A stretch of DNA of 64,000 nucleotides from Actinomycetota bacterium (GTDB lineage: Bacteria > Actinomycetota > Actinomycetes > S36-B12 > UBA5976). Position numbers and translations under genes: made by a program. Positions 1 to 64,000 of the stretch are shown in pieces. How positions within the stretch are numbered: position 1 is the stretch's first letter; every line of letters begins with the position of its first letter. Location of the stretch: contig JAPLBY010000030.1 in assembly GCA_026392515.1 (NCBI GenBank), forward strand, positions 2,902 to 66,901, read 5' to 3'. The notes beneath the pieces were generated by a model that was not told the origin of the DNA, made no database searches, and saw nothing but the letters and a program-made list of their open reading frames with translations.

Positions 1-1
1 A

Positions 2-733
2 AGTCCATTGGCCCCTTCACGAGAAGCTCTTGATGTTGTCATCGTAAGAGAAAATACCGAAGGCGAATACTCCGAAGTTGGTGGGCGGCTATTCGCTGGT
101 CAACCCGGTGAGATTGCTATTCAGGAAGCAGTGTTTACGCGTGTGGGTATCGAAAGAATCGCCCGATATGCTTTCGAATTGGCTGGCACAAGAACTGGCC
201 GAGTAGCTTCAGCTACCAAGTCCAATGGAATTGTTCACACGATGCCATTCTGGGATGAAGTTGTGGATGAGGTTGCGCAAGATTACCCAGAGGTAGAACT
301 AACTCGCTTCCATGTCGATGCCCTAGCAGCACTGCTTGTTCTAGATCCAGGAAGATTCGATGTAATTCTTGGTTCTAACCTCTTTGGCGACATCTTGTCA
401 GACTTGGCTGCCGCATTAGTTGGCAGCATCGGTATCGCGCCTTGCGGAAATATAGATCCGACTCGGCGCAATCCTTCCATGTTCGAACCTATTCATGGTT
501 CGGCGCCCGACATCGTGGGTAAAGGAATTGCCAATCCAATCGGACAGATTTGGAGTGCAGCAATGATGCTCGAACATCTCCAGGAATTTAAAGCGGCATC
601 GGGAATCATCGCTGCAATTGAATCAGTTATCGCGTCCGGAATAAAAACACCCGACCTTGGCGGCACGCACAATACTGACGAAGTAACCGATGCTGTGATC
701 AGCGCTTATTTGTCCTCAACCGGTGTGAAGTGA
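2..733 (+). CDS. Tartrate dehydrogenase / 3-isopropylmalate dehydrogenase family protein, C-terminal part (5' end outside window)
   Basis: Frame is open to the window edge. Motifs VIVRENTEGEYS, NLFGDILSDL and HGSAPDIVGKGIANP are typical of beta-decarboxylating dehydrogenases (TtuC/LeuB family). Confidence 0.8.
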   Translation, partial: SPLAPSREALDVVIVRENTEGEYSEVGGRLFAGQPGEIAIQEAVFTRVGIERIARYAFELAGTRTGRVASATKSNGIVHTMPFWDEVVDEVAQDYPEVELTRFHVDALAALLVLDPGRFDVILGSNLFGDILSDLAAALVGSIGIAPCGNIDPTRRNPSMFEPIHGSAPDIVGKGIANPIGQIWSAAMMLEHLQEFKAASGIIAAIESVIASGIKTPDLGGTHNTDEVTDAVISAYLSSTGVK

Positions 734-1629
734 GTATAGCTTTCGCTGAATTCGAGTCGTTACAACTCGATGTCGGCCCCGTTCAGATCCACGTTCGCAC
801 AGCAGGAAGTGGTCCACCCCTTTTACTCCTGCACGGCTATCCAGAGTCATCACTTATGTGGAGAGATGTCGCTTCCAGCCTCGCAGAGAAATTCACTGTT
901 GTAGCAACTGACTTACGGGGTTACGGCAACAGTTCGACGCCACCTGACGATGAACTTCATGAGACGTATAGCAAGCGCGCAATGGCCGCCGATCAAGCAA
1001 AAGTTATGGAGCTACTTGGCCATGACAAATTCATGGTTGCCGGTCACGATCGTGGCGGCCGCGTGGCGCATCGGCTGGCTCTTGACTTCCCGACACGAAT
1101 AAACCGTCTCGCTGTTCTTGACATCATTCCGACGCTTCACATGTTTGAAAATGTTGATCGCGAAATGGCACAGTCATACTTCCACTGGTTCTTCTTGATT
1201 CAAGGTAATGGCGTACCTGAACAGCTAATCAATGCAGACCCGCAAGCTTGGATTGCAAGCAGATTTAGCGGGCGCCTACTTGGGGAAAATCCGATTGATC
1301 CAGACGCGATCACTGAATACACGAACATATTTCAAGACCCAGCACACGTTGCAGCAACCTGCGCTGACTACCGCGCGGCTGCCTCAATAGATCTTGATCA
1401 CGATCGCGCCGATCGCTCAGCAAAGCATCGGATCACTGCTCCCCTGCTCGTGATGTGGGGACAAAGCAGCTACGTGGGCAGAAATTTTGATTCAGTTGAA
1501 GTTTGGAAAAATTTTGCTGATCAAGTTACAGGAATTCAGGCACCGAGTGATCATTACATTCCAGAAGAAGCGCCTAGTTTTACAGCTGAAGTTTTGAGCG
1601 AATTCTTTAGTGCGGGGTTTAACAAGTGA
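730..1629 (+). CDS. Alpha/beta-fold hydrolase (haloacetate dehalogenase / epoxide hydrolase-like)
   Basis: 299-aa ORF with HGYPESSLMW and GHDRGGRVAHR (Asp-nucleophile elbow as in fluoroacetate dehalogenase-type enzymes). GTG start overlaps the upstream stop (GTGA). Confidence 0.75.
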   Translation: MSIAFAEFESLQLDVGPVQIHVRTAGSGPPLLLLHGYPESSLMWRDVASSLAEKFTVVATDLRGYGNSSTPPDDELHETYSKRAMAADQAKVMELLGHDKFMVAGHDRGGRVAHRLALDFPTRINRLAVLDIIPTLHMFENVDREMAQSYFHWFFLIQGNGVPEQLINADPQAWIASRFSGRLLGENPIDPDAITEYTNIFQDPAHVAATCADYRAAASIDLDHDRADRSAKHRITAPLLVMWGQSSYVGRNFDSVEVWKNFADQVTGIQAPSDHYIPEEAPSFTAEVLSEFFSAGFNK

Positions 1630-2732
1630 AAACAAAGCAAAGCATGGTCGACGCACTTCGGGCGTTGGTTGAGATTGAAACGCCTAGCGGTGACAATGAA
1701 GCATTGGAAGTTGGCTTTGCAAAACTGAAAAGTCTTATGGAGCAAGCAACTGGCAGTAGCGCCCAAATAGATCGTGTTGATGGTGTCCCATATCTTTACT
1801 TGCCTGCGTCCGCATCACCTTCGGTGCTATTCATCGGGCACTTGGACACAGTCTGGCCAAAAGGAACATTGACCGAGATACCTTTTGCAGTTTCCAGCGA
1901 TGTCGCAACTGGCCCTGGAGTTTTCGACATGAAAACAGGTCTTGTAATTGCGATGGGTGCAATCGCAAGAAGTGAAGTATCGGATCATGTTGCAATGCTG
2001 GTGACTGGTGACGAAGAAGTTGGTTCCGTAACGAGTAGGGCACTTGTGGAAAAGTATGCCAAGGAGTCGCTGGCAGTAATTGTGACTGAAGGAGCAGCCC
2101 CTTGCGGAGGTATAAAGAAGACCCGCAAAGGCGTTGCGCTTTACAAGTTCACTCTTCAGGGCAAGGCAGCACATGCTGGACTTGAGCCAGAGCGCGGCTC
2201 TAATGCAACTGTTGAACTTGGATCGCTAATTAGCGATCTGTTTGATTTACAAAATATTTCAGCTCAAACAACTGTCACACCCACGGTGGCAAGTTCTGGG
2301 GTGGCGATTAACACGATCCCAGATAAAGCAATCTTGCATGTAGATGCTCGTGCCTGGACTTTATCTGAGCTTCAGCGAATTGACACTGCAATTCGATCTC
2401 GGCAGACCAAAGTAGCTGGGGTAGAAATCACAATTGCGGGAGGCATCAATCGGCCACCACTAGAAGCAAGCGTGACTTCTGAATTGGTTAGCCTTGCCCA
2501 ACAGGCAGCAATCGACGTTGGACTTGAGTCGATTAACGCAGTTGGTGTCGGTGGTGCATCTGATGGAAATTTCACCGCTGCAATGGGGATCCCAACCCTT
2601 GATGGAGTGGGAGCATTCGGAGGCGGCGCTCATGCGCGCGATGAATGGGTGGATCTGAATAGTCTGACGAAAAGATCTGAGTGGCTTGCTTTAATCTGTG
2701 AGCGAGTCATTGCCGGAGGACTAAGTCGATAG
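1626..2732 (+). CDS. M20 family metallopeptidase (carboxypeptidase G2 / glutamate carboxypeptidase-like)
   Basis: 368-aa ORF with HLDTVWP, GPGVFDMKTG and TGDEEVGS metal-ligand motifs. Start overlaps the upstream stop (GTGA), suggesting translational coupling. Confidence 0.8.
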   Translation: MKTKQSMVDALRALVEIETPSGDNEALEVGFAKLKSLMEQATGSSAQIDRVDGVPYLYLPASASPSVLFIGHLDTVWPKGTLTEIPFAVSSDVATGPGVFDMKTGLVIAMGAIARSEVSDHVAMLVTGDEEVGSVTSRALVEKYAKESLAVIVTEGAAPCGGIKKTRKGVALYKFTLQGKAAHAGLEPERGSNATVELGSLISDLFDLQNISAQTTVTPTVASSGVAINTIPDKAILHVDARAWTLSELQRIDTAIRSRQTKVAGVEITIAGGINRPPLEASVTSELVSLAQQAAIDVGLESINAVGVGGASDGNFTAAMGIPTLDGVGAFGGGAHARDEWVDLNSLTKRSEWLALICERVIAGGLSR

Positions 2733-2760
2733 CTGAGTCCGGCACCCGGAAGCAGCGACT

Positions 2761-4602
2761 CTAATCTTGGTCCCAGCGCTGACCGAGAAGTGCTTTGTCA
2801 GTTAACTCTTTCATGCGTCTGTAGTCATGCGCTAACCCGGCAAGTCCGCCAGGCATGTGGCCACCCTGGAACCAATCAAGCACAACATCGCCACCTGCAT
2901 CGCGTAACGAATCGGCATATCTCTGGGCTTGTTCGGGTGGAGTCCGAGTGTCGAATGCACCTTGATTTAACCATGCTGGTGCGCGAACATGTTCAACATA
3001 TGAAATTGGGGATGCCTCTTGCCATGGCGTTGGATCAATTTCTGGATCGCTACCAACAAAACCTCGCCAGGCAGTCTGTAGCGCTGGGTTCATCTGTGGA
3101 TACGCGGCAACCCAGTCGGCTTGCGCAACGTGCGCAAGGCCTCCAGCAATTCGATTCGGTAATTTCCCAAGCGCCAACAATGTTAGGAAGCCACCGTAAG
3201 ACGCGCCGGTAATAAATATCGACTCAGCACTTGCTAACCCTGCTGACTCCAGCCAATTGATTGCTGCATCGATGTCGTCGATTTCGCCTACTCCGACCCG
3301 ACCCCAGAAGCTCTCTCGGAATTCTCTGCCAAAAGTAACGCTGCCGCGATAGTTAAGCGCCGCATACGCCCAACCATCATCGATCCAGGACTGAGCCAAT
3401 GCGTCATAGCGATCCACCGTGACTAAATTTGGGCCGCCGTGAACTTCAAGAATTACTCCTCGTGGTTTTTCGAGCCCCTTTGGTAATCCAACCCACAGCT
3501 GTGCCTTGGCGCCATCTCTACTTGTAACTGTGTGAGATGCGAACTGGCTCGCGTGCGGAACATTTGAAGGCGGGAGTACAACTTGAGGCATCTCGCTATT
3601 GCGAGACTCAAGTATGTGAAGTGGCACGTCCCAACTACTTGTCACAAGTCTGCGTGCGCCATCATGTGCGTAATACGAAGACCAAATGACTGGAAATTCA
3701 GATCCGGTATCCGGTTCGAAAAATGCACCCTGTGGATGTTGCAAGTGTGTTGTAATTCCAGAATCTAGATCGTGCTCCAACAGCCGGTGGATACCCTCAT
3801 CAACATGGACTAAAAGTACTCTTCCAGATTCGGAATGCCAGTCGAGCGGAACTACATCACCCAAGTACGAAGGCAATGGGATATCAATTCTTACTCCGTT
3901 GATTGGGTCCCAAACAAGTGGTCGTGCAAAACCTGAAACTTCCGTGCTTGCGAGTAGCCGACTATCGCCAGGCTGTTGCGCAAAGCGGATTGGGCGGATG
4001 GGTCCCAATTCCCCATCCGACAAAGTTGCAACGACTTCACCAGTTGCGTTGTCGACAACTGTAACTGCAAAGCGACGAATGCCTGGATTCTGATCTGTTG
4101 TCTCTAATGCAGAAAGCCTGCAATCTGCAGATAGGATCCCTGACCAAGCCTCGTTATCAGAACGGAAGATAACTCTGGCATCATTTGGGTTTTTAACATT
4201 GGAAAGCACTGCATAGAAACCAGTTTCATCTCCGGCCGTAACAAGAACTGTTTGGCCATCGATAGCGCAATCAATTCCGCGAACTGTGTATGAACCATGT
4301 CCCGGTGTTAGGTCGCGACTAGCTCCGCCAGCACTAGGAGTTGCGTGCAAGTGACCGAGCTCCGAGCCAGTTGGGTCATCTAAGTCAAGGATGTATTGCC
4401 CATCCGGGGTGATTGTGGTTGCATACGTAACTTGATCGAATGAAGATTTTCTTAATTCTTTAGTCTTACCGTTCCAAATGGAAAGCGATAGCCCTTCAAG
4501 GTCATGGTCAATGACGACTGCAAGGTCAGCTGGTCCACGGACTGCTCGAATGACAATGGCGTACGGTGAATCTAGGCGCTTAGACACAGGAATCTGTTCC
4601 AT
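2761..4602 (-). CDS. S9 family serine peptidase (prolyl oligopeptidase / acylaminoacyl-peptidase-like)
   Basis: 613-aa ORF. N-terminal half looks like a beta-propeller. C-terminal alpha/beta hydrolase part carries the GASYGGF nucleophile motif and a distal GGHM region. Confidence 0.8.
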   Translation of the reverse strand: MEQIPVSKRLDSPYAIVIRAVRGPADLAVVIDHDLEGLSLSIWNGKTKELRKSSFDQVTYATTITPDGQYILDLDDPTGSELGHLHATPSAGGASRDLTPGHGSYTVRGIDCAIDGQTVLVTAGDETGFYAVLSNVKNPNDARVIFRSDNEAWSGILSADCRLSALETTDQNPGIRRFAVTVVDNATGEVVATLSDGELGPIRPIRFAQQPGDSRLLASTEVSGFARPLVWDPINGVRIDIPLPSYLGDVVPLDWHSESGRVLLVHVDEGIHRLLEHDLDSGITTHLQHPQGAFFEPDTGSEFPVIWSSYYAHDGARRLVTSSWDVPLHILESRNSEMPQVVLPPSNVPHASQFASHTVTSRDGAKAQLWVGLPKGLEKPRGVILEVHGGPNLVTVDRYDALAQSWIDDGWAYAALNYRGSVTFGREFRESFWGRVGVGEIDDIDAAINWLESAGLASAESIFITGASYGGFLTLLALGKLPNRIAGGLAHVAQADWVAAYPQMNPALQTAWRGFVGSDPEIDPTPWQEASPISYVEHVRAPAWLNQGAFDTRTPPEQAQRYADSLRDAGGDVVLDWFQGGHMPGGLAGLAHDYRRMKELTDKALLGQRWDQD

Positions 4603-4614
4603 GACTTTTCAAAC

Positions 4615-5583
4615 TCAAGCCTTCTCTGGGTGATGACATGCCACAAAGTGTTCATCTTGAGCATTCAATGATGGCAACGTGTCACAAAGTTCGGTGCTTT
4701 TCCAGCAACGACTTTTAAATGAGCACCCAGCTGGAAGATTTAGTGGTGACGGCAAGTCACCCTCGAGAAGAATCCGCTGTCGCGATCTCTCGATGCGAGG
4801 GTCTGGAACAGGGACTGCGGAAATCAAAGCCTTTGTATATGGATGTAGTGGATTTTCATACAACTTGTCAGTGGTCACCTGCTCAACGATCCGACCCAGA
4901 TACATCACGGCAACCTCGTGACTTATGTGACGAACAACTGAGAGATCATGTGCGATGAAAACATATGCAAGATTAAGTCGTACTTGTAATTCGTCCAACA
5001 AGTTAAGAACCCCGGCTTGCACGCTGACATCAAGAGCACTAACTGGTTCGTCTAAAACAATAATCTCTGGCTCAAGTGCTAGTGCCCGTGCAATACCGAC
5101 GCGCTGACGCTGTCCCCCGGAAAGCTCATGCGGATACTGCTCAAGTACTGATTGACTCAGGCCAACAAGCTCAGCCAACTCACTGATGCGTTGGCTCTCT
5201 TGACCTTGCGCCAATTTATGCAGCTGAAGTGGTTCAACCAAAATCGATGCGATCGACTGACGTGGATCAAGTGATGCGTAAGGGTCTTGAAATACCAGTT
5301 GGATACGGCGGCGTGCTGCGCGTAACTCTTTAGCAGTCAGCTTCGAAAGATCCTGCCCGTCAAGTAATACTGCACCGGAGGTCGGAGTCACCAGGTTTAC
5401 CAGGCACCGCCCGACGGTTGACTTTCCGCAACCTGTTTCACCTACTAATCCCAAAGTTTTGCCACGTTCAAGAGTGAGCGATATTCCGTTAACAGCCTTG
5501 ACCGTGTTTGTTTCCCTTCGCAACAGACCGCCACGAACTGGATACTCCTTAACTAGGTCACGAACTTCCAAAACTGGTGACAT
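4615..5583 (-). CDS. Peptide ABC transporter ATP-binding protein (OppF/DppF-like)
   Basis: Walker A GETGCGKST, signature LSGGQRQR and Walker B IIVLDEP. Has the C-terminal oligopeptide-transporter extension with Cys residues. Confidence 0.9.
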   Translation of the reverse strand: MSPVLEVRDLVKEYPVRGGLLRRETNTVKAVNGISLTLERGKTLGLVGETGCGKSTVGRCLVNLVTPTSGAVLLDGQDLSKLTAKELRAARRRIQLVFQDPYASLDPRQSIASILVEPLQLHKLAQGQESQRISELAELVGLSQSVLEQYPHELSGGQRQRVGIARALALEPEIIVLDEPVSALDVSVQAGVLNLLDELQVRLNLAYVFIAHDLSVVRHISHEVAVMYLGRIVEQVTTDKLYENPLHPYTKALISAVPVPDPRIERSRQRILLEGDLPSPLNLPAGCSFKSRCWKSTELCDTLPSLNAQDEHFVACHHPEKA

Positions 5584-6590
5584 CAGTTCGCCTCCTGATC
5601 CTTAACTAAATGACAGCGCGCTACGTGCTCTGGCCCTGCTCGATGAACAATAGGAATTTCGGTATCGCACTTGCCTGCGACGGCTATCGAGCAGCGTGGA
5701 TGGAACGAGCAACCCTCAGGTCGCTGAGCTGGTGACGGTTGAAAGCCTGGTATTCGATAAAGCGGTTCAGAACGATTCCTGGCATCAAGACGTGGCAAAG
5801 AGCCAAGTAATCCGCGTGTGTAAGGGTGTGCTGTTTCATAGAAGACAGAGTCGACTCCGCCTTCTTCAATCACATCGCCTGAATACATGACTGCGACTCG
5901 ATCTGCGAAACCTGCGATCACACCCAAGTCGTGCGTGATTAGCAATAGCGAGCTACTTGTACGATCTTGAATTCGATTTAAAACATCGAGAATTTGGGCC
6001 TGGACAGTAACATCCAGCGCTGTTGTGGGCTCGTCAGCAATGATCAGATCGGGTTCATTGGCAACGCTCATAGCTATAAGCGCACGTTGTCTCATGCCAC
6101 CAGAAAACTCATGCGGGAAATTGTCTACTCGAGTTTCTGGTTGTGAAATGCCCACTAAATCTAGTAAGTCCACTGCCCGACTGCGAAGTTCTGATTTAGA
6201 CAGGTTGTTGTCGTGAACACTTATCGCTTCGGCAATTTGCTTTCCAACTGTGTGAACTGGATTCAGTGCAGTGAGCGCGTCTTGCGCAATGACGGCTAGC
6301 CGCTTGCCACGCAATTCTCTAAGATCGGACTCCTTCGCACCGATAAGTTCTTGCCCGAGAAAGCGAATAGAGCCAGAAACTTCAGCGTTAGCAGGAAGTA
6401 GTCCCATAATTGCTGCGCTAGTCAAACTCTTACCCGAACCGGACTCCCCCACTACACCTAGCGACTCGCCTCTGGCGATGCTCAGGGATAAATTGCGAAT
6501 TGCAAAAAAGTCTTCGCCTTCGCGCATGTGGAAAAAAACAGATAAGTCATTGACTTCTAGCAAAGTTTCGTTTGTGGAGTTGTGTGTCAT
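5583..6590 (-). CDS. Peptide ABC transporter ATP-binding protein (OppD/DppD-like)
   Basis: Walker A GESGSGKS, signature FSGGMRQR and Walker B LIIADEPTTALD. Has the C-terminal Opp-type extension. Confidence 0.9.
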   Translation of the reverse strand: MTHNSTNETLLEVNDLSVFFHMREGEDFFAIRNLSLSIARGESLGVVGESGSGKSLTSAAIMGLLPANAEVSGSIRFLGQELIGAKESDLRELRGKRLAVIAQDALTALNPVHTVGKQIAEAISVHDNNLSKSELRSRAVDLLDLVGISQPETRVDNFPHEFSGGMRQRALIAMSVANEPDLIIADEPTTALDVTVQAQILDVLNRIQDRTSSSLLLITHDLGVIAGFADRVAVMYSGDVIEEGGVDSVFYETAHPYTRGLLGSLPRLDARNRSEPLYRIPGFQPSPAQRPEGCSFHPRCSIAVAGKCDTEIPIVHRAGPEHVARCHLVKDQEAN

Positions 6591-7492
6591 TTACGTTTCC
6601 TACCTTGCATTGATCCGGATCCAGAGCGTGGATCTAATGCATCACGCAGGCCATCACCGACAAAATTCACAGCTAGTACTGCGATCAAGATAAAAAGACC
6701 AGGGAAATAGAGAAGGTAAACCTTTGAAGTTCCAATTAATCCTGAAGCTTGGCTAAGCATGTTGCCCCAACTTGTCTGAGGCGGTTGCACTCCAAATCCC
6801 AAGAAACTTAAGGTTGACTCGATGATGATCGCAGACGCCACTGCCAGTGCGACATTAACTGCTATGACTCCACCTAAATTTGGTAACACGTGTTTCCATA
6901 TAATCTGACGATCATTTGCGCCGATTACTCGCGCAGCTTCGATGAATTCACGTTCGCGCAAAGACAACACTTGGCCACGCACAACTCTTGCGATATAAGT
7001 CCATCCAATTAGGGATAGGACCAAAACAATCGAAAATGGGCTACGACCAAGACCCTGAAGCGCTAGAGCAAGTAAGGCGATTGCTGGAACCACTAAGAAT
7101 AAATCAGTTATTCGCATAAACAAGTTGTCTACCCAGCCGCCTTTGTATCCAGCTAGCACCCCAACGAGTACTCCAATGGCAGTAGAAACAAGTGCGACTG
7201 AAAGTGCCAGTAAAAGTGAGACCTGTCCCGCGTAGAGAATTTCGGTTAGATAATCGCGTCCCAAATCATCTGTTCCCAACAAATGCTCGAACGAAGGCGG
7301 CACTGGTCCCAGCAATAGATCCTGTTGATTTTTTGGGAATGGCGCAAAAATTGGTGCTCCAAAGCATGCGATAAAAAGAAACAGCAAAGTTAGGCCACCT
7401 AGTAATGCCAACCTATGTCTAATAAACCTTTGCAGAAATTTACTTCTCCCATTTGATGGCAACTTTGCCACTGCAGTTACCTCAGCCATCAC
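6587..7492 (-). CDS. Peptide ABC transporter permease (OppC/DppC-like)
   Basis: 301-aa polytopic ORF containing the EAA-loop-like EAARVIGANDRQIIWKHVLPN. Overlaps neighbouring genes by 4 nt. Confidence 0.85.
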   Translation of the reverse strand: MMAEVTAVAKLPSNGRSKFLQRFIRHRLALLGGLTLLFLFIACFGAPIFAPFPKNQQDLLLGPVPPSFEHLLGTDDLGRDYLTEILYAGQVSLLLALSVALVSTAIGVLVGVLAGYKGGWVDNLFMRITDLFLVVPAIALLALALQGLGRSPFSIVLVLSLIGWTYIARVVRGQVLSLREREFIEAARVIGANDRQIIWKHVLPNLGGVIAVNVALAVASAIIIESTLSFLGFGVQPPQTSWGNMLSQASGLIGTSKVYLLYFPGLFILIAVLAVNFVGDGLRDALDPRSGSGSMQGRKRK

Positions 7493-8454
7493 AAGCGCAC
7501 GCGTGGATCTAATAAACCGTAGGCAATGTCAGCTACTAAATTTAAAACGATAACTGCGATGCCTGTAATCAACATCCATGGCAGTAATACAAAAGCGTCA
7601 CCCGCAAGAAGTGAATCAAGGAATAGTCGACCCATTCCAGGAATTGAAAATACCTGTTCCGTCACTAAAAGTCCGCCCACAAGTAATGCTGCGTCAATCG
7701 ATACAACTGTTACTAGAGGTCCCCAGGAATTTCGTAGCGCATGACTTACCACTACTCGCCGTCGTGGAACACCTTTTGCTCGGGCCGTGCGAACGTAATC
7801 ACTTGAAAGAGCATCCAACATAGACGCTCGAGTGAATCTACTCCAAGTTGCAACTAAACCTACGGTTAGCGTTAGGACCGGTAAGACCATGTGGCGGGCA
7901 GTATCAATGAATGTCGGCTCTTCCCCGGCAGAAGTCAGACCAACAAAAAAGAATAAGGGCTCATCCCATCCGAACAATTGCTGTGGCCAAACTGCCAAGA
8001 ATTGAATCAGAATCAATCCAAACCAAAACGCAGGGAGCGCGAGTCCCAAATATGAAATCCCTGTGAGCGCATAGTCCGAAAATGAATACTGTCGGACCGC
8101 TGACCAAACTCCAAGGACGACCGCCACAATAAATGCAAATAGTAGCCCCCACACAAGAAGCTCAAGGGTGACAGTAAGTGCTGATTGGATCATTGGCTTT
8201 ACAGATCCAGATGTGCGACTGCTAACTCCCCAGTCTCCGGTAACAAACCCAGAGAGCCATCGCCAATACTGCACAAGAATTCCTTGATCGAGTCCTAGGC
8301 GTTGCGTTTCACGAATGATTACTTCAGGATCTCGAATCTGACGCAATTTGGCTAAGGGATCGAATGCAGTTCTCACTGACCAGAACAAAAGGAAACTTCC
8401 AATGACCAATACCGGGAGTGAGTATATGAGTCGGCGAAAGGCATATGCGAACAT
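7489..8454 (-). CDS. Peptide ABC transporter permease (OppB/DppB-like)
   Basis: 321-aa polytopic ORF with YVRTARAKGVPRRRVVVSHALRN, the binding-protein-dependent permease signature. Confidence 0.85.
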   Translation of the reverse strand: MFAYAFRRLIYSLPVLVIGSFLLFWSVRTAFDPLAKLRQIRDPEVIIRETQRLGLDQGILVQYWRWLSGFVTGDWGVSSRTSGSVKPMIQSALTVTLELLVWGLLFAFIVAVVLGVWSAVRQYSFSDYALTGISYLGLALPAFWFGLILIQFLAVWPQQLFGWDEPLFFFVGLTSAGEEPTFIDTARHMVLPVLTLTVGLVATWSRFTRASMLDALSSDYVRTARAKGVPRRRVVVSHALRNSWGPLVTVVSIDAALLVGGLLVTEQVFSIPGMGRLFLDSLLAGDAFVLLPWMLITGIAVIVLNLVADIAYGLLDPRVRL

Positions 8455-8555
8455 CGCTGCCTACCTCCCTCTCATGTCACTCTAAGTAAAGTGCTGACCA
8501 GCAATTCTGCGGCCTTTCTCTACCCGCTTAATTGCCAACATGTGTTAGGAAGTAA

Positions 8556-10259
8556 TTATTTCACCAAGCCCCATTGCTCTAGGTTCCAGAATGGACCTTC
8601 TGCAGGATTAATCGAAGTTGGTCCACCTACCTTTTCCAGAGTAAGCAGAACGTTTGGCACTCCCGCTAATGGCAACGACGTGGCCGAATCAGCGAGTAGC
8701 TTGTCGCCATCCTGAGTTGCCTTCAATCGCTCGGCAGCATCAATCGAACTATCCACGGTCGCAAGGATTTCATTTAGTCCCGGAACGTCCGTTCGACTGT
8801 AATTCAAGCCAGAGAATCCATTGGCATCACTTGGGATGCTGTTGGAATCAAATGCAAAGCTAAGACCTGGATCTGGGAACGTGGTAACTAAAGTCCATAA
8901 TCCTAAGTCGAAGGTTCCATCCGGAAGGATAGTTCCAAACAAATCTGCAGCCGCCGCGTTCTCAATAGTTAAACCAAATCCAGCGGTTTTCAGCTGCTCT
9001 TGAATTACCTGTTCCATAAGTTCTCGACGCAAATTTCCAGAGATGGTAGTGATCTTAAGGTTGGCGGCGTTGCCATCCTTTGCCCAGATGCCATCGGCGC
9101 CCTTTGCCCAGCCATCACCTGTCATCAATGAATCAACTTTTGCGAGGTCAAGCGAGTAGACCGAGAAGTCTTGTCCGCCAAATGCCGACAGGCTTGGTGG
9201 GTAGAAACTTTGTGCCGGACTCTTCACACCTAATGGTCCATAAACCCGCTCAACGATTGCGGCGCGATCAATTGAGTAACTCAAAGCCTGACGAACTGCC
9301 TGTGACTTTAGAAGTGGTGTGGCATTGTTCATCCAAATTGCTTCAAGGTTTCCTGACGCTGCGTCGACTTGAACGCGAGCACCTGGAATTCCCGTATTAA
9401 TTTGATCGATCGCATCAAGTTGTGGACTTGGGTAAATCGCATCAAGTTGGCCACTCTTAAATGCTTGGAAAGCAGCTGCAGTATCCGCAGTGAACTGGAA
9501 CACGACTTTATCAAGTTTTGGCTTATCGCCCCAGTAGCCAGCGTTAGGCACAAGTGTTATTGATTCACCCTTTTTCCAAGATTCAATTACCCATGGGCCA
9601 CCGCTCCAGGTGTAACCATCAGCCATAAGAGCGGCTCTATCTTTGCCCTCTAGTAAGTGACTCGGAAGTAGTCCGTAACTTCCGCTGAACAAAGTCTTCC
9701 ATCCTGCATAAACCGTATTGAAAGTTACAACTGCGGTCTGTGCATCAGGAGTAGCGATGTCTTCGATTGCTGAGTAGCCAGTTTTGTCAAGAACATCTTC
9801 ACCGTCGCGAATTTGTAACGCGGTGTATTTAAGGTCAGCGGATGTAATTGGAGTTCCATCAGACCAAACTGCATCTGGATTAAATTTGTATGTAACGGTT
9901 TGTGGAGGACCGGCGCTTACTTCCGGTTCGGAAGCCATGATTCCGGAGATTTCAGGAACCCAGTCTTCGCCGTTCTTGCGAACATTAAATACAAATGGAG
10001 TTGTTGTAATTTGCGCCATGTACGAACCCCAGATTGAACCTGCGCAGCTTGCGATCCAGTCCATGCAATCAGGTTCTTGCTCAGCTCCAATAACTAAAGT
10101 TCCACCCTGTTGCAATTCAACAGCGCTAGCACTAGGGGCGCTTTCGGAGGAACCTGCACCGCAACCTGCAAGCAGAAGTGTCGCACTAGCCATGAGTGCA
10201 ATCACCGCAGTTAGTGGCCGTCGGGACTTTTGATTTGGCTCAATGTTTAATAACTGCAT
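8556..10259 (-). CDS. ABC transporter substrate-binding lipoprotein, family 5 (peptide/nickel)
   Basis: Lipobox LLLAGCG after a basic n-region, with size and composition typical of SBP family 5. I chose the ATG at 10259 because GGAGG lies 5-6 nt upstream. The ORF track begins at 10271. Confidence 0.8.
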   Translation of the reverse strand: MQLLNIEPNQKSRRPLTAVIALMASATLLLAGCGAGSSESAPSASAVELQQGGTLVIGAEQEPDCMDWIASCAGSIWGSYMAQITTTPFVFNVRKNGEDWVPEISGIMASEPEVSAGPPQTVTYKFNPDAVWSDGTPITSADLKYTALQIRDGEDVLDKTGYSAIEDIATPDAQTAVVTFNTVYAGWKTLFSGSYGLLPSHLLEGKDRAALMADGYTWSGGPWVIESWKKGESITLVPNAGYWGDKPKLDKVVFQFTADTAAAFQAFKSGQLDAIYPSPQLDAIDQINTGIPGARVQVDAASGNLEAIWMNNATPLLKSQAVRQALSYSIDRAAIVERVYGPLGVKSPAQSFYPPSLSAFGGQDFSVYSLDLAKVDSLMTGDGWAKGADGIWAKDGNAANLKITTISGNLRRELMEQVIQEQLKTAGFGLTIENAAAADLFGTILPDGTFDLGLWTLVTTFPDPGLSFAFDSNSIPSDANGFSGLNYSRTDVPGLNEILATVDSSIDAAERLKATQDGDKLLADSATSLPLAGVPNVLLTLEKVGGPTSINPAEGPFWNLEQWGLVK

Positions 10260-10407
10260 GATTTCCTCCATGAAAGATGTAACTCGGGCAAAAGTAACTT
10301 TGAATTACTCTTGCAATTTAGCGATCTCAGCATTGATCAAGCAAGGGTTAAAGACAACTTGATAGTCAATGTTATAGACTTGTTACCTAACCTTATGGTC
10401 TAGCATT

Positions 10408-10980
10408 ATGGACATGGAAACGAACGCCCTTGAATCAGCTGCAGCCTCTGAACCCAAGAAGCGCGGAAGTAAGCCTGCGCCTGCGGGTTCCGTGGCTCGG
10501 AAACCCAGGGACAGTCTGAATCGATCAGTGATTATTGAAGCCGGGCTGGCGATCGTTAAACGAGAGGGCCTTTCCGGGTTAACTTTTCAGGCCCTCGGCG
10601 ACGAGCTCGGCGCACATGCCACTTCGGTCTATCGTCACTTCCGCGATAAGGACGAATTACTCCTCGAAATCATTGACTCCCTCCGTGAGAATTCTTATGG
10701 GTCCGACTTAGTTGCCACAGGTGACTGGCGCGCTGATCTTCGAATTATGGCGACTCAGATTCGTGACCATTACTTGCGCTATGCGCCTTTCGCTCATGAA
10801 ATGTCTTTACGGTCCACGCATCGAAAAACTGAATTCGTCAACGTTGAATTTGCCCTAGATGCCCTTGACCGAGCCAACCTTTCGCCAGATGACGCAGTTA
10901 TTTACTTACGGTTAATTGGAAACTATGTGCGGGCGATGTCAAGTTTTGAAGCCTCAGTAACTTGTCAGCAACTTCTTTGA
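10408..10980 (+). CDS. TetR family transcriptional regulator, apparently frameshifted near its 3' end
   Basis: N-terminal HTH (LTFQALGDELGAHATSVYRHFRDKDELL). The expected C-terminal helix (FDDPRTFELGLNAILDAIETLGKK) is encoded in another frame at 10950-11069. Confidence 0.75.
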   Translation: MDMETNALESAAASEPKKRGSKPAPAGSVARKPRDSLNRSVIIEAGLAIVKREGLSGLTFQALGDELGAHATSVYRHFRDKDELLLEIIDSLRENSYGSDLVATGDWRADLRIMATQIRDHYLRYAPFAHEMSLRSTHRKTEFVNVEFALDALDRANLSPDDAVIYLRLIGNYVRAMSSFEASVTCQQLL

Positions 10981-11070
10981 TTTCATTTGACGATCCACGC
11001 ACCTTTGAATTGGGTTTAAATGCAATTCTTGATGCGATCGAAACCCTTGGAAAAAAATCGAAAGCTTAAG

Positions 11071-11436
11071 TAGACGAGTCGGTCTGTAAGCCGGATTCTG
11101 TACGCTTGCGCGCGATGATCATCCATCTGCGATTGTTGTTACCAACAACCTGTTGCAACCTACCTGCAGGCGTGTGACGGGCAGTCACCTGCTACTTGGT
11201 CTTGCTCCGAGTGGGGTTTACCTAGCTACCTATGTCGCCATAAGTACTGGTGAGCTCTTACCTCACCGTTTCACCCTTACCTATCTCCATAAATGAAGAT
11301 AGGCGGTTTACTTTCTGTTGCACTTTCCCGTGGGTCGCCCCAGGTGGACGTTATCCACCACTCTTGCCCTATGGAGTCCGGACTTTCCTCGATAACCTTG
11401 CGGCTACCGCGATCATCCGACCGACTCGTCTGCTCT
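11071..11436 (-). ncRNA. rnpB: RNase P RNA, bacterial type A
   Basis: Minus strand reads GAGCAGACGAGTCGGTCGG...GAGGAAAGTCCGGACTCCATAGGGCA...ACAGAATCCGGCTTACAGACCGACTCGTCT. Both conserved P4 strands are present, and the 5' and 3' ends form a 13-bp P1. Confidence 0.9.
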
Positions 11437-11467
11437 AAGACTACGGGGATTTGGCTAGGGTAGAAAA

Positions 11468-13084
11468 ATGCTGGATTTGTTAATAACAGGCGGACTGCTT
11501 CATTCGCCAGGTGGCGCTGCTCCTAGGCCTCAAGCCATTGGCTTGAAAGGCAATCAAATCGCATTCATAGGTGAACGTCAGGATGCGCCATCTTCTCGAG
11601 AGCAAGTCGAGCTAGACGGCCAACTTATTACTCCAGGATTTATCGACAGTCACAATCACCTGCTGCTTGGCTTTGATCCCGATGCGGTGAACCTTCAAGA
11701 CTTAGTCGTCCTTGAAGACGTCCGAAAGCGAATGATGGAATTCGCTAACTCGCGACCTGACCTGGAATGGATTTGCGGAGAAAATGCAAACTACTCAGTT
11801 GTCACTGGTCGACGACCTAACGCCCAGGATCTTGAAGGGATAACGGATCGTCCAGTTTTCATTACTACCTACGATCAACATTCAGTTTGGTTAAATCGGG
11901 TCGCAATTCGCGCACTTGGAATTGAACCTGGAGTTGTGCTCAGCTGGGGCAGACCAGAGTTCGATGAAGTTACCAATGAACCAACTGGTTGGGTAACTGA
12001 TTTCTACACCAGTGCGATGACAACGATCGGGTTAAAGGCACTGCAACGAGACATCCCGATGTATTCACCTGAACGCAGATATCGAAAATTGGTTTCCAGT
12101 ATGGAAATGGCCACGAGATTTGGAATCACTACTGTTGTCGAACCTCAGGTGCCCATGGCAGAACTTGACCTCTTTCAGCGCGCGCTTAAAGAAGGAAAGT
12201 TAACTTCCAGAGTTATCGCGGCGTTGTTTCATCCAATTGATGAAGGCTCGGATTTCCGCATGGAACTTCGTAACACTGTCGATAACCATCAAGATTCCAG
12301 CAAGCTTTCCCTTGGTCCGGTAAAGCTTTATGCAGATGATGTGATCGAACCACATACTGCTTGGTTGCTTGATGATTACGCAAACATGCCTGGACATCGC
12401 GGCCATCCAAGTGCATCGGTAGAAGAATTCAAGTACGTTGTTTCCGAACTTGATCGGATGGGTTTTCAAACTCATACTCATGCCACTGGCGATGGAGGCA
12501 TCCGACTAATCCTTGATGCGTTAGAAAATGCAGCTCAATTGAATTCCACAATTGATCGTCGTCATGGCATTGTGCACGTGGAGTGTATTCATCCTGATGA
12601 TTTACCAAGACTTGCTCAACTAGGCGTTACTGCAGCGATGCAACCACGACACTGCTCCCCTGACTTAATTGAAGGTTCTTGGATGAACAACGTAGGCGAA
12701 CAACGTTGGGATCGCGCGTGGCGCATCAAATCGCTTATCGAGGCTGGCACCCACGTTGCACTTTCTAGCGACTGGCAAGTTGGTGAAATGGATCCACTAG
12801 TGGGAATTTATAGCGCAATGACGCGTGCATCACTTGATGGCAAGAAGTCTTGGACTCAAGATGAACGCATATCGTTGACGGCAGCCATTGATGGTTACAC
12901 CAAAGAAGGTGCCTGGGCTTGGCATCGCGAATCCGAATTTGGAGCTCTTCAAATTGGCGCTAAAGCCGATGTTGTTGTTTGGTCAAGTAACTTGCACGAT
13001 CATGCCAAGAATCCTGATGCATTACTTGATCAACATTCACTACTTACAGTCGTGGATGGCGTGATTGAACACGATGCCCGCTAG
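11468..13084 (+). CDS. Amidohydrolase family protein (amidohydrolase_3 / YtcJ-like metal-dependent hydrolase)
   Basis: 538-aa ORF with N-terminal GFIDSHNHLL metal-binding motif, internal HTHATGD and distal SSDW. Confidence 0.8.
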   Translation: MLDLLITGGLLHSPGGAAPRPQAIGLKGNQIAFIGERQDAPSSREQVELDGQLITPGFIDSHNHLLLGFDPDAVNLQDLVVLEDVRKRMMEFANSRPDLEWICGENANYSVVTGRRPNAQDLEGITDRPVFITTYDQHSVWLNRVAIRALGIEPGVVLSWGRPEFDEVTNEPTGWVTDFYTSAMTTIGLKALQRDIPMYSPERRYRKLVSSMEMATRFGITTVVEPQVPMAELDLFQRALKEGKLTSRVIAALFHPIDEGSDFRMELRNTVDNHQDSSKLSLGPVKLYADDVIEPHTAWLLDDYANMPGHRGHPSASVEEFKYVVSELDRMGFQTHTHATGDGGIRLILDALENAAQLNSTIDRRHGIVHVECIHPDDLPRLAQLGVTAAMQPRHCSPDLIEGSWMNNVGEQRWDRAWRIKSLIEAGTHVALSSDWQVGEMDPLVGIYSAMTRASLDGKKSWTQDERISLTAAIDGYTKEGAWAWHRESEFGALQIGAKADVVVWSSNLHDHAKNPDALLDQHSLLTVVDGVIEHDAR

Positions 13085-15552
13085 GCCTTTAAGCGCAAGT
13101 TCTCTGGGTCATAGAACGGCACATCGCTGATCGTTGCTGGTGTTAACACCCCAGCGCAATCCACTATGAAATTCGAGCCAACTGGAACATCAGCAGGAAT
13201 GTTGCCAAGTCCGCAAGCTCCCCCAATGGTGTGACCATACGAACCAGAAGTTACGTGGCCGATGATCTTGCCATCAAGCAAGATTGATTCATCGTGAACG
13301 AATAGTGGCTCTGGATTATCAAGTTTGATAAACACTTGGCGACGATCTGGATTTTGCTTCCCTTCTATTGCGCTGCGACCGACGAAGTCACCCTTCTTTA
13401 GGTTGACTGCAAATGCCAGTGAGGCTTGATACGGATCATCGATTGGGCCGATGTCGTGACCAAGGTGCCGGTAACCCTTTTCAACACGCAAGCTATCTAG
13501 TGCGTGATAACCAGCTCGGCGCAGACCAAGACCTTCGCCTGCTTCGATCACTGAGTCATAAATTGAAACTGCCATGTCGTTGGTTGGATAAAGTTCGTAA
13601 CCTAGCTCGCCAACGAAACTTACGCGTAGGCAAAGCGCCGAACCATTACCAACTTCAATCTCGCGAGCAGTTCCCCAGGGTTGGTTTTCCGTTGAGAAAT
13701 CTGCCGGGCTAATGCGCGATAACAACTCTCGCGAGTTAGGTCCCATGATTCCGATCGTTGCCAAACCTGCGCTGGCATCAAATGTGGCAGCAGCGTGACC
13801 GCGAGCTGCTCGTCGCAACATTGCCAAAGTCTTGGTTTGTGCCGCCGTTGGTGTTACAACCAGGAATCGGTCTTCAGCAAGCCTGGTGATCGTTCCATCT
13901 AGTTCAATGCCGCCACCCTTGTTAAGCATGAGGGTGTAAACAACTCGGCCAATCTTCACATCCATATTGGATGTGGTTACTGACTGAATGACCTTAAGTG
14001 CATCAGGTCCGGCGACTTCGACTTTTGTGAAGGTCGAAAGATCAAAGATTGCTACTGCTTCTCGTGCTGCTTTATGTTCGGCAGCTGAGTGCTCGAACCA
14101 GTTCTGACGCTGGTAACTGTATTCGTATTCACGTTTTGTGCCAGCGGGTGCAAACCAATTTGCTCGTTCGTAACCAACTAGTTCGCCAAACACTGCTCCG
14201 GCCGCATCGACTCGATCATGCAATGGTGAGCGGCGAATGTTTCGTGCGGTGTAAGGCTGCAAGAACGGCCAGTGCATCGCATAAAGACGGCCAAGGCCTT
14301 CCTTAGTGCGCTCATGCATGTAAGGGCGGTTTGCTTGGTACTTCGAGAATCTCTGAACATCAACAGCCGAAACATCTGTGGTTGGTGTGCCAGCAACAAT
14401 CCATTCAGCCAATGCCCGTCCTGCACCTGGTGCATAAATGATGCCTTGGCTGTTAAAGCCGGCAGCGATCCATAAACCATCAACTTCAGCAGTTTCGCCA
14501 AGGCAGAAACTTGCATCAGGAGTAAATGACTCTGGAGCGTTTAGGAAGCGTGAGTAATTGGCAGTCTTTAGTGCCGGGATTCGATCTTCCGCAAATCCCT
14601 TGATCGCAGCAAAGTGTTCCCAGTCTGGATCAAACTCACCAAAAGCAAAGTCTTTTGCCAAAGTGCGGGAATCAACTGGAATGCCATCAGGTTCGAATGC
14701 ACCTACTACTAGTGAACCGTTATGACCTCTTACATATAAGTAGCCATCCAAGTCACGAAGCACTGGAAGTTGAACATCTGCGCCTTCGATTGGATCGGTC
14801 GTTACGTGCACATGCGCTGCTGGGTAAAGCGGAACCATTGCGCCACACTTTTCAGCAAGCTCACGAGTCCAAAGTCCTGCTGCTAAAACTAAGTTTTCGC
14901 ATTCAACGATTCCTTGATCAGTTTCAACTGCAGTAATTCGTCCATTAACTTTCTGAACGCCAGTTACGGTCACGCCTTCGCGGATAGTGACGCCGCGAGT
15001 GTGAGCGCCTTTAGCAAATGCCATTGCAGCTCGACCTGGATTAACGTGGCCATCTTCTGCGTGATGCATTCCGCCAAGTAGTCCATCCGCAGTGGCAAGT
15101 GGATGAAGTTTGGCAACTTGTTCAGGCGAAACTAGTTCACTGGCAATTCCGTTGTGGCTTGCAACCATGTGGCTATAACGCAATTCATCTAACCGGCCTG
15201 GAGTTCTCGCAAGTGATAACGAACCGTTCTGCTTTAGCGAAACGTTGATTCCAGTTTCTTTTTCAATTGCGCGATATGCATCGATTCCGTAATAAGAAAG
15301 TTTGGTCATGGCGTGAGTTGCGCGGGAGCGAACAACTAAACCTGCTGCGTGCCAACTTGTGCCAGAAGCAACAGCGGCCCTCTCAATTAGCAGCACATCT
15401 TTATGACCAAGTTCAGACAAGTGATACGCGATACTGCTGCCAACTACTCCGGCGCCAACTACTACGGTTTGGACGCGAGCTGGAAGCGCTCTGGTTTTGG
15501 CTTGATCATCAAACTCAGTTGCAGAGAGGTCTTTTTCCAGCAGATTATCCAC
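13081..15552 (-). CDS. FAD-dependent oxidoreductase fused to GcvT-like folate-binding domain (dimethylglycine/sarcosine dehydrogenase-like)
   Basis: 823-aa ORF. N-terminal dinucleotide fold VVVGAGVVGSSIAYHL (DAO family). C-terminal aminomethyltransferase-like part (YELY, LEKGY motifs). Confidence 0.85.
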   Translation of the reverse strand: MDNLLEKDLSATEFDDQAKTRALPARVQTVVVGAGVVGSSIAYHLSELGHKDVLLIERAAVASGTSWHAAGLVVRSRATHAMTKLSYYGIDAYRAIEKETGINVSLKQNGSLSLARTPGRLDELRYSHMVASHNGIASELVSPEQVAKLHPLATADGLLGGMHHAEDGHVNPGRAAMAFAKGAHTRGVTIREGVTVTGVQKVNGRITAVETDQGIVECENLVLAAGLWTRELAEKCGAMVPLYPAAHVHVTTDPIEGADVQLPVLRDLDGYLYVRGHNGSLVVGAFEPDGIPVDSRTLAKDFAFGEFDPDWEHFAAIKGFAEDRIPALKTANYSRFLNAPESFTPDASFCLGETAEVDGLWIAAGFNSQGIIYAPGAGRALAEWIVAGTPTTDVSAVDVQRFSKYQANRPYMHERTKEGLGRLYAMHWPFLQPYTARNIRRSPLHDRVDAAGAVFGELVGYERANWFAPAGTKREYEYSYQRQNWFEHSAAEHKAAREAVAIFDLSTFTKVEVAGPDALKVIQSVTTSNMDVKIGRVVYTLMLNKGGGIELDGTITRLAEDRFLVVTPTAAQTKTLAMLRRAARGHAAATFDASAGLATIGIMGPNSRELLSRISPADFSTENQPWGTAREIEVGNGSALCLRVSFVGELGYELYPTNDMAVSIYDSVIEAGEGLGLRRAGYHALDSLRVEKGYRHLGHDIGPIDDPYQASLAFAVNLKKGDFVGRSAIEGKQNPDRRQVFIKLDNPEPLFVHDESILLDGKIIGHVTSGSYGHTIGGACGLGNIPADVPVGSNFIVDCAGVLTPATISDVPFYDPENLRLKA

Positions 15553-15685
15553 GACGCAAGGTTCCTTTAAATTGAGGTGCTTAGCCCAACTTTATTGGAG
15601 TTGTTCAACCAGGTGTTGGGAAACTCGAGATGACCTAGGACACACCAAGATGCGAACTTCTCAGGACTTGAGAAAATAATGGAGA

Positions 15686-15720
15686 AGACCCCGCAATAAG
15701 TATGAGTTACTGCGGGGTCT
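15686..15720 (-). terminator. Possible intrinsic terminator downstream of yaaA
   Basis: Perfect 10-bp stem AGACCCCGCA / TGCGGGGTCT with a 15-nt loop. On the minus strand it is followed by a moderately T-rich tail (TTCTCCATTATTTTCTC). Confidence 0.35.
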
Positions 15721-15890
15721 CAATTCGCTAGAAATTGCCTTTGCCCTGCGGTGACGCTTTTATCTCGCATCGATGATGCTTAGTAATGATCCAACCGGGG
15801 CGACATTTTCTAACTAATCCATTCCTACGCCCATGAAAAGGTCATGGCAAGGGGTTTTTAGAAAATATCTTGGATTGATACCTAGATGGC

Positions 15891-16676
15891 TTACAAAACC
15901 TCAACAATTACGTCGAGTCCCCATGGCGTTCCAGCCTTAGTTGGTTTGATTATCTTTACATCCAGCGCCACTTTCGCCGCCAACTCAGCCAGCTGCTCAA
16001 CGCTAGTTACCGACTTAGTCGACTGAGCCAAAGTTCTGATCAGTCTCCCCTTAGTTGCCTTATTTGAGTGGCTCACAACCTTGGGAGCACCCTTGGGCAT
16101 CTTTTGCATAATTCGCGGCACCACAACTTGATCGGCGATCGCTTTGTCAGTTGGTCCGAGCTTTACATAGTTTCCAGATCTCAGATCAATTACAAACTCA
16201 TCTTGGGCAGAAATCAATGAAGTAATTGAATCGCTCCAAAACTTTGTAAGCGATCCAATCTTTGGAACCACTGTGTCCCCTGAAAGTCGATACGCCGGAA
16301 TTCGATCCGTGACATTGATCAGCCCAAACAAGGCAGAGACTACAAAGTTTTCTGATTCAAACTTGGATTTAGCTTTGGCACTCAGTGAATCAATTTCGAT
16401 GGCGTCGTAAAGCACCCCGGTATAGACCGACCACGCAGGACCAGTTCCAGCCGTTAATAATCCTTGATCGCGTTCAATTTCAAAATCTTGTTTAGCGCTG
16501 ATGGCAAGTGCAGTGCGAGCTTTGGCTGCTGGGCCATTTGCCATTGCAACAACGGCTGTAACTAACTCTTGTCGTTGTTTAGTTAACTCTGGAAAGGAAA
16601 GTTTTTTGAAATCTAACTTTTGTTTTCCTGTTGCATCAGTTTTACCTTCCGAAGGAGGCAACAAAATCATGGTCAT
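15891..16676 (-). CDS. yaaA: Peroxide stress protein YaaA (UPF0246/DUF328)
   Basis: N-terminus MILLPPSEGK and an internal SGNY region are typical of actinobacterial YaaA. 261 aa. Confidence 0.8.
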   Translation of the reverse strand: MTMILLPPSEGKTDATGKQKLDFKKLSFPELTKQRQELVTAVVAMANGPAAKARTALAISAKQDFEIERDQGLLTAGTGPAWSVYTGVLYDAIEIDSLSAKAKSKFESENFVVSALFGLINVTDRIPAYRLSGDTVVPKIGSLTKFWSDSITSLISAQDEFVIDLRSGNYVKLGPTDKAIADQVVVPRIMQKMPKGAPKVVSHSNKATKGRLIRTLAQSTKSVTSVEQLAELAAKVALDVKIIKPTKAGTPWGLDVIVEVL

Positions 16677-16685
16677 GGATGATCG

Positions 16686-17162
16686 CTAAGGACGAGAGAT
16701 GATTCCGGAGCCACCAGCAAGGTGGGTGTCTAGTGCTTCGTTAGCTAAAGCGTCAGCATGCTTGTTGTCTTCGCGCGGAATCCAGGTGTAGGTGACGTTT
16801 CCGTACGGCAGGATTTCGCGTGCTTCAATTGCCAGCTTTTGCATGTCTGGACTTTTGATTTTCCAGCGGCCAGACATTTGCTCAACGACTAATTTGCTAT
16901 CCATGCGAACTTCAACCAAAGCCTCTGGATCAATTTCAGCAATCGCAGTCAGGCCGGCAACCAGTCCACTGTATTCTGCAACGTTGTTCGTTGCGTGACC
17001 TAGAACTGCGGCACGCTCTGCTACTACTTCCCCAGTGTTGGCATTTCGAATCACGGTTCCGTAAGAAGCATGACCTGGATTACCTCTGGAAGCTCCGTCA
17101 GCCTCCATTACAAAGTGAGTCACAGACCCGACTCCGCTGTGCGAACCAAAATCCTTCGGCAT
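16686..17162 (-). CDS. rnhA: Ribonuclease H (RNase HI family)
   Basis: EADGASRGNPG, NNVAEYSGL and NKHADALAN carry the DEDD catalytic motifs. The real start may be the ATG at 17108 (MEADG...), which removes the 43-nt overlap with the upstream gene. Confidence 0.8.
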   Translation of the reverse strand: MPKDFGSHSGVGSVTHFVMEADGASRGNPGHASYGTVIRNANTGEVVAERAAVLGHATNNVAEYSGLVAGLTAIAEIDPEALVEVRMDSKLVVEQMSGRWKIKSPDMQKLAIEAREILPYGNVTYTWIPREDNKHADALANEALDTHLAGGSGIISRP

Positions 17163-17869
17163 TGATCGCAGCGCGCAATTGCATCGGCTGACATATTTCG
17201 AATCTGATCAATTTCTTGGGCATCAATTGTGATGTGACAGCCTTGACAAGAGCCACGATGAATCAACGCGGCGCCAACGCCACCTTGATCTGCGCGGATC
17301 TTGTCATAAAGCGCAATTAGATCTGCCGGCAAACCATTTGCGATTTCCGTGCGCTGACTCGTGAGCGAATTGACTTCAAAATCAATGTCAGCAAACAAGT
17401 CATCTCGAGTCTGAGCAAGAGTTGAAAGCTTTTCCGTAGTTTCAATTTCACTTGCTTGTAATTCAGTTACTGCTTGCTGGGCATTTTCATAGGCCTGCAT
17501 GATTTCAAGTTCAATGTCTTCAAGTTCAGCCTGGCGTTTAGCTAGGGTTCCGATCTCGTGCTGCAAGCTTTCGAGTTCCTTGGCCGCAGACACTGCGCCG
17601 GAATCTAAGCGATCTTGATCGCGCTTGGCACGGGAAACAACTTGTTCAACATCGGCTTCAGCCTTTAACTGATTTAGCTTTAGATCTGATGCTTCAGTCT
17701 GAGCGGCAACTAAGCGCATCTTTATTGAACCAAGTTCAACTTCTAAATCTTGAGCCGCGGCAATCTCGGGCAATCCTGCTCTTTTATGCGCCAGTTGCAG
17801 GAGTTTGGTGTCAAGGCCCTGCAAGTCCAGCAATGCTTGTTGCTGGTCGGGGCTTGCAGTAACGGCCAT
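17120..17869 (-). CDS. Coiled-coil protein with C-terminal C4 zinc ribbon (COG1579-like)
   Basis: 249-aa ORF with long heptad-rich region, then CQGCH...CDQCRRIL. Conserved upstream of RNase H in actinobacteria. Confidence 0.75.
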   Translation of the reverse strand: MAVTASPDQQQALLDLQGLDTKLLQLAHKRAGLPEIAAAQDLEVELGSIKMRLVAAQTEASDLKLNQLKAEADVEQVVSRAKRDQDRLDSGAVSAAKELESLQHEIGTLAKRQAELEDIELEIMQAYENAQQAVTELQASEIETTEKLSTLAQTRDDLFADIDFEVNSLTSQRTEIANGLPADLIALYDKIRADQGGVGAALIHRGSCQGCHITIDAQEIDQIRNMSADAIARCDQCRRILVRTAESGL

Positions 17870-17965
17870 TTTTTGCTCCCAGATTTGTTTAGTTATTCAA
17901 CTAACAAAGCCAGACTACCTCTATCCAATAATGAAGCTTGTTTTGCTTGGGCGCGGAATGAGGTT

Positions 17966-17995
17966 CAAGAAAAATACCCCCTTGCGGGGGTATTT
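17966..17995 (-). terminator. Intrinsic terminator after tRNA-Val
   Basis: Perfect 10-bp stem AAATACCCCC / GGGGGTATTT with a 4-nt loop. On the minus strand it is followed by TTTTTCTT and lies 10 nt beyond the tRNA 3' end. Confidence 0.7.
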
Positions 17996-18004
17996 CTGTT
18001 GCAG

Positions 18005-18078
18005 TGGGCGCTAAGGGACTCGAACCCCTGACCCTCTCGGTGTAAACGAGATGCTCTAGCCAACTGAGCTAAGCGCCC
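18005..18078 (-). tRNA. tRNA-Val (anticodon TAC)
   Basis: Reverse complement GGGCGCTTAGCTCAGTTGGCTAGAGCATCTCGTTTACACCGAGAGGGTCAGGGGTTCGAGTCCCTTAGCGCCCA folds as a cloverleaf with anticodon loop TTTACAC. CCA is not encoded. Confidence 0.92.
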
Positions 18079-18143
18079 TACGTGCCTCCCTACCTTATCT
18101 AAGGTTTGGAAAAGGTAGAAATCGAATGTGGGTGGTGGGTGCG

Positions 18144-18187
18144 TAAAAGACCACAGCCGGTGAGTCTCGGGTCTACACCGGCCGTGG
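18144..18187 (-). terminator. Possible intrinsic terminator after the peroxiredoxin gene
   Basis: 12-bp stem CCACAGCCGGTG / CACCGGCCGTGG with one mismatch and a 13-nt loop. On the minus strand it is followed by TCTTTTAC. Confidence 0.5.
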
Positions 18188-18244
18188 CATTTCAATTTCA
18201 CACCTAGTTCGACAAGTCCGCATCTTTTAGCAAACTGACCGAAT

Positions 18245-18703
18245 TTAAAGGGCTGCTAGCGCCTGCTTGTATTCGTCGGTATTGCGGGCATCGCCTGGAC
18301 CATTAACTATTGACCAGCGCAGGATTCCTGCCTTGTCGATTACGAAGGTTCCACGCATTGAAAAACCTCTTGGCTCAAAGAATGAGCCGTAAGCCTTTGA
18401 AACTTCGCCGTGTGGCCAGAAGTCAGACAGCAACGGGTAGTCAAAGTTTTCTTGTTCTGCGAAAACTTTTAGCGATGCAGAGGTATCGCATGAGATTCCA
18501 AGCACCTGAACATCATCACTGACAAAGGCTGGGCTCTGATCACGAATTTCACAAAGTTCGCCAGTGCAAATTCCAGTGAATGCCATTGGGTAGAAAACTA
18601 GAACGACGTTCTTCTTGCCACGGAAATCCGAAAGCTTCACATCTTCACCGAATTGATTCTGAAGTGTGAAATCTGGGGCTTCTTGGCCAACTTCTAACGA
18701 CAT
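18245..18703 (-). CDS. Peroxiredoxin (AhpE/Bcp-like thiol peroxidase)
   Basis: 152-aa ORF with [15 protein letters not shown] (PxxxTxxC peroxidatic Cys motif). Its position next to DUF3052 and aceE matches the mycobacterial ahpE neighbourhood. Confidence 0.85.
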
Positions 18704-18748
18704 GTTTTACTCATTTCTTTTTTGGATTTTGTTTTTAAAGCGAAGTGT

Positions 18749-19162
18749 TTAGCGACGGGATTTTGGTGCAACTAACCGAGTGCCCTGCCAGTCCGGTGCT
18801 GCATTTATGTTGCTAGTTGCTTGCAAGCCAGATGTTGGCGCAGCATCTGCAATATCTTCAGGTTCAACGTGACCATCTCGACCTGGCTTAGGTGTCATCA
18901 ACCAAATAACACCGTTATCTGCCAGTGGACCCAAGGCATCTACCAGCGCATCTACAAGATCGCCGTCCTCATCGCGCCACCAGAGAAGTACTGCATCAAC
19001 AACGTCATCGTAGGTTTCATCAACCAATTCAGAAACAGATGCGATTGCATCGGATACTGATTGATCGCAATCAACATCGAATCCGAGCTCTTGGACTACG
19101 AGTCCTTCGCCTAACCCAAACTTGCCAGCCAACCCCGCGAGGGTGCCTTCTTGTGAACTCAC
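18749..19162 (-). CDS. DUF3052 domain protein
   Basis: LAGKFGLGEGLVVQELGFDVDCD is typical of DUF3052. I chose the GTG at 19162 because AGGTGGA lies about 10 nt upstream. The ORF track extends to 19210. Confidence 0.7.
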   Translation of the reverse strand: MSSQEGTLAGLAGKFGLGEGLVVQELGFDVDCDQSVSDAIASVSELVDETYDDVVDAVLLWWRDEDGDLVDALVDALGPLADNGVIWLMTPKPGRDGHVEPEDIADAAPTSGLQATSNINAAPDWQGTRLVAPKSRR

Positions 19163-19321
19163 AGTCTTAGTCCACCTGAGTAATGGCCAAAAGGCAACTG
19201 CAAACCCCAAATTGCCCGATATTGATTTCCTGCCAAATAGGACTCGACTTAGGCGAAGGCTCAGACATCAGACACAATAGGAGGTGAAATAGCCGATCCA
19301 CCACAAGGCAGGTAACAAACC

Positions 19322-22057
19322 GTGACCACCACACCAGATCGGGATTCGCTGATTGCTGGCGGTCTACCTACCCAGTACGTAGATGTAAATCCTGAAGAAA
19401 CTCGGGAATGGATCGAGTCACTAGATGCCTTAATCGCAACACATGGCGAGCAACGTGCCCGTCACATCATGCTCTCACTGCTTCGCCACTCTTCGGAAAA
19501 GAATGTGGGCGTCCCAAGTCTTCGTAGCACTGACTACATCAACACCATCTCTCCAGATCGCGAACCAGATTTTCCTGGTGACGAAACAATTGAGCGCCGT
19601 ATCCGCGCATACATTCGATGGAACGCTGCGATGCTTGTGCATCGCGCACAACGTCCAGGTATTGGCGTCGGCGGACACATTTCAACTTACGCATCAAGTG
19701 CCTCGCTTTACGAAGTTGGCTTCAACCACTTCTTCCGCGGCCCAGAGCATGAAGGCGGCGGCGATCAAGTTTTCTTCCAAGGTCACGCATCTCCTGGAAT
19801 GTATGCTCGCGCCTTTCTTGAAGGTCGCTTAAGCACTGATCGACTTGATGGTTTCCGCCAAGAACTATCAGCTGCGCCAAATGGTTTGCCAAGTTATCCG
19901 CATCCACGTTTGATGCCGGACTTTTGGCAGTTCCCAACGGTGTCCATGGGTCTTGGCCCAATGAATGCGATTTACCAAGCTCGCTTTAATCGCTACCTGC
20001 ATCATCGCGGGATCAAGGACACTTCCCAGCAGCGCGTTTGGGCATTCTTGGGCGATGGCGAAATGGATGAGCCTGAATCATTGGGCGCTATTGGTATTGC
20101 AGCTCGCGAAGAACTGGACAACTTAACTTTTGTAATCAACTGCAACTTGCAGCGCCTTGATGGACCAGTCCGCGGTAATGGAAAAATCATTCAAGAACTT
20201 GAATCACACTTCCGTGGCGCTGGTTGGAATGTAATCAAGGTTGTTTGGGGTCGCGAGTGGGATGAATTGCTCGCCATCGACAACGAAGGCGCGCTCGTTA
20301 ACTTAATGAACCGCACTCCTGATGGTGACTTCCAGACTTACAAGACTGAAAACGGTGGCTTCGTTCGCGACAACTTCTTTGGCCGCGATCCACGCACCAA
20401 GGCCATGGTCGAAGGCTGGTCAGATGAACAGGTCTGGAACCTAAAGCGTGGCGGCCATGACTACAAGAAGATGTATGCCGCTTACGCAGCAGCTGAAGCT
20501 CACACTGGTCAGCCGACGGTTATTCTGGCTAAGACCATCAAGGGCTGGACGCTTGGTTCACACTTCGAAGGTCGCAACGCCACGCACCAGATGAAGAAAC
20601 TTACGCATGAAGACTTAGCAGTTTTCCGTGATCGGTTGCAGATTCCGATTACAGACGCACAACTTGATGACAAGTTGCCGCCGTATTACCACCCAGGTGA
20701 CAACCACGAGCACATCGAATACTTGCACGAACGCCGCCGCGCACTTGGTGGCTACGTTCCATCACGCCGCACCAAAGCAAAAGTCTTAACGCTGCCGCCA
20801 ATTGAAACTTACAAAGACATGAGTGCTGGCTCTGGAAATCAGCCAGTAGCAACCACCATGGCTTTTGTTCGCTTGCTTCGCGACTTAGTTCGCGACGAGA
20901 ACATTGGTAACCGCATTGTTCCAATCATTCCGGATGAAGCCCGTACTTTTGGAATGGACAGCTTCTTCCCTACCTTGAAGATCTACTCACCGCATGGTCA
21001 GCAATACATGTCAGTAGACCGCGAACTGATGCTGTCTTACAAGGAATCTGAAATTGGTCAGATTCTGCATGAAGGTATTAACGAAGCCGGTTCGGTTGCA
21101 TCTTGGACTGCAGTAGCAACTTCTTATGCAACACATAACGAACCAATGATTCCGATCTACATCTTTTATTCCATGTTTGGTTTCCAGCGCACTGGCGATT
21201 CCTTCTGGTTGGCCGGAGATCAAATGGCTCGTGGTTTTGTGCTTGGCGCAACTGCAGGTCGCACCACGCTTAATGGTGAAGGTCTGCAACACGAAGATGG
21301 TCACTCACATTTGCTGGCTGCAACTAACCCTGCTGTCGTTAGTTACGACCCGGCGTATGGTTTCGAAATCGGTCACATTGTTCGTGATGGCTTGCGCCGT
21401 ATGTATGGCGAAAATCCGGAAGACATCTATTACTACCTGACGATTTACAACGAGCCTTACGTGCAACCTGCCGAACCAGCAGGTGTTGATGCTGCCGGCA
21501 TCTTGCGCGGTATGTACCTACTTGCTCCAGATTCAGATGCCAAGGGTCCACGCACTCAACTTCTTGCATCTGGTGTTTCTGTTCCTTGGGCACTTGAGGC
21601 CCAGAAGTTACTTCGCGAAGACTGGGGCGTTAGCGCAGATGTTTGGTCAGTAACTTCCTGGAATGAATTGCGTCGCGATGGCCTTGCCGCTGATCGTCAT
21701 AATTTCTTGAATCCGTCTGCAGAACCACAAGTCAGTTGGGTTACGGAAAAGCTTGCCGGCACCGAGGGTCCTGTCATCGCAGTTTCCGATTTCATGCGCG
21801 CAGTTCAAGATCAAATTCGCGACTGGGTACCAAATGATTTCGTATCTCTAGGTACTGATGGCTGGGGTATGTCAGATACGCGCGGCGCACTTCGTCGTCA
21901 CTTTTTAGTTGATGCCCAAAGCATTACCGTTCAAGCGCTAGCAATGTTGGCTAAGCGTGGCGATATTCCTGCCGAGCGCGTGCAAGAAGCAATCGATAGC
22001 TACGACTTAACGAATCCAAAAGCTGCTTCGGCTGGCAACACTGAAGGTGGCGGCTGA
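19322..22057 (+). CDS. aceE: Pyruvate dehydrogenase E1 component, homodimeric type
   Basis: 911-aa ORF with N-terminal [15 protein letters not shown], a ThDP-binding [10 protein letters not shown]...[12 protein letters not shown] region and length typical of AceE. Confidence 0.93.
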
Positions 22058-22980
22058 TGCGCGTTGCACTTGGCAGAACTGAACTACAAGTTCACCCACT
22101 CTGCTTAGGTGGAAACGTATTTGGTTGGAGTGCGAACGCAGCGCAATCTCAAGAAGTTCTATCTGCTTATGAATCTGCAGGTGGAAACTTCATTGACACT
22201 GCTGACATGTATTCGCGCTGGCATACCGGCAACGTAGGTGGCGAAAGCGAAACCATCATTGGCGATTGGATGCGAGCTCGCGGAAATCGTAGCGAGATGG
22301 TGATTGCAACTAAAGTTGCCAAACTTGCGACCCGTCCTGGATTAAGTGCAGCAAACATTGCTGCTGCGGCCGAAGATTCACTTCGCCGCCTCGGCACTGA
22401 CTACATCGACATCTACTACGCACATCATGACGATGAAGAAGTTCCACTTGAAGAATCTTTAGCTGCTTTCAATGAACTTGTTACTTCTGGCAAGGTTCGC
22501 TACTTAGCAGCCTCGAATTACTCAGCCACAAGATTGGAAGAAGCCCTAAAGATTTCGCGTGACTTGGGAATGAGTGAATACCTTTTACTTCAACCGAACT
22601 ACAACGCCATTGTTCGCAATGAATACGAAGGTGACTTGATGGCAGTTGCCGTTAAGGAAGACATCCCAGTACTTCCCTACTTCTCATTAGCTGCTGGATT
22701 CTTAACTGGTAAGTACCAGCCAGGCGTTGAGGTCGATAGCGTTCGAGCTGGCGATATGCCGGACTACAAAAACGATCGTGGTTGGGCAATCCTTAATGCG
22801 ATTACTGAAATCGCCAAGCAGGAAAACACTTCAATTGCTGCAGTTGCTTTGGGTTGGTTACGCGCTCAGCCTGGTGTGGTTACGCCAATTGCCAGTGCTC
22901 GCACAATTGAACAGCTTGCCGAGATCCTGCCAGTCGTTGAACTCTCGGCTGAGCAAGTCGCTCAGGTCAACGCACTGTAA
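22057..22980 (+). CDS. Aldo/keto reductase
   Basis: 307-aa ORF with NFIDTADMYS, IATKV and YLAASNY motifs. ATG overlaps the aceE stop (TGATG). Confidence 0.85.
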   Translation: MRVALGRTELQVHPLCLGGNVFGWSANAAQSQEVLSAYESAGGNFIDTADMYSRWHTGNVGGESETIIGDWMRARGNRSEMVIATKVAKLATRPGLSAANIAAAAEDSLRRLGTDYIDIYYAHHDDEEVPLEESLAAFNELVTSGKVRYLAASNYSATRLEEALKISRDLGMSEYLLLQPNYNAIVRNEYEGDLMAVAVKEDIPVLPYFSLAAGFLTGKYQPGVEVDSVRAGDMPDYKNDRGWAILNAITEIAKQENTSIAAVALGWLRAQPGVVTPIASARTIEQLAEILPVVELSAEQVAQVNAL

Positions 22981-23030
22981 CTTTCCACCACAGATCCACC
23001 CTTTCCAGCACTACTGGCACACTTAGACCT

Positions 23031-24239
23031 ATGCCACGTTCAATCCGCTCAACGGAATCCACGCCTGAACGGATCGCTGCTGAGCATGCGGTTTTGGCTC
23101 GGCGAGTTCAGCGCATGACTGGTGAACTAACCACTGCTGCAACTACTCGCATGGAAGATGCGCTGCCTTGGTTCGTGGCGTTGCCGGCGAATGAACGTGC
23201 ATCAGTAAGTCTGGTGGCGCAAAGTGGCATCACTAACTTTGTCGAATGGTTTTCGGCTGGACTTGAATCAAAAGATCATGTTGGCGACATTTTCTCCAGC
23301 GCTCCTCGCGAACTTGCTCGCGCACTCACCCTGCAACAAACCGTTGAACTCGTTAGAACTTCGATGGCAGTTGTTGAAGAGATGGTTGAGCAGATTGCTG
23401 GCACTAATGAGTACCGCCAGTCATACTTGCGCGAGTCGCTACTTCGTTACTCCAGCGAGATTGCATTCGCTGCTGCCGAGTTTTATGCCCGCGCTGCTGA
23501 GAACCGCGGTGCTTGGGATGCCAGACTTCAAGATTTAGTACTCGATGCAATCTTGGCTGGAAGTTCTGATGATGCGTTGCTTGCCAGAGCTGCTGCGGCA
23601 GGGTGGGACGTTAACAAACATGTGCTGGCAATTGTTGGTCCAGTTCCATCGAATCAAATTGCAATCGAAGTTCACATGGAACAAATCCGCCGGACTGCCA
23701 AGTCTGCAAAATTACATGTGATGGTTGGCGTTCATAACGACCGAATGATCACCATCATCGGCGGTGTTTCGGAAAGCGATAACCCTGAGTCGGTGGCCAA
23801 GCCATTTGTGGGTCACTTCGGTGCAGGTACTGTAGTTACTGGGCCAATCGTTTCAACTTTACAAGAAGCGCACAGCTCCGCTCTTGATGCCTTGTCAGGG
23901 TTTCGAGCCTTAGGTTTTGTTTCCACAAGCCCACGACTAGTTGCCTCCGATGACATGATCTCGGCGCGAGTAATTGCCGGTGATGCTGCAGCAATTGATC
24001 CAGTCGTTGCCAAATTACGACAGGATCTCAGCAGCGACGTCCGCCAAACTCTGGCTTGCTACCTGGAGGTCGCCCCAACAATTGAGGGCTGCGCTCGAAC
24101 CCTTTTTGTCCACGTAAACACAGTCCGGTATCGCTTACGTAGAGTTTTGGAAGCCACTGGTCTAGACCCATTTGAGCCAACTGATGCCTTAACTCTGCGA
24201 ATTGCCCTCATGATTGAGCGAAATAGCCCTGAATTGTAG
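23031..24239 (+). CDS. PucR-family transcriptional regulator (FasR/MabR-like, upstream of the FAS-II operon)
   Basis: 402-aa ORF with a C-terminal PucR-type HTH (TLFVHVNTVRYRLRRVLEATG). Its position directly upstream of fabD matches Streptomyces fasR and Mycobacterium mabR. Confidence 0.8.
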   Translation: MPRSIRSTESTPERIAAEHAVLARRVQRMTGELTTAATTRMEDALPWFVALPANERASVSLVAQSGITNFVEWFSAGLESKDHVGDIFSSAPRELARALTLQQTVELVRTSMAVVEEMVEQIAGTNEYRQSYLRESLLRYSSEIAFAAAEFYARAAENRGAWDARLQDLVLDAILAGSSDDALLARAAAAGWDVNKHVLAIVGPVPSNQIAIEVHMEQIRRTAKSAKLHVMVGVHNDRMITIIGGVSESDNPESVAKPFVGHFGAGTVVTGPIVSTLQEAHSSALDALSGFRALGFVSTSPRLVASDDMISARVIAGDAAAIDPVVAKLRQDLSSDVRQTLACYLEVAPTIEGCARTLFVHVNTVRYRLRRVLEATGLDPFEPTDALTLRIALMIERNSPEL

Positions 24240-24267
24240 GTTACCTACAAAAAATAGCCCTAGAATT
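24221..24267. promoter_or_regulatory. Candidate operator: 17-bp perfect inverted repeat flanked by 15/16-bp direct repeats
   Basis: TTGTAGGT-T-ACCTACAA at 24234-24250. Flanked by AAATAGCCCTGAATT (24221-24235) and AAATAGCCCTAGAATT (24252-24267). Straddles the regulator stop codon, about 70 nt before fabD. Confidence 0.45.
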
Positions 24268-24317
24268 TAGTGGATCGTCATCAGATTTAGCGGTTGCCTA
24301 TACGAGAGACTATACGA

Positions 24318-25502
24318 GTGCTTGCAGTAGTTGCCCCAGGTCAAGGTTCCCAGGTCCCCGGCTTTTTAACCCCGTGGTTAGAACTCCCCAATTTCGAAGA
24401 TCGCATGAAGTGGCTGGGAACAGTTGCTGGCATCGATCTAATCGCCCACGGCACCACAAGTGATGAAGACACCATCCGCGACACCGCTGTAGCTCAACCC
24501 CTAATTGTTAGTGCTGGAATGGTTTCCTTGCTTAGCCTGTTTCCGCATCCTGGTGAGGCTTACGCAAAGGTCGCTGTTGGCGCTGGACATAGCGTTGGCG
24601 AAATCACCGCTGCAGCTGCAGCAAACGTTATCTCTGCCGAACAAGCCATGGTGTTGGTTCGCGAGCGCGGAAATGCAATGGCTACTGCTTCAGCGGTTAC
24701 CCCGACCGGAATGTCGGCAGTACTTGGTGGCGATCGCGACGAAGTGATTGCCAAACTTGCTCAGCATGGCCTAACTGCCGCAAATGAAAATGGCGCCGGA
24801 CAAATCGTTGCAGCTGGCACATTGGAACAACTTGCTGCCCTAGAAACTGATCCTCCAGCCGGCGCGCGTGTTCGTCCGCTTTCAGTTGCTGGCGCATTCC
24901 ATACCAAGCACATGGCTCCAGCTGTTGGCATTCTTGCTCAGCATGCAAAAGCTATTTCAACTCATGATGCGCGCAGTCGCCTACTTTCAAACGCTGACGG
25001 CACTGTTGTGCAAGATGGCCGCGAAGTTCTAAAACGTTTGGTAACTCAAGTCAGTAATCCAGTGCGCTGGGATCTTTGTATGCAAACCATGCTTGATCTA
25101 GGTGTTACTGGCTTAATCGAACTTCCACCAGCTGGAACTCTTGTTGGTCTGGCAAAGCGTGCAATGCCTGGCGTTGAATGTGTTTCGCTTAAGACTCCTG
25201 AAGACATGCCAGCAGCACTAGATCTAATTGCTCGTCACGGAACTGAGACCGCAGTCACTGACTCTCCTACTTGGCGCTTAGTAGTTGCACCGTTCAAGGG
25301 CATCATTGAATTCAATGTCAGCGAAGAACCAGGCACTGTGCTTGATGGCAAAACTAAAGTTGCAACTATTCGCACGCTTCGCGATGAATATGAAGTTGAA
25401 GCACCACACGGCGGAACCATTGTTGAATGGTTAGTAACTGATGGTGATCCAGTAAATCCTGGTCAGCCGTTGCTTCGCTTGCATCCTAAGGCTGGTTCAT
25501 GA
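24318..25502 (+). CDS. fabD: ACP S-malonyltransferase fused to a C-terminal biotinyl/lipoyl-like domain lacking the modifiable lysine
   Basis: The N-terminus VLAVVAPGQGSQ from the GTG at 24318 matches FabD N-termini. The active-site GHSVGE is present. The FabD fold ends near aa 316 of the tracked ORF. An extra ~85 aa (APFKGII...EVEAPHGGTIVEWLVTDGDPVNPGQPLLRL) then resembles a hybrid barrel. Confidence 0.85.
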   Translation: MLAVVAPGQGSQVPGFLTPWLELPNFEDRMKWLGTVAGIDLIAHGTTSDEDTIRDTAVAQPLIVSAGMVSLLSLFPHPGEAYAKVAVGAGHSVGEITAAAAANVISAEQAMVLVRERGNAMATASAVTPTGMSAVLGGDRDEVIAKLAQHGLTAANENGAGQIVAAGTLEQLAALETDPPAGARVRPLSVAGAFHTKHMAPAVGILAQHAKAISTHDARSRLLSNADGTVVQDGREVLKRLVTQVSNPVRWDLCMQTMLDLGVTGLIELPPAGTLVGLAKRAMPGVECVSLKTPEDMPAALDLIARHGTETAVTDSPTWRLVVAPFKGIIEFNVSEEPGTVLDGKTKVATIRTLRDEYEVEAPHGGTIVEWLVTDGDPVNPGQPLLRLHPKAGS

Positions 25503-26494
25503 TCACGTTAAATACTCCAGCCCCAACTGCGCACGCTGGAATCCTTGGTCTTGGCACGTTCCGACCGCAGCGCGTTGTAACTAATGATGAGATCTGCTTA
25601 CGTATCGATTCAAATGACGAATGGATTCGGGAACGTTCCGGAATCATCGAACGCCGCCATGGTGGACAAGATGAAACCGTAGTGACAATGGCAACTGCTG
25701 CTGCGCGCAAAGCAATTGCTGATGCTGGAATCACTGCTGAACAACTTGATCTTGTAATGGTGGCAACTGTTACGCATCGTTACCAAACTCCTTCAGCTGC
25801 AGTTGAAGTCGCAGCCGCGATTGGCGCTGTTAATGCAGCCGCTACAGATACTTCTGCTGCATGTGCTGGTTTTTGTTATGGCCTAGGTATTGCAGACGGC
25901 TTGATTCGTTCTGGCTCAGCAAAATACATCCTCTTGATCGGCGCCGAAAAGCTTTCTGAAATTGTGAACTTTGAAGATCGCGGAACCGCGTTCCTATTTG
26001 CTGATGGCGCGGGCGCAGTTGTTGTTGGTCAAAGTGAGACTCAAGGTATTGGCCCAACAATTTGGGGAGCCGATGGCACGCAGCGCGATGCCATCATCAT
26101 GGATCCAGATATCTTCACCGCAGAAAAGGCTGGCACACCTTCCGTTTTAACTATGCAAGGTCAGCAAGTTTTCCGCTGGGCTGTTGGTCAGATGGGCGAT
26201 GTTTGTGCCCAAGCCATGGCTGCTGCAGGCGTTACCGTAAATGACTTAGCAGCGTTTGTGCCACATCAAGCTAACAATCGAATTACTGAAGCGTTGGTTA
26301 AGCAACTCGATCTACCAAACCACGTAGTGGTCGCTCACGACATCCAGTACTCCGGAAATACTTCGGCTGCTTCGGTTCCGCTGGCACTTGATCGCCTTCG
26401 CGAAAATGGCGAAGTAAAGAGTGGTGACTTAGTTTTGATGGTTGGCTTTGGTGCTGGCCTTGTCCATGCTGCGCAGGTAGCACTTGTCCCATAA
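25499..26494 (+). CDS. fabH: Beta-ketoacyl-ACP synthase III
   Basis: 331-aa ORF with active-site ACAGF, HQAN and GNTSAAS motifs. ATG overlaps the fabD stop. Confidence 0.92.
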   Translation: MITLNTPAPTAHAGILGLGTFRPQRVVTNDEICLRIDSNDEWIRERSGIIERRHGGQDETVVTMATAAARKAIADAGITAEQLDLVMVATVTHRYQTPSAAVEVAAAIGAVNAAATDTSAACAGFCYGLGIADGLIRSGSAKYILLIGAEKLSEIVNFEDRGTAFLFADGAGAVVVGQSETQGIGPTIWGADGTQRDAIIMDPDIFTAEKAGTPSVLTMQGQQVFRWAVGQMGDVCAQAMAAAGVTVNDLAAFVPHQANNRITEALVKQLDLPNHVVVAHDIQYSGNTSAASVPLALDRLRENGEVKSGDLVLMVGFGAGLVHAAQVALVP

Positions 26495-26565
26495 GTTTCG
26501 AAAGTCGAAAGATTTTCGAAGTAAGACCCGCACAACGCGGTAAGTAATTACTAAAGGAGATAACT

Positions 26566-26805
26566 ATGTCCCAGGACATCCTCGCTGGCCTAGCGGAAAT
26601 CGTAAACGAAGTTGCAGGCATCCCAGCTGAATCAGTCCAGATGGAAAAGTCATTTGTTGATGACCTAGACGTTGACTCATTGTCAATGGTTGAAGTTGTT
26701 ATGGCTTGCGAAGACAAGTTTGGCGTAACCATCCCAGACACTGAAGTTAAGAACCTAAATACCGTTGCTGACGCAGTTAACTACATTGCTGCAAACAAGG
26801 CATAA
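26566..26805 (+). CDS. acpP: Acyl carrier protein
   Basis: 79-aa ORF with phosphopantetheine site LDVDSLSMVEVV. Strong RBS AAGGAG lies 7 nt upstream. Confidence 0.93.
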   Translation: MSQDILAGLAEIVNEVAGIPAESVQMEKSFVDDLDVDSLSMVEVVMACEDKFGVTIPDTEVKNLNTVADAVNYIAANKA

Positions 26806-26819
26806 ATAGTTTTGATGTT

Positions 26820-26845
26820 GGCGGGCGGCTTGCATGTTGCCCGCC
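26820..26845 (+). other. GC-rich hairpin between acpP and fabF (possible attenuator or processing element)
   Basis: Stem GGCGGGC / GCCCGCC with a 12-nt loop. There is no T-tract after it, so it is not a classical terminator. Confidence 0.3.
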
Positions 26846-26915
26846 ACATAAAAACTAGTTCTATCCGCAAGAGAAATATCCATAAATTCTAATTCAAATT
26901 GAAAGGTCGACAACA

Positions 26916-28151
26916 ATGAGCCGTACGGTTGTCGTTACAGGGCTTGGAGCTACTACCCCACTTGGTGGAGATGTTGCTTCAACTTGGGATTCGTTGGTAG
27001 CTGCCCGCTCCGGAATCCACTTACTTGAAGATCAACGCTTTGCTGACTTGCCAGTTCGCATTGCTGCGACTGCGAAAGTTGATCCAGAAAGCATCTTGGA
27101 ACCTCACGAGGTTCGTCGCATGGATCGTTCCCAGCAACTTGCGCTAATTGCTGCGCGCGAAGCTTGGGCTGATGCTGGTGCACCTGAAGTCGAGCAAGCT
27201 CGATTAGGTGTTGCAGTTGGCTCTGGCGTTGGTGGCGCAATTTCGCTCATGGAGCAGTACGACGTTTTGCGCGATCGTGGTGCATCGCGGGTATCTCCTA
27301 TGACTGTTCCGATGTTGATGCCAAATGGTCCAGCAGCTGTGATCGGTCTTGAATTAGGAGCTATGGCTGGCGTTCACACTCCAGTTTCCGCATGTGCCTC
27401 AGGCGCAGAAGCAATCGGCTACGGCGCCGAGATGATTCGTACTGGACGCGCTGATGTTGTTGTGTGTGGTGGCACTGAAGGCTGTATCCACCCGCTAACA
27501 ATTGCTGCGTTTGCAGCAATGCGCGCTCTATCTACCAACCATGAAAATGCTGCTGGTGCATCACGACCATTTGATCGCGATCGCGATGGCTTCGTAATGG
27601 CTGAAGGCGCAGCAATCATTGTTTTGGAATCTGAAGAGTTTGCTAAGGCCCGTGGCGCAAAGATCTATGCAACGTACGGCGGTCAAGGCATCGCAGCTGA
27701 TGCACATCACATTGCCCAGCCAGAACCAGAAGGTCGTGGCGTAATTCTTGCTATGAACCGCGCACTGGCTGATGCTGATCTATCGACCAAGGACATCTTC
27801 CATGTCAACGCTCACGCAACCAGCACTCCAGCGGGTGACGTTGCTGAGGCCAAGGCAATTCGTAAGGTTCTCGGTTCAGACACCGATCACGCTCCAGTAA
27901 CTGCTGTTAAGGGCGTAGCTGGTCACTTGCTTGGTGGCGCAGGTTCACTTGCTGCACTTGCCTCCATCTTGGCAATCAAGAATCGCATCGTTCCCCCAGT
28001 TGGCAACCTTGTTAACTTGGCCGATGGCGTTGATGTTGATGTTGTTATGAATGCACCACGCGAACTTCCAAGCGGCGATATCGCAGCCTTGAGTAATTCA
28101 TTTGGCTTTGGTGGCCATGACATAGTTTTGGCTTTCCGGAACCACTCATGA
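26916..28151 (+). CDS. fabF: Beta-ketoacyl-ACP synthase II (KasA/FabF-like)
   Basis: 411-aa ORF with active-site SACASG, NAHATSTPAGD and FGFGGHD motifs. Confidence 0.92.
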   Translation: MSRTVVVTGLGATTPLGGDVASTWDSLVAARSGIHLLEDQRFADLPVRIAATAKVDPESILEPHEVRRMDRSQQLALIAAREAWADAGAPEVEQARLGVAVGSGVGGAISLMEQYDVLRDRGASRVSPMTVPMLMPNGPAAVIGLELGAMAGVHTPVSACASGAEAIGYGAEMIRTGRADVVVCGGTEGCIHPLTIAAFAAMRALSTNHENAAGASRPFDRDRDGFVMAEGAAIIVLESEEFAKARGAKIYATYGGQGIAADAHHIAQPEPEGRGVILAMNRALADADLSTKDIFHVNAHATSTPAGDVAEAKAIRKVLGSDTDHAPVTAVKGVAGHLLGGAGSLAALASILAIKNRIVPPVGNLVNLADGVDVDVVMNAPRELPSGDIAALSNSFGFGGHDIVLAFRNHS

Positions 28152-29557
28152 CCGCGGTCGTTGACAAGAAGTTAATGGCGAATGCTCGCCTAACAGCTTT
28201 GTTCGATGAAGGCAGCCTGCAGCATGTAGCAAGCCAAGTTGAAGGCATTGGCGCAGTTTCTGCGACCGGCAAAATCAATGGTCGAACCGTAGTTGCCTTT
28301 GCTAATGATCCGTCATTCCAAGGTGGCGCACTTGGCGCAGCTGAAGGCGCTGTGATTGTTGATGCTTACGCAATTGCGATGAAGGAACAGTGCCCAATCG
28401 TTGGTATCTGGCACTCCGGTGGCGCTCGCCTGCAAGAAGGCATTGGTGCACTTAAGCCATTCGGTGACATCTTCCGCGTAATGACTCACGCTTCTGGCAA
28501 GATCCCCCAGGTTTCTGTTGTGCTTGGCCCAGCTGCTGGTGGCGGTGCTTACGGCCCAGCTCTTACTGACATCGTGATCCTTGGTCCTGAAGGTCGCATC
28601 TTCGTAACAGGTCCTGACGTTGTTCGCTCCGTCACTGGTGAAGACGTAGACATGTTGCGTTTGGGTGGACCTGAACCACATGGTCGCCGCAGTGGCGTCG
28701 TTCACGTAGTTAGTGATACCGAAGAGCGAGCAATTGCTGATACTCGAAACATCACTGACTTACTAGGTAATCAAGGTTTGCTTGATACTTCAAAGATCAC
28801 TGACGTAGACATGGGCGCACTTTTGCCGGAGCAAAACAATCGCGCTTACGACGCTCATCCAATTGTTGATTCTGTAATTGATGCCGGAACCGGCGTTGAA
28901 CTACATCCACGTTGGGCACCAAACATCATTACAACTCTTGGTCGCTTTGGTGGTCGAACTGTTGGCATCGTGGCTAACAACCCACTACGCCTTGGCGGCT
29001 GCCTAGATGCAACTTCGGCCGAGAAGAGTGCTCGCTTCGTTCGTATGTGTGACGCGCTTGGTATTCCAATGATCGTCATGGTTGACGTACCTGGTTACTT
29101 ACCTGGTGTTGGTCAGGAATGGGACGGCGTAGTTCGTCGCGGTGCCAAACTGCTTCATGCTTTCGCAGAATGTGTTGTGCCTCGAATTACTTGTGTAACT
29201 CGTAAGTCTTACGGCGGCGCATACATCGCAATGAACTCCAAGGCACTTGGCGCAACTCGCGTCATGGCTTGGGAAGGCGCCGAAGTTGCCGTTATGGGAC
29301 CCCTTGCTGCAATTCGCATTTTGCACCGCAGGCGGTTAGCTGAAGTTCCACCAGAACAAAAAGATGCTGTTGAAGCTGAATTGGCCGAAGAGCACAAGAT
29401 CACTGCTGGTGGATTACCTAAGTGCATTGAACTTGGCGCAGTTGACGAGATTGTTGATCCAACAGAAACTCGAACTGCAATTGCTGCTGCATTAAAGGCT
29501 GCTGCAAACCCAGATGGTTCATTCCCGCGCGGTAATCACGGAAACATTCCGCTTTAA
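28148..29557 (+). CDS. Acyl-CoA carboxylase carboxyltransferase beta subunit (AccD6-like)
   Basis: 469-aa ORF in the carboxyl transferase family (GGARLQEG, PGYLPG motifs). Its position after fabF matches mycobacterial accD6. Confidence 0.88.
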   Translation: MTAVVDKKLMANARLTALFDEGSLQHVASQVEGIGAVSATGKINGRTVVAFANDPSFQGGALGAAEGAVIVDAYAIAMKEQCPIVGIWHSGGARLQEGIGALKPFGDIFRVMTHASGKIPQVSVVLGPAAGGGAYGPALTDIVILGPEGRIFVTGPDVVRSVTGEDVDMLRLGGPEPHGRRSGVVHVVSDTEERAIADTRNITDLLGNQGLLDTSKITDVDMGALLPEQNNRAYDAHPIVDSVIDAGTGVELHPRWAPNIITTLGRFGGRTVGIVANNPLRLGGCLDATSAEKSARFVRMCDALGIPMIVMVDVPGYLPGVGQEWDGVVRRGAKLLHAFAECVVPRITCVTRKSYGGAYIAMNSKALGATRVMAWEGAEVAVMGPLAAIRILHRRRLAEVPPEQKDAVEAELAEEHKITAGGLPKCIELGAVDEIVDPTETRTAIAAALKAAANPDGSFPRGNHGNIPL

Positions 29558-30060
29558 CTAACTTGATGTAGCCATCTAACTGGCACACCATCACCGGCAT
29601 ACCTAAAAGGTTCTAGTTCGCGATCCCATGGTCCACCCATAACTTCGTCAACGGCATCTACTAACGAATTTCCAGCAGAAGTTGCATTCGCGATTGCAGT
29701 GCGAAGTTTTTCATCCGAAATAAAGCTTTCGCCAAAGAAGCCCATTGGACTTCGCCAAATACCAAGGGAAGGCGTGGATACAAATCGTTGACCATCAAAG
29801 CCCGCACTTGGTTCTTCAGTTACTTCGAACCTAAGGTTTGGAAAGCCACGAAGGGCTGAGGCCATCTTTGCTGATAAGTCAGCGGCACCGATCCACGACA
29901 TCTCACTGCGCACAGTTCCAGGAGCAACGGGCTGTTCAACCCAATCAAGATTTACTGGTGTACCCAACAGGCCACCTAAAGCCCACTCGATATGGGCAGT
30001 TAAAGCTCGTGGCGTGCTGTGAATGAACACGACCCCACGAGTTGTTGACGTATACGCCAT
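29554..30060 (-). CDS. DUF3145 domain protein
   Basis: MAYTSTTRGVVFIHSTPRALTAHIEWAL is typical of DUF3145. The ATG at 30060 is preceded by AGGAGG with a 6-nt spacer. The tracked ORF extension to 30186 is probably untranslated. Confidence 0.75.
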   Translation of the reverse strand: MAYTSTTRGVVFIHSTPRALTAHIEWALGGLLGTPVNLDWVEQPVAPGTVRSEMSWIGAADLSAKMASALRGFPNLRFEVTEEPSAGFDGQRFVSTPSLGIWRSPMGFFGESFISDEKLRTAIANATSAGNSLVDAVDEVMGGPWDRELEPFRYAGDGVPVRWLHQVS

Positions 30061-30066
30061 CTCTTG

Positions 30067-30122
30067 CCTCCTAGCCTTTCCTACAAATTGCCTTCCCCGA
30101 CATGTTGTAGGACTCCTAGGAG
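30067..30122 (-). promoter_or_regulatory. 5'-UTR hairpin / inverted repeat covering the DUF3145 Shine-Dalgarno sequence
   Basis: Nested inverted repeats: CTCCTAG (30068-30074) with CTAGGAG (30116-30122), and TCCTACAA (30079-30086) with TTGTAGGA (30105-30112). The SD AGGAGG (30067-30072) lies in the outer stem. Confidence 0.45.
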
Positions 30123-30206
30123 CACTTAGGAAGAGAATAACCCCACTGGTCACAGAATTACCACCAGAGCCAGTAAATTGACGCAAACTAGCGCAAATTG
30201 CCTTAA

Positions 30207-31109
30207 CTAATGGGTTTTAGCCCGGCTTCGGCGCTCCCAAGCTCGGCAAGCATATTCAACAGCTACCGCATAGATTGCGCCAAGAATGGCATCAAATATG
30301 TAGTGCTCACCGCCGAATACCAAGGCAAAGAACATCAAGGCAACATAGAAAGTTAGGAACGCTTTCATCTTTAGGCCAACTCGGGCCCAGAAGAACAATG
30401 TGATCGTGACCGCCATACCTGCGTGAAGTGAAGGAATCGCAGCGACTTGGTTAACCACGCCTTGGCCCAAGGAAATGATCTGACCGGCAATCGGCAGGCC
30501 AATGATCTCCCAACCTCTGGTGGCAATTCGAACTACTGGTTCACAAAGACCTTCACGTGCGGCATACCAAGGTGGCGCTGCTGGGATCAAAATGTAAGTG
30601 ATTAATGCAGCAAATGAAATCGTGATGACACGACGGGCAAACTTCGCCCATAGCTCTCGGTTCTTTACATACAGGATTCCAACTATCGCCCAAGGTGCAA
30701 CGAAGTGCGAGACATAAACTAGCGCAACTAAAGATTCCCACCAAGCGATTTGATTTGGATCGTAAAGATGTTGTTGCAACCAAACGGTTGGAATTTTGTC
30801 TTCGAATAACCAACCAAACCAAGCCAATTCAATGTTGTAGATTTCCTCGACTCGAACTTTGAAACCAAAGGTATCAGCTGCGCCACGGGAATAGTCATAT
30901 CCGTACAACAAGATTGCAAATGGCACCCAGTCGGCAAACACCCGAATTGAGCGCGTTGTGGTGCCAATTGAAAAGGCAAGTGCCGCAGTAATGATGATCA
31001 GAAACTGGGTAGCTCGATCAAACGGAATGCCTTGCCACAGCACATACCCACCGGTAGCAAGTGCCCATATCGCCACAGCAAACTTTCGTTCATTGGGCCA
31101 ATTGGACAT
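30207..31109 (-). CDS. PAP2-superfamily membrane protein (inositol-phosphoceramide synthase / phosphatase-like)
   Basis: Polytopic ORF with AAPPWY and IPSLHAGMAV motifs seen in the PAP2_3/Aur1-like family. I chose the ATG at 31109 (MSNWPNERKF...). The upstream extension has no protein-like features. Confidence 0.6.
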   Translation of the reverse strand: MSNWPNERKFAVAIWALATGGYVLWQGIPFDRATQFLIIITAALAFSIGTTTRSIRVFADWVPFAILLYGYDYSRGAADTFGFKVRVEEIYNIELAWFGWLFEDKIPTVWLQQHLYDPNQIAWWESLVALVYVSHFVAPWAIVGILYVKNRELWAKFARRVITISFAALITYILIPAAPPWYAAREGLCEPVVRIATRGWEIIGLPIAGQIISLGQGVVNQVAAIPSLHAGMAVTITLFFWARVGLKMKAFLTFYVALMFFALVFGGEHYIFDAILGAIYAVAVEYACRAWERRSRAKTH

Positions 31110-31176
31110 TAGATTACGTGTGCTTTCTTTTTGGGTTCGTATCAGCCTAATCGATTGCCTCAGGCAGAATAGAGAC

Positions 31177-31863
31177 ATGTCCGCGCTTCGCATCAGCCAA
31201 GTTTCCAGCATTGAAGAAATGGAAGCAGTCAGCGCATTTCTATGCAAAGTGTGGGCTGGCGGACCTGAAGTAGTCCCATTTGATTTAGGTATAGCCGTGC
31301 TACATGTCGGTGCGTATTGCAGCGCAGCTTATGACGGCGATGAGATGGTGGCTGCATCGTTTGGATTCCGTGGCGTTTTTGATGGCAAAGACATCCTGCA
31401 TTCTCATGTCACCGGTTCATTTCAACCTGGCGCGGGCTATGAACTTAAGCAACATCAGTTCAAATGGGCAAAGCAAGAGGGTCTAGCCGGAATCACTTGG
31501 TCCTTTGATCCCCTGGTTCGCCGTAACTGTGTCTTTAACTTCGACAAACTTGGTGCAACCGCCGTTGAGTATTTGCCAAATTTCTACGGCACTATGACAG
31601 ATGAAATCAACGCTGGCGATGACTCAGATCGACTATTCGTCTACTGGGATCTGGCGCAAGGTAAGGCTGGTGAAAGTGTGTCACCAGATGCAATCACTGT
31701 TGAGATTCCCGAGGACATAGAGGCGCTTCGCCGAACCGATCTTGCGGCAGCAAAAGTTTGGCGAGCTCAAACTCGCGAGACTTTAGAGCCCTTAATGGCA
31801 AAAGGTTGGACCATCAAGGCAATGCAAGATCGAACTCACTTACTAGTAGAGCCACCGAAGTAA
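31177..31863 (+). CDS. Conserved hypothetical protein, GNAT-fold-like, partnered with MenC-family enzyme
   Basis: 228 aa from the ATG at 31177. The tracked N-terminal 73 aa overlap the opposite-strand PAP2 gene. HSHVTG...GYELKQHQFKWAKQEGL resembles an acetyltransferase core. The family call is weak. Confidence 0.5.
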   Translation: MSALRISQVSSIEEMEAVSAFLCKVWAGGPEVVPFDLGIAVLHVGAYCSAAYDGDEMVAASFGFRGVFDGKDILHSHVTGSFQPGAGYELKQHQFKWAKQEGLAGITWSFDPLVRRNCVFNFDKLGATAVEYLPNFYGTMTDEINAGDDSDRLFVYWDLAQGKAGESVSPDAITVEIPEDIEALRRTDLAAAKVWRAQTRETLEPLMAKGWTIKAMQDRTHLLVEPPK

Positions 31864-31872
31864 AGGGACAAA

Positions 31873-32979
31873 ATGAAACTCGAAGCTGTTGAACTAATTC
31901 GTCTTGATGTTCCGCTGAAGTCTGCCTTTCGCACATCCGAGGGCTCAGTAACAGTTCATGAAGTTGTGTGGGTGCACGCGATCACTGATGTTGGTGAAGG
32001 CTGGGCTGAGTGTGCGGCCAACGCGCTTCCTGATTATTCAAGTGAGTATCACACGGCCGCTGCTGGAGTACTCCGCGATTTCTTTATCCCAGAAGCCATG
32101 AAACTTGGTAATCAATTAACTGCTGAAGCAATTGCCCCAGCACTGCATTGGGCTAAAGGTCATCGCATGGCAAAGGCCGCATTAGAAACTGCTGTGCTAG
32201 ATGCGCAATTGCGGGCAAGTGGCACTTCCTTTGCAACTTACTTAGGTGCCACTAAGACAAAAGTTCCTGCCGGTGTTTCAGTAGGCATCATGGACACCTT
32301 GCCTGAGTTAATGAAAACCGTTGAGGGCTACCTTGCTGATGGCTATCTGCGAATCAAACTAAAGATCGAACCTGGCTGGGATTACGAACCAGTGAAGCTA
32401 GTGCGCGAAACTTTTGGTCCTAACCTACTACTTCAAGTTGATGCGAATACTGCCTACACGCGGGATGATTTTGATCGACTAAAGCGTCTCGATGAGTTCA
32501 ATCTCTTGCTGATTGAACAACCAATCGAAGAAGAAGACATCTTGGGTCATGCTCGGTTAGCTGAATACATAACGACCCCAGTTTGCTTGGATGAATCAAT
32601 TGTTTCTGCTGGAGTTGCGCGAGATGCAATTGAAATCGGAGCCACCTCGATTATCAACATAAAGCCAGCTCGCGTTGGTGGCTACATCGAAGCCGTAAAG
32701 ATTCACAATGTTGCCCAAGCCGCTGGAATTCCAGTTTGGTGTGGTGGCATGTTGGAAACTGGTATCGGACGAGCGGCAAACTTGGCACTAGCTGCACTGC
32801 CTAACTTCACATTGCCAGGCGACACTTCGGCTTCGGCTCGTTACTTTGAGACCGATACCACCGAGCCATTTGTTTTGGTTAATGGGCACATCGATGTGCC
32901 AACAGGTCCTGGAATTGGTGTTGATCCGATTCGCGAAGTCGTAGACAGATTCACTGTCTCAACTGAATGGGTTAAGTAA
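31873..32979 (+). CDS. menC: o-Succinylbenzoate synthase / N-succinylamino acid racemase (enolase superfamily, MenC family)
   Basis: Collinear by eye with Amycolatopsis NAAAR/OSBS: RIKLKIEPGWDYEPV, QVDANTAYT, LIEQP, CLDESI, NIKPARVGG, NFTLPGDTSAS. Confidence 0.85.
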   Translation: MKLEAVELIRLDVPLKSAFRTSEGSVTVHEVVWVHAITDVGEGWAECAANALPDYSSEYHTAAAGVLRDFFIPEAMKLGNQLTAEAIAPALHWAKGHRMAKAALETAVLDAQLRASGTSFATYLGATKTKVPAGVSVGIMDTLPELMKTVEGYLADGYLRIKLKIEPGWDYEPVKLVRETFGPNLLLQVDANTAYTRDDFDRLKRLDEFNLLLIEQPIEEEDILGHARLAEYITTPVCLDESIVSAGVARDAIEIGATSIINIKPARVGGYIEAVKIHNVAQAAGIPVWCGGMLETGIGRAANLALAALPNFTLPGDTSASARYFETDTTEPFVLVNGHIDVPTGPGIGVDPIREVVDRFTVSTEWVK

Positions 32980-33474
32980 CTACTTCTTTGGTCCAGAATT
33001 CTTTGGTCCAGAAGTTCTTGGCTTGAGTCCTGGAACTAAACCAGGCACTTTGTTCATGTACTCGGCATATCCCCTGTATTTGGCCGAAAGCAAAACTTCT
33101 TCCCAGCGCATTTTGTAAGTCAACAAAACAGCAAGTGCTACCCAAACAATGATCTGTGCCCAAACGCCACTTGAAATTACAAGTCCAAGGGTGATTATCA
33201 AAAGTCCTAAATAGATTGGATGACGCACGATGCTGTAGATGCCCGTTGTTACCAATACCCCATCAGCATTTGGCACCGGATTGGCTGTTAATGACTTTCC
33301 TAGTCCCCTAAATCCTGTAAACAGTAGAACTAGTCCAATGGCGATTAACACGGTGCCAGCGATGTTTAACCACGGCGCAACAGTTGCGCTATCCGGGAAA
33401 ATGGCCAACACAATAATCAAGGCAAACTGCAGAAAGACCAGTCTCTTACCTTTTTGCAAATCATCCATACTCAA
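32980..33474 (-). CDS. Isoprenylcysteine carboxyl methyltransferase (ICMT/PEMT) family membrane protein
   Basis: 164-aa ORF with 4-5 TM segments and the hallmark GIYSIVRHPIYLG. Confidence 0.8.
   Translation of the reverse strand: MSMDDLQKGKRLVFLQFALIIVLAIFPDSATVAPWLNIAGTVLIAIGLVLLFTGFRGLGKSLTANPVPNADGVLVTTGIYSIVRHPIYLGLLIITLGLVISSGVWAQIIVWVALAVLLTYKMRWEEVLLSAKYRGYAEYMNKVPGLVPGLKPRTSGPKNSGPKK
32984..33013 (-). repeat. Perfect 15-bp tandem duplication at the 3' end of the ICMT-family gene
   Basis: TTCTTTGGTCCAGAA occurs twice back to back (32984-32998 and 32999-33013). It encodes SGPKN-SGPKK at the C-terminus. Confidence 0.9.
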
Positions 33475-33510
33475 ATTCTACCCGTCAATAAATCGCGCTA
33501 ACCTCTATGT

Positions 33511-34059
33511 GTGATCAAAAAGCTTTCGGCCAGCCTCATAGCAGCGCTGCTGATTGCTGGCTGTGGTGTTGAGATTCCAGCAGGATATCGACCTTCGCAA
33601 AGCGCGGTGCCTAAGGCCTCGATCACCGAGATTGCAATTGATCAGCGAACTGAGCCAATAGAAATATTAGGTCCTGGCCTTAATGGCGGCACTATCACCA
33701 CTGAAGACATGTCAGGCATTGTCATTGTTAATGCTTGGGCTTCTTGGTGTCCGCCGTGTCGCGAGGAATGGCCAATCTTTGTTGAAATTCAGAATGAGTT
33801 TTCTGAGGTAAACCTGCTTGGCCTAAATGAAGCCGACGATAAAGGCGCAGCCGCTGAATTCTTAAGTTCCCAAGAAGGTAGCTGGCCACACATCAGTGAC
33901 CCAAACCAGGCCATCGCCGCAAAGTCGGAAGTAGTGCAAGGCAGCTACTTACCGGGCACCATAATTCTGGACAAGCAACACCGGGTTGCAGCCAAATTCA
34001 TCGGACCCGTCAATAAAGAAGACTTAAGTCGAATCCTGAATCAACTCCTTGCGGAGTAG
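33511..34059 (+). CDS. TlpA/ResA-family thiol-disulfide oxidoreductase lipoprotein
   Basis: Lipobox LIAGCG and thioredoxin motif WASWCPPCREE. Confidence 0.85.
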   Translation: MIKKLSASLIAALLIAGCGVEIPAGYRPSQSAVPKASITEIAIDQRTEPIEILGPGLNGGTITTEDMSGIVIVNAWASWCPPCREEWPIFVEIQNEFSEVNLLGLNEADDKGAAAEFLSSQEGSWPHISDPNQAIAAKSEVVQGSYLPGTIILDKQHRVAAKFIGPVNKEDLSRILNQLLAE

Positions 34060-35667
34060 TTAACCGATTGATTCGCCAGCAGCTTCTTGCTTTGCTGCAT
34101 GATGCTCGGCCCCAGTTCGCAGTGGCACTTCGCGCAAGAACAACGCCATTATGAAGCCAGCTGCAGTAAGTGGAACTGCGGCTAAGAACACAACATGGAA
34201 CGACTGAACAAACGCGTGGTAAATAACTTCCTGAAGTTCAGGAGTGAATGTCGTAATCACAGACGTATTGTTCTTTAATTGTTCGAATGCTTCAGGCGTT
34301 GCGCCGGCTAAAGCCGCAGGATTAGTTGCGGCTAATTCCTCGACACCCTTCGGCAAGTTGATTGCCAGGCGACTCGCATAAAGTGAGCCAAATAGCGCAA
34401 CACCAATAGTGGAACCAATTGATCTGAAGAAGGTATTTGCACTGGTTGCAATTCCAAGATCCTTCATATCAACTGAATTTTGTAAGGCGATAACGATGGT
34501 CTGCATGGAAAGTCCAAGGCCCGCACCAATCAGCACTGCATAGATTGAAAGCTGCCAAAACGGCGTTGTTTCATTCAAAGTCGCAAGCATTGCAATTCCG
34601 ACAGTCATAAGCGCTAGACCCATGACTGGGAATCGCTTGTAGTGACCATGCTTACTAATTAGCTTTCCACTAACAATGGACATCGAAACGATTCCCAACA
34701 TGAATGGAATCAATTTCAACCCAGCCACCGTTGCCGAGTCTCCTTGCACAACTTGCAAATAGAGCGGCAACATTACGATCGCGCCAAACATGCCCGCACC
34801 AATAATTGCGCCAAGGGCTGATGTTAACGAGAACGTGTGATTCTTAAACAAATCCAAAGGCAAAATCGGTTCAGTGGCTCGTAGTTCCTGCATTAAGAAA
34901 ACAACTGCCAGAACAATTGCTAGTCCGATAGTTGCTAGCGTCTTTGAACTTAACCAGCCAGCCTCTGGCCCGAAAACCGAAATTCCGATTAGCAGCGCAG
35001 TTACGGATGAAACCATAAGTAATGCACCCAAGTAATCAATGCTGTGTTCCCGGCGAATGTTTGCATTCTTAAGTGATGATGACGTCAAAATCAGGGCGAG
35101 AATGCCGAATGGAAGGTTGATGTAGAAAATCCAGCGCCAGCCAGCTACCCCAAGGATTGTGTCTGCATCCGAAAAGAAACCACCAAGTAGCGGTCCGGCA
35201 ACAGCAGCCAGTCCCCAGACTGCGCCGAAGTAACCCTGATACTTTCCGCGTTCGCGCGGAGAAACTAGGTCGCCGATGATGACGAAAGTAAGCGCCATCA
35301 AACCACCGGCGCCAAGGCCCTGGATGGCGCGGAAGGCAATGAGTTGGCCCATGCTCTGAGAGGCGCCAGCTAGGAACGAACCAATCAAGAATGTGACGAT
35401 TGCGAATTGGAATACTGGACGGCGACCATAAAGGTCAGAAATCTTGCCATATAGAGGTGTTGATGCAGTTGATGTCAGCAAATAGGCAGTGACAACCCAG
35501 GTGTAGTGAGACAGACCATTGAAGTCTTCAACGATGCTCTTTAGGGCTGTTGAAACAATGGTTTGATCTAGCGCGGCCAGCAACATACCAACCATCAGGC
35601 CGCTGAGGACCACCATGATTTCTTTATGAGTTGCTTGGCTAGTTGGAGTTGGCGTCTGGGCAGTCAT
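34060..35667 (-). CDS. MFS transporter, DHA2 (14-TMS, EmrB/QacA) family
   Basis: 535-aa ORF with about 14 hydrophobic segments and motif GKISDLYGRRP (MFS motif A). Confidence 0.85.
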   Translation of the reverse strand: MTAQTPTPTSQATHKEIMVVLSGLMVGMLLAALDQTIVSTALKSIVEDFNGLSHYTWVVTAYLLTSTASTPLYGKISDLYGRRPVFQFAIVTFLIGSFLAGASQSMGQLIAFRAIQGLGAGGLMALTFVIIGDLVSPRERGKYQGYFGAVWGLAAVAGPLLGGFFSDADTILGVAGWRWIFYINLPFGILALILTSSSLKNANIRREHSIDYLGALLMVSSVTALLIGISVFGPEAGWLSSKTLATIGLAIVLAVVFLMQELRATEPILPLDLFKNHTFSLTSALGAIIGAGMFGAIVMLPLYLQVVQGDSATVAGLKLIPFMLGIVSMSIVSGKLISKHGHYKRFPVMGLALMTVGIAMLATLNETTPFWQLSIYAVLIGAGLGLSMQTIVIALQNSVDMKDLGIATSANTFFRSIGSTIGVALFGSLYASRLAINLPKGVEELAATNPAALAGATPEAFEQLKNNTSVITTFTPELQEVIYHAFVQSFHVVFLAAVPLTAAGFIMALFLREVPLRTGAEHHAAKQEAAGESIG

Positions 35668-35750
35668 TGCTGTTCCTTAGTGGAAAACATAGATTTGGTT
35701 GAACTTTCAACCTCAGGCTACACCCGAACCACATGTGGTTGAATGAAGGT

Positions 35751-35930
35751 ATGGCTAATTCACCTAAAGAATCAGATCCGACAAAAGCGGCATTTCTTGC
35801 TGCCCTTGAAAAGAAGAAGTCACAAGGCGCCAAGGGAACTAGCGCTGGCACTACTGCTGAAAATGCTAAAGCTAAATCTTCTGGCCCAACTGCTCGCCGA
35901 ATTGAACGTCGCCGAAGCGGCAGCTCTTAA
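35751..35930 (+). CDS. DUF5302 family small basic protein
   Basis: MANSPKESDPTKAAFLAALEKKK...RRIERRRSGSS matches the actinobacterial DUF5302 pattern (FxxALxxKK...RRKSG). Confidence 0.6.
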   Translation: MANSPKESDPTKAAFLAALEKKKSQGAKGTSAGTTAENAKAKSSGPTARRIERRRSGSS

Positions 35931-38359
35931 ACTCGAATTCGAGAACCTGTCGGATCAAATACTGCATCTGGCGTAACTACTGCGCTGACTTTTCGGCCAC
36001 CACATGAAATTGAAACTACTTGACCTTCTTTAGTGTCGATCGGTAACCAGGCAAGTGCAACAGGCGCACCAACAGACCAGCCAAACTCAGCGCTAGTTAC
36101 GTAGCCAGCATTGCGATCTCCGATAAACACAGGCTGACTTACTGTTGGAACTAGATCGACTTCCGAAAGCTGCAGTGTTCTCAGTCTTCGCGTTGCAGGT
36201 TGAGTGGCTGCACTAAGTCCAATGTGATCACCGTCTGCGCGCACAGCAAACTCAAGGCCGGCGCTCGTTGGAGTGTCTTCCCGACTCATGTCACTTCCCC
36301 AAGCTCGGTATCCCTTTTCTAAACGCAGACTAGTCAGCGCGCTTCGCCCTGCTGGGATGGCGCCAACTTTATTTGCCTGTTCCATGATTGCGTTCCAAAG
36401 CTTCTTTCCGCCTGAAACATCGCAAGCAACTTCCCAGCCGAGTTCGCCAACATAAGAAACTCGAACAGCAGTTACATCAACTCCAGAAACGGATGTTTCT
36501 TTGGCTGAGAAGTACTTGAAAGTGTCATTGGTTAAGTCAGTATCTGTGATTGGCGACAGGATGTCTCGGGCAGCTGGTCCCCACACAGCAACACATGTCG
36601 TGCCGTTAGTAACGTCGGAAATCTGCACATCGAATCCGACCGAGATTGACTTGAGCCAAACTTCGTCTCTCGGGCTATTGCCGCCGACTAAGAACCGATC
36701 TTCAGCTAGTTGGCTGATAGTTACATCCGAAACTATGCCGCCATTGTGATCCAAGAGCATTGTGTAAGTTACTGACCCAACTCCCCTCGCCACGTTACGT
36801 GCAGCTGCGCGATCCAAGAAGGCGCCTGCATCAGGGCCAGTGACGGTGATTCGACGAAGTGAGGTCATGTCAAAGATGCCAGCAACTTCACGCGTCTTGA
36901 GATGTTCGGCGCCAGAAATTGGTGACCAGAATTTACGAGACCACTCATCACGTGCCGGAACACTCATTCCTGCAAGCAATCCAGCGTTTGATTCGAACCA
37001 ACGAGGACGCTCCCAGCCGGAAGTATCAAAGAAGGCAGCACCTAACTTTTCTTGCTCGTCATAAAACGGAGACATCCGAACCCCGCGTGGGCTAGTTGAA
37101 GGTTCGGCTGGATGGTGAATTGCGTAAGTATCGATGTAGGCGTTGTCACAGCGCTGTGCAAAATCAGCTGGAACTAGTTCGGCATCATCAAAGCGAGTTA
37201 AATCTGCTGGAGCGAAATCAATATCAGGTGCGATGCCACAAATCGCCTGCGCCAAAGAACGCGCTGCACCAATGGAATGAGTTGCCCAGAGACATTCAAG
37301 TATCCAAAGGCCATCAACGCTTGGCGCTGGACCCATTAGCGGAAAGCCATCGGCGGAATATGGGAAGACGCCGTTGTAAGCCTGTTCATATTTCAAACCA
37401 GACAAAACTGGCATTACCTCTAGCGTTTCAACCCAGGCTTGATCCCAATCAACCTGAGTAAATGGCAACTTGGATGGATCTTCTAAAGTCGCAGCGTTGT
37501 TGACCATGTCAGAATCACTAACGGGTAGCGCGCGATGGTTAAACGAACCGATTCCGGCTTTGTCACCTTCGTCGCGCACGTAAGTGCCCGCTTCGTAAAT
37601 TCGCACAAACGGAACGCTGGCGTCACCATCTCGGCCTTTTGCCAACACAGACACCGGCTCGGTAACTGCGTATTGATGTTCCATGGAAACTAAAGGCAAA
37701 GTCACGCCAGCCGTGGAGGCGATAGAACTTCCCCATCCACCGGCAGCAATTACAACTAAGTCAGCCGGGATCACGCCTGTGGCAGTTCTTACGCCAGTAA
37801 CTTTTGATCCGACAGTTTCAATTCCAGTCACCGTGGTGTTGCCGATAAATGTTGCACCGTTTGATTGCGCTCGTTCTCCTTGAGCTTGGGCTCCCCTAAG
37901 TGCCTTGCCAATGCCTTCGCCAGTTGTGTGAAAACCACCAATGAAAGTACTTGGATCTAACAATGGATTTAAGTTCGCGCATTCTTCAGGTGACAACATC
38001 TCGGCACTAAAGCCCCATGAGGCTGCAAATTCAGTGCGACGTACTAAGTAATTTAGACGCTCTGGAGTTAGCGCCACTTCAATTGATCCAACTGGATAAA
38101 AGCAAGGATCCCCAGCAACATCCATGCTTAAAAGCTTTGTAATTGTGTAATCGGCAAATCGATGCATCATCTTTGAAGTGCTGGTGCGAGTTACTAAACC
38201 TGGCGCATGTGAGGTAGCGCCACCGGTTTTCCAGATTGGTCCCTGATCAACAACGGTCACATCGCGCTGCCCGAGTTGCGTCAACTCGTCGGCTAACCCC
38301 GTGCCGGCAATACCTGCGCCAACAATAACAATCTTTAAGTTTGCCAACTCAATCTCCAC
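35927..38359 (-). CDS. FAD-dependent oxidoreductase fused to GcvT-like domain (second DMGDH/sarcosine dehydrogenase-like paralog)
   Basis: 810-aa ORF. N-terminal IVIVGAGIAGTGLADEL (DAO fold). C-terminal aminomethyltransferase-like domain (LEKGYRAWG). Confidence 0.85.
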   Translation of the reverse strand: MEIELANLKIVIVGAGIAGTGLADELTQLGQRDVTVVDQGPIWKTGGATSHAPGLVTRTSTSKMMHRFADYTITKLLSMDVAGDPCFYPVGSIEVALTPERLNYLVRRTEFAASWGFSAEMLSPEECANLNPLLDPSTFIGGFHTTGEGIGKALRGAQAQGERAQSNGATFIGNTTVTGIETVGSKVTGVRTATGVIPADLVVIAAGGWGSSIASTAGVTLPLVSMEHQYAVTEPVSVLAKGRDGDASVPFVRIYEAGTYVRDEGDKAGIGSFNHRALPVSDSDMVNNAATLEDPSKLPFTQVDWDQAWVETLEVMPVLSGLKYEQAYNGVFPYSADGFPLMGPAPSVDGLWILECLWATHSIGAARSLAQAICGIAPDIDFAPADLTRFDDAELVPADFAQRCDNAYIDTYAIHHPAEPSTSPRGVRMSPFYDEQEKLGAAFFDTSGWERPRWFESNAGLLAGMSVPARDEWSRKFWSPISGAEHLKTREVAGIFDMTSLRRITVTGPDAGAFLDRAAARNVARGVGSVTYTMLLDHNGGIVSDVTISQLAEDRFLVGGNSPRDEVWLKSISVGFDVQISDVTNGTTCVAVWGPAARDILSPITDTDLTNDTFKYFSAKETSVSGVDVTAVRVSYVGELGWEVACDVSGGKKLWNAIMEQANKVGAIPAGRSALTSLRLEKGYRAWGSDMSREDTPTSAGLEFAVRADGDHIGLSAATQPATRRLRTLQLSEVDLVPTVSQPVFIGDRNAGYVTSAEFGWSVGAPVALAWLPIDTKEGQVVSISCGGRKVSAVVTPDAVFDPTGSRIRV

Positions 38360-38462
38360 TATTTGGTGTTGCGAGAATGCTATCTAATATTCCAATCTGC
38401 TACCCTTTAAGTGGCCAAATCGAAGATTTCGAATTGGTTTTGTTGTTCTCTACGGAGGAAGA

Positions 38463-38879
38463 ATGACTTCAACAACTGCTGCAAAGCGTCCGGGTATGGT
38501 GACGTTCCTGGCGGCCTTGATCTGGCTTATCGCAATCTTTAACGTTGGATTCGGCGTTCTAATGGTCCTATCACCTATCGGCGAGAACCCAACCGTGCTT
38601 AGCGCTGCTGGTGGACTTTCAATCGAAATCTCAACTTTCTACCTACTGCTAAATGGCCTGCTTTCTATCGTGCTTGGCCTTATATATGTAACTATCTCGA
38701 AGATGATCTTGATCGGTTCCCGTTCAGCACAGGTAGTAATTCAGGCACTTGCTGTAATCAACATCATCTTTGGCTTCATGCGCCTGCCATACGGCTGGGT
38801 TCCAATTGCATTGAACGTCATTGCATTGCTAGTTGTTAGCACTTCCAAGGCAAATGCTTGGTTCAGAACTGCTGAGTAA
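38463..38879 (+). CDS. Small integral membrane protein (4 predicted TM helices), function unknown
   Basis: 138-aa ORF with four long hydrophobic stretches. RBS GGAGGAAG lies upstream. No recognisable motif. Confidence 0.6.
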   Translation: MTSTTAAKRPGMVTFLAALIWLIAIFNVGFGVLMVLSPIGENPTVLSAAGGLSIEISTFYLLLNGLLSIVLGLIYVTISKMILIGSRSAQVVIQALAVINIIFGFMRLPYGWVPIALNVIALLVVSTSKANAWFRTAE

Positions 38880-38890
38880 TTAAGCGCACG

Positions 38891-38926
38891 CAGCCCGCAT
38901 CTCTAGTGGTGCGGGCTGTTTTGCTT
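38891..38926 (+). terminator. Intrinsic terminator
   Basis: Perfect 9-bp stem CAGCCCGCA / TGCGGGCTG with an 11-nt loop, followed by TTTTGCTTT, 12 nt after the stop at 38879. Confidence 0.75.
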
Positions 38927-40180
38927 TCAGTGGCTAGGAAGCTCTGCTGATCTCTTCCCGATTACGGCAACGGCTATCACGGTTGCAAGCAACATCGGAA
39001 TGTAAGTCGTTGATGGGAACAGTACGAATCCAAGCAAAAGTGCCAAGGCTGGGCGACGAATTCCAACTGCGCTGGCTGCTACAAATCCAGCAGCCACCAA
39101 ACCAAGAGTTGCTGAGCTGTTTACTAACTCAGCAACCAATAACGCAGTGCCCGCTCCGATGAAAGCAAGTGGGAAAATCTGACCGCCATACCAACCACCG
39201 GCTAGACAGGCAATTAGTACAAGTGTCTTTAGCGCAACAACAACCAATAGGTTGCCGATACCGATTGGTGAATCGAGAATCTCTTGAATCTCATGGTGGC
39301 CAGAGAACAGTACTAATGGCGTAACTACCGCACTTGCTCCAAGAATCAATCCACTTAATAATCCAGCAGGAATGGCACCACCTGGAATTTTAGAAACAAC
39401 TAATTCACGAGCCTTTGGTGTAGCGCGAACAATCGCAAGTCCTAGAGATGCTGCAAGTACCGCGATTAAAGCCACCCAAATTAAATTGATACTAAATCCG
39501 ACTTCAGCGGAATTGGCTGAGGTGAATTGATGAATACCGATTTCAGGCAATAACTTTGTAATCACAAACAATGAAGAGATCGCAGCCACGATCTCTGGGC
39601 CTCTGACAACAATCCTTTGACCAAGATTTCGATTCTTGGCTTTTTCTTCACTTTCGATTCCAGCAAGTACTAATGGCACACCGAACAACACACCAAGGGA
39701 ACCAGCTACTGAAAGTTCAACAACTCGGGCTTGTGTAACGCGCAAAATGTGTGACAGTCGAGAACTTAGCTGTGCAACAAGTGCGATCAGTGGAGCCTCT
39801 GGGCCTAACGGTCCACCGAAGCCAAGCGAAACAACGCCAAGACCAGCGCGGCCAAAGATCAACCGAGCTGGTGGCGCTTGCTTGGTCTCAACATCTTCCA
39901 TATCAGCGATGGCTTCAGTTAGGTCATGGACTTCAGATCTTGACTTTTCAGCTAGTTGATTCAGCACGCCAACTAACAGTCCGCCAACAACACAAATACT
40001 TAGAACTACTACTGGGTTGATTCGCTCTAGTTCCGAAGTCCAGATCAGTTCTTTCGCTGTCTTTACTGCGAAAAGAAAACCAATAGATATGAACCCAACA
40101 CCAGCACCAAGTGCGGCCGCGATCAAATAAACCTTTGGGTTGTCTACATCGACTGATTTACCCTGCGTTTGCTCGGACAT
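38927..40180 (-). CDS. ClC-family (voltage-gated chloride channel-like) membrane protein
   Basis: 417-aa polytopic ORF with GGPLGPEAP (GxEGP-like) and GGQIFPLAFIGAG (GxFxP-like) motifs. A divergent family member. Confidence 0.6.
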   Translation of the reverse strand: MSEQTQGKSVDVDNPKVYLIAAALGAGVGFISIGFLFAVKTAKELIWTSELERINPVVVLSICVVGGLLVGVLNQLAEKSRSEVHDLTEAIADMEDVETKQAPPARLIFGRAGLGVVSLGFGGPLGPEAPLIALVAQLSSRLSHILRVTQARVVELSVAGSLGVLFGVPLVLAGIESEEKAKNRNLGQRIVVRGPEIVAAISSLFVITKLLPEIGIHQFTSANSAEVGFSINLIWVALIAVLAASLGLAIVRATPKARELVVSKIPGGAIPAGLLSGLILGASAVVTPLVLFSGHHEIQEILDSPIGIGNLLVVVALKTLVLIACLAGGWYGGQIFPLAFIGAGTALLVAELVNSSATLGLVAAGFVAASAVGIRRPALALLLGFVLFPSTTYIPMLLATVIAVAVIGKRSAELPSH

Positions 40181-40273
40181 ATTTGGAAAGCATAACGGAC
40201 TAATCGGACCTGTCTTGCAGGAAAACTCTCTGTTATGAGGATATTCTGAGAATCAAATGAGTTTAAGGTTGGA

Positions 40274-40987
40274 GTGAAAATGAAGCGTGCAATTAACTGG
40301 TGGACTAAGTTGTCGCCGACTTTATTGCAAGTTTTGGGTGTTATCTTCTTGGCTGGTTATGCCTGGCCAATCATCAATCCAAATCTCTCCCCTGCGCTAC
40401 ATTCACTTTGCAATTGGACACTTTTTGTAATTTGGGTTTTCTTTGCCTTTGATTACTTTGCCCGATTGTCAATAGCTGACGACAAGCGATTATTTGTTCG
40501 CAAAAATTTGCTAGATCTAGCTGCAGTGGCATTGCCATTCCTTCCGCTGCTTCGTGCAATTCGCGCACTTGCTGCGGTAACTGTTTTGTCGCGCCGTAAT
40601 CGTGGATCACGAAGTCAACAAGTTACCACCTCTGTTGTAACGCTTGCATTTGCAACCTGGTTTGTTGCTGGGCTTGCCGTTACTGAAGCTGAGCGTCATG
40701 TTGATGGTTCAAACATCCAAGGCGTTGGTGACGGTTGGTGGTGGGCCATCACAACAATGGCAACCGTTGGTTATGGAGACACTTTCCCTGTTTCGACACA
40801 AGGTCGAATTGTTGGCACTGCGCTAATGATTATGGGAGTTGCTTTACTTGGAACAATCACCGCATCGATTGCTTCTAATTTCAATTCAACAGATTCTGAA
40901 GATTCATCCAATGGAACATCTTCAGCATCGGAAGTAGACGACTTGAAAAAGCGTGTTGCAGAACTTGAAAGCAAGCTCGATAAATAA
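40274..40987 (+). CDS. Potassium channel (6-TM-like with S4-type Arg repeat, TVGYGD selectivity filter)
   Basis: WWAITTMATVGYGDTFP pore signature, an upstream LRAIRALAAVTVLSRRNRGSR segment and a C-terminal coiled-coil tail. Confidence 0.85.
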   Translation: MKMKRAINWWTKLSPTLLQVLGVIFLAGYAWPIINPNLSPALHSLCNWTLFVIWVFFAFDYFARLSIADDKRLFVRKNLLDLAAVALPFLPLLRAIRALAAVTVLSRRNRGSRSQQVTTSVVTLAFATWFVAGLAVTEAERHVDGSNIQGVGDGWWWAITTMATVGYGDTFPVSTQGRIVGTALMIMGVALLGTITASIASNFNSTDSEDSSNGTSSASEVDDLKKRVAELESKLDK

Positions 40988-40996
40988 TCTCGTAAT

Positions 40997-41389
40997 TTAG
41001 CTTTCGGTAAGTTCGCTTAAATCTGGTGGCACATCAACACTGTGAGCAATCAAATCTTCGGAATTGATGTATTCCAGCGCTGCTTCGTTGGTTGCAGCCA
41101 AAACTACGCCGCAAGCCGCGCCATCTTCCAGGGCCTGCTGCCACCGCGGTGCACAAACCGCCCAGCGATCCCCTGGCTTTAATCCGGCAAAGCCAAATTG
41201 TGGTGCTGGCGTTGAAAGGTCGTTACCAACGGACTTTTGATGCTCAAGGAATTCAGCTGAAACAACAGCACAGACTGTGTGACTACCAAAGTCAGATTCG
41301 TCTGTTGTTGTAAAACCATCACGGAAATAACCAGTCACTGGATCTAGGCCACAAACTTCAAGTGGTTCACCAAATACGTTCTTTTGCAT
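40997..41389 (-). CDS. DUF2237 domain protein
   Basis: NVFGEPLEVCGLDPVTGYFRDG and HTVCAVVSAEFLE are typical of DUF2237. Confidence 0.75.
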   Translation of the reverse strand: MQKNVFGEPLEVCGLDPVTGYFRDGFTTTDESDFGSHTVCAVVSAEFLEHQKSVGNDLSTPAPQFGFAGLKPGDRWAVCAPRWQQALEDGAACGVVLAATNEAALEYINSEDLIAHSVDVPPDLSELTES

Positions 41390-41434
41390 AACCCAAGACT
41401 CTCACGGATAGCTAAGGTCCGCATTTAACCCGGC

Positions 41435-44400
41435 CTAGAAAACGGTGATTGTTCCTGCGGACGCTAGTGGACTTCTAGTTGCATCTCCCGAGTTACTAAA
41501 AGTCACAGTGCAAAGGCCCTTTTTCTTTGTTGCCTTGACGGCCCAACCGGTTTGCATCTTTACTTTCTTTTTCTTTATCTTTTTGCCCACCAAAACCTTT
41601 TCGGTGACCGTCTTGGTAATCTTTGTTGTTTTGCACTGACCCACAGATGTGACTTGAAGCGGCAAACCAGACGGTGCTGTAATTCCAAACTTGACGGTTT
41701 TGCCACGCTTTAATCGAGCTGGGAAACCTGGACCAGTCTGTGCAATCATTTGCGGCACAATCGTGGATGATAAATCAGGCCCAGGATTATTCACAACAGG
41801 TGGCTGGCTTGGGCTTGGCGAGTTTGATGGGCTTGGCGAGTTTGATGGGCTTGGCGAGTTTGATGGGCTTGGCGAGTTTGATGGGCTTGGCGCTGTCGAT
41901 ACCATTACCGACGCACTTTCCCGCCACGCACCTTTTCCTGTATCTCCAGCTTCATTTCTATCCTCGCGAATCGGGCGTACTCGGAATTCATATGTGAGGC
42001 CTTCTGAAAGCTCTTGCACTAAATAGGTGCTCGTATCATTTGCGTCGGCAGTGATTTCATCAAGATGAGTCCACGAATCAGCTCCTTCCAATCGGTATGA
42101 AATTTCATACTTATCGGCAAATTCAACACGATCCCAGATAAGCCTGACGGATCCACCCAGATCCGTGACTTGAATTTCATCCACTTGTTGAGTAAAAGCT
42201 TGGCAATCTATATCAGAAAGATTAGGGAAGCGAAGACGAGAATTCGATTTGAAACCATCGGCTGTGATTTCGCTTGTAGAATTTGACAAGAAATTTTCTA
42301 CTTGATTCCAGGCATTCAAGGAAGCCATTCGATCGCATCCAGAATCATATCTTGCATACGATTCAAACCAACTAAACTCATTACTGTCTCCTGGCTCCAC
42401 GAATAGGTAATTTTTAGACCAGAATTGATTTCTTGCAATGTTTCTATTGCCTTCAAGTCCGAGTCCGGCAAGATTCTCTGATTCCGCCGATGGATTGACT
42501 CTAACTACCATGCGACCATCCCCAGCTTCATAGTCGTTGCTTATGTTATCGCCGTCACTGGCCACTGCTATTTGGGAAAGTGAGTTGAATTCTTCTAGCA
42601 GATTTTGTTTTTGTCCTTCAACTTCAAGTAACGGTTCGTCGCCAATCCCTAAGTCACCGCCATACCAAACAGAATTCAAGTAAGAGTTCTCGCGGTCATT
42701 GTTATCTATTGAAATAGAAGTCTTTACCCACGGTGAATCTGCCGCAAAGAACCTGGTTAAGCGCACTGTTAATGGAGTTTCTACTATTCCATCATCGACA
42801 GTTACCGAACCACATCTAACTGTGGTTCCCTCTGTTTTCTTTGAAATGATTGCTGGGTTGGATGGTGTGTTTATGCAAGAGATCGTCGTTGGTGAATTCT
42901 CAGAACCGATTCGAACTGCCCCGCCAGTTAGCGCCTCGAAAATATCACTCCCGTTAATGCTGTAGCCGTTAATCTCCGCACTGTCCATTGCCCAGAAGGT
43001 GTCGGCTTCTTTGACAATCATAAATGGGGCTAAAGAGCTGTGAATTGACTGCTTTAAAACCTTATTCCAGCTTGCATCGGTATCGCCAAAATCATTTGAA
43101 AGGGCTACGATCCATCCCTTATTAACCATGAAACTAGTTACCAACGATGTTGAGTTCAACCCATCTGTCCCATCAGTTACGCCGTAGTTTGATGCGTACC
43201 CATCAGGGGATAGACCGGACAAATCCAATCCATCAAGTCCATATGTTTCAAGTGTCGGTGGTAGCGATGTATTTGCCCCGTAGTTTCGGCGCACGCCAGT
43301 TTCAGGTAGCACTGTCGCGGATTGGATCTGGGCGTCTTCTGGTTCGTCAAGGTAAGCGAAACGATTCAAATCATTAACATATGAAGCTGCGCCCGTAAGC
43401 ACAATGCGCCCGCCGTCGAATACCCAATTTCTCAGCACCTCAAAGGCTTCAATGCTCATAATGGCTGAATCCCATATTCCATCATTGCCAACGAGACTAG
43501 GTAATAAAACTACGTCTATACCTTCTAGGGCATCTCGCCATGCGTCAGCCGATCCCATTATCGATCCTTCGCCATATCCTTGACCATCAAAGACCTCTAC
43601 GCTTACAAACGGGCTCGAACAAGCCGCACTTAGGATCTCCGAGTCTGATGTTGCTGGATTCGTGCTTGTTCCCGAATTGGGCTTAGTACTCAACATAAGT
43701 ACCTTCAACTGGGGATTCAGCGAGGTGCAACCTGTAAGGCCGAAATAGAAAGGTGAAGATACCTGCCATGGGGCTGCTTCGGAAGCCAAGTTTTTAACTC
43801 TGATCATCCAGGTATCGCCAATCACAGGCCCGGATCCATGAGAGATCCCATCACCGATTATTTCTACTGTAATAAGAGTTGGCGAGGAGTCTTCGACTAG
43901 GAATGCTCCACCCCAAGTCTCTCCAAGATCAGTCGAAAGTTCGTATACATATTCCGGGTTTAGCTCTGCACCCACAGATGGCCAACTTGCAAAAACACGT
44001 CCCATGTCATTGAACAGATAGGGACCATTCGTAGCTGCTAACAAAAATTCAACTGATGAACTTCCTGCAAGGTTATGGGCCGTCAACGTAAAGCTTGAAG
44101 TCTCGACTGCCTGAAGAGGAGTACCAGTGATCTCACCTGTCTCCGCGTTCAAACTCAATCCATCTGGGAGATCAGGTGAAATGGTGTAGTAAGAAACCGT
44201 GCCTCCTGAGCTATTAAGCCAAGCATTGGTTTGTAAAGTAAATGGAGCGCCAACTGCTGTTGCAAAACTGCTTCTTAATGCCGTTATAACTGGCGCAACG
44301 ATATTGTTGTCGCTGTTATGCTCATCAATGATCTCTTGTGCTTGTTCCGGTGACAAGATGTAGGAAAAAGTCACAGTTTTAGTTGAACCTGCACTAATTG

Positions 44401-47400
44401 TGCCCAAGTCAAAGCCTAGGCCAATTCCTGAATCCCCAAATACCTGAGCACCCGGTGTGATGTTTACGTTAATGCATGTCTCGTTTCCACGGGGAACGCA
44501 ATCATTTTCCAACATTCCTGTAACGAAATCGACTGCTTTTTGCGAACCGAACCCATCAAAGCCAAATTCATCTTCATTCTCATACTGCAACGCAGCAACC
44601 GAATTGGGATCAGTAGAAACCATTCCAAGGTAAGAGTGAGGAGCGGTTAAATCAGTAGGCGCAACTTGATCATTGCAGTCGTCCATCATTATGGACGAAA
44701 CTAGTGACAGACCGTCGCTGGTACTTGCCTGAGCTTCAACGGTATTTAAACTGCTCCAGCCGCCGTCAATTTCTCGACAGGCATAAACATTTGCATCATT
44801 ATCAACTTGGCGTACATAATACACATCTTCTAGTGCTACATCGGAAGTATTCGTTAGCGTGACCGTGACATCGAGACGCTGATCGTTTACTGGCACTGCT
44901 GCAACTTGCGCTACCTGTAATCCGTTGGACAGTACTTGTGAGGTCCAAGTGCTTTGCTGTCTATCTGAATTAGTTTCTGCGACTTCGCTTAGCCGGGCAA
45001 TGTCGGTTTCTTGATGATTGTTGAAGTAAGAATTCCCACCTATATCTACTCCAAAACCCTCAAATGGTGTGCCTGGAACAAAGAAGTCACCATCGTCTTG
45101 CCCGACTCCCCAGCCATCTTTGTCTCGATCAGATACGAAACCAATGCGATCGGAAGATCCGCCACCTCCAGGACCTTCACCTTCACCACCGTCTCTTGGG
45201 TGGTAGCCGTCAGGAGCTGAACCCGTGCTACCAAAGTGGCCATTGCCACCAATGCCGACTTCGACGTAGGTTCCTTGAAGGAAGCGATCATCCGCAACTG
45301 GATTACTTGCGGTTACAACTAAATCCCCAGCAGCAGCTAAGTTGATAACTTCCACCCAAGGAGATGCGTCTTCACTAGAGGGGTCTTCGTACCAGTCAAA
45401 CCCAAAGTAGTAGACCATTCCACCGGCGTTAAAGGTGTTTTCAAATGATGCCACTGCGTATGTGTCATAACCCGAAGAAGCTTTATACAAGCCCTTCGCA
45501 TTAACCAAACTGAGCATTTCCCATTCTGTAGGACCAAAGGCTTCTGTACTTAGTGCTGACGTGCCATTTGCACGAGCGAGAGTTGACGGGGCCTCGAAAT
45601 TAACATCTTCACTTCGATCGAATGAAGCAGTATTGGACCAATCTGATTCAAATAGAATTTGAGTCCCAAGCAGATAATTGATATCAGTGAGGTGTGAGTA
45701 TGCACCTGTAAAAATCACTGGGTGACTCTCATTATTCCAATATCGCAGTCCCGACCAGATAGTCTCTGAAATCAAAAGCTCGCCATTTAACGAAGTGGTT
45801 GCTAGGTCTCTCTCGCTATCCATCTCTGGAAAAATCAGCGCAGATGCGCCTTGCAAGTTCATTCCCCAGGCAAATTCTGATCCGTCACCACCATCAAAGA
45901 CGTTGACATCGAAATTCTGACAGAGCGAAGTCAGTAAATTTGAGTCTTCGGCACCCGGCGAAGTATCGGTCATTGCATTGCCGTCGTCATCCGGGTTTCC
46001 ATTGCTAAACATGGTTACAAATTGATCTGTATTTGAGTTGTCGCAATCTTCCAAAACATTGGCAGGAAGAGAAACTTCGAAATCATCCCAGTTTTCCACT
46101 CCATATTCAGGCAAATACCATTGTGCTAGATAACCACCAACTAGAGCGTTTTCTGAAGGGCTGCTCTCCCACTTAAGGAAATCAGCTCCAGATGTATACA
46201 TAAATGTGTAGTTCTTAACAGTGTCACTTTCAGGGAGTTCATTAGACATCCAACGACTAGACATCCATGAAGTTAGTCCGTCTCTGATTCCATCCACCCA
46301 ACGCCAAGTTCCTTCGTCGGCTTGATCTGTAAGTCCAATCCATAGTCGCTCTGGGAGATTTGGCGTTGTATTGAGAAAGTTTTCCATTGCAAAGAATTCG
46401 GAATCAGTAACTCCTGAAGCTAAGTATCCATTAACACCTGACACAACAGAGTCATTTGATTGCGCTGCGGAACGTGCTTCACTCCATGTCATTGCCTCGC
46501 CAGGCTCGAAAACAGTGGCGCCGTAAAGTTGCTTTGAAATCGGATCGAATTTTGAATCGGCAGCTATTACACCGGCTTGAATTTTCGCTCCGTAATACGG
46601 GGTAATTGCGATCTTTCCAAGTAAGCAGTTCAAAGCACCTTGAGTTCCCATCGCAATCAACTGCGGTGACGTATCATTCGTTTCGCGTAGTGAGCCATCT
46701 GGGAATGAAATTCCCGAGCATTCATCGATACTTGTGTATCTAAATTGGCCATTGCTGATTGTCATTGCAAGACTTAATTGAGCTGCGGGATCAAACCCAG
46801 AAATTCTCGTTCGGTATGACGGAGTAAGAACTACTTCTTCGCCATCGACAAGATCAACATCAAGATTGATTAGTCCCTGATCATAAATCACCGGTTCTGG
46901 ATCAATTACTATGCTGAAGTTTTGCGTAGAAGAGTTTTCGTTTGAATCAGTGACTTGAACTGTAAATGTAAATGTGCCCACTGTCGATGGAGTCCCGGAT
47001 AAAGCTCCAGACGAAGAGAGTGCCATGCCTGGTGGCAAATCTGATCCGAGAGCTAGTGAATAAACATATGGTGACGTGCCACCATCTGCAGTCAAGGTGT
47101 ACGCCGAATATGGTGAATTAACTACGCCAGTTGGAATTGCCGCTTTTGAAATTGCAACTGCTTCAAATCTAATTGAGTTTGCTTTTAAGAATACCGCTGG
47201 TGATATTGCGTCATCATTTGCGTTTGCGATACCCATAGTTACATGAACATTTTCCGACGCGGACTTGAACTGGGAGATATCCACAACGCAAGACATGACT
47301 TGGGATACATCGACAGCATGTAATGGAGACTCTCGATCGACTGTTCGCGAGAAACCTGCAAGACGCAGATTGCCGACCGAAAGATATCTTTGGCTTAGCG

Positions 47401-50400
47401 TGGCACCAGGTACTGCACCATCTGGAAGAATTGCGCAGTTATCGGCTTGACTTTGACCGCCTACAAAAAGCGCAAACCCATCGGGATATTCATATGCTTC
47501 ACCACCAGTTTCGGTGCCAGCAATTGCGTACTCGAATTTCAAGAAATTTTGAGTTGGTTCAACATCGAAATCAATAAATGTTGAGTTATATGCACAATCA
47601 CTTCCAGGACCTGATCCATTTGTGCAAATTGGGCGATACTCGCCACCAATAAATGACATGACATTTGGTATCCAACTTTCAGAATTCCATAGTAGATCGT
47701 TTATTGCTGCTGAATTGGATTCGTAGGTCGAGTTTGTATTTGGATAGTTGATGCCATCTCTATTAGTTAATTCACTGGCTCTTTCGAAATATCTGACATT
47801 TGCCGGAGACATTAAAATTCCATTGGAAAATCCTACTGAAGTTTCGCCATAACTGAATCTTCCAAATTTTGAAGCAAAATCTTCTGAAAATGAACTCTCA
47901 CCATCAATTAGCACGTTGCTTATATGAACGCCAGAGTCAACAAGCTCCGAAACGAAAGTTAGCGGATTCCAATACCCATCTTCGACGGAATATCCATCTT
48001 GTACTGATTGGATTTGAAGTTCGTTTCCTGGGACACCAAAGGCCGAGAGGCTAAACTCACTATCCCCAACTCCATTGTTAGCAGACACTCGAACTTCGTA
48101 ACGTTCACCATTCGTAAGGCCTCTAATTGAATATGGCGCAGTGGCGGACGACGAGGCATCTGTCCAGATCGAATCATTCACGTTGCGATATTGAACTAAA
48201 TAGCTAGAAATTGCCGAGCCCCCCAAATCATTAGGTGGGTCCCAACGAACTGAAATCGCCCCATCCAAGCCTATGGTTCGGACATTTATAGGTTCGGAAG
48301 AATTGGTCGCAACTGGAGGTGCAATCGCATTACCAAAATGGTAGACGTACCTACCATCAACGTTGGAGTTGTAGAGTCCCTTATTTATGGGAAAGGCTGC
48401 CCCATCTGTTACTTCATCTGCCCCAAGGCCGTTGTATTGAAGTAGCGTTGCCTCGTCAGATAGCGAAGTTAGTTGCGGATTCCAATCTCCATTTTCATCT
48501 TTGTAATTTGTGCCGAGTCCGACCGCTACGCAACGACCAGATAGGGCATCGCACGGATAGCTTGGGCCCATAAAATTGGATCCATATCCATTGCCGGAAT
48601 CCAACATTGAGCCATAGTTAACAATTACGTCCGCAGAACCAAAGCTTGGTGAACCTGGATCTGATGATGAACTTGTGTCCTTGATAATGATTTGAAAAGT
48701 ACTCCAAAGGTTTGTTCGATCAATCACATTCTCTGAGTCGTCGTAACCTTCATTCTCTGAGTCGTCGTAACCTTTAGAGTTCATCCAGGTAGCAACAAAT
48801 GCTTGCTTTCCGTCAATGGTGGTCTTACCCCAATAAAAGAATTCCTGGTGCCGAGAAGAGTCCCAGACATAATCGGTATTCCTGACATCGCGATTGTCTA
48901 GATCAACCGCATAAGGAGCAATTACGCTGCCCCCAGTGTCACTGTCACATTTCAGAATTACATCAAGGGGCGTGTCGTAACAAGTGGATGGGCTTCCAAA
49001 TGACACCGATCCATTTGAATTAACGTAGATACTGCTGTATTCGTGGCCGTAAAAATTGATAGTAAAGCCAAGTGGCAATCCTGATAGTTCCTGAGCACCT
49101 GGTCCTTCTGTAACGCCTTCGGCGCCAACGCTACAGTCATCGCAAGCCCAGCCATTTCTAGCGGTAAACGAAGCACCGTTTGGGCCGAATCCATTGAACT
49201 CGGATGCAAATTTCTCGTCCCAAGAACTACCGGCGATAACAGGAGTGGTCGAATCGCCATTGCTTAAATCGCAGCCAATGGGATACCCATTTGAGTCGAG
49301 CAGAATATTGTTAGCAAAATCTTGACCTCGATAGTCAATACAGCCCGCAACTTCCGAGGGTGAATCCGAAGGAGATGGTGAATCTGAAGGAGATGGTGAA
49401 TCTGAAGGAGATGGTGAATCTGAAGGAGATGGTGAATCTGAAGGACCCGGGGTGCCCGTGTTTGAAGGTGATGGCGAAGGCGATGGTAGGTTCCCGCCTT
49501 CTACATAAATTCCATAAGTGTCGCTTAGGAATGACTCGACTGCGGCATATTCCTCGGCAGTTAATTCGCGATCGAATGCAGTAACATCTGCAACTTGAAA
49601 ATCTGATGATTCATATGTTGCGAAATTACCATTATTGATTGTTAATTGTCCTGGTCCAACTCCATCTGAAAATCCATCAATACTCCGAGTAATTCCATTA
49701 CTGCGATAAAGATTCTTCTGATCAGTTGATATAACCCAGTCAAGATTGTGAACCGAAGTAGTGGGAATCATCCAACCATCAGCATATGAATTTGTTCCAG
49801 CTGCACCGTGATAGGCAACTCCTGAGCGTCCAATACCAGATGGATCACCTGCTCCATGGAATCCGGATAGCCAGTTTCCACCATCTCCATCACGTCCATC
49901 AAATATTCGTTGATAACTTCCGGATAGCACATCGTTATATCGAGCTACTGAGAATAGCGTGTAATCACCTGTCATCATGTTGCTTGGAAATGTAATTCCA
50001 TCCGAAGGGGTTCCTTGCACGGTCAAGAAGCTAGAAACATTATTTGTGCCATAACCGCTTGAACTAAAGTTTTGCACTGGCAAACCTGAAACTACTGCCT
50101 GCCTTGTTTCGTCTGTGGGATGCATGTAATCGGGCCAATACCCGGAAATCACTTCAGTGGCATTAACGAAATCTTGGGCCCGATAGCGCGAAAAATTCGA
50201 ATTAGCGATTGGAATGGATATAACGACCCGGCCGGAAGCACCATCGCCACCGGGTCCACCGAATCCATCGGCTTCGCCACCACCCATTCCGGAATTTGCC
50301 CAACCAGAAATACCGTTTGTATCTTGCGTGCCACCAAATGCAACATTGGTAAACCCTGTAAGTATCGGATCATACTCCGGCGTTGTTGACATTGACGGGT

Positions 50401-50851
50401 TTGAAGTCGCCGGGCCGAATGCTCCCCCTGAGATTGCTGATGCGGTTCCTGCTGTAGCTAAGTTTGAGCTGGTACCAGCACCACCAGTTCCTACCGTAAC
50501 CGAAACAATTTCGGATCCAGAAAAACTAGCGGCATATTTCATTACGGCGCCGCCAAACCCACCAGCCTGCGCAGTACCACCATCGCCGCCTGCAACGATT
50601 AGCACTTGTGCATTCTCAGTTGCATCAGCCGGTGCAGTCCAGTCGCAGGATCCGACCTGCGTAAAGTCGTAAACCCTTCTTAGCGACGTCCCATCAAAAA
50701 CTATTTCTGAACTCACTGCGCACGAAGACGGGACTGCGCTAACTGGTGGCGCAATTTGCAGCAATGTAATTGCAAGTACGGCACTTAACGTCATGCTCCA
50801 GAAACGCAACAGGCGTCTACGCGCGAGCGACGCGCCTTGACCTGTGAACAT
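41435..50851 (-). CDS. Giant secreted multidomain surface protein (about 3,138 aa)
   Basis: Uninterrupted 9.4-kb ORF. The ATG at 50851 is preceded by GGAGG with a 7-nt spacer. The signal peptide is RRRLLRFWSMTLSAVLAITLLQIAPPVSA. Domain-like segments recognised by eye are listed in the findings. The ORF track starts at 50884. Confidence 0.85.
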   Translation of the reverse strand: MFTGQGASLARRRLLRFWSMTLSAVLAITLLQIAPPVSAVPSSCAVSSEIVFDGTSLRRVYDFTQVGSCDWTAPADATENAQVLIVAGGDGGTAQAGGFGGAVMKYAASFSGSEIVSVTVGTGGAGTSSNLATAGTASAISGGAFGPATSNPSMSTTPEYDPILTGFTNVAFGGTQDTNGISGWANSGMGGGEADGFGGPGGDGASGRVVISIPIANSNFSRYRAQDFVNATEVISGYWPDYMHPTDETRQAVVSGLPVQNFSSSGYGTNNVSSFLTVQGTPSDGITFPSNMMTGDYTLFSVARYNDVLSGSYQRIFDGRDGDGGNWLSGFHGAGDPSGIGRSGVAYHGAAGTNSYADGWMIPTTSVHNLDWVISTDQKNLYRSNGITRSIDGFSDGVGPGQLTINNGNFATYESSDFQVADVTAFDRELTAEEYAAVESFLSDTYGIYVEGGNLPSPSPSPSNTGTPGPSDSPSPSDSPSPSDSPSPSDSPSPSDSPSEVAGCIDYRGQDFANNILLDSNGYPIGCDLSNGDSTTPVIAGSSWDEKFASEFNGFGPNGASFTARNGWACDDCSVGAEGVTEGPGAQELSGLPLGFTINFYGHEYSSIYVNSNGSVSFGSPSTCYDTPLDVILKCDSDTGGSVIAPYAVDLDNRDVRNTDYVWDSSRHQEFFYWGKTTIDGKQAFVATWMNSKGYDDSENEGYDDSENVIDRTNLWSTFQIIIKDTSSSSDPGSPSFGSADVIVNYGSMLDSGNGYGSNFMGPSYPCDALSGRCVAVGLGTNYKDENGDWNPQLTSLSDEATLLQYNGLGADEVTDGAAFPINKGLYNSNVDGRYVYHFGNAIAPPVATNSSEPINVRTIGLDGAISVRWDPPNDLGGSAISSYLVQYRNVNDSIWTDASSSATAPYSIRGLTNGERYEVRVSANNGVGDSEFSLSAFGVPGNELQIQSVQDGYSVEDGYWNPLTFVSELVDSGVHISNVLIDGESSFSEDFASKFGRFSYGETSVGFSNGILMSPANVRYFERASELTNRDGINYPNTNSTYESNSAAINDLLWNSESWIPNVMSFIGGEYRPICTNGSGPGSDCAYNSTFIDFDVEPTQNFLKFEYAIAGTETGGEAYEYPDGFALFVGGQSQADNCAILPDGAVPGATLSQRYLSVGNLRLAGFSRTVDRESPLHAVDVSQVMSCVVDISQFKSASENVHVTMGIANANDDAISPAVFLKANSIRFEAVAISKAAIPTGVVNSPYSAYTLTADGGTSPYVYSLALGSDLPPGMALSSSGALSGTPSTVGTFTFTVQVTDSNENSSTQNFSIVIDPEPVIYDQGLINLDVDLVDGEEVVLTPSYRTRISGFDPAAQLSLAMTISNGQFRYTSIDECSGISFPDGSLRETNDTSPQLIAMGTQGALNCLLGKIAITPYYGAKIQAGVIAADSKFDPISKQLYGATVFEPGEAMTWSEARSAAQSNDSVVSGVNGYLASGVTDSEFFAMENFLNTTPNLPERLWIGLTDQADEGTWRWVDGIRDGLTSWMSSRWMSNELPESDTVKNYTFMYTSGADFLKWESSPSENALVGGYLAQWYLPEYGVENWDDFEVSLPANVLEDCDNSNTDQFVTMFSNGNPDDDGNAMTDTSPGAEDSNLLTSLCQNFDVNVFDGGDGSEFAWGMNLQGASALIFPEMDSERDLATTSLNGELLISETIWSGLRYWNNESHPVIFTGAYSHLTDINYLLGTQILFESDWSNTASFDRSEDVNFEAPSTLARANGTSALSTEAFGPTEWEMLSLVNAKGLYKASSGYDTYAVASFENTFNAGGMVYYFGFDWYEDPSSEDASPWVEVINLAAAGDLVVTASNPVADDRFLQGTYVEVGIGGNGHFGSTGSAPDGYHPRDGGEGEGPGGGGSSDRIGFVSDRDKDGWGVGQDDGDFFVPGTPFEGFGVDIGGNSYFNNHQETDIARLSEVAETNSDRQQSTWTSQVLSNGLQVAQVAAVPVNDQRLDVTVTLTNTSDVALEDVYYVRQVDNDANVYACREIDGGWSSLNTVEAQASTSDGLSLVSSIMMDDCNDQVAPTDLTAPHSYLGMVSTDPNSVAALQYENEDEFGFDGFGSQKAVDFVTGMLENDCVPRGNETCINVNITPGAQVFGDSGIGLGFDLGTISAGSTKTVTFSYILSPEQAQEIIDEHNSDNNIVAPVITALRSSFATAVGAPFTLQTNAWLNSSGGTVSYYTISPDLPDGLSLNAETGEITGTPLQAVETSSFTLTAHNLAGSSSVEFLLAATNGPYLFNDMGRVFASWPSVGAELNPEYVYELSTDLGETWGGAFLVEDSSPTLITVEIIGDGISHGSGPVIGDTWMIRVKNLASEAAPWQVSSPFYFGLTGCTSLNPQLKVLMLSTKPNSGTSTNPATSDSEILSAACSSPFVSVEVFDGQGYGEGSIMGSADAWRDALEGIDVVLLPSLVGNDGIWDSAIMSIEAFEVLRNWVFDGGRIVLTGAASYVNDLNRFAYLDEPEDAQIQSATVLPETGVRRNYGANTSLPPTLETYGLDGLDLSGLSPDGYASNYGVTDGTDGLNSTSLVTSFMVNKGWIVALSNDFGDTDASWNKVLKQSIHSSLAPFMIVKEADTFWAMDSAEINGYSINGSDIFEALTGGAVRIGSENSPTTISCINTPSNPAIISKKTEGTTVRCGSVTVDDGIVETPLTVRLTRFFAADSPWVKTSISIDNNDRENSYLNSVWYGGDLGIGDEPLLEVEGQKQNLLEEFNSLSQIAVASDGDNISNDYEAGDGRMVVRVNPSAESENLAGLGLEGNRNIARNQFWSKNYLFVEPGDSNEFSWFESYARYDSGCDRMASLNAWNQVENFLSNSTSEITADGFKSNSRLRFPNLSDIDCQAFTQQVDEIQVTDLGGSVRLIWDRVEFADKYEISYRLEGADSWTHLDEITADANDTSTYLVQELSEGLTYEFRVRPIREDRNEAGDTGKGAWRESASVMVSTAPSPSNSPSPSNSPSPSNSPSPSNSPSPSQPPVVNNPGPDLSSTIVPQMIAQTGPGFPARLKRGKTVKFGITAPSGLPLQVTSVGQCKTTKITKTVTEKVLVGKKIKKKKVKMQTGWAVKATKKKGLCTVTFSNSGDATRSPLASAGTITVF
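41811..41900 (-). repeat. 18-bp tandem array (5 units, last one variant) encoding (SPSPSN)n linker
   Basis: GGGCTTGGCGAGTTTGAT occurs four times perfectly, then GGGCTTGGCGCTGTCGAT. In frame within the giant gene. Confidence 0.95.
48727..48774 (-). repeat. Perfect 24-bp tandem duplication inside the giant gene
   Basis: CATTCTCTGAGTCGTCGTAACCTT occurs twice back to back. It encodes the duplicated ENEGYDDS. Confidence 0.95.
49359..49448 (-). repeat. 18-bp tandem array (about 5 units) encoding (SPSPSD)n linker
   Basis: GGTGAATCCGAAGGAGAT, then GGTGAATCTGAAGGAGAT three times, then a partial unit. In frame within the giant gene. Confidence 0.95.
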
Positions 50852-51073
50852 TCGAGCGCCTCCAGTTTGTGCTTGAAAAAGCACGAAAAACTATGCTGTC
50901 TAACCAAAATAGGGGCGTCGGCTTTGAAACCAATCATTCTTTTACCGTTGTTTAACTAAGTCTGGGGCTACCCCAACCGACCTACTAGGGCTATCCCTAG
51001 CGATGACCAAAGTGTCCGTTTTGATTCACAGAATCTGCAAAATAGACATTTGGAACGCGTCATACTTCTATAT

Positions 51074-51730
51074 ATGAACAGTCCGCGCTTACTCGTCATC
51101 GAAGATGATGCCTTTACGCGAACATCTATAGTCGGTGCTTTGATCGGTAACGGAATTGAAGTAATCGATTCAGTTGGAACCTCAGCTGAGGCCATAACCT
51201 CATTTGAAAAGCACTCCCCTAACGCAGTTCTACTTGATCTAGATCTTGGCTATGGTCCAACAGGTCTTGACCTAGCGCGCGCTTTTAGGTTGCGCAATCC
51301 AAACGTTGGCCTCGTGATGCTTACTTCATACACTGATCCCCGATTGTTGAGGTCTAAACTTCCAGACATTCCTGCCGGTACTGAATATTTAGTAAAAAGC
51401 AATGTCAATGAGATCAAAATTGTTAGCGAAGCGATAGCGCAAGCAATGGACAATGCATCAGGTGCTCGCTCAAAAAGCAGGCAACCACGTCATGACATCC
51501 CGAGAGATATTCAAGGCATGACTGACATCCAAATTGAAACGCTACGGATGGTCGCCCAAGGACATACCAACAGTGAGATTGCAAAGCAGCGATTTGTGAG
51601 CGAAAAGGCTGTTGAGCAAACTATTGCAAAGATTGCTAAAGCTCTCGACATACCTGCTGCCACGAACCAAAATCAACGAGTTCACATTGCGCGAGTTTTC
51701 TTTAGGCTAACTGGTCAAGGAAACATGTAA
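51074..51730 (+). CDS. Response regulator, NarL/LuxR family
   Basis: Receiver domain (LLVIEDD...AVLLDLDLG...MLTSY) plus a C-terminal GerE-type HTH (LRMVAQGHTNSEIAKQRFVSEKAVEQTIAKI). I chose the ATG at 51074 (MNSPRLLVIEDD). Confidence 0.88.
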   Translation: MNSPRLLVIEDDAFTRTSIVGALIGNGIEVIDSVGTSAEAITSFEKHSPNAVLLDLDLGYGPTGLDLARAFRLRNPNVGLVMLTSYTDPRLLRSKLPDIPAGTEYLVKSNVNEIKIVSEAIAQAMDNASGARSKSRQPRHDIPRDIQGMTDIQIETLRMVAQGHTNSEIAKQRFVSEKAVEQTIAKIAKALDIPAATNQNQRVHIARVFFRLTGQGNM

Positions 51731-53451
51731 TGTTTTCGGAAAGTGCGCGCACCGCACTCTCAGGACGTTGGGCAATTTCACGAGATCCCTACATATTCAT
51801 TGCACCAACAACCATCGCATCAGTGATTTTGCTCCAAGCGACAACTTTTGAAGCAGCAGAGATTTGGGGTTGGTTTCTGGCGTCAACCGGCGGCTACTTA
51901 GTTTTTTGTTTTTTGCTGTATTTGGCACACATAACCCTGTATCGAAACCGAGCAACCACACCTGTGCCCGTTGCCTGGATTTTTGCAGTCGGGTTTGTCT
52001 TTGGCGCCATAAAGGGTGCGTCAACTGCCGCTATCAGTGTTGGCTTGAATCTTGAATCTGATCTGAATGCAGAAATAGTCGGAAGAGCACTACCTGCCGG
52101 ATTACTTGGCTTAGCCGGCGTTCCATCTATGGCATTACTTATGCATGCGTTACATGAGTTTCGGCGAAAGCGAGCTGAGCTCATTGCTGAACAACTCTTT
52201 ATTGAATCTAAGGAAGTTCAAAGCCATGAACTAATCGCTACCATGAGCGCTCAATTGCGCGAAAAAGTGGAAGTTGACTTGGGGGTTCTCATGGAGGACC
52301 TAAAAAACAGCTTAGATTCTGATTCAGGTCAGACTGATTCGTGGCAATTGATAGCCGATGACTTGCGAACCACGGCGAATGAAACTGTGCGGGATGTGAG
52401 CCATGGATTGTGGGAGCGACCTGCAACCAAAGTAGAAGAAATTTCCTTCCTCGACCTTGCTCGAGCCATGATTACAACGAGTGCTTTCCCGCTTCGATAC
52501 ATTATTCCGATTTTGCTTGTCTCGGCAGCTCCAGTAAACATCAAGGATCACGGCACGGACGAACTTGTGGTTCGCCTTCTTTCACTTGCCCTTTGCACTT
52601 CCATTACATATCTGATTGCTTCCTGGGGAATCAAGAAATTTGTCGACTATAGATACCAGATCTATTTGTCAGCTCTTGTGTTAGCAGGATTGATTCCATC
52701 CGTTGGTGCAATCGTGATCTTTAATGATCCCGTGAATCAGCACTTTATTGGCGTCTCCATAACCATTGCTCTTTGGCTCCCAACCCTGACGATTACCTGC
52801 GGCCTAATCGATACAGCCTTGAAGCAACGGCAAGAGATTCTCGACGAACTACAATCCCGGATCGACAAGAGTCGCGTTAGAACTGTTTCCGAGAATAATG
52901 AAGCGATTCGCCTAAGTAACGACATGGCGAAGTATCTTCATGGCAACCTTCAGTCTCGGCTGATGGCGTCTGCTTTTGCAATTGAAGCAGCTGGTCGCGC
53001 GCAGGATGCTGGAGCGCTTGCGCAGGAGATTGAAAAGGCCCGCCAAAGTATCCAAACCCCGTTTGATCAATTCACTGGCATTGAACTGGAAGCCATATCA
53101 ATCGAATTGCCTAAATTGATGAAAATGTGGGACGGCGTGCTAACAACAGAAATCAACATTGCTGGGTCAGATGACTTTGTCTCAGTCACGGATACTCGAA
53201 ACATTATTCACATCATCGAAGAATGTTTCTCTAACTCACTTAGGCATGGCCTGGCCACAGAGGCCACAATCATCTTGATTGCAACTGGAACTGGAATCTC
53301 GCTTTCCGTAATTGATAACGGATTAGGTCCACGAGATGGGTTACCAGGTCTTGGGTCCTCACTATTCAATTCGATTGCCGGCAGCAACTGGTCATTGGTT
53401 CGAGGCCCAGACGGCATTGGTACGCAACTTAATTTGCAAATAACCAAGTAG
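51730..53451 (+). CDS. Membrane sensor histidine kinase (HisKA_3-type)
   Basis: 573-aa ORF. The N-terminal half has multiple TM helices. H-box YLHGNLQSRL, N-box ECFSNSLRHG and G-box DNGLGP. Start overlaps the regulator stop (ATGTAATG). Confidence 0.85.
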   Translation: MFSESARTALSGRWAISRDPYIFIAPTTIASVILLQATTFEAAEIWGWFLASTGGYLVFCFLLYLAHITLYRNRATTPVPVAWIFAVGFVFGAIKGASTAAISVGLNLESDLNAEIVGRALPAGLLGLAGVPSMALLMHALHEFRRKRAELIAEQLFIESKEVQSHELIATMSAQLREKVEVDLGVLMEDLKNSLDSDSGQTDSWQLIADDLRTTANETVRDVSHGLWERPATKVEEISFLDLARAMITTSAFPLRYIIPILLVSAAPVNIKDHGTDELVVRLLSLALCTSITYLIASWGIKKFVDYRYQIYLSALVLAGLIPSVGAIVIFNDPVNQHFIGVSITIALWLPTLTITCGLIDTALKQRQEILDELQSRIDKSRVRTVSENNEAIRLSNDMAKYLHGNLQSRLMASAFAIEAAGRAQDAGALAQEIEKARQSIQTPFDQFTGIELEAISIELPKLMKMWDGVLTTEINIAGSDDFVSVTDTRNIIHIIEECFSNSLRHGLATEATIILIATGTGISLSVIDNGLGPRDGLPGLGSSLFNSIAGSNWSLVRGPDGIGTQLNLQITK

Positions 53452-53481
53452 TCATTCTCAACTGGCAATACTCTTTTCTTT

Positions 53482-54618
53482 ATGAATGCACGCGAACAGT
53501 CGCAGTATGACCACATCGTCATCGGTGGTGGCGCAATGGGCTCGGCAACTGCTTGGCAGCTTGCGAAGCGTGGCCGCAGCGTTCTTTTGCTCGAACAGTT
53601 CACAAAAGATCATGTTTCGGGTAGTTCTCATGGCGGCACCAGAATCTTTCGTCTTGGGCATGAGCAAAAGACATACACAACCCTCGGCATTGCTGCCCTT
53701 GATCTTTGGCGCGAGCTCGAAGCCGAATCCAATGAAACATTAGTTGAGTTAATTGGGCACGTTGATCATGGACCCGCAGAAGTTGTCGCTGACATCGAAT
53801 CAAACCTGAAGGCCCAAGGACTTGCATGTGAGCGCATGTCTCCAGAGCAAGCAAATCAGCGTTGGCCCGGAATCACTTTCGATGCAAATGTGGTTTATAG
53901 CCCTGATGGCGGTCGAGCTCATGCGCAACGAACCGTTGACACTTTATGGCGACGGACTGTTGAACTAGGTGGCGAGATTTGGGATAACACCAAGGTTGAG
54001 TCCGTCGAAATTGATGGTGACTTCGCAATCATCGAAACCGCTGATCAAACTCTACAAACAAAGTCTGTAGTGGTTTCTGCTGGAGCCTGGCTCCCCCGAC
54101 TAATTGGTCATCATGTTTCACTTCGTGGTCATCATGTTTCACTTCGGCCTCTGCACGCAGTTCGCGCCCAGCCATCCCATTTCGCTCCCCGACCTGGCTT
54201 TGACGATATAGATATGTGGCCAACGTTTATCCATCGAGGTCTTAGTGCCCAGCCCGAAGTTGAGAACAGTTGGTATGGGCTCTGGACACCCGGCGAAGGC
54301 GTAAAAGTTGGCTCACATCTGGTGCACGATGAACTTGATTTGGACAACCGAAGTTTTGAAATAAATCGTAAGTTTGAGTCAGCGCTGCAAGAATATGTTG
54401 CCCAGTGGTATCCGGGATTAGATGCCGACAAAGTCACCTCAACAACCTGCATTTACACAAATGAGCCGAACGAGCACTTCATATTGGATCGCAAGGGGCC
54501 GCTTACTGTCTGCTCACCCTGTTCAGGCCATGGATTTAAGTACGTACCAGCAATTGGAAATATCACAGCAGATTTAGCGATGGGTGGCACTCAAAGCGTT
54601 AAAGAGTGGCAGTTCTAA
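53482..54618 (+). CDS. Monomeric sarcosine oxidase / N-methyltryptophan oxidase-like FAD enzyme
   Basis: YDHIVIGGGAMGSATAWQLAKRG dinucleotide fold and the C-terminal CSGHGFKY covalent-flavin Cys motif. 378 aa. Confidence 0.85.
   Translation: MNAREQSQYDHIVIGGGAMGSATAWQLAKRGRSVLLLEQFTKDHVSGSSHGGTRIFRLGHEQKTYTTLGIAALDLWRELEAESNETLVELIGHVDHGPAEVVADIESNLKAQGLACERMSPEQANQRWPGITFDANVVYSPDGGRAHAQRTVDTLWRRTVELGGEIWDNTKVESVEIDGDFAIIETADQTLQTKSVVVSAGAWLPRLIGHHVSLRGHHVSLRPLHAVRAQPSHFAPRPGFDDIDMWPTFIHRGLSAQPEVENSWYGLWTPGEGVKVGSHLVHDELDLDNRSFEINRKFESALQEYVAQWYPGLDADKVTSTTCIYTNEPNEHFILDRKGPLTVCSPCSGHGFKYVPAIGNITADLAMGGTQSVKEWQF
54106..54147 (+). repeat. 21-bp tandem duplication (20/21 identical) inside the sarcosine-oxidase-like gene
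   Basis: GGTCATCATGTTTCACTTCGT followed by GGTCATCATGTTTCACTTCGG. It encodes GHHVSLR-GHHVSLR. Confidence 0.95.
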
Positions 54619-54670
54619 GCCATTAGCAAAAAGTGTTCAGGCAAAGTGATTTGTCGCCTACATTAAGAGC

Positions 54671-55246
54671 ATGACCGAAGAGCAGAAATACACCGTCGAA
54701 CGTAAGTTCCCAAAGTTTGAAGTTCGCCGGTATGAGGCCTGTGTATTTGCTGATGTCACGGTGTCAGCGAACTTCCAGGCTGCGGGCAGCATCGCATTTC
54801 GCTCACTGATTGGTTACATTTCAGGAAGCAATGAGCCCAACACAAAAATTGCCATGACCTCCCCCGTGATTCAAGAATCTAAGTCTGAGAATTCATCCAC
54901 CAAGATTGCGATGACATCGCCAGTAATTCAGGAGTCTTCAAACGATTTGCAGATCGTCAGCTTTGTTATGCCGTCAGGTATGACTCTTGATGACTTACCG
55001 TTGCCAACTAACTCAAAGGTCTCTCTCAGGCAGATGTCTGAGCAATTGATAGCAGTTGCGAGATTCACAGGTCGTTGGACTGAGAGTGCATACCAACGCC
55101 AATTGGCTCAATTAAGACAACAGCTTGATCAGAATGGAATGACTGAAATCAGTGCCCCTAGGTATGCTCGCTTTGATCCACCTTGGACCCCATCGTTCTT
55201 GCGTAGAAACGAAATCCAAATTCCAATCGCAACCCCGACCCAATAG
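54671..55246 (+). CDS. SOUL heme-binding protein family
   Basis: YEVRRYEA near the N-terminus and two IAMTSPV motifs are typical of SOUL/HEBP. 191 aa. Confidence 0.8.
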   Translation: MTEEQKYTVERKFPKFEVRRYEACVFADVTVSANFQAAGSIAFRSLIGYISGSNEPNTKIAMTSPVIQESKSENSSTKIAMTSPVIQESSNDLQIVSFVMPSGMTLDDLPLPTNSKVSLRQMSEQLIAVARFTGRWTESAYQRQLAQLRQQLDQNGMTEISAPRYARFDPPWTPSFLRRNEIQIPIATPTQ

Positions 55247-55259
55247 ACTGGTGTTTCTG

Positions 55260-55333
55260 GGGGCGGTAGCTCAGTTGGTCAGAGCATCGGACTCATAATC
55301 CGTGGGTCGTCGGTTCGAGCCCGACCCGCCCCA
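55260..55333 (+). tRNA. tRNA-Met (anticodon CAT; elongator-type, Ile2/lysidine type not excluded)
   Basis: GGGGCGGTAGCTCAGTTGGTCAGAGCATCGGACTCATAATCCGTGGGTCGTCGGTTCGAGCCCGACCCGCCCCA folds as a cloverleaf with a paired 1:72 and anticodon loop CTCATAA. Confidence 0.9.
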
Positions 55334-55378
55334 CCGTTAAGGACTTTTTAAGTCTTTTAGAGCCGTTTAAGGCACTTT

Positions 55379-55399
55379 GACAGCAACGTTGACAGCAAC
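55379..55399 (+). promoter_or_regulatory. GACAGCAAC-N3-GACAGCAAC direct-repeat motif, copy A
   Basis: GACAGCAACGTTGACAGCAAC lies 45 nt after the tRNA-Met 3' end. Related copies are at 57254 and 58013. Confidence 0.45.
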
Positions 55400-55439
55400 C
55401 ATCTCAAAGAGTCACACAAAAAAAATTTCTAGGCTTGAG

Positions 55440-56924
55440 TCATCTGACTTGAACGAGAACGAATTCGTTGCCTACGAAAACTTTGGCGCCTTCAGGCGGT
55501 ATTTGATTTTGGCAGACTGGCTTTTTATTTGAGTCAGCTGGTTTATTGCCCTTGGTATCAGATCCGCCTGGTGAAGCTGGCTTATCAGATCCGCCTGGTG
55601 AAGCTGGCTTATCAGAAGGTCCACCAACATTCTTGTCGATCAAGAGAAAGATAGCGGAGTACGAAGATAGGCATGAAGTTTCATAATATGCATCTGAAGC
55701 AACGTCTGTCGCAAGGAGCCAAGAACTCAGGAATTCCATTCCATGTCTTGCAACGACAATTGAATTTTCTGGTAGGTCAACAGTCTTAGCAAACTCTTTG
55801 AAATCTGAATATCGAGAATCACTTAGTACTGGAGGTGTTGGTCCACGCAAACTTAGGGTCGCACTCGCAAGCAAAGTGATTACAGCCAAAGCCCCGATCA
55901 GAGTTCTTTGCAGCACGGTCGAAGATTTAGCAAAAATGATAATTCCTGAAACAGCCAAGGGAACAAAAGCTAGCGCTGCCAATCGGTCGAACCAGGCAAT
56001 GCCAATTATCGGTGATGACAGAACAAAAGTCACAATTAGTGAAGACCAAACTACAGAAGTCTCACTGACGTTTAAGGTAGGCCGAAGTTTCCAAGCGATT
56101 ACACCGAGCAAAATAGCCCCAAGCTGGCAAAGGATTATGGTGGATGCAATAACTGGATTTGCATAACCATAAAGTATCGCTTTCCAAGCGGGTAGTTTAA
56201 ATATTTCTACTGGATTTAAAATAAATGTAGTCAATGTAGTGAAGCGACTAGGAACTACAAGTGCAAGCATTAGAGCAACCAGAAGGCCACTTAAGATCAC
56301 TAAGCCGATAGTCAACGGCCTGATCTTTACCTGCTGTTGGCGAATTCGCACTAGCAACCAAAAACTTAGAATCATTAATGCCAGCAATAAAGTGCCAAAG
56401 TGCGTAAACGAAATTGCCAAAATAGCGGTACCAGCCATTGCATAGCGCGATCGTGCGCCTCTTTCATCCCAAGAAAGCAAAATCCAGGAGAGAAGGAAAA
56501 CTGCAGGTATAGCTGCTTCATTTTTTATGAAATCGCCTGTGAAGAAGAACAGTTGCACTGGATTTAGCAAGACAAAAGCAATGCTTACTGCGGGAAGTAA
56601 TTGAATTGGGTACCTACGTGCGATTAAGTAAATAGGAACTGCTGAAAGGGCGGGCAGGATCGCATCAGAAATTCGGACAGCACTAGGTATGTCATTTAGT
56701 AGCCAGGCGATACCGGCTTGCACATAGATGACCAAGGGTAGATCAGAGAATGCAAGTGATGAATTTTCTAAAAGGGACCTCACTTGGACCCAGTAGTAAG
56801 CCCCATCAAGCCCGGGCAACAGTGAATTTGAAGTTAGTGAAAACTTATAGAAAACTGCGATTACAACAACAGCGGCAGACGCTGCGAAAGGTAGCGATCT
56901 TGTAGACAGATTTCGGCTTGGCAT
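55440..56924 (-). CDS. Polytopic membrane protein, possible GT-C-fold glycosyltransferase (PMT/ArnT/STT3-like)
   Basis: 494-aa ORF with at least 10 hydrophobic segments, an early loop LPGLDGAYYWVQVRSLL (Asp-containing first-loop motif as in GT-C enzymes) and a soluble C-terminal domain. RBS GGGAG is upstream. The family call is tentative. Confidence 0.4.
   Translation of the reverse strand: MPSRNLSTRSLPFAASAAVVVIAVFYKFSLTSNSLLPGLDGAYYWVQVRSLLENSSLAFSDLPLVIYVQAGIAWLLNDIPSAVRISDAILPALSAVPIYLIARRYPIQLLPAVSIAFVLLNPVQLFFFTGDFIKNEAAIPAVFLLSWILLSWDERGARSRYAMAGTAILAISFTHFGTLLLALMILSFWLLVRIRQQQVKIRPLTIGLVILSGLLVALMLALVVPSRFTTLTTFILNPVEIFKLPAWKAILYGYANPVIASTIILCQLGAILLGVIAWKLRPTLNVSETSVVWSSLIVTFVLSSPIIGIAWFDRLAALAFVPLAVSGIIIFAKSSTVLQRTLIGALAVITLLASATLSLRGPTPPVLSDSRYSDFKEFAKTVDLPENSIVVARHGMEFLSSWLLATDVASDAYYETSCLSSYSAIFLLIDKNVGGPSDKPASPGGSDKPASPGGSDTKGNKPADSNKKPVCQNQIPPEGAKVFVGNEFVLVQVR
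55557..55616 (-). repeat. Perfect 27-bp tandem duplication (2.2 units) in the GT-C-like gene
   Basis: ATCAGATCCGCCTGGTGAAGCTGGCTT occurs twice, then ATCAGA. It encodes SDKPASPGG-SDKPASPGG. Confidence 0.95.
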
Positions 56925-57176
56925 AAAACTCCCTAGTTATCAGTGCGCATTTTGACCATAGCAGTTTAGGTTCGAAGCTCTTGATAAACCGTACAGATAC
57001 CGCGTGGTGGTCTCGAAATAGAACTAAGTCAACATTTGGCGGGAGAAAACGCGTACAAAACACGTACAACATGCACAGATATCAAACGACACAAACCGAC
57101 ATGGAACTACATCAAAGCCTTGCTATAACTACATAAACCGACATCAAACGATATAGAACTACACGCTCAGGCCATC

Positions 57177-57219
57177 CTCATAATCCGTGGGTCGTCGGTT
57201 CGAGCCCGACCCGCCCCAC
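57177..57219 (+). repeat. Perfect 43-nt copy of tRNA-Met positions 55292-55334 (att-like site)
   Basis: CTCATAATCCGTGGGTCGTCGGTTCGAGCCCGACCCGCCCCAC is identical from the anticodon loop to one nt past the discriminator base. Confidence 0.9.
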
Positions 57220-57253
57220 TGCTAAAGGGTTTCTATGCTGAAAATTTCTGTTT

Positions 57254-57274
57254 GACAGCAACTCAGACAGCAAT
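57254..57274 (+). promoter_or_regulatory. GACAGCAAC-N3-GACAGCAAT motif, copy B
   Basis: GACAGCAACTCAGACAGCAAT lies 35 nt after the tRNA fragment at 57177-57219. Confidence 0.45.
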
Positions 57275-57365
57275 CAGCTTCTACGAAGCAATGAACAACA
57301 CCCAACAATCAACTCGACTTGTTTCCATTTAAATTTGAACGTGAGGACCTACCTCATTAAGTCTC

Positions 57366-57872
57366 TCACCTGGTCGTTAACGCAAGATTTTTTGAAACTG
57401 ATGAACTACCAACATCGTTTACGGCAATAACACGGAACAAATAAGCAGTTTTTGAGCGAAGGCCAGTAACTGTGAGCGTAAGGCTCGTTGACACTGGTTT
57501 TGTTACGGTCGTCCATGACGTTCCGCCATTTGTCGAGTACTCGACCAGATAGTTTCTCACTGCACTTCCGCCCGATACCGTTGCTGCGGCCCACGACAAC
57601 TTAACCGAAGTAGTTGATGGCGTTACTGCCAGCGATGTAGGAGCTTTAGGAACATTGCCGACAGTGACCGCATTCACAGCTGTCTATACCGAGCCTGTCC
57701 CTGTCGCGTTGATTGCGGCAACACGGAACCAATATTTCGTTCCCGCTGCCAGACCAGTTGTTACATCGAATTGGTGATGGTGATCGTACAGTTCGAAGCC
57801 TCGGCGTTTGCCGGTGCGGTTAGGCCTAGGCCACTGAGTACCAATACAACGCGTAAAAGAATGGCTCTGCAC
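57366..57872 (-). pseudogene. Remnant of an FN3-repeat surface protein gene (5'-truncated, internal in-frame TAG)
   Basis: Two tracked ORFs (57684-57872 and 57366-57677) are in the same frame, separated only by TAG at 57681-57683. Together they read ...TGLAAGTKYWFRVAAINATGTGSV*TAVNAVTVGNVPKAPTSLAVTPSTTSVKLSW...YLFRVIAVNDVGSS. There is no signal peptide or plausible N-terminus. Confidence 0.7.
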
Positions 57873-58012
57873 TTGTGGGTCAGTAGTATCACATTCACAA
57901 CATTACTGCAGGCTTCGGGACTGCTGAAGGTTTAGTTGACTAATTGACCTAACCCCCACTTTTCAGGCCTATGTTATTCAAGAGTGGGACAGCTCGCATC
58001 AGATCAAATTCG

Positions 58013-58033
58013 GACAGCAACGCTGACAGCAAC
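58013..58033 (+). promoter_or_regulatory. GACAGCAAC-N3-GACAGCAAC motif, copy C
   Basis: GACAGCAACGCTGACAGCAAC. A partial third unit GACAGCTCG lies at 57988-57996. Confidence 0.45.
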
Positions 58034-58147
58034 CGCCTTTGAAAAGACGCGCCACAGATAATTTGCTCCATGCGAAAAATCTAGGAAAAACCCTGCAAAT
58101 GTTGAATAATAGTTTGCACACTGCAAGCTAATAAGTGCCTAAAAACG

Positions 58148-58183
58148 AATCCGTGGGTCGTCGGTTCGAGCCCGACCCGCCCA
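58148..58183 (+). repeat. Copy of the tRNA-Met 3' part with one C deleted (att-like site)
   Basis: AATCCGTGGGTCGTCGGTTCGAGCCCGACCCGCCCA against tRNA ...AATCCGTGGGTCGTCGGTTCGAGCCCGACCCGCCCCA. Confidence 0.85.
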
Positions 58184-58207
58184 TCACTTACCTGGAGGTT
58201 ACTTGTC

Positions 58208-59791
58208 CTACTCGACATACCTCAATACAACGGTCGCCTTACGCGAAGTCTTTTTGGAATTAAGTGCACCCTTACCTGATGCCACCAGGCGCACTTTAAT
58301 TCCGTGATCAGCCAAGAAGCGAGCAACTACTTTTGCGCGAGCAGCCGACAACTTTTTGTCATTGGCGCTATTGCTACCTCGCTGCACGTATCCCACAACA
58401 GTTCCACTGGTAACTTTCTTGCCCACCTTTGCAATCGCACGTAGCAGCTTCTTCTTTTCCTTGGCAGTTAGTTTGGAAGATCCGGCGTCGAAAGCAACCG
58501 ATAACTTTAAGGACTTTTTAGGACAACCTTTGCCCAGTCCGTTGGAGATACTCAGACCGCCAGCCGTTGCGACATAGATAATTCCGCCACTGACGAAGGT
58601 ACCAGTGACGAAGTCGTCGCCCAAGCAGTTTTCGGTGGTGTCGTTAGTGAATGTTGCTCCACCGTCCGTTGAGATACCTAAACCTCCCCACGTAGAGGCA
58701 TAGAGTGTTCCACCGTTCACGTATACATCGGTCACATGCGCGTCTGCGAAGCCTGCACTTACGCCAGAGCCGGCGGGCTCAGTTGCGAAATAGTTGGTAG
58801 AGTACTGCAAGCCAAACCCGGTTGCGACAAAGACAGTGTTCCCATTGACGTAGACCCCATTCTGCAACTCCTCTCCAGTTGGAGAATTGATAAATGTCGT
58901 CCCGCCGTTTGTTGAGTAGGCCAAGTGGTTGTTCGTGGCCAGGTAGATATTGGAACCGCTTGCGTAGATTCCTCTCACGGAGTTGCATGTGACGGACCCG
59001 CACAGCACAGTGCTGTTTAGGTGAGTGAAACTGATGCCCCCATCTGTGGAAATACTCAAGCCGCCAGGAGCTTTAAGTGTGGCTGTGCCATAAGCAGGAT
59101 CCACAGAAGTAGACCCAAGGTCCGGGGTGTTCTTTGCATAAGAGAACTGCGTAGTCGAAGCAGCAGTAACGGAGTAAATGCCATCCAATGTGGTATCGAC
59201 ACCACTTACATAAACGATTGACCCAACAGCAAGTCCGTTATCGGCTGACGTGGTCAAGGTCACGATACCCGAGTTGACCTCCATGTTAGTGACGGGAGAT
59301 GTGGCTATGACTTTTGCGGAGATGGAGGTACCGGCATAGATGGTGTTACCGTCGACGAATACTGCCTTCACATCTGAGCTGCCCAATCCATTGGCCATAT
59401 TCTTGTTAGTGAACGTAGTGCCTCCGTTTGTGGAGATGCTCAAGCCACCCACAGTCGGGTTTCCATAGCCGTATGTGGTGTCCGTGGTCGATGCGTAGAT
59501 TGTGTTCCCCACGACAAACACCCCGCTGACGTTATTACTGCCAAGGCCGTTAGCGGTGGTGTAGTTGGTGAAGGAAGCTCCACCGTTGGTGGAGATGCTC
59601 AACCCTGCGTCGGTTGCGGCGTAGACGTTTGCACCGACTACATACACAGCATTCACCGTGTCGCTACCCAAGCCGTTGGCAGTGGTTCGATTTACATACT
59701 GCAATCCGCTGTCGTCCGCTTTCGCAGGGCTAATTGCAAGTCCAGAGAGCAATAGCACTAGACATGTGATGGCAGTTGTAATTCGGCGCAT
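58208..59791 (-). CDS. Secreted repeat (beta-propeller-like) protein with C-terminal OmpA-like peptidoglycan-binding domain
   Basis: Signal peptide MRRITTAITCLVLLLSGLAISPAKA. About 8 repeats of ~50 aa (ANGLGS..V..V.V.GN.IYA.T..GLSISTNGG..FTN). The C-terminus FDAGSSKLTAKEKKKLL...NDKKLSAARAKVVARFLADHGI fits the OmpA_C pattern. Confidence 0.75.
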   Translation of the reverse strand: MRRITTAITCLVLLLSGLAISPAKADDSGLQYVNRTTANGLGSDTVNAVYVVGANVYAATDAGLSISTNGGASFTNYTTANGLGSNNVSGVFVVGNTIYASTTDTTYGYGNPTVGGLSISTNGGTTFTNKNMANGLGSSDVKAVFVDGNTIYAGTSISAKVIATSPVTNMEVNSGIVTLTTSADNGLAVGSIVYVSGVDTTLDGIYSVTAASTTQFSYAKNTPDLGSTSVDPAYGTATLKAPGGLSISTDGGISFTHLNSTVLCGSVTCNSVRGIYASGSNIYLATNNHLAYSTNGGTTFINSPTGEELQNGVYVNGNTVFVATGFGLQYSTNYFATEPAGSGVSAGFADAHVTDVYVNGGTLYASTWGGLGISTDGGATFTNDTTENCLGDDFVTGTFVSGGIIYVATAGGLSISNGLGKGCPKKSLKLSVAFDAGSSKLTAKEKKKLLRAIAKVGKKVTSGTVVGYVQRGSNSANDKKLSAARAKVVARFLADHGIKVRLVASGKGALNSKKTSRKATVVLRYVE

Positions 59792-59862
59792 TGTTGGATT
59801 CCTTCATTAAGTAGCTCGGACTCAAGCATCATTTCAGAATTTAAGCGACGATTTGAATTTCG

Positions 59863-59874
59863 TCACACGTGTGA
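59863..59874. promoter_or_regulatory. Perfect 12-bp palindrome TCACA-CG-TGTGA upstream of the 527-aa surface protein gene
   Basis: TCACACGTGTGA lies 72 nt upstream of the start at 59791. The flanking TGTGAAATTTAGTTTCGCC is homologous to the sequence at 62724-62741. Confidence 0.5.
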
Positions 59875-59952
59875 AATTTAGTTTCGCCAAGTGGTTGCGA
59901 TTACAACTCTGGGTATGCTGGCGTCTTCAGCGGAAGAAAAACTCTTCAGACA

Positions 59953-59990
59953 AATCCTTGCGTTGTCAGTTCGAGCCCTACCTATCCCTT
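59953..59990 (+). repeat. Decayed copy of the tRNA-Met 3' part
   Basis: AATCCTTGCGTTGTCAGTTCGAGCCCTACCTATCCCTTA aligns without gaps to AATCCGTGGGTCGTCGGTTCGAGCCCGACCCGCCCCA, with roughly three quarters of positions identical by eye. Confidence 0.5.
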
Positions 59991-60008
59991 ACTTAACGCA
60001 ACCGCACA

Positions 60009-62645
60009 CTACATAGTTAAGTACTTGGCCAAAATCTTGGTTTTTGGCCTAATACCCTGCCTGACAGTCTTGATCTTTATCGAAATGTTGGACTTCTTGA
60101 CGCCGAGCTTGATTAGGTAGGCCTTAACTTTTTCGGCTCGAGCCTTGGCAAGTGCTTTGACAAATGAATTAGGCACACCAATTGACTTACCAGCAACTCC
60201 AGTAACTGTGTACTTTGCTTTCTTGCCAGCCTTTTTCACAATCTTTTTGATCACTTTTTTATCAGCTTTTGAAAGTGCCGCTGACCCTGCCGTGAAATCA
60301 CCCACGTAGCTTGTGATTGAAGTTGACTTTGAGTTTGTCGCAGAATTATCTGTCGTCGGTTCTGGTTCTGGGGTTTCGCCAACAATCGTCGGTTCTGGTT
60401 CTGGGGTTTCGCCAACAACAGGGAATCCGCCACCATAAAACTTATACAAGTTTCTCGTAGTCGGCGTGTTGCATGAGCACCCAACGATAACTCCTCCATC
60501 GCTGGTGAGGACAGTCGCGACAGCTTCGTAGTCCAAAATATTTGAAGCATTCGTGTTGAAGGTAGCCGAATCTCCCGTAACGGTGCCGTCGGCGTTCACC
60601 CGCTTCACATAATGGTCGAAGTCTCCGGCTGCAACTATGGAGCCATCGCGTGCGACGGACAAGTTGTATATAGAACCCTTGAAAGTTGTTGAGACATTGT
60701 TGTTGAAGACTGCAGCCGCACCGGTAGTCGTGCCATCTGAATTTAATATTCTCAACTTGCCAGTGAAACGTCCTCCAGCAACCAAAGAGCCGCCGCTGGT
60801 TAGTCCTAGAGTGCTAACGTCATTATCGACACTGCGACCCACATTCGTATTGAAAGTGGCTGCGACTCCGGTTGTCGTTCCATCAGCATTGAACATCTTC
60901 AGACCTTCGGCGAAGCCGCCTCCCACCACCACCGAGCCGTTGGCCAGTTGAATGATATCTTCAACAGGGTCACCCAGAACGCTCACCACGTTGGCATTGA
61001 ACGAGGCTGCAGATCCTGTGGTTGTGCCATCAGCATTAAACATCTTTAGGGCGATGTATTCGGCACCTAGAACTTCGAAATTACTACCACCAACCACCAC
61101 CGAGCCGTCGGTCAGCTGCACGATCGCATTGACGTCCCCCCCGTTCAAAACGTCCTGCACATTGGCATTGAACGTGGCGGCAGATCCTGTGGTCGTACCG
61201 TCTGCATTAAACATCTTGATTCTGTTGGTGAAGTTGCCTCCCACCAGGACTTTCCCATTTGCTAATACCTTGATCGCCTTAACTTGGCCGCCCACAGCAC
61301 TGCCAACATTGGTGTTGAAGCTGGCGGCGGTGCCGGTGTAGCTACCATCTGCATTTATCATGCGCAGGTTCCCCGAGAAATACCCGCCCAGCAGGAATCC
61401 ATCTTGGAATGAAACCGCAGCGTCAACTTCACTAGCGATGAGCCCATCAGTATTCAGATTGAACGTTCCGGCGGCCCCCGTTGATGATCCGTCGGCGTTG
61501 AGGCGACCGATACCAGAGTTGATTCCACCGCCAAACAGATATCCACCGCCAGGAATGTTCACAATGGAATAGACGCGGCCTGTGGGAGGACGATTCGTGT
61601 TAAACGTGGCAGCATCGCCAGTCAAGGAGCCATCGAGATTGAACTTCTGCACGTCGCCACCGTCACCGGCGATGAGAACGGATCCATCAGTGTTTGCAAA
61701 TAGGGAAAATGGAGTCGAATCCCAGTCACGCGTGCTCATTGCCGCATTGAACGAAGTGGTCTCGGTTCCCGTACTCGTGCCATCTAAGTTCTTTCGCATG
61801 ACGTATCCCGGCACGCCATAACCACCTAGAGTGATGGCGCTGTTGGCTTCATCCAAAGCGATGGCCATGACTCTATCGCCAACACTGGACCCGATGGAGG
61901 TATTGAAGTTGCCTGCGGAACCAGTGGTCGTTCCATTCGAGTTGAACATCTTAAGGCCGTTTGTGAAACTGCCACCCACGATTATCTGTTCGTCGGATGT
62001 GTGAAAAGCGATCGCGTCGACCGTCCCATTCAAGGCGTTGTCCACGTTTTCATTGAAGGTGGCCGCATCGCCGGTGGTTGTTCCGTTGGCCTTTACCATC
62101 TTCAGCTTGCCATCGAAGTCACCGCCCACCAAGAAGGAGCCATCAAACAAACTTTTATTCAGAACCTTTACCCCTTCATTTCCACCGTTGAAGAGTCCGA
62201 CTACGTTCGCATTAAACGTGGCCGCGAGTCCAGTAGTCGTTCCATCTGCGTTGAACATCTTCAATCGGTTGGTGAAGGCGCCGCCCACCACAATCTGTCC
62301 GTTGCTTCGGACAGCTATAGCGTTGACTGGCCCATCCAAAGCGCTGCCGATATTCGTGTTGAACGTTGCGGCCGATCCCGTAGTGGTTCCATTACTGTTG
62401 ACCTTCACGAGTTTGCCAGTTAGTCCCCCGCCGACAAGGAAACTCCCATCACGTGCGACGGCCACAGCTTGCACATCCCCGCCGACGACGGGGAAACCGA
62501 AATGTGAATTGAAAGAGGTGTCGCCCAGTCCAGGGGTACTGACTATTCCAGCTTGAGCAGGTTTGGAGACCAATCCGCAGATCAATCCGAGCGTAAGTAA
62601 TGCAGACAAGGCGCGCTTTAACAAGATGAGACTCCGAAAAATCAA
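60009..62645 (-). CDS. Secreted delta-60-type repeat protein with C-terminal OmpA-like domain
   Basis: Signal peptide, then at least 12 repeats of ~55-60 aa (FN.NV...V.AI....DGS.VVGG.FT..LKMFNADGTTTG.AATFN). A GETPEPEPT x2 linker follows. The C-terminus FTAGSAALSKADKKVIKKI...ALAKARAEKVKAYLIKLGV is OmpA-like. The tracked start is TTG at 62645. TTG at 62624 has GGAG 7 nt upstream. Confidence 0.75.
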   Translation of the reverse strand: MIFRSLILLKRALSALLTLGLICGLVSKPAQAGIVSTPGLGDTSFNSHFGFPVVGGDVQAVAVARDGSFLVGGGLTGKLVKVNSNGTTTGSAATFNTNIGSALDGPVNAIAVRSNGQIVVGGAFTNRLKMFNADGTTTGLAATFNANVVGLFNGGNEGVKVLNKSLFDGSFLVGGDFDGKLKMVKANGTTTGDAATFNENVDNALNGTVDAIAFHTSDEQIIVGGSFTNGLKMFNSNGTTTGSAGNFNTSIGSSVGDRVMAIALDEANSAITLGGYGVPGYVMRKNLDGTSTGTETTSFNAAMSTRDWDSTPFSLFANTDGSVLIAGDGGDVQKFNLDGSLTGDAATFNTNRPPTGRVYSIVNIPGGGYLFGGGINSGIGRLNADGSSTGAAGTFNLNTDGLIASEVDAAVSFQDGFLLGGYFSGNLRMINADGSYTGTAASFNTNVGSAVGGQVKAIKVLANGKVLVGGNFTNRIKMFNADGTTTGSAATFNANVQDVLNGGDVNAIVQLTDGSVVVGGSNFEVLGAEYIALKMFNADGTTTGSAASFNANVVSVLGDPVEDIIQLANGSVVVGGGFAEGLKMFNADGTTTGVAATFNTNVGRSVDNDVSTLGLTSGGSLVAGGRFTGKLRILNSDGTTTGAAAVFNNNVSTTFKGSIYNLSVARDGSIVAAGDFDHYVKRVNADGTVTGDSATFNTNASNILDYEAVATVLTSDGGVIVGCSCNTPTTRNLYKFYGGGFPVVGETPEPEPTIVGETPEPEPTTDNSATNSKSTSITSYVGDFTAGSAALSKADKKVIKKIVKKAGKKAKYTVTGVAGKSIGVPNSFVKALAKARAEKVKAYLIKLGVKKSNISIKIKTVRQGIRPKTKILAKYLTM
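60354..60419 (-). repeat. 33-bp tandem duplication (32/33 identical) in the delta-60 repeat gene
   Basis: CGTCGGTTCTGGTTCTGGGGTTTCGCCAACAAT followed by ...AAC. It encodes the duplicated VGETPEPEPT. Confidence 0.95.
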
Positions 62646-62701
62646 GGTAGATTAATTAATTCCTTGACTTTACAAAAGATGTGCAATGCGTGCTGAAAAC
62701 A

Positions 62702-62728
62702 TCACATGTGTGATATTCACATATGTGA
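62702..62728. promoter_or_regulatory. Two adjacent TCACA-N2-TGTGA palindromes upstream of the 878-aa surface protein gene
   Basis: TCACATGTGTGA (62702-62713) and TCACATATGTGA (62717-62728, inside the perfect 14-bp palindrome TTCACATATGTGAA). They lie between the kinase stop (62731) and the surface-gene start. Confidence 0.5.
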
Positions 62729-62730
62729 AA

Positions 62731-63804
62731 TTAGAGTTTCCAGCGTAATTCGATTACAACTTGTTCATCTTGATTAGAGATACTCCATGCGCCGTCAAAC
62801 TTTGTTACCCAAGCATCAATCACCGCGAAGCCATGTCCCTGCATCGAGGTGTGCGGTTCATACAAAATTCCATTATTCGAAATTTTCAGAAATAACTCAA
62901 TACTTGAAATTTGAGCCTGCACTTCAAGGTGGTTAGCCGTTCCATGAGCCAAGCTATTCAATAGTGCTTGCTCAATGATCCGATAAATGCCTAGGAAATA
63001 GGTCTGGCTAGCTTGACCATTGGTTTCGAAAACCTCCATGTTGTGAAGCCGGCAGTCAATCACATCTTTGTATCTTGAAAACAAGCGCTGCAGGCTTGTC
63101 TCAAGGTTGTCTACCTGAAAATTTGGGGTGATCCCCTTCCCAAAGTCTCGAACTTCTTGGGCGCGTATGTCCTCAATGTCCTCAATAACATTCATGATCT
63201 TTGCAGAGTCATTTTCGTTTAACGAGTCTCTGATTTGATTTAGTTGAATGCCAATGGCCACTAGGCGCGTTTGTAAGTTGTCGTGGAGATGACTGGAAAT
63301 CAGCGATCGGAATTCTTCTTCGGCTGAGATTAGGGATTTTTGGTGCGATTCTAATTCTTTGGTTCGCTTTTGAACTTGTGCGATCAAGTAACCCGCTATT
63401 GATTCAGTCACACTGACCAGCAAAACTAATCTAAAGAATGCCACGGCCGATTCGAGATTCGATCGATCAAGTGCTACCAGTAAGAAAATTTCCATCGGAC
63501 TGACCGACAATCCAATAACTGCTAAGTACTTTGCTATCCAGAATTTAGGTTGTGACTTTTTTATTAGAGCAGAACCTAAGTAACAGATAACAAAGGCAAA
63601 AACTATCGTGAATAGCGAAAACAATACGAGTGGCAGTAAGTTGGACTCCGGCGCATAGTTCAATACCCTTCGATATTCAAAAATGATTCGCCAGAATGCA
63701 AAAATTGTTATTGCCGGAAAAGTTGCATAAATCTTTCTAGGAGTCCTGAAAAACTCTCGAATACTCCAAATTGATTCAGAAAAAAAATACTTGAAGCTAG
63801 GCAT
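62731..63804 (-). CDS. Membrane sensor histidine kinase (HisKA_3-type)
   Basis: 357-aa ORF with N-terminal TM helices, H-box HLHDNLQTRL, N-box EQALLNSLAHG and a G-box-like GHGFAVIDAW. Confidence 0.8.
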   Translation of the reverse strand: MPSFKYFFSESIWSIREFFRTPRKIYATFPAITIFAFWRIIFEYRRVLNYAPESNLLPLVLFSLFTIVFAFVICYLGSALIKKSQPKFWIAKYLAVIGLSVSPMEIFLLVALDRSNLESAVAFFRLVLLVSVTESIAGYLIAQVQKRTKELESHQKSLISAEEEFRSLISSHLHDNLQTRLVAIGIQLNQIRDSLNENDSAKIMNVIEDIEDIRAQEVRDFGKGITPNFQVDNLETSLQRLFSRYKDVIDCRLHNMEVFETNGQASQTYFLGIYRIIEQALLNSLAHGTANHLEVQAQISSIELFLKISNNGILYEPHTSMQGHGFAVIDAWVTKFDGAWSISNQDEQVVIELRWKL

Positions 63805-63805
63805 G

Positions 63806-64000
63806 CTATATTGATGAAGTAGTAAGTTGCTGATAGCGCAAAATTGATGTTACGCGAAGGTCAACTCCGGGCTCTGGATTTGGAACGAGTATCGAGTAGG
63901 CGTTTGATAAATCTTTTCGCACGCTATCAAAAGAAATGCTGAGTTTCTCAGCAATTGCCCTTGGTTCGATACCAGTTGCCAGCATCGACAAAACTAAATG
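63806..64000 (-). CDS. LuxR/GerE-family regulator, C-terminal HTH part (5' end outside window; probably the cognate response regulator)
   Basis: The frame stays open to the window edge (…HLVLSMLATGIEPRAIAEKLSISFDSVRKDLSNAYSIL), a GerE-type HTH. The stop lies 1 nt before the kinase start. Confidence 0.7.
   Translation of the reverse strand, partial: HLVLSMLATGIEPRAIAEKLSISFDSVRKDLSNAYSILVPNPEPGVDLRVTSILRYQQLTTSSI

Follow-up and report, generated by a model that had tools for sequence, protein, structure and literature searches.

A giant secreted, acidic multi-domain protein with a hypervariable interior and a basic C-terminal domain in a freshwater actinobacterium

Results

The giant gene and its neighbours

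The window analyzed here is a 64,000-nucleotide stretch of DNA from a freshwater actinobacterium that has a small genome and is related closely to Ca. Nanopelagicales. A single ORF on the minus strand runs uninterrupted over 14.8% of the window (3,149 codons when counted from a GTG), as an earlier note on this DNA had described (9.4 kb, ~15%). The Shine-Dalgarno sequence GGAGG precedes the ATG at 50851 by 9 nt, and this Met is also where the homologue P0001 begins. Thus, the product is most likely of 3,138 aa. The ORF is a real gene for a giant secreted, very acidic multi-domain protein, and two divergently oriented genes lie next to it.

41435..50884, minus strand: whole ORF (stop codon at 41435-41437)
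41435..50851, minus strand: likely real CDS
51050..51730, plus strand: NarL/LuxR-type response regulator (Response_reg and GerE), a divergent, conserved neighbour
51730..53451, plus strand: polytopic membrane protein of 573 aa, probable sensor histidine kinase (HATPase_c at 20.8 bits, below the cut-off)

The response regulator was syntenic in the four loci L001-L004 (the adjacent copy in L001 was called only as a 137-aa GerE protein), as was the 573-aa membrane protein, which showed 62-97% identity. One cluster member of the latter is named 'signal transduction histidine kinase', and the protein is a probable sensor kinase paired with the regulator.

Overall architecture

The giant protein comprises ~17 modules in series, which fold independently and have their Cys residues paired inside modules.

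50735..50851, minus strand: signal peptide MFTGQGASLARRRLLRFWSMTLSAVLAITLLQIAPPVSA, cut before V (Arg-rich n-region, hydrophobic core and VSA cleavage motif; identified by eye)
50210..50722, minus strand: Gly_rich_2 glycine-rich domain (PF21722)
49475..50209, minus strand: conserved ~245-aa module
49340..49474, minus strand: Ser/Pro linker 1, (SPSPSD)n, with an array of 4.8 copies at 49359-49445
48275..49339, minus strand: NIDO-containing region (Pfam match at nt 48665-49033)
48020..48274, minus strand: FN3 domain 1 (PF00041)
47171..47953, minus strand: choice-of-anchor L domain (NF038133; PF26766 Choice_anch_L precomputed for homologues)
46904..47152, minus strand: He_PIG Ig-like domain 1 (PF05345)
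46505..46885, minus strand: ~127-aa module, MGTQGALNCLLGKIAITP, first half of the C-type-lectin-like cassette (no Pfam match)
46085..46504, minus strand: cysteine-free C-type-lectin-like domain, WIGLTDQADEGTWRWVDG, second half of the cassette (PF00059)
45344..46084, minus strand: module A1, class-I glutamine-amidotransferase (GATase1)-like α/β, paralogue of B1 (AF2, Foldseek and hhalign)
44270..45343, minus strand: module A2, a motif region followed by a putative large β-sandwich (AF2 and Foldseek)
44015..44269, minus strand: He_PIG Ig-like domain 2 (second PF05345 stretch; placed by phmmer at aa 2204-2283)
43730..44014, minus strand: FN3-like spacer (by eye; no Pfam match), common to P0003, P0004 and L004
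42965..43729, minus strand: module B1, GATase1-like α/β, paralogue of A1 (AF2 and hhalign)
42185..42964, minus strand: module B2, predicted all-β with a C-terminal helix and a conserved GCDR motif (alignment, AF2 and Foldseek)
41915..42184, minus strand: FN3 domain 2 (PF00041, Fn3_Dep-1; gp130 FN3 in PDB)
41738..41914, minus strand: Ser/Pro linker 2, (SPSPSN)n plus a Pro-rich stretch, with an array of 4.6 copies at 41810-41892
41438..41737, minus strand: basic C-terminal domain (100 aa, two conserved Cys, QTGW motif and Lys-rich hairpin)

The signal peptide, which is the sole hydrophobic segment, was 97% identical to that of a relative of ~93% ANI and was kept in P0001 and P0002. Neither a C-terminal LPXTG nor a TM segment was found; the one LPETG lies internally, at aa 2526, and homologues do not share it. 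The core reading of the earlier note, a giant secreted mosaic protein of surface type lacking such signals, holds. The net charge is +19 over the final 100 aa, as opposed to -3 to -40 in each of the other modules, and the last 90 aa (with two Cys) have a pI of 10.7 against 4.05 for the remaining protein. Both linkers are encoded by perfect 18-nt tandem arrays.

Profile searches agreed with nine of the ten domains called by eye in the earlier note, essentially at the positions given there. The two He_PIG copies (aa 1245-1327 and ~2204-2283; E of 4e-20) and the two fn3 copies (aa 874-947 and 2904-2970; E of 6e-17) were recovered, together with NIDO (aa 618-740; PF06119, E of 5.6e-8, 33.4 bits against a cut-off of 25), choice-of-anchor L (aa 978-1238; 48 bits against 27) and the Gly-rich domain, the last scoring 31.8 bits against 24.3 when scanned alone and 21.2 in the whole protein. 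The NIDO-containing region is 54% identical to that of P0001. NIDO also occurs in the bacterial homologues P0001 and P0023, and the description of the adhesion domains as eukaryote-like was overstated. The single exception is the LamG/concanavalin-like domain proposed for aa 226-470. No match was obtained with its own sequence, with seven homologous segments or with their profile against PDB, and this identity has no profile support. Homologous modules are present in P0002, P0005-P0008, P0014 (four copies) and P0041, and the ending of the module, FQVADVTAFDRELTAEEY, presumably resembles LamG_3.

The C-type-lectin-like cassette

The Lectin_C match (PF00059; aa 1465-1554) was barely above the threshold, with 23.2 bits against a cut-off of 22.6 (0.6 bits). 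In PDB, DEC-205, CLEC4F, tetranectin and mincle were matched with E of 2e-6 to 1e-4; what aligned with these metazoan domains was the WIGL-T-D...EG-W-W-DG core and the preceding helices. On the other hand, the alignments cover the N-terminal two thirds only, leaving the long-loop Ca/sugar-binding region unaligned, and there is no Cys between aa 1421 and 1613, so that all of the canonical cysteines are missing. Thus, the likeness noted earlier stands but the name 'lectin' is unjustified. The cassette also differs from its metazoan counterparts in being inside a bacterial giant protein, and it was not detected in any retrieved relative (phmmer against nine relatives; JGI metagenome scan), its ~127-aa first half being likewise undetected in both searches.

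The two long stretches represent new sequence families with probably known folds

The A and B stretches had no Pfam, NCBIfam or PDB sequence match and, judged by sequence, are new families. The earlier note had regarded them as candidates for new folds. When modelled at low to medium confidence, each resolved into a GATase1-like α/β module and a β-supersandwich-like module, and their folds are thus probably not new. A1 (pLDDT of ~55-84 per 10-residue block, mostly 65-84) matched the PyrG GATase and PuuD in Foldseek with E of ~1e-4, has no apparent nucleophile Cys, and was homologous to B1 (hhalign probability of 98.8%, E of 1.4e-16). For A2, whose pLDDT was patchy, Foldseek suggested the N-terminal supersandwich of GH116/GH94, aldose epimerase and YidC P1 (E of 3e-7 to 1e-4, TM of 0.2-0.26), and for B2, tentatively, the GH94/GH116/YidC supersandwich set in the same range of E; these assignments derive from models with mean pLDDT of 64 (A2) and 47 (B2; only ~45-70 along the chain) and from TM-scores of 0.2-0.3. 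The N-terminal motif region of A2 is conserved and bears a DxDxDG-like loop (SDRDKDGWG). A2 is the interior segment best conserved across lineages, with distant homologues in P0048, P0049 and P0024, while B2 is a part of the core common to the whole family.

The basic C-terminal domain is portable

The earlier note had recorded the Lys-rich, two-Cys tail correctly but missed that it belongs to a recurrent family of C-terminal domains. No match was found in Pfam, NCBIfam or PDB. Among 1.84 billion representatives, it yielded 100 matches at E<=1e-3, of which ~60-65 were single whole-length matches. Almost all of the latter ran to the final residue of the protein concerned, the proteins being 54-3,852 aa long. 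These proteins bear ordinary N-terminal signal peptides, Pro/Ala/Ser linkers before the domain and different passengers (He_PIG, fn3 or a DUF5122 propeller), over which the Cys, QTGW and KKG-x-C motifs and the length (~90-100 aa) are conserved. The tail is thus a rare portable domain that closes the C-terminal end of secreted proteins with otherwise different builds. Considering this position, together with its charge and portability, we regard it as probably a non-covalent wall anchor, although it could equally be a secretion/sorting tag or an oligomerisation domain.

The interior of the gene is replaced between relatives

All of the named relatives were MAGs of Actinomycetota or Ca. Nanopelagicales. 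DUF2237 adjoins the giant gene in ten independent assemblies, which are all of those reaching that far, and the regulator/kinase pair lies opposite the gene in all four assemblies covering its 5' side. Across the ten loci, DUF2237 was 92-99% identical at the amino acid level, as opposed to 26-49% for B1-B2 of the giant gene. The DNA of L001 aligned at 92-94.5% up to window position 41839 and again from 50745; between them only 44585-45290 (79%) and ~400 nt (68%) were alignable. The 3' breakpoint against the ~93%-ANI relative, 41839, falls within the linker 2 array. In this relative, whose flanks are ~93% identical, conservation was limited to the signal peptide and the C-terminal ~135 residues; the interior was replaced, with 27-74% amino acid identity and modules gained and lost. 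The interior DNA at ~44585-45292 was 72-79% conserved, and L004 was 66% identical over a longer stretch.

Across relatives, the architecture is collinear with individual modules present or absent, and the nearest relative varies by module: P0001 from NIDO to choice-of-anchor L (54%), P0002 for A2 (74%) and the tail (97%), and L004, P0003 and P0004 for B1-B2 (46-49%). Thus, the giant gene occupies a fixed chromosomal position and is intragenically hypervariable, a feature missed in the earlier note. Rapid evolution, and not recombination, could account for part of the extreme interior divergence. Members of this rare family were retrieved by the pattern scans from only five of 185,579 species genomes and three metagenome loci; therefore, a general ecological role is not implied.

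Discussion

Taken jointly, the data are best explained by a Sec-exported, fibril-like surface protein of ~330 kDa that is held on the wall by its basic tail and has recombining interior alleles, a reading to which we give a probability of about 0.55. The basic domain would attach the protein non-covalently to the anionic cell wall, the linker and FN3 would form a stalk, and charge repulsion would push the acidic body away from the cell. Glycans or particles may be bound by the distal modules, which comprise the Gly-rich, NIDO and choice-of-anchor L domains, the C-type-lectin-like cassette and the supersandwich modules with a DxDxDG-like loop. Alleles would be exchanged by homologous recombination through the conserved ends, the flanks of the core and the linker repeats, which would keep many surface variants in the population, as expected if phages or grazers target the structure. 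Expression of the giant gene may be under the control of the neighbouring two-component system. Adhesion, or evasion of phages or grazers, is a plausible function, as is the decoy role proposed in the earlier note.

That the protein is instead released, as a scaffold binding glycans or particles (polysaccharides, algal exudates) and, for instance, aggregating substrates, with the tail binding environmental anionic polymers rather than the own wall, seems unlikely to us. It would suit a protein with a signal peptide, no covalent anchor signal and folds resembling carbohydrate-associated ones (GH94/GH116 supersandwich, C-type-lectin-like domain and choice-of-anchor L). However, no catalytic domain was detected with Pfam and NCBIfam profiles, terminal placement of a domain after a linker, seen here with many unrelated passengers, is the layout of a wall anchor, hypervariability between strains typifies exposed cell-surface structures, and shedding 330 kDa would be costly for a ~1 Mb genome (L004 lies on a 1.09-Mb contig). 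We hold it slightly more doubtful still that a dedicated machinery recognises the basic domain as a signal for sorting or export, in the manner of the T9SS C-terminal domain or of sortase signals, so that it would be removed or covalently processed rather than bind the wall passively. The T9SS C-terminal domain is a C-terminal β-sandwich of roughly 80-100 aa, similar in size and place to the present domain, whose strict terminal position, length and conserved motifs over diverse passengers agree with a signal. Nevertheless, candidate machinery was not found beside the gene in any locus, NCBIfam sorting-domain models gave no match, the proteins with the domain have ordinary signal peptides, and a positive charge of this height is met more typically in modules that bind the wall.

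An assembly chimera or a decaying pseudogene without a functional product appears highly improbable. In favour of it, the sequence comes from a MAG, perfect tandem repeats occur within the gene, the exact protein was missing from a collection of 15 billion proteins (three candidate starts tried), and the lectin-like cassette was not found elsewhere among the retrieved relatives or in the JGI scan. Yet the frame stays open over 9.4 kb with Cys paired within modules, the repeats are just 83-87 bp, and collinear homologues of 2,464-3,852 aa occupy the same locus in the ten assemblies. In addition, exactly two NCBI protein accessions separate DUF2237 (MCX6417469) from the kinase (MCX6417472), which would fit an annotated giant CDS plus the regulator.

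Comparison with known systems

With its signal peptide, passenger, flexible Pro/Ser linker and terminal module portable between passengers, the layout is that of Gram-positive surface proteins bearing non-covalent C-terminal wall modules (SLH, GW, LysM, choline-binding and OmpA-like), and a C-terminal OmpA-family domain is used likewise by two neighbour proteins in the window. The basic domain differs in matching none of these families, in being a single copy and in that its wall binding is putative. The modular, Ig/FN3-rich adhesin-like build with an N-terminal signal peptide is shared with LPXTG/sortase adhesins of the MSCRAMM type, but their C-terminal LPXTG, hydrophobic segment and charged tail are all lacking here, the sole LPETG being internal.

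Giant hypervariable surface proteins form a known class, to which the present protein belongs. In Alteromonas macleodii, GI3/GI10 are single-gene flexible genomic islands encoding giant variable surface proteins of 5,751-6,388 aa, and such islands have been linked to phage or predation (PMC3458243); cell-surface genes of Nanopelagicales show high microdiversity (PMC12817590). Since such proteins are already known from aquatic bacteria, the present one is a useful but unsurprising find. As in GI3/GI10, an extracellular protein of thousands of residues with Ig-like/FN3-type modules is encoded at a fixed locus with strain-specific content, and a link to phage recognition/evasion or grazing defence is proposed. 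In contrast, the host here is a Gram-positive-type actinobacterium, therefore without an outer membrane and a T1SS/RTX signal, and export is via an N-terminal signal peptide. The module set, namely NIDO, choice-of-anchor L, C-type-lectin-like and the pairs of GATase1-like and supersandwich modules, also differs, and the variation is intragenic, with the ends kept and the interior replaced, rather than the presence or absence of the whole gene.

Reading frame, export signal, and charge

By far the longest open reading frame (ORF) in the window runs from 41435 to 50884 on the minus strand. It comprises 3,149 codons counted from a GTG and occupies 14.8% of the window, so the ORF scan agrees with the earlier note, which had described a single uninterrupted minus-strand ORF of 9.4 kb. 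As the ATG at 50851 is preceded by GGAGG at 9 nt and the homologous protein P0001 starts at the same Met, the product of this giant gene is most likely 3,138 aa in length. No match to the exact protein sequence was found in the protein collection with any of three start choices, and the promoter and terminator scans returned fewer sites than were found in shuffled sequence. Each Ser/Pro linker consists of perfect 18-nt repeats in tandem, and at <90 bp the arrays are too short to put the assembly at serious risk.

The giant protein carries an N-terminal export signal. A Kyte-Doolittle scan detected one hydrophobic segment, within MFTGQGASLARRRLLRFWSMTLSAVLAITLLQIAPPVSA|V, which reads by eye as a classical signal peptide. 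The RRR in this peptide could be Tat-like, but export via Sec is more likely because the substrate is 330 kDa. As had been noted earlier, neither the sequence nor the hydrophobicity scan revealed a C-terminal LPXTG or transmembrane (TM) segment, the signal peptide being the sole hydrophobic segment. We therefore rejected a sortase substrate, whose C-terminal LPXTG would be followed by a hydrophobic stretch and then a basic tail. The only LPETG (aa 2526-2530; window 43309-43323) lies in the internal module B1 and is judged to be a chance occurrence, since it is neither conserved in the homologues nor followed by a hydrophobic segment. The giant protein contains 30 Cys, two per module, and is strongly polarized in charge: every module is acidic (net charge of -3 to -40) while the last 100 residues carry +19, and the last 90 residues have a pI of 10.7, as opposed to 4.05 for the remainder.

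Domains supported by profile searches

Searches against Pfam and NCBIfam recovered six of the domain types that the earlier note had recognized by eye, at the positions it had proposed.

Domains of the giant protein (minus strand) with profile support
aa 49-228: Gly_rich_2 (PF21722), 31.8 bits when searched alone against a gathering cut-off of 24.3, and 21.2 bits in the whole-protein scan
aa 618-740: NIDO (PF06119), 33.4 bits against 25, partial (profile positions 2-113 of 186)
aa 874-947 and about 2904-2970: fn3 (PF00041), 62.1 bits against a gathering cut-off of 25, with a match to gp130 FN3 in PDB
aa 978-1238: choice-of-anchor L (NCBIfam NF038133), 48 bits against 27 (profile positions 4-219 of 219)
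two stretches, the best at aa 1245-1327: He_PIG (PF05345), 72.4 bits against a gathering cut-off of 24
C-type lectin domain: Lectin_C (PF00059), 23.2 bits against a gathering cut-off of 22.6, marginal

The sole domain call that failed was that of a LamG/concanavalin-like domain (PF13385). The segment concerned (aa 225-469) had no Pfam match at E<=10, 8 homologous segments had no match to LamG at E<=0.01, and their profile retrieved no relevant structure from PDB. A search against PHROGs gave just one FN3-type match, to a tail protein, and was uninformative.

The C-type-lectin-like segment matched the structures of DEC-205, CLEC4F, tetranectin, and mincle in PDB with E-values of 2e-6 to 1e-4. 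These matches and the profile score agree with the earlier call as far as the fold is concerned, but only the N-terminal two thirds of the domain are covered by the alignment to solved C-type lectins, and no Cys is present between aa 1421 and 1613, which leaves the two canonical disulfides (four Cys) absent. The loop region at aa about 1545-1590 was not aligned by HMMER to any C-type lectin in PDB, and the position of the Ca2+/carbohydrate site (EPN or QPD ... WND) reads, by eye, the non-canonical 'NELPES ... KWES'. We regard the segment as adopting a predicted C-type-lectin-like fold, not as a demonstrable lectin. Together with the ~127-aa "GT..LN" module preceding it, this segment makes up a cassette (aa 1334-1600) that was detected in none of the relatives retrieved and in none of the JGI metagenome contigs. 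The base composition of the cassette does not speak for or against a foreign origin, as the difference in GC3 (0.34-0.36 versus 0.37-0.47 in the neighboring genes) is too small.

New sequence families in the two long unassigned stretches

The borders of the modules within the two stretches that had been left unassigned were set by comparison with homologues.

Modules in the formerly unassigned stretches (minus strand)
residues 1601-1847: A1
residues 1848-2205: A2
residues 2291-2385: FN3-like spacer
residues 2386-2640: B1
residues 2641-2900: B2

A1 and B1 are homologous to each other (hhalign probability of 98.8%; E of 1.4e-16). This relation was seen only via the homologues and hhalign, as a BLAST self-comparison at 1e-3 found no internal duplication. 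No relation between A2 and B2 was found at the profile level by hhalign. None of the four modules has a sequence relative in Pfam, NCBIfam, or PDB, the PDB sequence and profile searches returning only noise. As an extra homologue search to deepen the alignments added just 3 and 2 new proteins, the AlphaFold models are shallow, with a mean pLDDT of 63.6 for region A and 47.5 for region B.

A1, mostly at a pLDDT of 65-84 per 10-residue block, was modeled as an alternating β/α module that matches class-I glutamine amidotransferase (GATase) domains in Foldseek (the GATase domain of PyrG, and PuuD; E of about 1e-4, TM of about 0.26). The invariant residues of A1 and B1 (e.g., a GGR motif) include no nucleophile-elbow or catalytic Cys. 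These matches and residues suggest that A1/B1 likely share the class I glutamine amidotransferase fold, but that catalysis is unlikely. The C-terminal 260 residues of A2 matched the N-terminal β-supersandwich of GH116/GH94 enzymes, aldose epimerase, and YidC P1 (E of 3e-7 to 1e-4; TM of 0.2-0.26), and the poor model of region B still retrieved the same set. No catalytic glycosidase domain was detected in the giant protein by Pfam or NCBIfam. In A2 (window 44270-45343), the most conserved part, which holds a DxDxDG-like loop, is the part modeled worst (pLDDT of about 30). A2 has distant homologues in the N-terminus of P0048, a Bacteroidota-type CHU_C protein, and in P0049 and P0024. Its conserved DxDxDG-like loop, SDRDKDGWG (aa about 1917-1925; SDPDMDGWA in P0048), is a putative Ca-binding loop. 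The earlier note had proposed these stretches as candidates for new folds. The lack of sequence relatives, combined with the Foldseek matches, points instead to new sequence families with probable known folds, which we hold with moderate to low confidence.

A portable basic domain at the C-terminus

The last ~100 aa form a basic domain with two Cys that has no match in Pfam, NCBIfam, or PDB by sequence or profile. A profile built from eight tails and searched against 1.84 billion representatives gave only 100 matches at E<=1e-3. Roughly 60-65 of these cover the full domain unbroken, almost always right up to the final residue of the protein. The domain is portable, occurring in proteins of 54 to 3,852 aa with passengers as varied as He_PIG, fn3 arrays, or DUF5122 propellers. 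The complete tail-bearing proteins P0076, P0078, and P0092 each have a signal peptide, and in them the domain follows a Pro/Ala/Ser linker.

In two neighboring proteins of the window, the corresponding place at the C-terminus is taken by an OmpA-family peptidoglycan-binding domain, so this genome does use non-covalent C-terminal attachment to the wall. We infer that the basic domain is likewise a non-covalent wall anchor, the main alternative being that it serves as a sorting signal instead. The OmpA-tailed propellers could be taken as the same passenger on an alternative anchor, but this argument is weak: they share only the Pfam repeat family with the basic-tailed P0076 and P0092, and no pairwise homology between the two sets was found.

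A conserved locus with a replaced interior

When 185,579 species genomes were scanned, relatives of the giant gene turned up only in Actinomycetota metagenome-assembled genomes (MAGs), including three Ca. Nanopelagicales MAGs sampled in Lake Mendota and a pond MAG whose contig is 1.09 Mb long. A family scan of JGI metagenome contigs found only 3 loci. The proteins flanking the giant gene are identical to MCX6417467-73 (NCBI). The DUF2237 gene adjoins the giant gene in ten independent loci, on the 3' side but on the other side in L002, L003, and L004, where it is found upstream, either adjacent to the regulator and the kinase or farther out. The ion-channel and CLC genes, too, are missing from L004. 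Thus, the edges of the locus rearrange between lineages. On the 5' side of the giant gene lies the following pair.

51050-53451, plus strand, divergent from the giant gene: NarL/LuxR-type response regulator and 573-aa kinase-like protein (HATPase_c below the cut-off)

The kinase-like polytopic membrane protein is adjacent in all four loci reaching past the 5' end of the gene (L001-L004; 62-97% aa identity). A full-length regulator is adjacent in three of them, and L001 retains just a 137-aa GerE fragment. Regulation of the giant gene by this two-component system is possible.

The conservation of the neighbors (92-99% aa identity for DUF2237 and 63-98% for the others) stands against 26-49% for B1-B2 of the giant protein. 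The DNA of L001, the locus of a relative at ~93% ANI, aligns at 92-94.5% up to 41839, inside a linker repeat, and resumes at 50745, just past the signal peptide. Between these points it aligns only at 44585-45290 (79%) and in a 400-nt patch (68%). Among the relatives, the architectures are collinear with modules gained and lost, and the nearest relative varies from module to module. The interior of the gene has thus been replaced between alignable flanks. The C-type-lectin-like cassette, for its part, was found in no relative. We read this pattern as the mark of alleles exchanging cassettes by recombination, rather than of gradual divergence alone.

Other features of the window

A second patch of variable surface-protein genes (55336-62645) directly follows tRNA-Met (55260-55335).

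55440-56924, minus strand: 494-aa polytopic membrane protein with no Pfam match
58208-59791 and 60009-62645, minus strand: two secreted repeat/β-propeller proteins, which bear the OmpA-family domains

As only about 300 nt of the patch (68%) is alignable with L001, it looks like a tRNA-adjacent flexible island. An otherwise ORF-poor gap at 57366-57872 on the minus strand holds FN3-like coding fragments in two frames (ORFs of 103 and 62 aa), probably a decayed or frameshifted surface-protein gene. Two paralogues of the dimethylglycine-dehydrogenase type (DAO and GCV_T) and a sarcosine-oxidase-like DAO protein, at 13081-15552, 35927-38359, and 53482-54618, suggest methylated-amine or glycine-betaine catabolism. 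The window also encodes the following RNA.

11071-11428, minus strand: bacterial RNase P RNA, class A (316.9 bits)

A proposed cassette-swapping surface protein

Nanopelagicales-type actinobacteria dominate the freshwater plankton with genomes of about 1-1.5 Mb, and, to our knowledge, the attachment of surface proteins has not been described in this lineage. At about 0.7% of such a genome, the giant gene has to repay its cost. In the picture that we regard as most likely, the protein would be exported via Sec and kept on the wall by its basic tail, from which a stalk of linker and FN3 and an acidic body, with modules that bind glycans or particles, would reach outward. The interior would be exchanged between strains through recombination at the conserved ends, sustaining surface diversity under phage or grazer pressure. 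Few stretches of the window vary as much between near-identical strains, which makes the gene a tangible candidate for the surface that phages or grazers 'see'.

Other classes of large exported protein fit poorly. We rejected a polymorphic toxin, since conservation lies at the C-terminal end here and a toxin/immunity pair is lacking, and an RTX/T1SS adhesin on account of the N-terminal signal peptide, the actinobacterial host, and the lack of RTX repeats. The giant protein exceeds 2,000 aa, is exported, consists of Ig/FN3-type modules, and occupies a fixed locus with lineage-specific content amid flanks conserved in L001, as giant variable surface proteins do.

The chief interest is in the putative anchor domain and in the proposed swapping of cassettes; five uncharacterized module families are added as well (A1/B1, A2, B2, the GT..LN module, and the C-terminal basic domain). 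Taken jointly, the basic domain may be an unrecognized wall-anchoring (or sorting) module restricted to a narrow range of freshwater Actinomycetota, and the gene a locus whose signal-peptide and linker/anchor ends recombine to exchange ligand-binding blocks, including the Cys-free C-type-lectin cassette. Its product might then form the chief variable coat of these ultrasmall cells, acting as phage receptor or against grazing, with the two-component system as a possible switch. We put this full reading tentatively at about three chances in ten.

The same logic, a surface varied against phages and grazers, was proposed for the giant-protein islands of Alteromonas (PMC3458243), and the picture fits the high microdiversity of cell-surface genes in Nanopelagicales (PMC12817590). 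Giant variable surface proteins are well known from marine bacteria; the present gene extends that pattern and overturns nothing.

What the first reader, a model, noticed from the sequence alone, without database searches (positions are those of the whole stretch)
55260..59990. Stacked cassettes bounded by serial copies of the tRNA-Met 3' end, with no integrase in sight
**Seen in the sequence.**
- The 43 nt from the anticodon loop to one base past the discriminator of tRNA-Met (55292-55334) recur perfectly at 57177-57219.
- They recur again at 58148-58183 with a single C deleted.
- A decayed form (about three quarters identical by eye) lies at 59953-59990.
- All copies are in the same orientation.
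- Sequence just past the first two copies is also related (CGTTAAGGAC vs TGCTAAAGGG).

**What each interval holds.**
- A GT-C-like membrane protein.
- A dead FN3 gene.
- An OmpA-anchored propeller protein.
- Beyond the last copy, a delta-60/OmpA protein followed by a two-component system.

**Established knowledge.** Tyrosine-integrase islands duplicate the tRNA 3' part at each insertion. Serial insertions therefore leave ladders of progressively older att copies.

**Inference.** This looks like an additive, tRNA-anchored, cell-surface-variation locus that grew by repeated integration. The recombinase is either lost or encoded elsewhere. I see no integrase, excisionase or transposase ORF in the window, which is the unusual part.
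Basis: partly seen in the sequence, partly recalled or inferred. Interest (0 to 1): 0.75.

Follow-up and report, generated by a model that had tools for sequence, protein, structure and literature searches.

The report
tRNA-Met island built from integrase-less cassettes
Downstream of a tRNA-Met gene in a freshwater actinobacterium (Nanopelagicales relative) lies a real stack of small gene cassettes separated by copies of the tRNA's 3' end; this is the footprint of repeated integrase-mediated insertion, a known kind of "additive" genomic island, whose recombination-site anatomy can be read unusually clearly here.

Summary
The tRNA-Met 3' part (55292-55334) recurs perfectly at 57177-57219, as 35/35 nt plus a C deletion at 58148-58183, and decayed at 59953-59990. 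A fifth, near-perfect copy lies about 1.45 kb past the window end.

No integrase or transposase is encoded in the window.

Related metagenome contigs show the same architecture and move the breakpoints onto the repeats:
- The GT-C cassette occurs in three different contexts. It is 92% identical between genomes whose core flanks are only about 75% identical.
- A near-identical strain (99.9%) diverges inside the third copy.
- Contigs of five related genomes (MAGs) break at this tRNA.

A new feature is a tandem 9-mer pair, GACAGCAAC-N3-GACAGCAA. It sits 35 or 45 nt after the copies. It also sits exactly 137/125 nt before the third copy, inside a conserved ~135-nt arm. This is the geometry of arm-type sites in actinophage attP.

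One related contig carries a tyrosine integrase beside an identical tRNA-Met, followed by the same arm.

Verdict: a tRNA-anchored additive island made of att-flanked, integrase-less cassettes, with the recombinase supplied by transient elements. This is a known kind of island (Planktophila, Methylopumilus and Prochlorococcus islands; CIMEs). Interest is moderate.

The parts
55260..55335 (+). tRNA-Met(CAT). This is the intact gene and the attL of the array. Its 3' trailer reads CCG, not CCA.
   Evidence: ARAGORN. Rfam tRNA at 71.5 bits. Relatives encode CCA at this position.
55292..55334 (+). att copy 1: the anticodon loop to one base past the discriminator, inside the tRNA.
55335..55399 (+). 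P'-type arm 1. The tandem pair GACAGCAAC-GTT-GACAGCAAC lies at 55379-55399, 45 nt after the discriminator.
   Evidence: It is 96% identical to the arm in L134, which has different cargo.
55440..56924 (-). Cassette A cargo: a 494-aa GT-C-like (PMT_2 family) membrane glycosyltransferase.
   Evidence: 91.8% nt identity to L136 and 91% to L184, in different neighbourhoods.
57039..57176 (+). Alternative P-type arm of cassette A. It contains weaker tandem repeats (CGTACAA x2, AAACCGACAT x2). In L136 it is replaced by the conserved P-module at exactly this boundary.
   Evidence: (D8, D9).
57177..57219 (+). att copy 2, 43/43 identical to copy 1.
57220..57274 (+). P'-type arm 2. The pair GACAGCAAC-TCA-GACAGCAAT lies at 57254-57274, 35 nt after the discriminator.
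57366..57872 (-). Cassette B cargo: a dead gene with two FN3 domains, an in-frame stop and no N-terminus.
58013..58147 (+). Conserved P-type arm ('P-module'). It opens with the pair GACAGCAAC-GCT-GACAGCAAC (58013-58033), 137/125 nt before TCCG of the core.
   Evidence: In alignment A2 with L135 and L136, conservation starts at the first repeat and ends with the att copy. The spacing is identical in all 3 copies.
58148..58183 (+). att copy 3, an attR-type copy (P-module on the left, no P' pair on the right). It is 35/35 identical, then one C is missing.
   Evidence: A 99.87%-identical strain (L190) diverges to the left from 58158, inside this copy.
58208..59791 (-). Cassette C cargo: a 527-aa secreted repeat/propeller-like protein with an OmpA C-terminal domain.
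   Evidence: It is 100% identical to the NCBI MAG protein MCX6417477.1.
59953..59990 (+). att copy 4, decayed.
   Evidence: 25/30 matches, score 20 against at most 17 in shuffles. 76% identical to copy 3 over 46 nt.
60009..62645 (-). 878-aa delta-60/DUF5122 propeller-repeat protein with an OmpA C-terminus.
62731..64000 (-). HisKA_3 histidine kinase (62731-63804) and the start of a LuxR-type response regulator (63806 onward, running out of the window). They lie inside the interval that ends at the fifth att copy, about 65452-65486 in window-equivalent coordinates.

Best explanation
This is a tRNA-Met-anchored additive genomic island, built by tandem accretion of small integrative elements.

Proposed mechanism:
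- Each element entered by tyrosine-integrase recombination between its own attP and the tRNA's 3' part.
- The attP consists of a core identical to the tRNA's 3' part, flanked by arms.
- Each entry rebuilt the tRNA and left a partial tRNA copy at the element's far end.

State of the elements in the window:
- They are reduced to one gene each (0.97-1.9 kb) and encode no recombinase.
- The first two still carry recognisable arms. One arm is a tandem 9-mer pair, GACAGCAAC-N3-GACAGCAA, 35 or 45 nt downstream of the core. The other is a conserved ~135-nt arm that opens with the same pair 137 nt upstream of the core.
- They are therefore att-flanked, non-autonomous cassettes.
- They can be gained, lost or reshuffled only when a cognate integrase is supplied. 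That could happen in trans, or in cis by an integrase-bearing element landing in the same array. Such elements exist in the population.

Shown directly:
- the repeats and the arms;
- cassette modularity, with breakpoints at the repeats;
- the horizontal-transfer signature;
- the absence of a recombinase in the window;
- an integrase at the same site in a relative.

Inferred, not shown:
- that the 9-mer pairs are arm-type integrase binding sites;
- that strand exchange for these cassettes lies in the T-arm/acceptor part of the core;
- that the cassettes are still mobilisable.
For: 1. Repeats. There are four copies in one orientation, with identity to the tRNA starting in or just after the anticodon loop, plus a fifth copy past the window.

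2. The site is hypervariable.
- All five related MAG contigs that hold this tRNA end 0-440 nt after it.
- In the three whose 3' flank was read, each has a different sequence directly after ...CCCCACC.

3. Breakpoints fall at the repeats.
- Cassette A follows the tRNA in the window but follows a DUF1330/epimerase/HxlR cassette in L136 and L184. It has three different right-hand neighbours.
- The DUF1330 cassette follows the tRNA (L136), a GNAT cassette (L133), or an integrase plus tRNA (L137).
- L190 is 99.87% identical to 58158-60382 and unrelated to the left of that point, which lies inside copy 3.

4. Horizontal transfer. Cassette A is 91.8% identical to L136, while the adjacent DAO-SOUL-tRNA flank is 75.5% and the RR/HK genes are 68%.

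5. Two att fragments, L133_a and L136_c, carry compensatory T-stem changes. They therefore derive from functional tRNA-Met alleles of other lineages.

6. Arms.
- The exact motif occurs 3 times in the window, only in the array and all on the + strand (0.35 expected).
- Thirteen pairs were found across the contigs.
- Downstream offsets are 34-35 nt (7 copies) or 45-46 nt (4 copies), one helical turn apart. The upstream offset is always 137/125 nt.
- Conservation of the P-module starts exactly at the first repeat.
- L135 shows P-module, core and P' pair contiguous. This attP-like junction is what is expected between tandem elements.
- The same arms are joined to at least 6 different cargos.

7. 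Integrase.
- L137 has a 388-aa tyrosine integrase (Phage_integrase, E = 4.7e-24) 184 nt from a tRNA-Met identical to the window's. That tRNA is followed by a P' pair and the DUF1330 cassette.
- In its relatives (L139, L186-L189) a different tandem pair, ATGCATACAC, travels with the integrase. In L189 it flanks the core on both sides.

8. Literature.
- Mycobacteriophage attPs have pairs of 11-bp arm-type repeats flanking the core. Related integrases that share a core can have different arm sequences (PMC3203893).
- Additive, tRNA-flanked islands are reported in Planktophila (PMC12817590).

9. Homologues of cassette A sit almost always on 1.5-2.3 kb contigs. Assemblies break at both ends of the cassette.
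Against: - No integrase that travels with the GACAGCAAC arms was found. The only integrase seen at this tRNA has a different arm motif next to it.
- Cassette A in the window and in L184 combines a GACAGCAAC P' arm with an unrelated P arm. The DUF1330 and GNAT cassettes have no non-coding P arm at all. At least some cassettes are therefore hybrids or cripples.
- Nothing after copy 3 or copy 4 looks like a P' arm.
- A 70% homologue of cassette C's protein sits at a non-tRNA locus in another genome.
- No excised circle and no binding data exist.
- The metagenome contigs were retrieved with a pattern that required core plus pair. The universality of the pair downstream of the copies is therefore partly by construction.
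Confidence: 0.75

Rival explanations
1. Static graveyard. Every interval is the stump of a once complete integrase-bearing element that lost its integrase by deletion. Nothing here moves by site-specific recombination any more. Present-day variation arises only through homologous recombination of incoming DNA, using the att copies, the arms and the flanking core genes as homology.
For: - The FN3 gene is dead and copy 4 is decayed.
- Some cassettes lack a P arm, and cassette A carries mismatched arms.
- The P_alt arm and the P-module are swapped at one precise boundary. L184's cassette body is closer to L136 (95%) while its arm matches the window, a mosaic that suggests homologous exchange.
- No cognate integrase was found.
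Against: - The arms are conserved in sequence and in exact spacing across different cargos and genomes, including helical phasing of the P' pair. This is hard to explain without selection for a protein-DNA architecture.
- Cassettes of 0.8-2 kb share the same arms on at least 6 cargos.
- A live-looking integrase occupies the same array in L137.
- The strain-level breakpoint lies inside the 35-nt core rather than in the flanking homology.
Confidence: 0.2
2. Dedicated cassette system, analogous to an integron. A single integrase encoded elsewhere on the chromosome recognises the GACAGCAAC arms. It captures and shuffles promoter-carrying single-gene cassettes at tRNA-Met as a standing adaptive mechanism.
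For: - The units are single genes with uniform arms and many different cargos.
- Cassette-sized contigs are seen across many metagenomes.
- No integrase was ever seen inside a GACAGCAAC-armed unit.
Against: - No such integrase was identified.
- Several arm types share the same core. This fits many independent elements better than one dedicated system.
- Integrase-bearing elements do enter the array.
Confidence: 0.15
3. Assembly chimera. The order of cassettes in the window was created by a metagenome assembler walking through 35-43-nt repeats in a mixed population, so the ladder as drawn does not exist in one cell.
For: - The window comes from a MAG: its 527-aa protein equals MCX6417477.1, found on a 74-kb MAG contig.
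- A near-identical strain has a different left neighbour at copy 3.
- No independent contig spans copies 1 to 3 of this strain.
Against: - Independent assemblies from other projects contain 2-3 att copies with cassettes in a single contig (L133, L136, L184).
- L190 spans copy 4, and L001 spans the last interval up to copy 5, at 99.9-100% identity.
- The repeats are shorter than the usual maximum k-mer.
Confidence: 0.07
4. Decayed tandem duplicates of the tRNA-Met gene, unrelated to mobile DNA.
For: The copies are in the same orientation and are similar to the tRNA.
Against: - Every copy lacks the 5' half and starts in or after the anticodon loop.
- Each is flanked by conserved arms.
- The intervening genes are horizontally exchanged.
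Confidence: 0.02

Closest known systems
Additive, tRNA-flanked flexible genomic islands of streamlined plankton: Planktophila GI2-GI4, 'Ca. Methylopumilus' fGI-2, and Prochlorococcus islands/tycheposons
   Same: - An island starts at a tRNA gene and carries recurring copies of the tRNA 3' end.
- Content is strain-specific.
- Tandem elements are separated by partial tRNAs, and most islands hold no integrase (PMC12817590; PMC10872708; 10.1101/2020.12.28.424599).
- The host belongs to the same ecological guild, and probably to the order Nanopelagicales.
   Different: - Those descriptions are at the level of gene content. The Planktophila paper does not mention integrases at all.
- Here the units are single genes, and the recombination site (core plus paired arm repeats) is resolved.
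- Tycheposons are defined by their own integrase and replication module. That module is absent here and was not compared.
CIMEs (cis-mobilizable elements) and tandem accretion in Streptococcus ICESt1-type islands
   Same: Elements that keep attL and attR but have no integration or transfer genes, stacked with others at the 3' end of one target gene by site-specific recombination (PMC5704250).
   Different: - CIMEs are decayed ICEs or IMEs of several kb, moved by conjugation.
- No conjugation or mobilisation remnants are seen here.
- Units here are 0.8-2 kb, and the same arms serve many cargos.
attP of actinobacteriophage tyrosine integrases (mycobacteriophage L5, Giles, Cluster K)
   Same: - The common core overlaps the 3' part of a tRNA or tmRNA.
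- Pairs of ~11-bp repeats, predicted arm-type sites, flank the core. They are direct repeats in L5 and Giles.
- Related integrases that share a core can have different arm motifs (PMC3203893).
   Different: - There the integrase gene lies next to attP in a phage genome.
- Here the GACAGCAAC-armed sites are attached to cargo genes only.
- No phage genes are present, and there are no IMG/VR matches.
Integron cassette arrays
   Same: Arrays of mostly single-gene, recombinase-less cassettes separated by recombination sites and serviced by a recombinase encoded outside the cassettes.
   Different: - There is no IntI, attI, or folded single-stranded attC site.
- The sites are tRNA fragments with lambda-type arms, and several arm types coexist.

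Membership tests
[quoted passage not shown] | An intact tRNA gene at one end, with same-orientation direct repeats of its 3' part further in. | tested here: met
   A fifth copy is seen.
[quoted passage not shown] | Gene content differs among relatives, with breakpoints at the repeats. | tested here: met
   Seen in L136, L184, L133 and L190. MAG contigs break at the tRNA.
[quoted passage not shown] | A site-specific integrase is associated with the site in at least some genomes. | tested here: met
   Not in the window. L137 has a tyrosine integrase beside an identical tRNA-Met followed by the same P' arm.
CIME (cis-mobilizable element) | Flanked by attL and attR, with no integrase, excisionase or transfer genes. 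| tested here: met
   Cassettes A and B have att copies on both sides and a single cargo gene.
CIME (cis-mobilizable element) | Derived by decay of an ICE or IME, and moved in cis after accretion with a functional element. | not testable with these tools
   No conjugation remnants were seen. Excision and transfer cannot be tested in silico.
Heterobivalent tyrosine-integrase attP (lambda/L5 type) | A core identical to the target, flanked on both sides by repeated arm-type sites at fixed distances. | tested here: met
   The P-module pair lies at -137/-125 and the P' pair at +35 or +45. They are contiguous in L135.
Heterobivalent tyrosine-integrase attP (lambda/L5 type) | The arm sites are bound by the N-terminal domain of a cognate integrase encoded by the element. 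| tested here: inconclusive
   No integrase was found with GACAGCAAC arms. The related integrase family travels with a different pair, ATGCATACAC. Binding cannot be tested.
Tycheposon | A cargo element with its own tycheposon-clade tyrosine recombinase plus a replication or PICI-like module, sited at an island tRNA. | tested here: not met
   No recombinase, helicase or primase is present in the window. The L137 integrase was not compared with tycheposon integrases.
Integron | An IntI integrase next to attI, with cassettes ending in attC sites. | tested here: not met
   There is no integrase in the window, and the repeats are tRNA 3' fragments.
Prophage or phage satellite | Viral structural, replication or packaging genes, or similarity to viral contigs. 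| tested here: not met
   Pfam finds only cargo-type genes. The att core and the P-module are absent from IMG/VR. The integrase has no close viral relative: at most 35% identity in IMG/VR and at most 32% in GenBank phages.

The most novel reading that the evidence does not exclude
The GACAGCAAC-armed units could be a distinct class of miniature, integrase-less gene cassettes. Each would have a complete ~250-bp attP (P-module, tRNA-Met core, P' pair) attached to a single cargo gene. They would be captured, excised and reshuffled at tRNA-Met by an integrase acting in trans. That would be an integron-like cassette economy, built on a heterobivalent tyrosine integrase, in the most abundant freshwater bacteria. 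It would also supply the missing mechanism for their additive tRNA-flanked islands.
Probability: 0.3. Interest if true: 0.7.

Novelty: new member of a known kind. Interest (0 to 1): 0.45.

Why it matters
Nanopelagicales dominate freshwater bacterioplankton. Their strain-level diversity sits largely in tRNA-flanked additive islands, which have been described by gene content but not by mechanism. In the papers I could read, integrases are not mentioned, or the integration mechanism is said to be still unidentified.

This locus and its metagenomic relatives resolve several parts of that mechanism:
- the core within tRNA-Met;
- the paired arm repeats, with their fixed spacing;
- single-gene units that recur in different orders and cross lineage boundaries;
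- a candidate integrase family that visits the site.

This gives concrete handles for counting cassette turnover in long-read data and for reconstituting the recombination reaction: the core plus arm sequences, and the integrase family. If the cassettes prove mobilisable in trans, this would be a compact gene-capture system in genome-streamlined bacteria, which otherwise look almost free of mobile elements.

Tried and rejected
- IMG/VR scans for the 35-nt core and for the P-module/core junction found nothing.
- A scan for the bare GACAGCAAC-N3-GACAGCAA motif returned more than 120 unrelated, mostly coding hits. None had the tRNA core nearby.
- A profile search for the integrase in IMG/VR gave only relatives at 35% identity or less. 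GenBank phages gave at most 32%. A phage or satellite origin is therefore not supported.
- Exact-protein look-ups were of limited use. The SOUL flank gave only a 1.3-kb contig. Cassette A's exact protein is not on record. DNA for homologue P0123 is not held.
- The likely source contig (74,272 nt, NCBI MAG, protein MCX6417477.1) could not be fetched. The ~10 kb outside the window, including what follows copy 5, remain unseen.
- L009 has the DAO gene but no tRNA-Met and was uninformative.
- The layout in L138/L139 (integrase between a full tRNA-Met and a different, partial tRNA-Met-like sequence) could not be reduced to a simple attL/attR pair. I use it only to show that the ATGCATACAC pair travels with that integrase family.
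- Other candidate tandem pairs (CGTACAA x2 before copy 2, CTGCGAACA x2 before copy 5, ACTGCACTAA x2 in L184) sit at the expected distances. They are short, and only the GACAGCAAC pair passes an exact-repeat screen in the window. I treat them as suggestive only.
- The promoter/terminator scan found nothing above background in the array.
- Rfam found only the tRNA itself, plus one weak sub-threshold antisense match over the same bases.
- The cassette A family has no solved-structure relative by sequence.
- A 70% homologue of cassette C's protein lies at a non-tRNA locus. The C-type gene is therefore not always cassette-borne.

Full report
**1. What is in the sequence**

The window holds one tRNA-Met(CAT) at 55260-55335 on the + strand. 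The 43 nt from its anticodon loop to one base past the discriminator (55292-55334) recur without mismatch at 57177-57219. No match with up to 3 mismatches is expected by chance.

A third copy at 58148-58183 is identical over 35 nt, starting at AATCC, and then lacks one C. A fourth at 59953-59990 is decayed. It matches 25/30 in its core, with local score 20 against 12-17 for the best hit in shuffled 55-kb sequences, and is 76% identical to copy 3 over 46 nt. All copies point the same way.

- a 494-aa membrane protein whose family hits the GT-C family PMT_2 in 17 of 20 members;
- a dead two-domain FN3 gene with an in-frame stop;
- a 527-aa secreted protein with an OmpA C-terminus;
- an 878-aa delta-60/DUF5122 + OmpA protein, followed by a histidine kinase and a LuxR-type regulator.

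Pfam over every ORF of at least 150 aa finds only housekeeping and cargo functions. A six-frame search with a profile of 121 actinobacterial tyrosine integrases finds nothing (best E = 1.2).

**2. The ladder goes on past the window**

Two short contigs, L001 and L002, are 100% identical to 60389-64000. They continue for about 1.5 kb and end in a fifth copy, CTCAcAATCCGTGGGTCGTCGGTTCGAGCCCGACC, at window-equivalent ~65452-65486.

This copy is nearly perfect although it lies beyond the decayed fourth one. The copies are therefore not a simple chronological series. What follows copy 5 is unknown. The probable source contig (74,272 nt, an NCBI MAG) could not be retrieved.

**3. Organism and population context**

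The flanking FAD oxidoreductase finds 86-93% identical proteins only in freshwater Actinomycetota / 'Candidatus Nanopelagicales' MAGs.

In all five relatives that have this tRNA-Met, the contig ends 0-440 nt after it. In the three whose 3' flank was read, the sequence right after ...CCCCACC is different in each. This is the expected behaviour of a site that is hypervariable within populations.

**4. A second repeat: paired 9-mers that mark attP-like arms**

The motif GACAGCAAC-N3-GACAGCAA occurs exactly three times in the window, all on the + strand and all inside the array (0.35 expected at up to 3 mismatches). Two pairs lie 45 and 35 nt after copies 1 and 2. The third lies 137/125 nt before copy 3.

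One metagenome scan for core plus pair returned five JGI contigs, L133-L137, with the same design. Across these contigs, L184 and the window there are 13 pairs.
- The downstream pair starts 34-35 nt (seven cases) or 45-46 nt (four cases) after the discriminator. The two classes are one helical turn apart.
- The upstream pair is at exactly 137/125 nt in all three cases.

The upstream pair opens a ~135-nt module that is conserved (80-86%) in three unrelated neighbourhoods. Its conservation begins at the first repeat and ends with the att copy. In L135 the module, the core and the downstream pair are contiguous. This attP-like junction is expected where two elements of one type sit in tandem.

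The geometry matches published actinophage attP sites. Those have pairs of ~11-bp predicted arm-type sites on both sides of a tRNA- or tmRNA-derived core. The pairs are direct repeats in L5 and Giles, and related integrases that share a core can differ in arm motif (PMC3203893).

That the pairs bind an integrase is my inference. It was not tested.

**5. Cassettes are modules with breakpoints at the repeats**

Cassette A (P' arm + GT-C gene) has been found in three settings.
- In the window it is first after the tRNA and is followed by the FN3 unit.
- In L136 it follows a DUF1330 + epimerase + HxlR cassette and ends directly in the conserved module.
- In L184 it follows that same cassette, ends in the window's alternative arm, and is followed by yet another arm type.

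The DUF1330 cassette follows the tRNA in L136, a 0.79-kb GNAT cassette in L133, and an integrase plus tRNA in L137.

Cassette A is 91.8% identical between the window and L136. The adjacent core genes are only 75.5% (DAO-SOUL-tRNA) and 68% (RR/HK) identical. The cassette has therefore crossed lineages.

Two att fragments, L133_a and L136_c, carry compensatory T-stem substitutions, as if copied from functional tRNA-Met alleles of other hosts.

The most direct evidence comes from L190, a contig from a sample series that also yielded window-identical contigs. It is 99.87% identical to 58158-60382 and unrelated to the left of that point. The switch lies inside copy 3.

Homologues of cassette A in public assemblies sit almost always on 1.5-2.3-kb contigs. 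Assemblies break at both ends of the cassette.

**6. Where the recombinase is**

It is not in the window. In L137, a 388-aa tyrosine integrase (Phage_integrase, E = 4.7e-24, with a SAM-like N-terminal domain) lies 184 nt from a tRNA-Met that is 75/75 identical to the window's. On the 3' side of that tRNA come a GACAGCAAC pair and the DUF1330 cassette. An Abi_2 gene lies on the other side of the integrase.

I read this as the right end of an integrase-bearing element that has entered the same array. Its attP would include the whole tRNA sequence.

The integrase belongs to a large actinobacterial family: 3277 proteins at E < 1e-20, one of them annotated as a phiRv2-type prophage integrase. Its relatives at 68-75% identity (L139, L186-L189) share one layout. 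In tRNA orientation this runs: tRNA-Met, terminator hairpin, integrase (on the opposite strand, so that its 3' end faces the tRNA), a tandem ATGCATACAC pair, then a partial tRNA-Met-like core. L189 has a second ATGCATACAC pair beyond the core.

A tandem pair that travels with an integrase strengthens the arm-site reading. It also means the GACAGCAAC arms probably belong to a different integrase, which has not been seen.

The family has no close relative in IMG/VR or GenBank phages.

**7. Mechanism, with its weak points**

My preferred account is serial integration of small elements at tRNA-Met by heterobivalent tyrosine integrases. Each event rebuilds the tRNA from the element's copy and pushes older units outward. 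The window's tRNA now ends ...CCACCG instead of the CCACCA encoded in relatives.

The left boundary of identity to the tRNA varies among junctions:
- CTCATAA in copy 2, copy 5 and L133_a;
- AATCC before the conserved module;
- TCCG in L133_b, L134 and L136_b;
- TCGTCGG in L190.

For the GACAGCAAC-type units, strand exchange probably lies to the right of all of these, in the T-arm/acceptor segment. This is inference. For the ATGCATACAC-type integrases, identity stops at the anticodon loop.

The units in the window are att-flanked and integrase-less. They can move only with help, either in trans or in cis through accretion with an integrase-bearing neighbour, as defined for CIMEs (PMC5704250).

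Weak points:
- the cognate integrase is missing;
- cassette A in the window has mismatched arms;
- the DUF1330 and GNAT cassettes have no non-coding P arm;
- nothing resembling an arm follows copies 3 and 4;
- part of the shuffling looks like homologous exchange (L184's body is closer to L136, while its arm matches the window).

A static-relic reading therefore keeps about 0.2. An assembly chimera keeps about 0.07, because three independent assemblies contain multi-copy arrays in single contigs.

**8. Comparison with what is known, and novelty**

Ladders of partial tRNAs in additive islands are established.
- Prochlorococcus has tandem elements separated by partial tRNAs and scattered fragments, and most islands hold no integrase-bearing element (10.1101/2020.12.28.424599).
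- 'Ca. Methylopumilus' fGI-2 is marked by recurring copies of the last 20 bp of tRNA-Lys (PMC10872708).
- Planktophila GI2-GI4 are described as additive and flanked by tRNAs (PMC12817590).

I file the locus as a new member of this known kind.

What this locus adds is the resolved site anatomy and the single-gene, uniformly armed cassettes. The most novel reading not excluded is a trans-serviced, integron-like cassette system at tRNA-Met. I give it 0.3.

The "cell-surface variation" label fits the window's cargo (glycosyltransferase, FN3, two OmpA-anchored propeller proteins) and the LRR protein in L135. It does not fit the GNAT, DUF1330/epimerase/HxlR or Abi_2 genes found at the same site elsewhere.

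Noticed in passing
beyond the window end, window-equivalent ~65452-65486 (L001:1-40, minus strand): A fifth tRNA-Met 3' copy, with one mismatch in the anticodon (CAT to CAC). It is preceded about 110-130 nt upstream by a tandem CTGCGAACA x2. The ~1 kb between the response regulator and this copy holds only small ORFs, including a Cys-rich 60-aa one.
   Followed up: partly
window 59863-59874, 62702-62713, 62717-62728: The palindrome TCACAYRTGTGA occurs three times in the window (0.04 expected). All three lie 57-83 nt upstream of the start codons of the two OmpA-anchored propeller genes, just downstream of the LuxR-type two-component system. It may be an operator that ties both surface-protein genes, across decayed att copy 4, to that regulator.
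   Followed up: partly
window 54105-54146, 55556-55609, 60353-60418: Three perfect in-frame tandem duplications of 21, 27 and 33 nt inside coding genes. They give GHHVSLR x2 in the DAO oxidoreductase, DKPASPGGS x2 in the GT-C protein, and TIVGETPEPEP x2 in the delta-60 protein. L136's DAO has a single GHHVSLR.
   Followed up: no
window 55333-55337 vs L006, L007, L010: The window's tRNA-Met is followed by CCG. Relatives without this insertion encode CCA. The element-supplied 3' end removes the encoded CCA, so maturation must rely on CCA addition.
   Followed up: no
L185:11480-12600: In another actinobacterial contig, a 45% homologue of the GT-C cassette protein lies behind tRNA-Ser(GGA). Two short repeats of that tRNA's 3' end (CAyCCTCCGCCAG..TTGCTTC) lie between them. 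This looks like the same kind of ladder at a different tRNA.
   Followed up: partly
L139:9400-11100; L186-L189: Integrase-only mini-units: a full tRNA-Met, a terminator, an integrase, a tandem ATGCATACAC pair, and a partial tRNA-Met-like sequence whose 3' half does not match the neighbouring full tRNA. The origin of the mismatched partial copy is unexplained.
   Followed up: partly
window 41435-50884 (-) and 51050-53451 (+): A 3149-aa secreted giant protein (FN3, He_PIG and NIDO domains, with PS-rich linkers) sits about 4.4 kb upstream of the tRNA-Met, next to a second LuxR/histidine-kinase pair. That pair is only 68% identical to L136's. The variable surface region may extend to the 5' side of the tRNA as well.
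   Followed up: no
window 18245-30186 vs L138/L139: The AhpC, PDH-E1, PucR, fab genes and DUF3145 block is syntenic with contigs in which the ATGCATACAC-type integrase follows UbiA. The window has no such insertion in that block.
   Followed up: no
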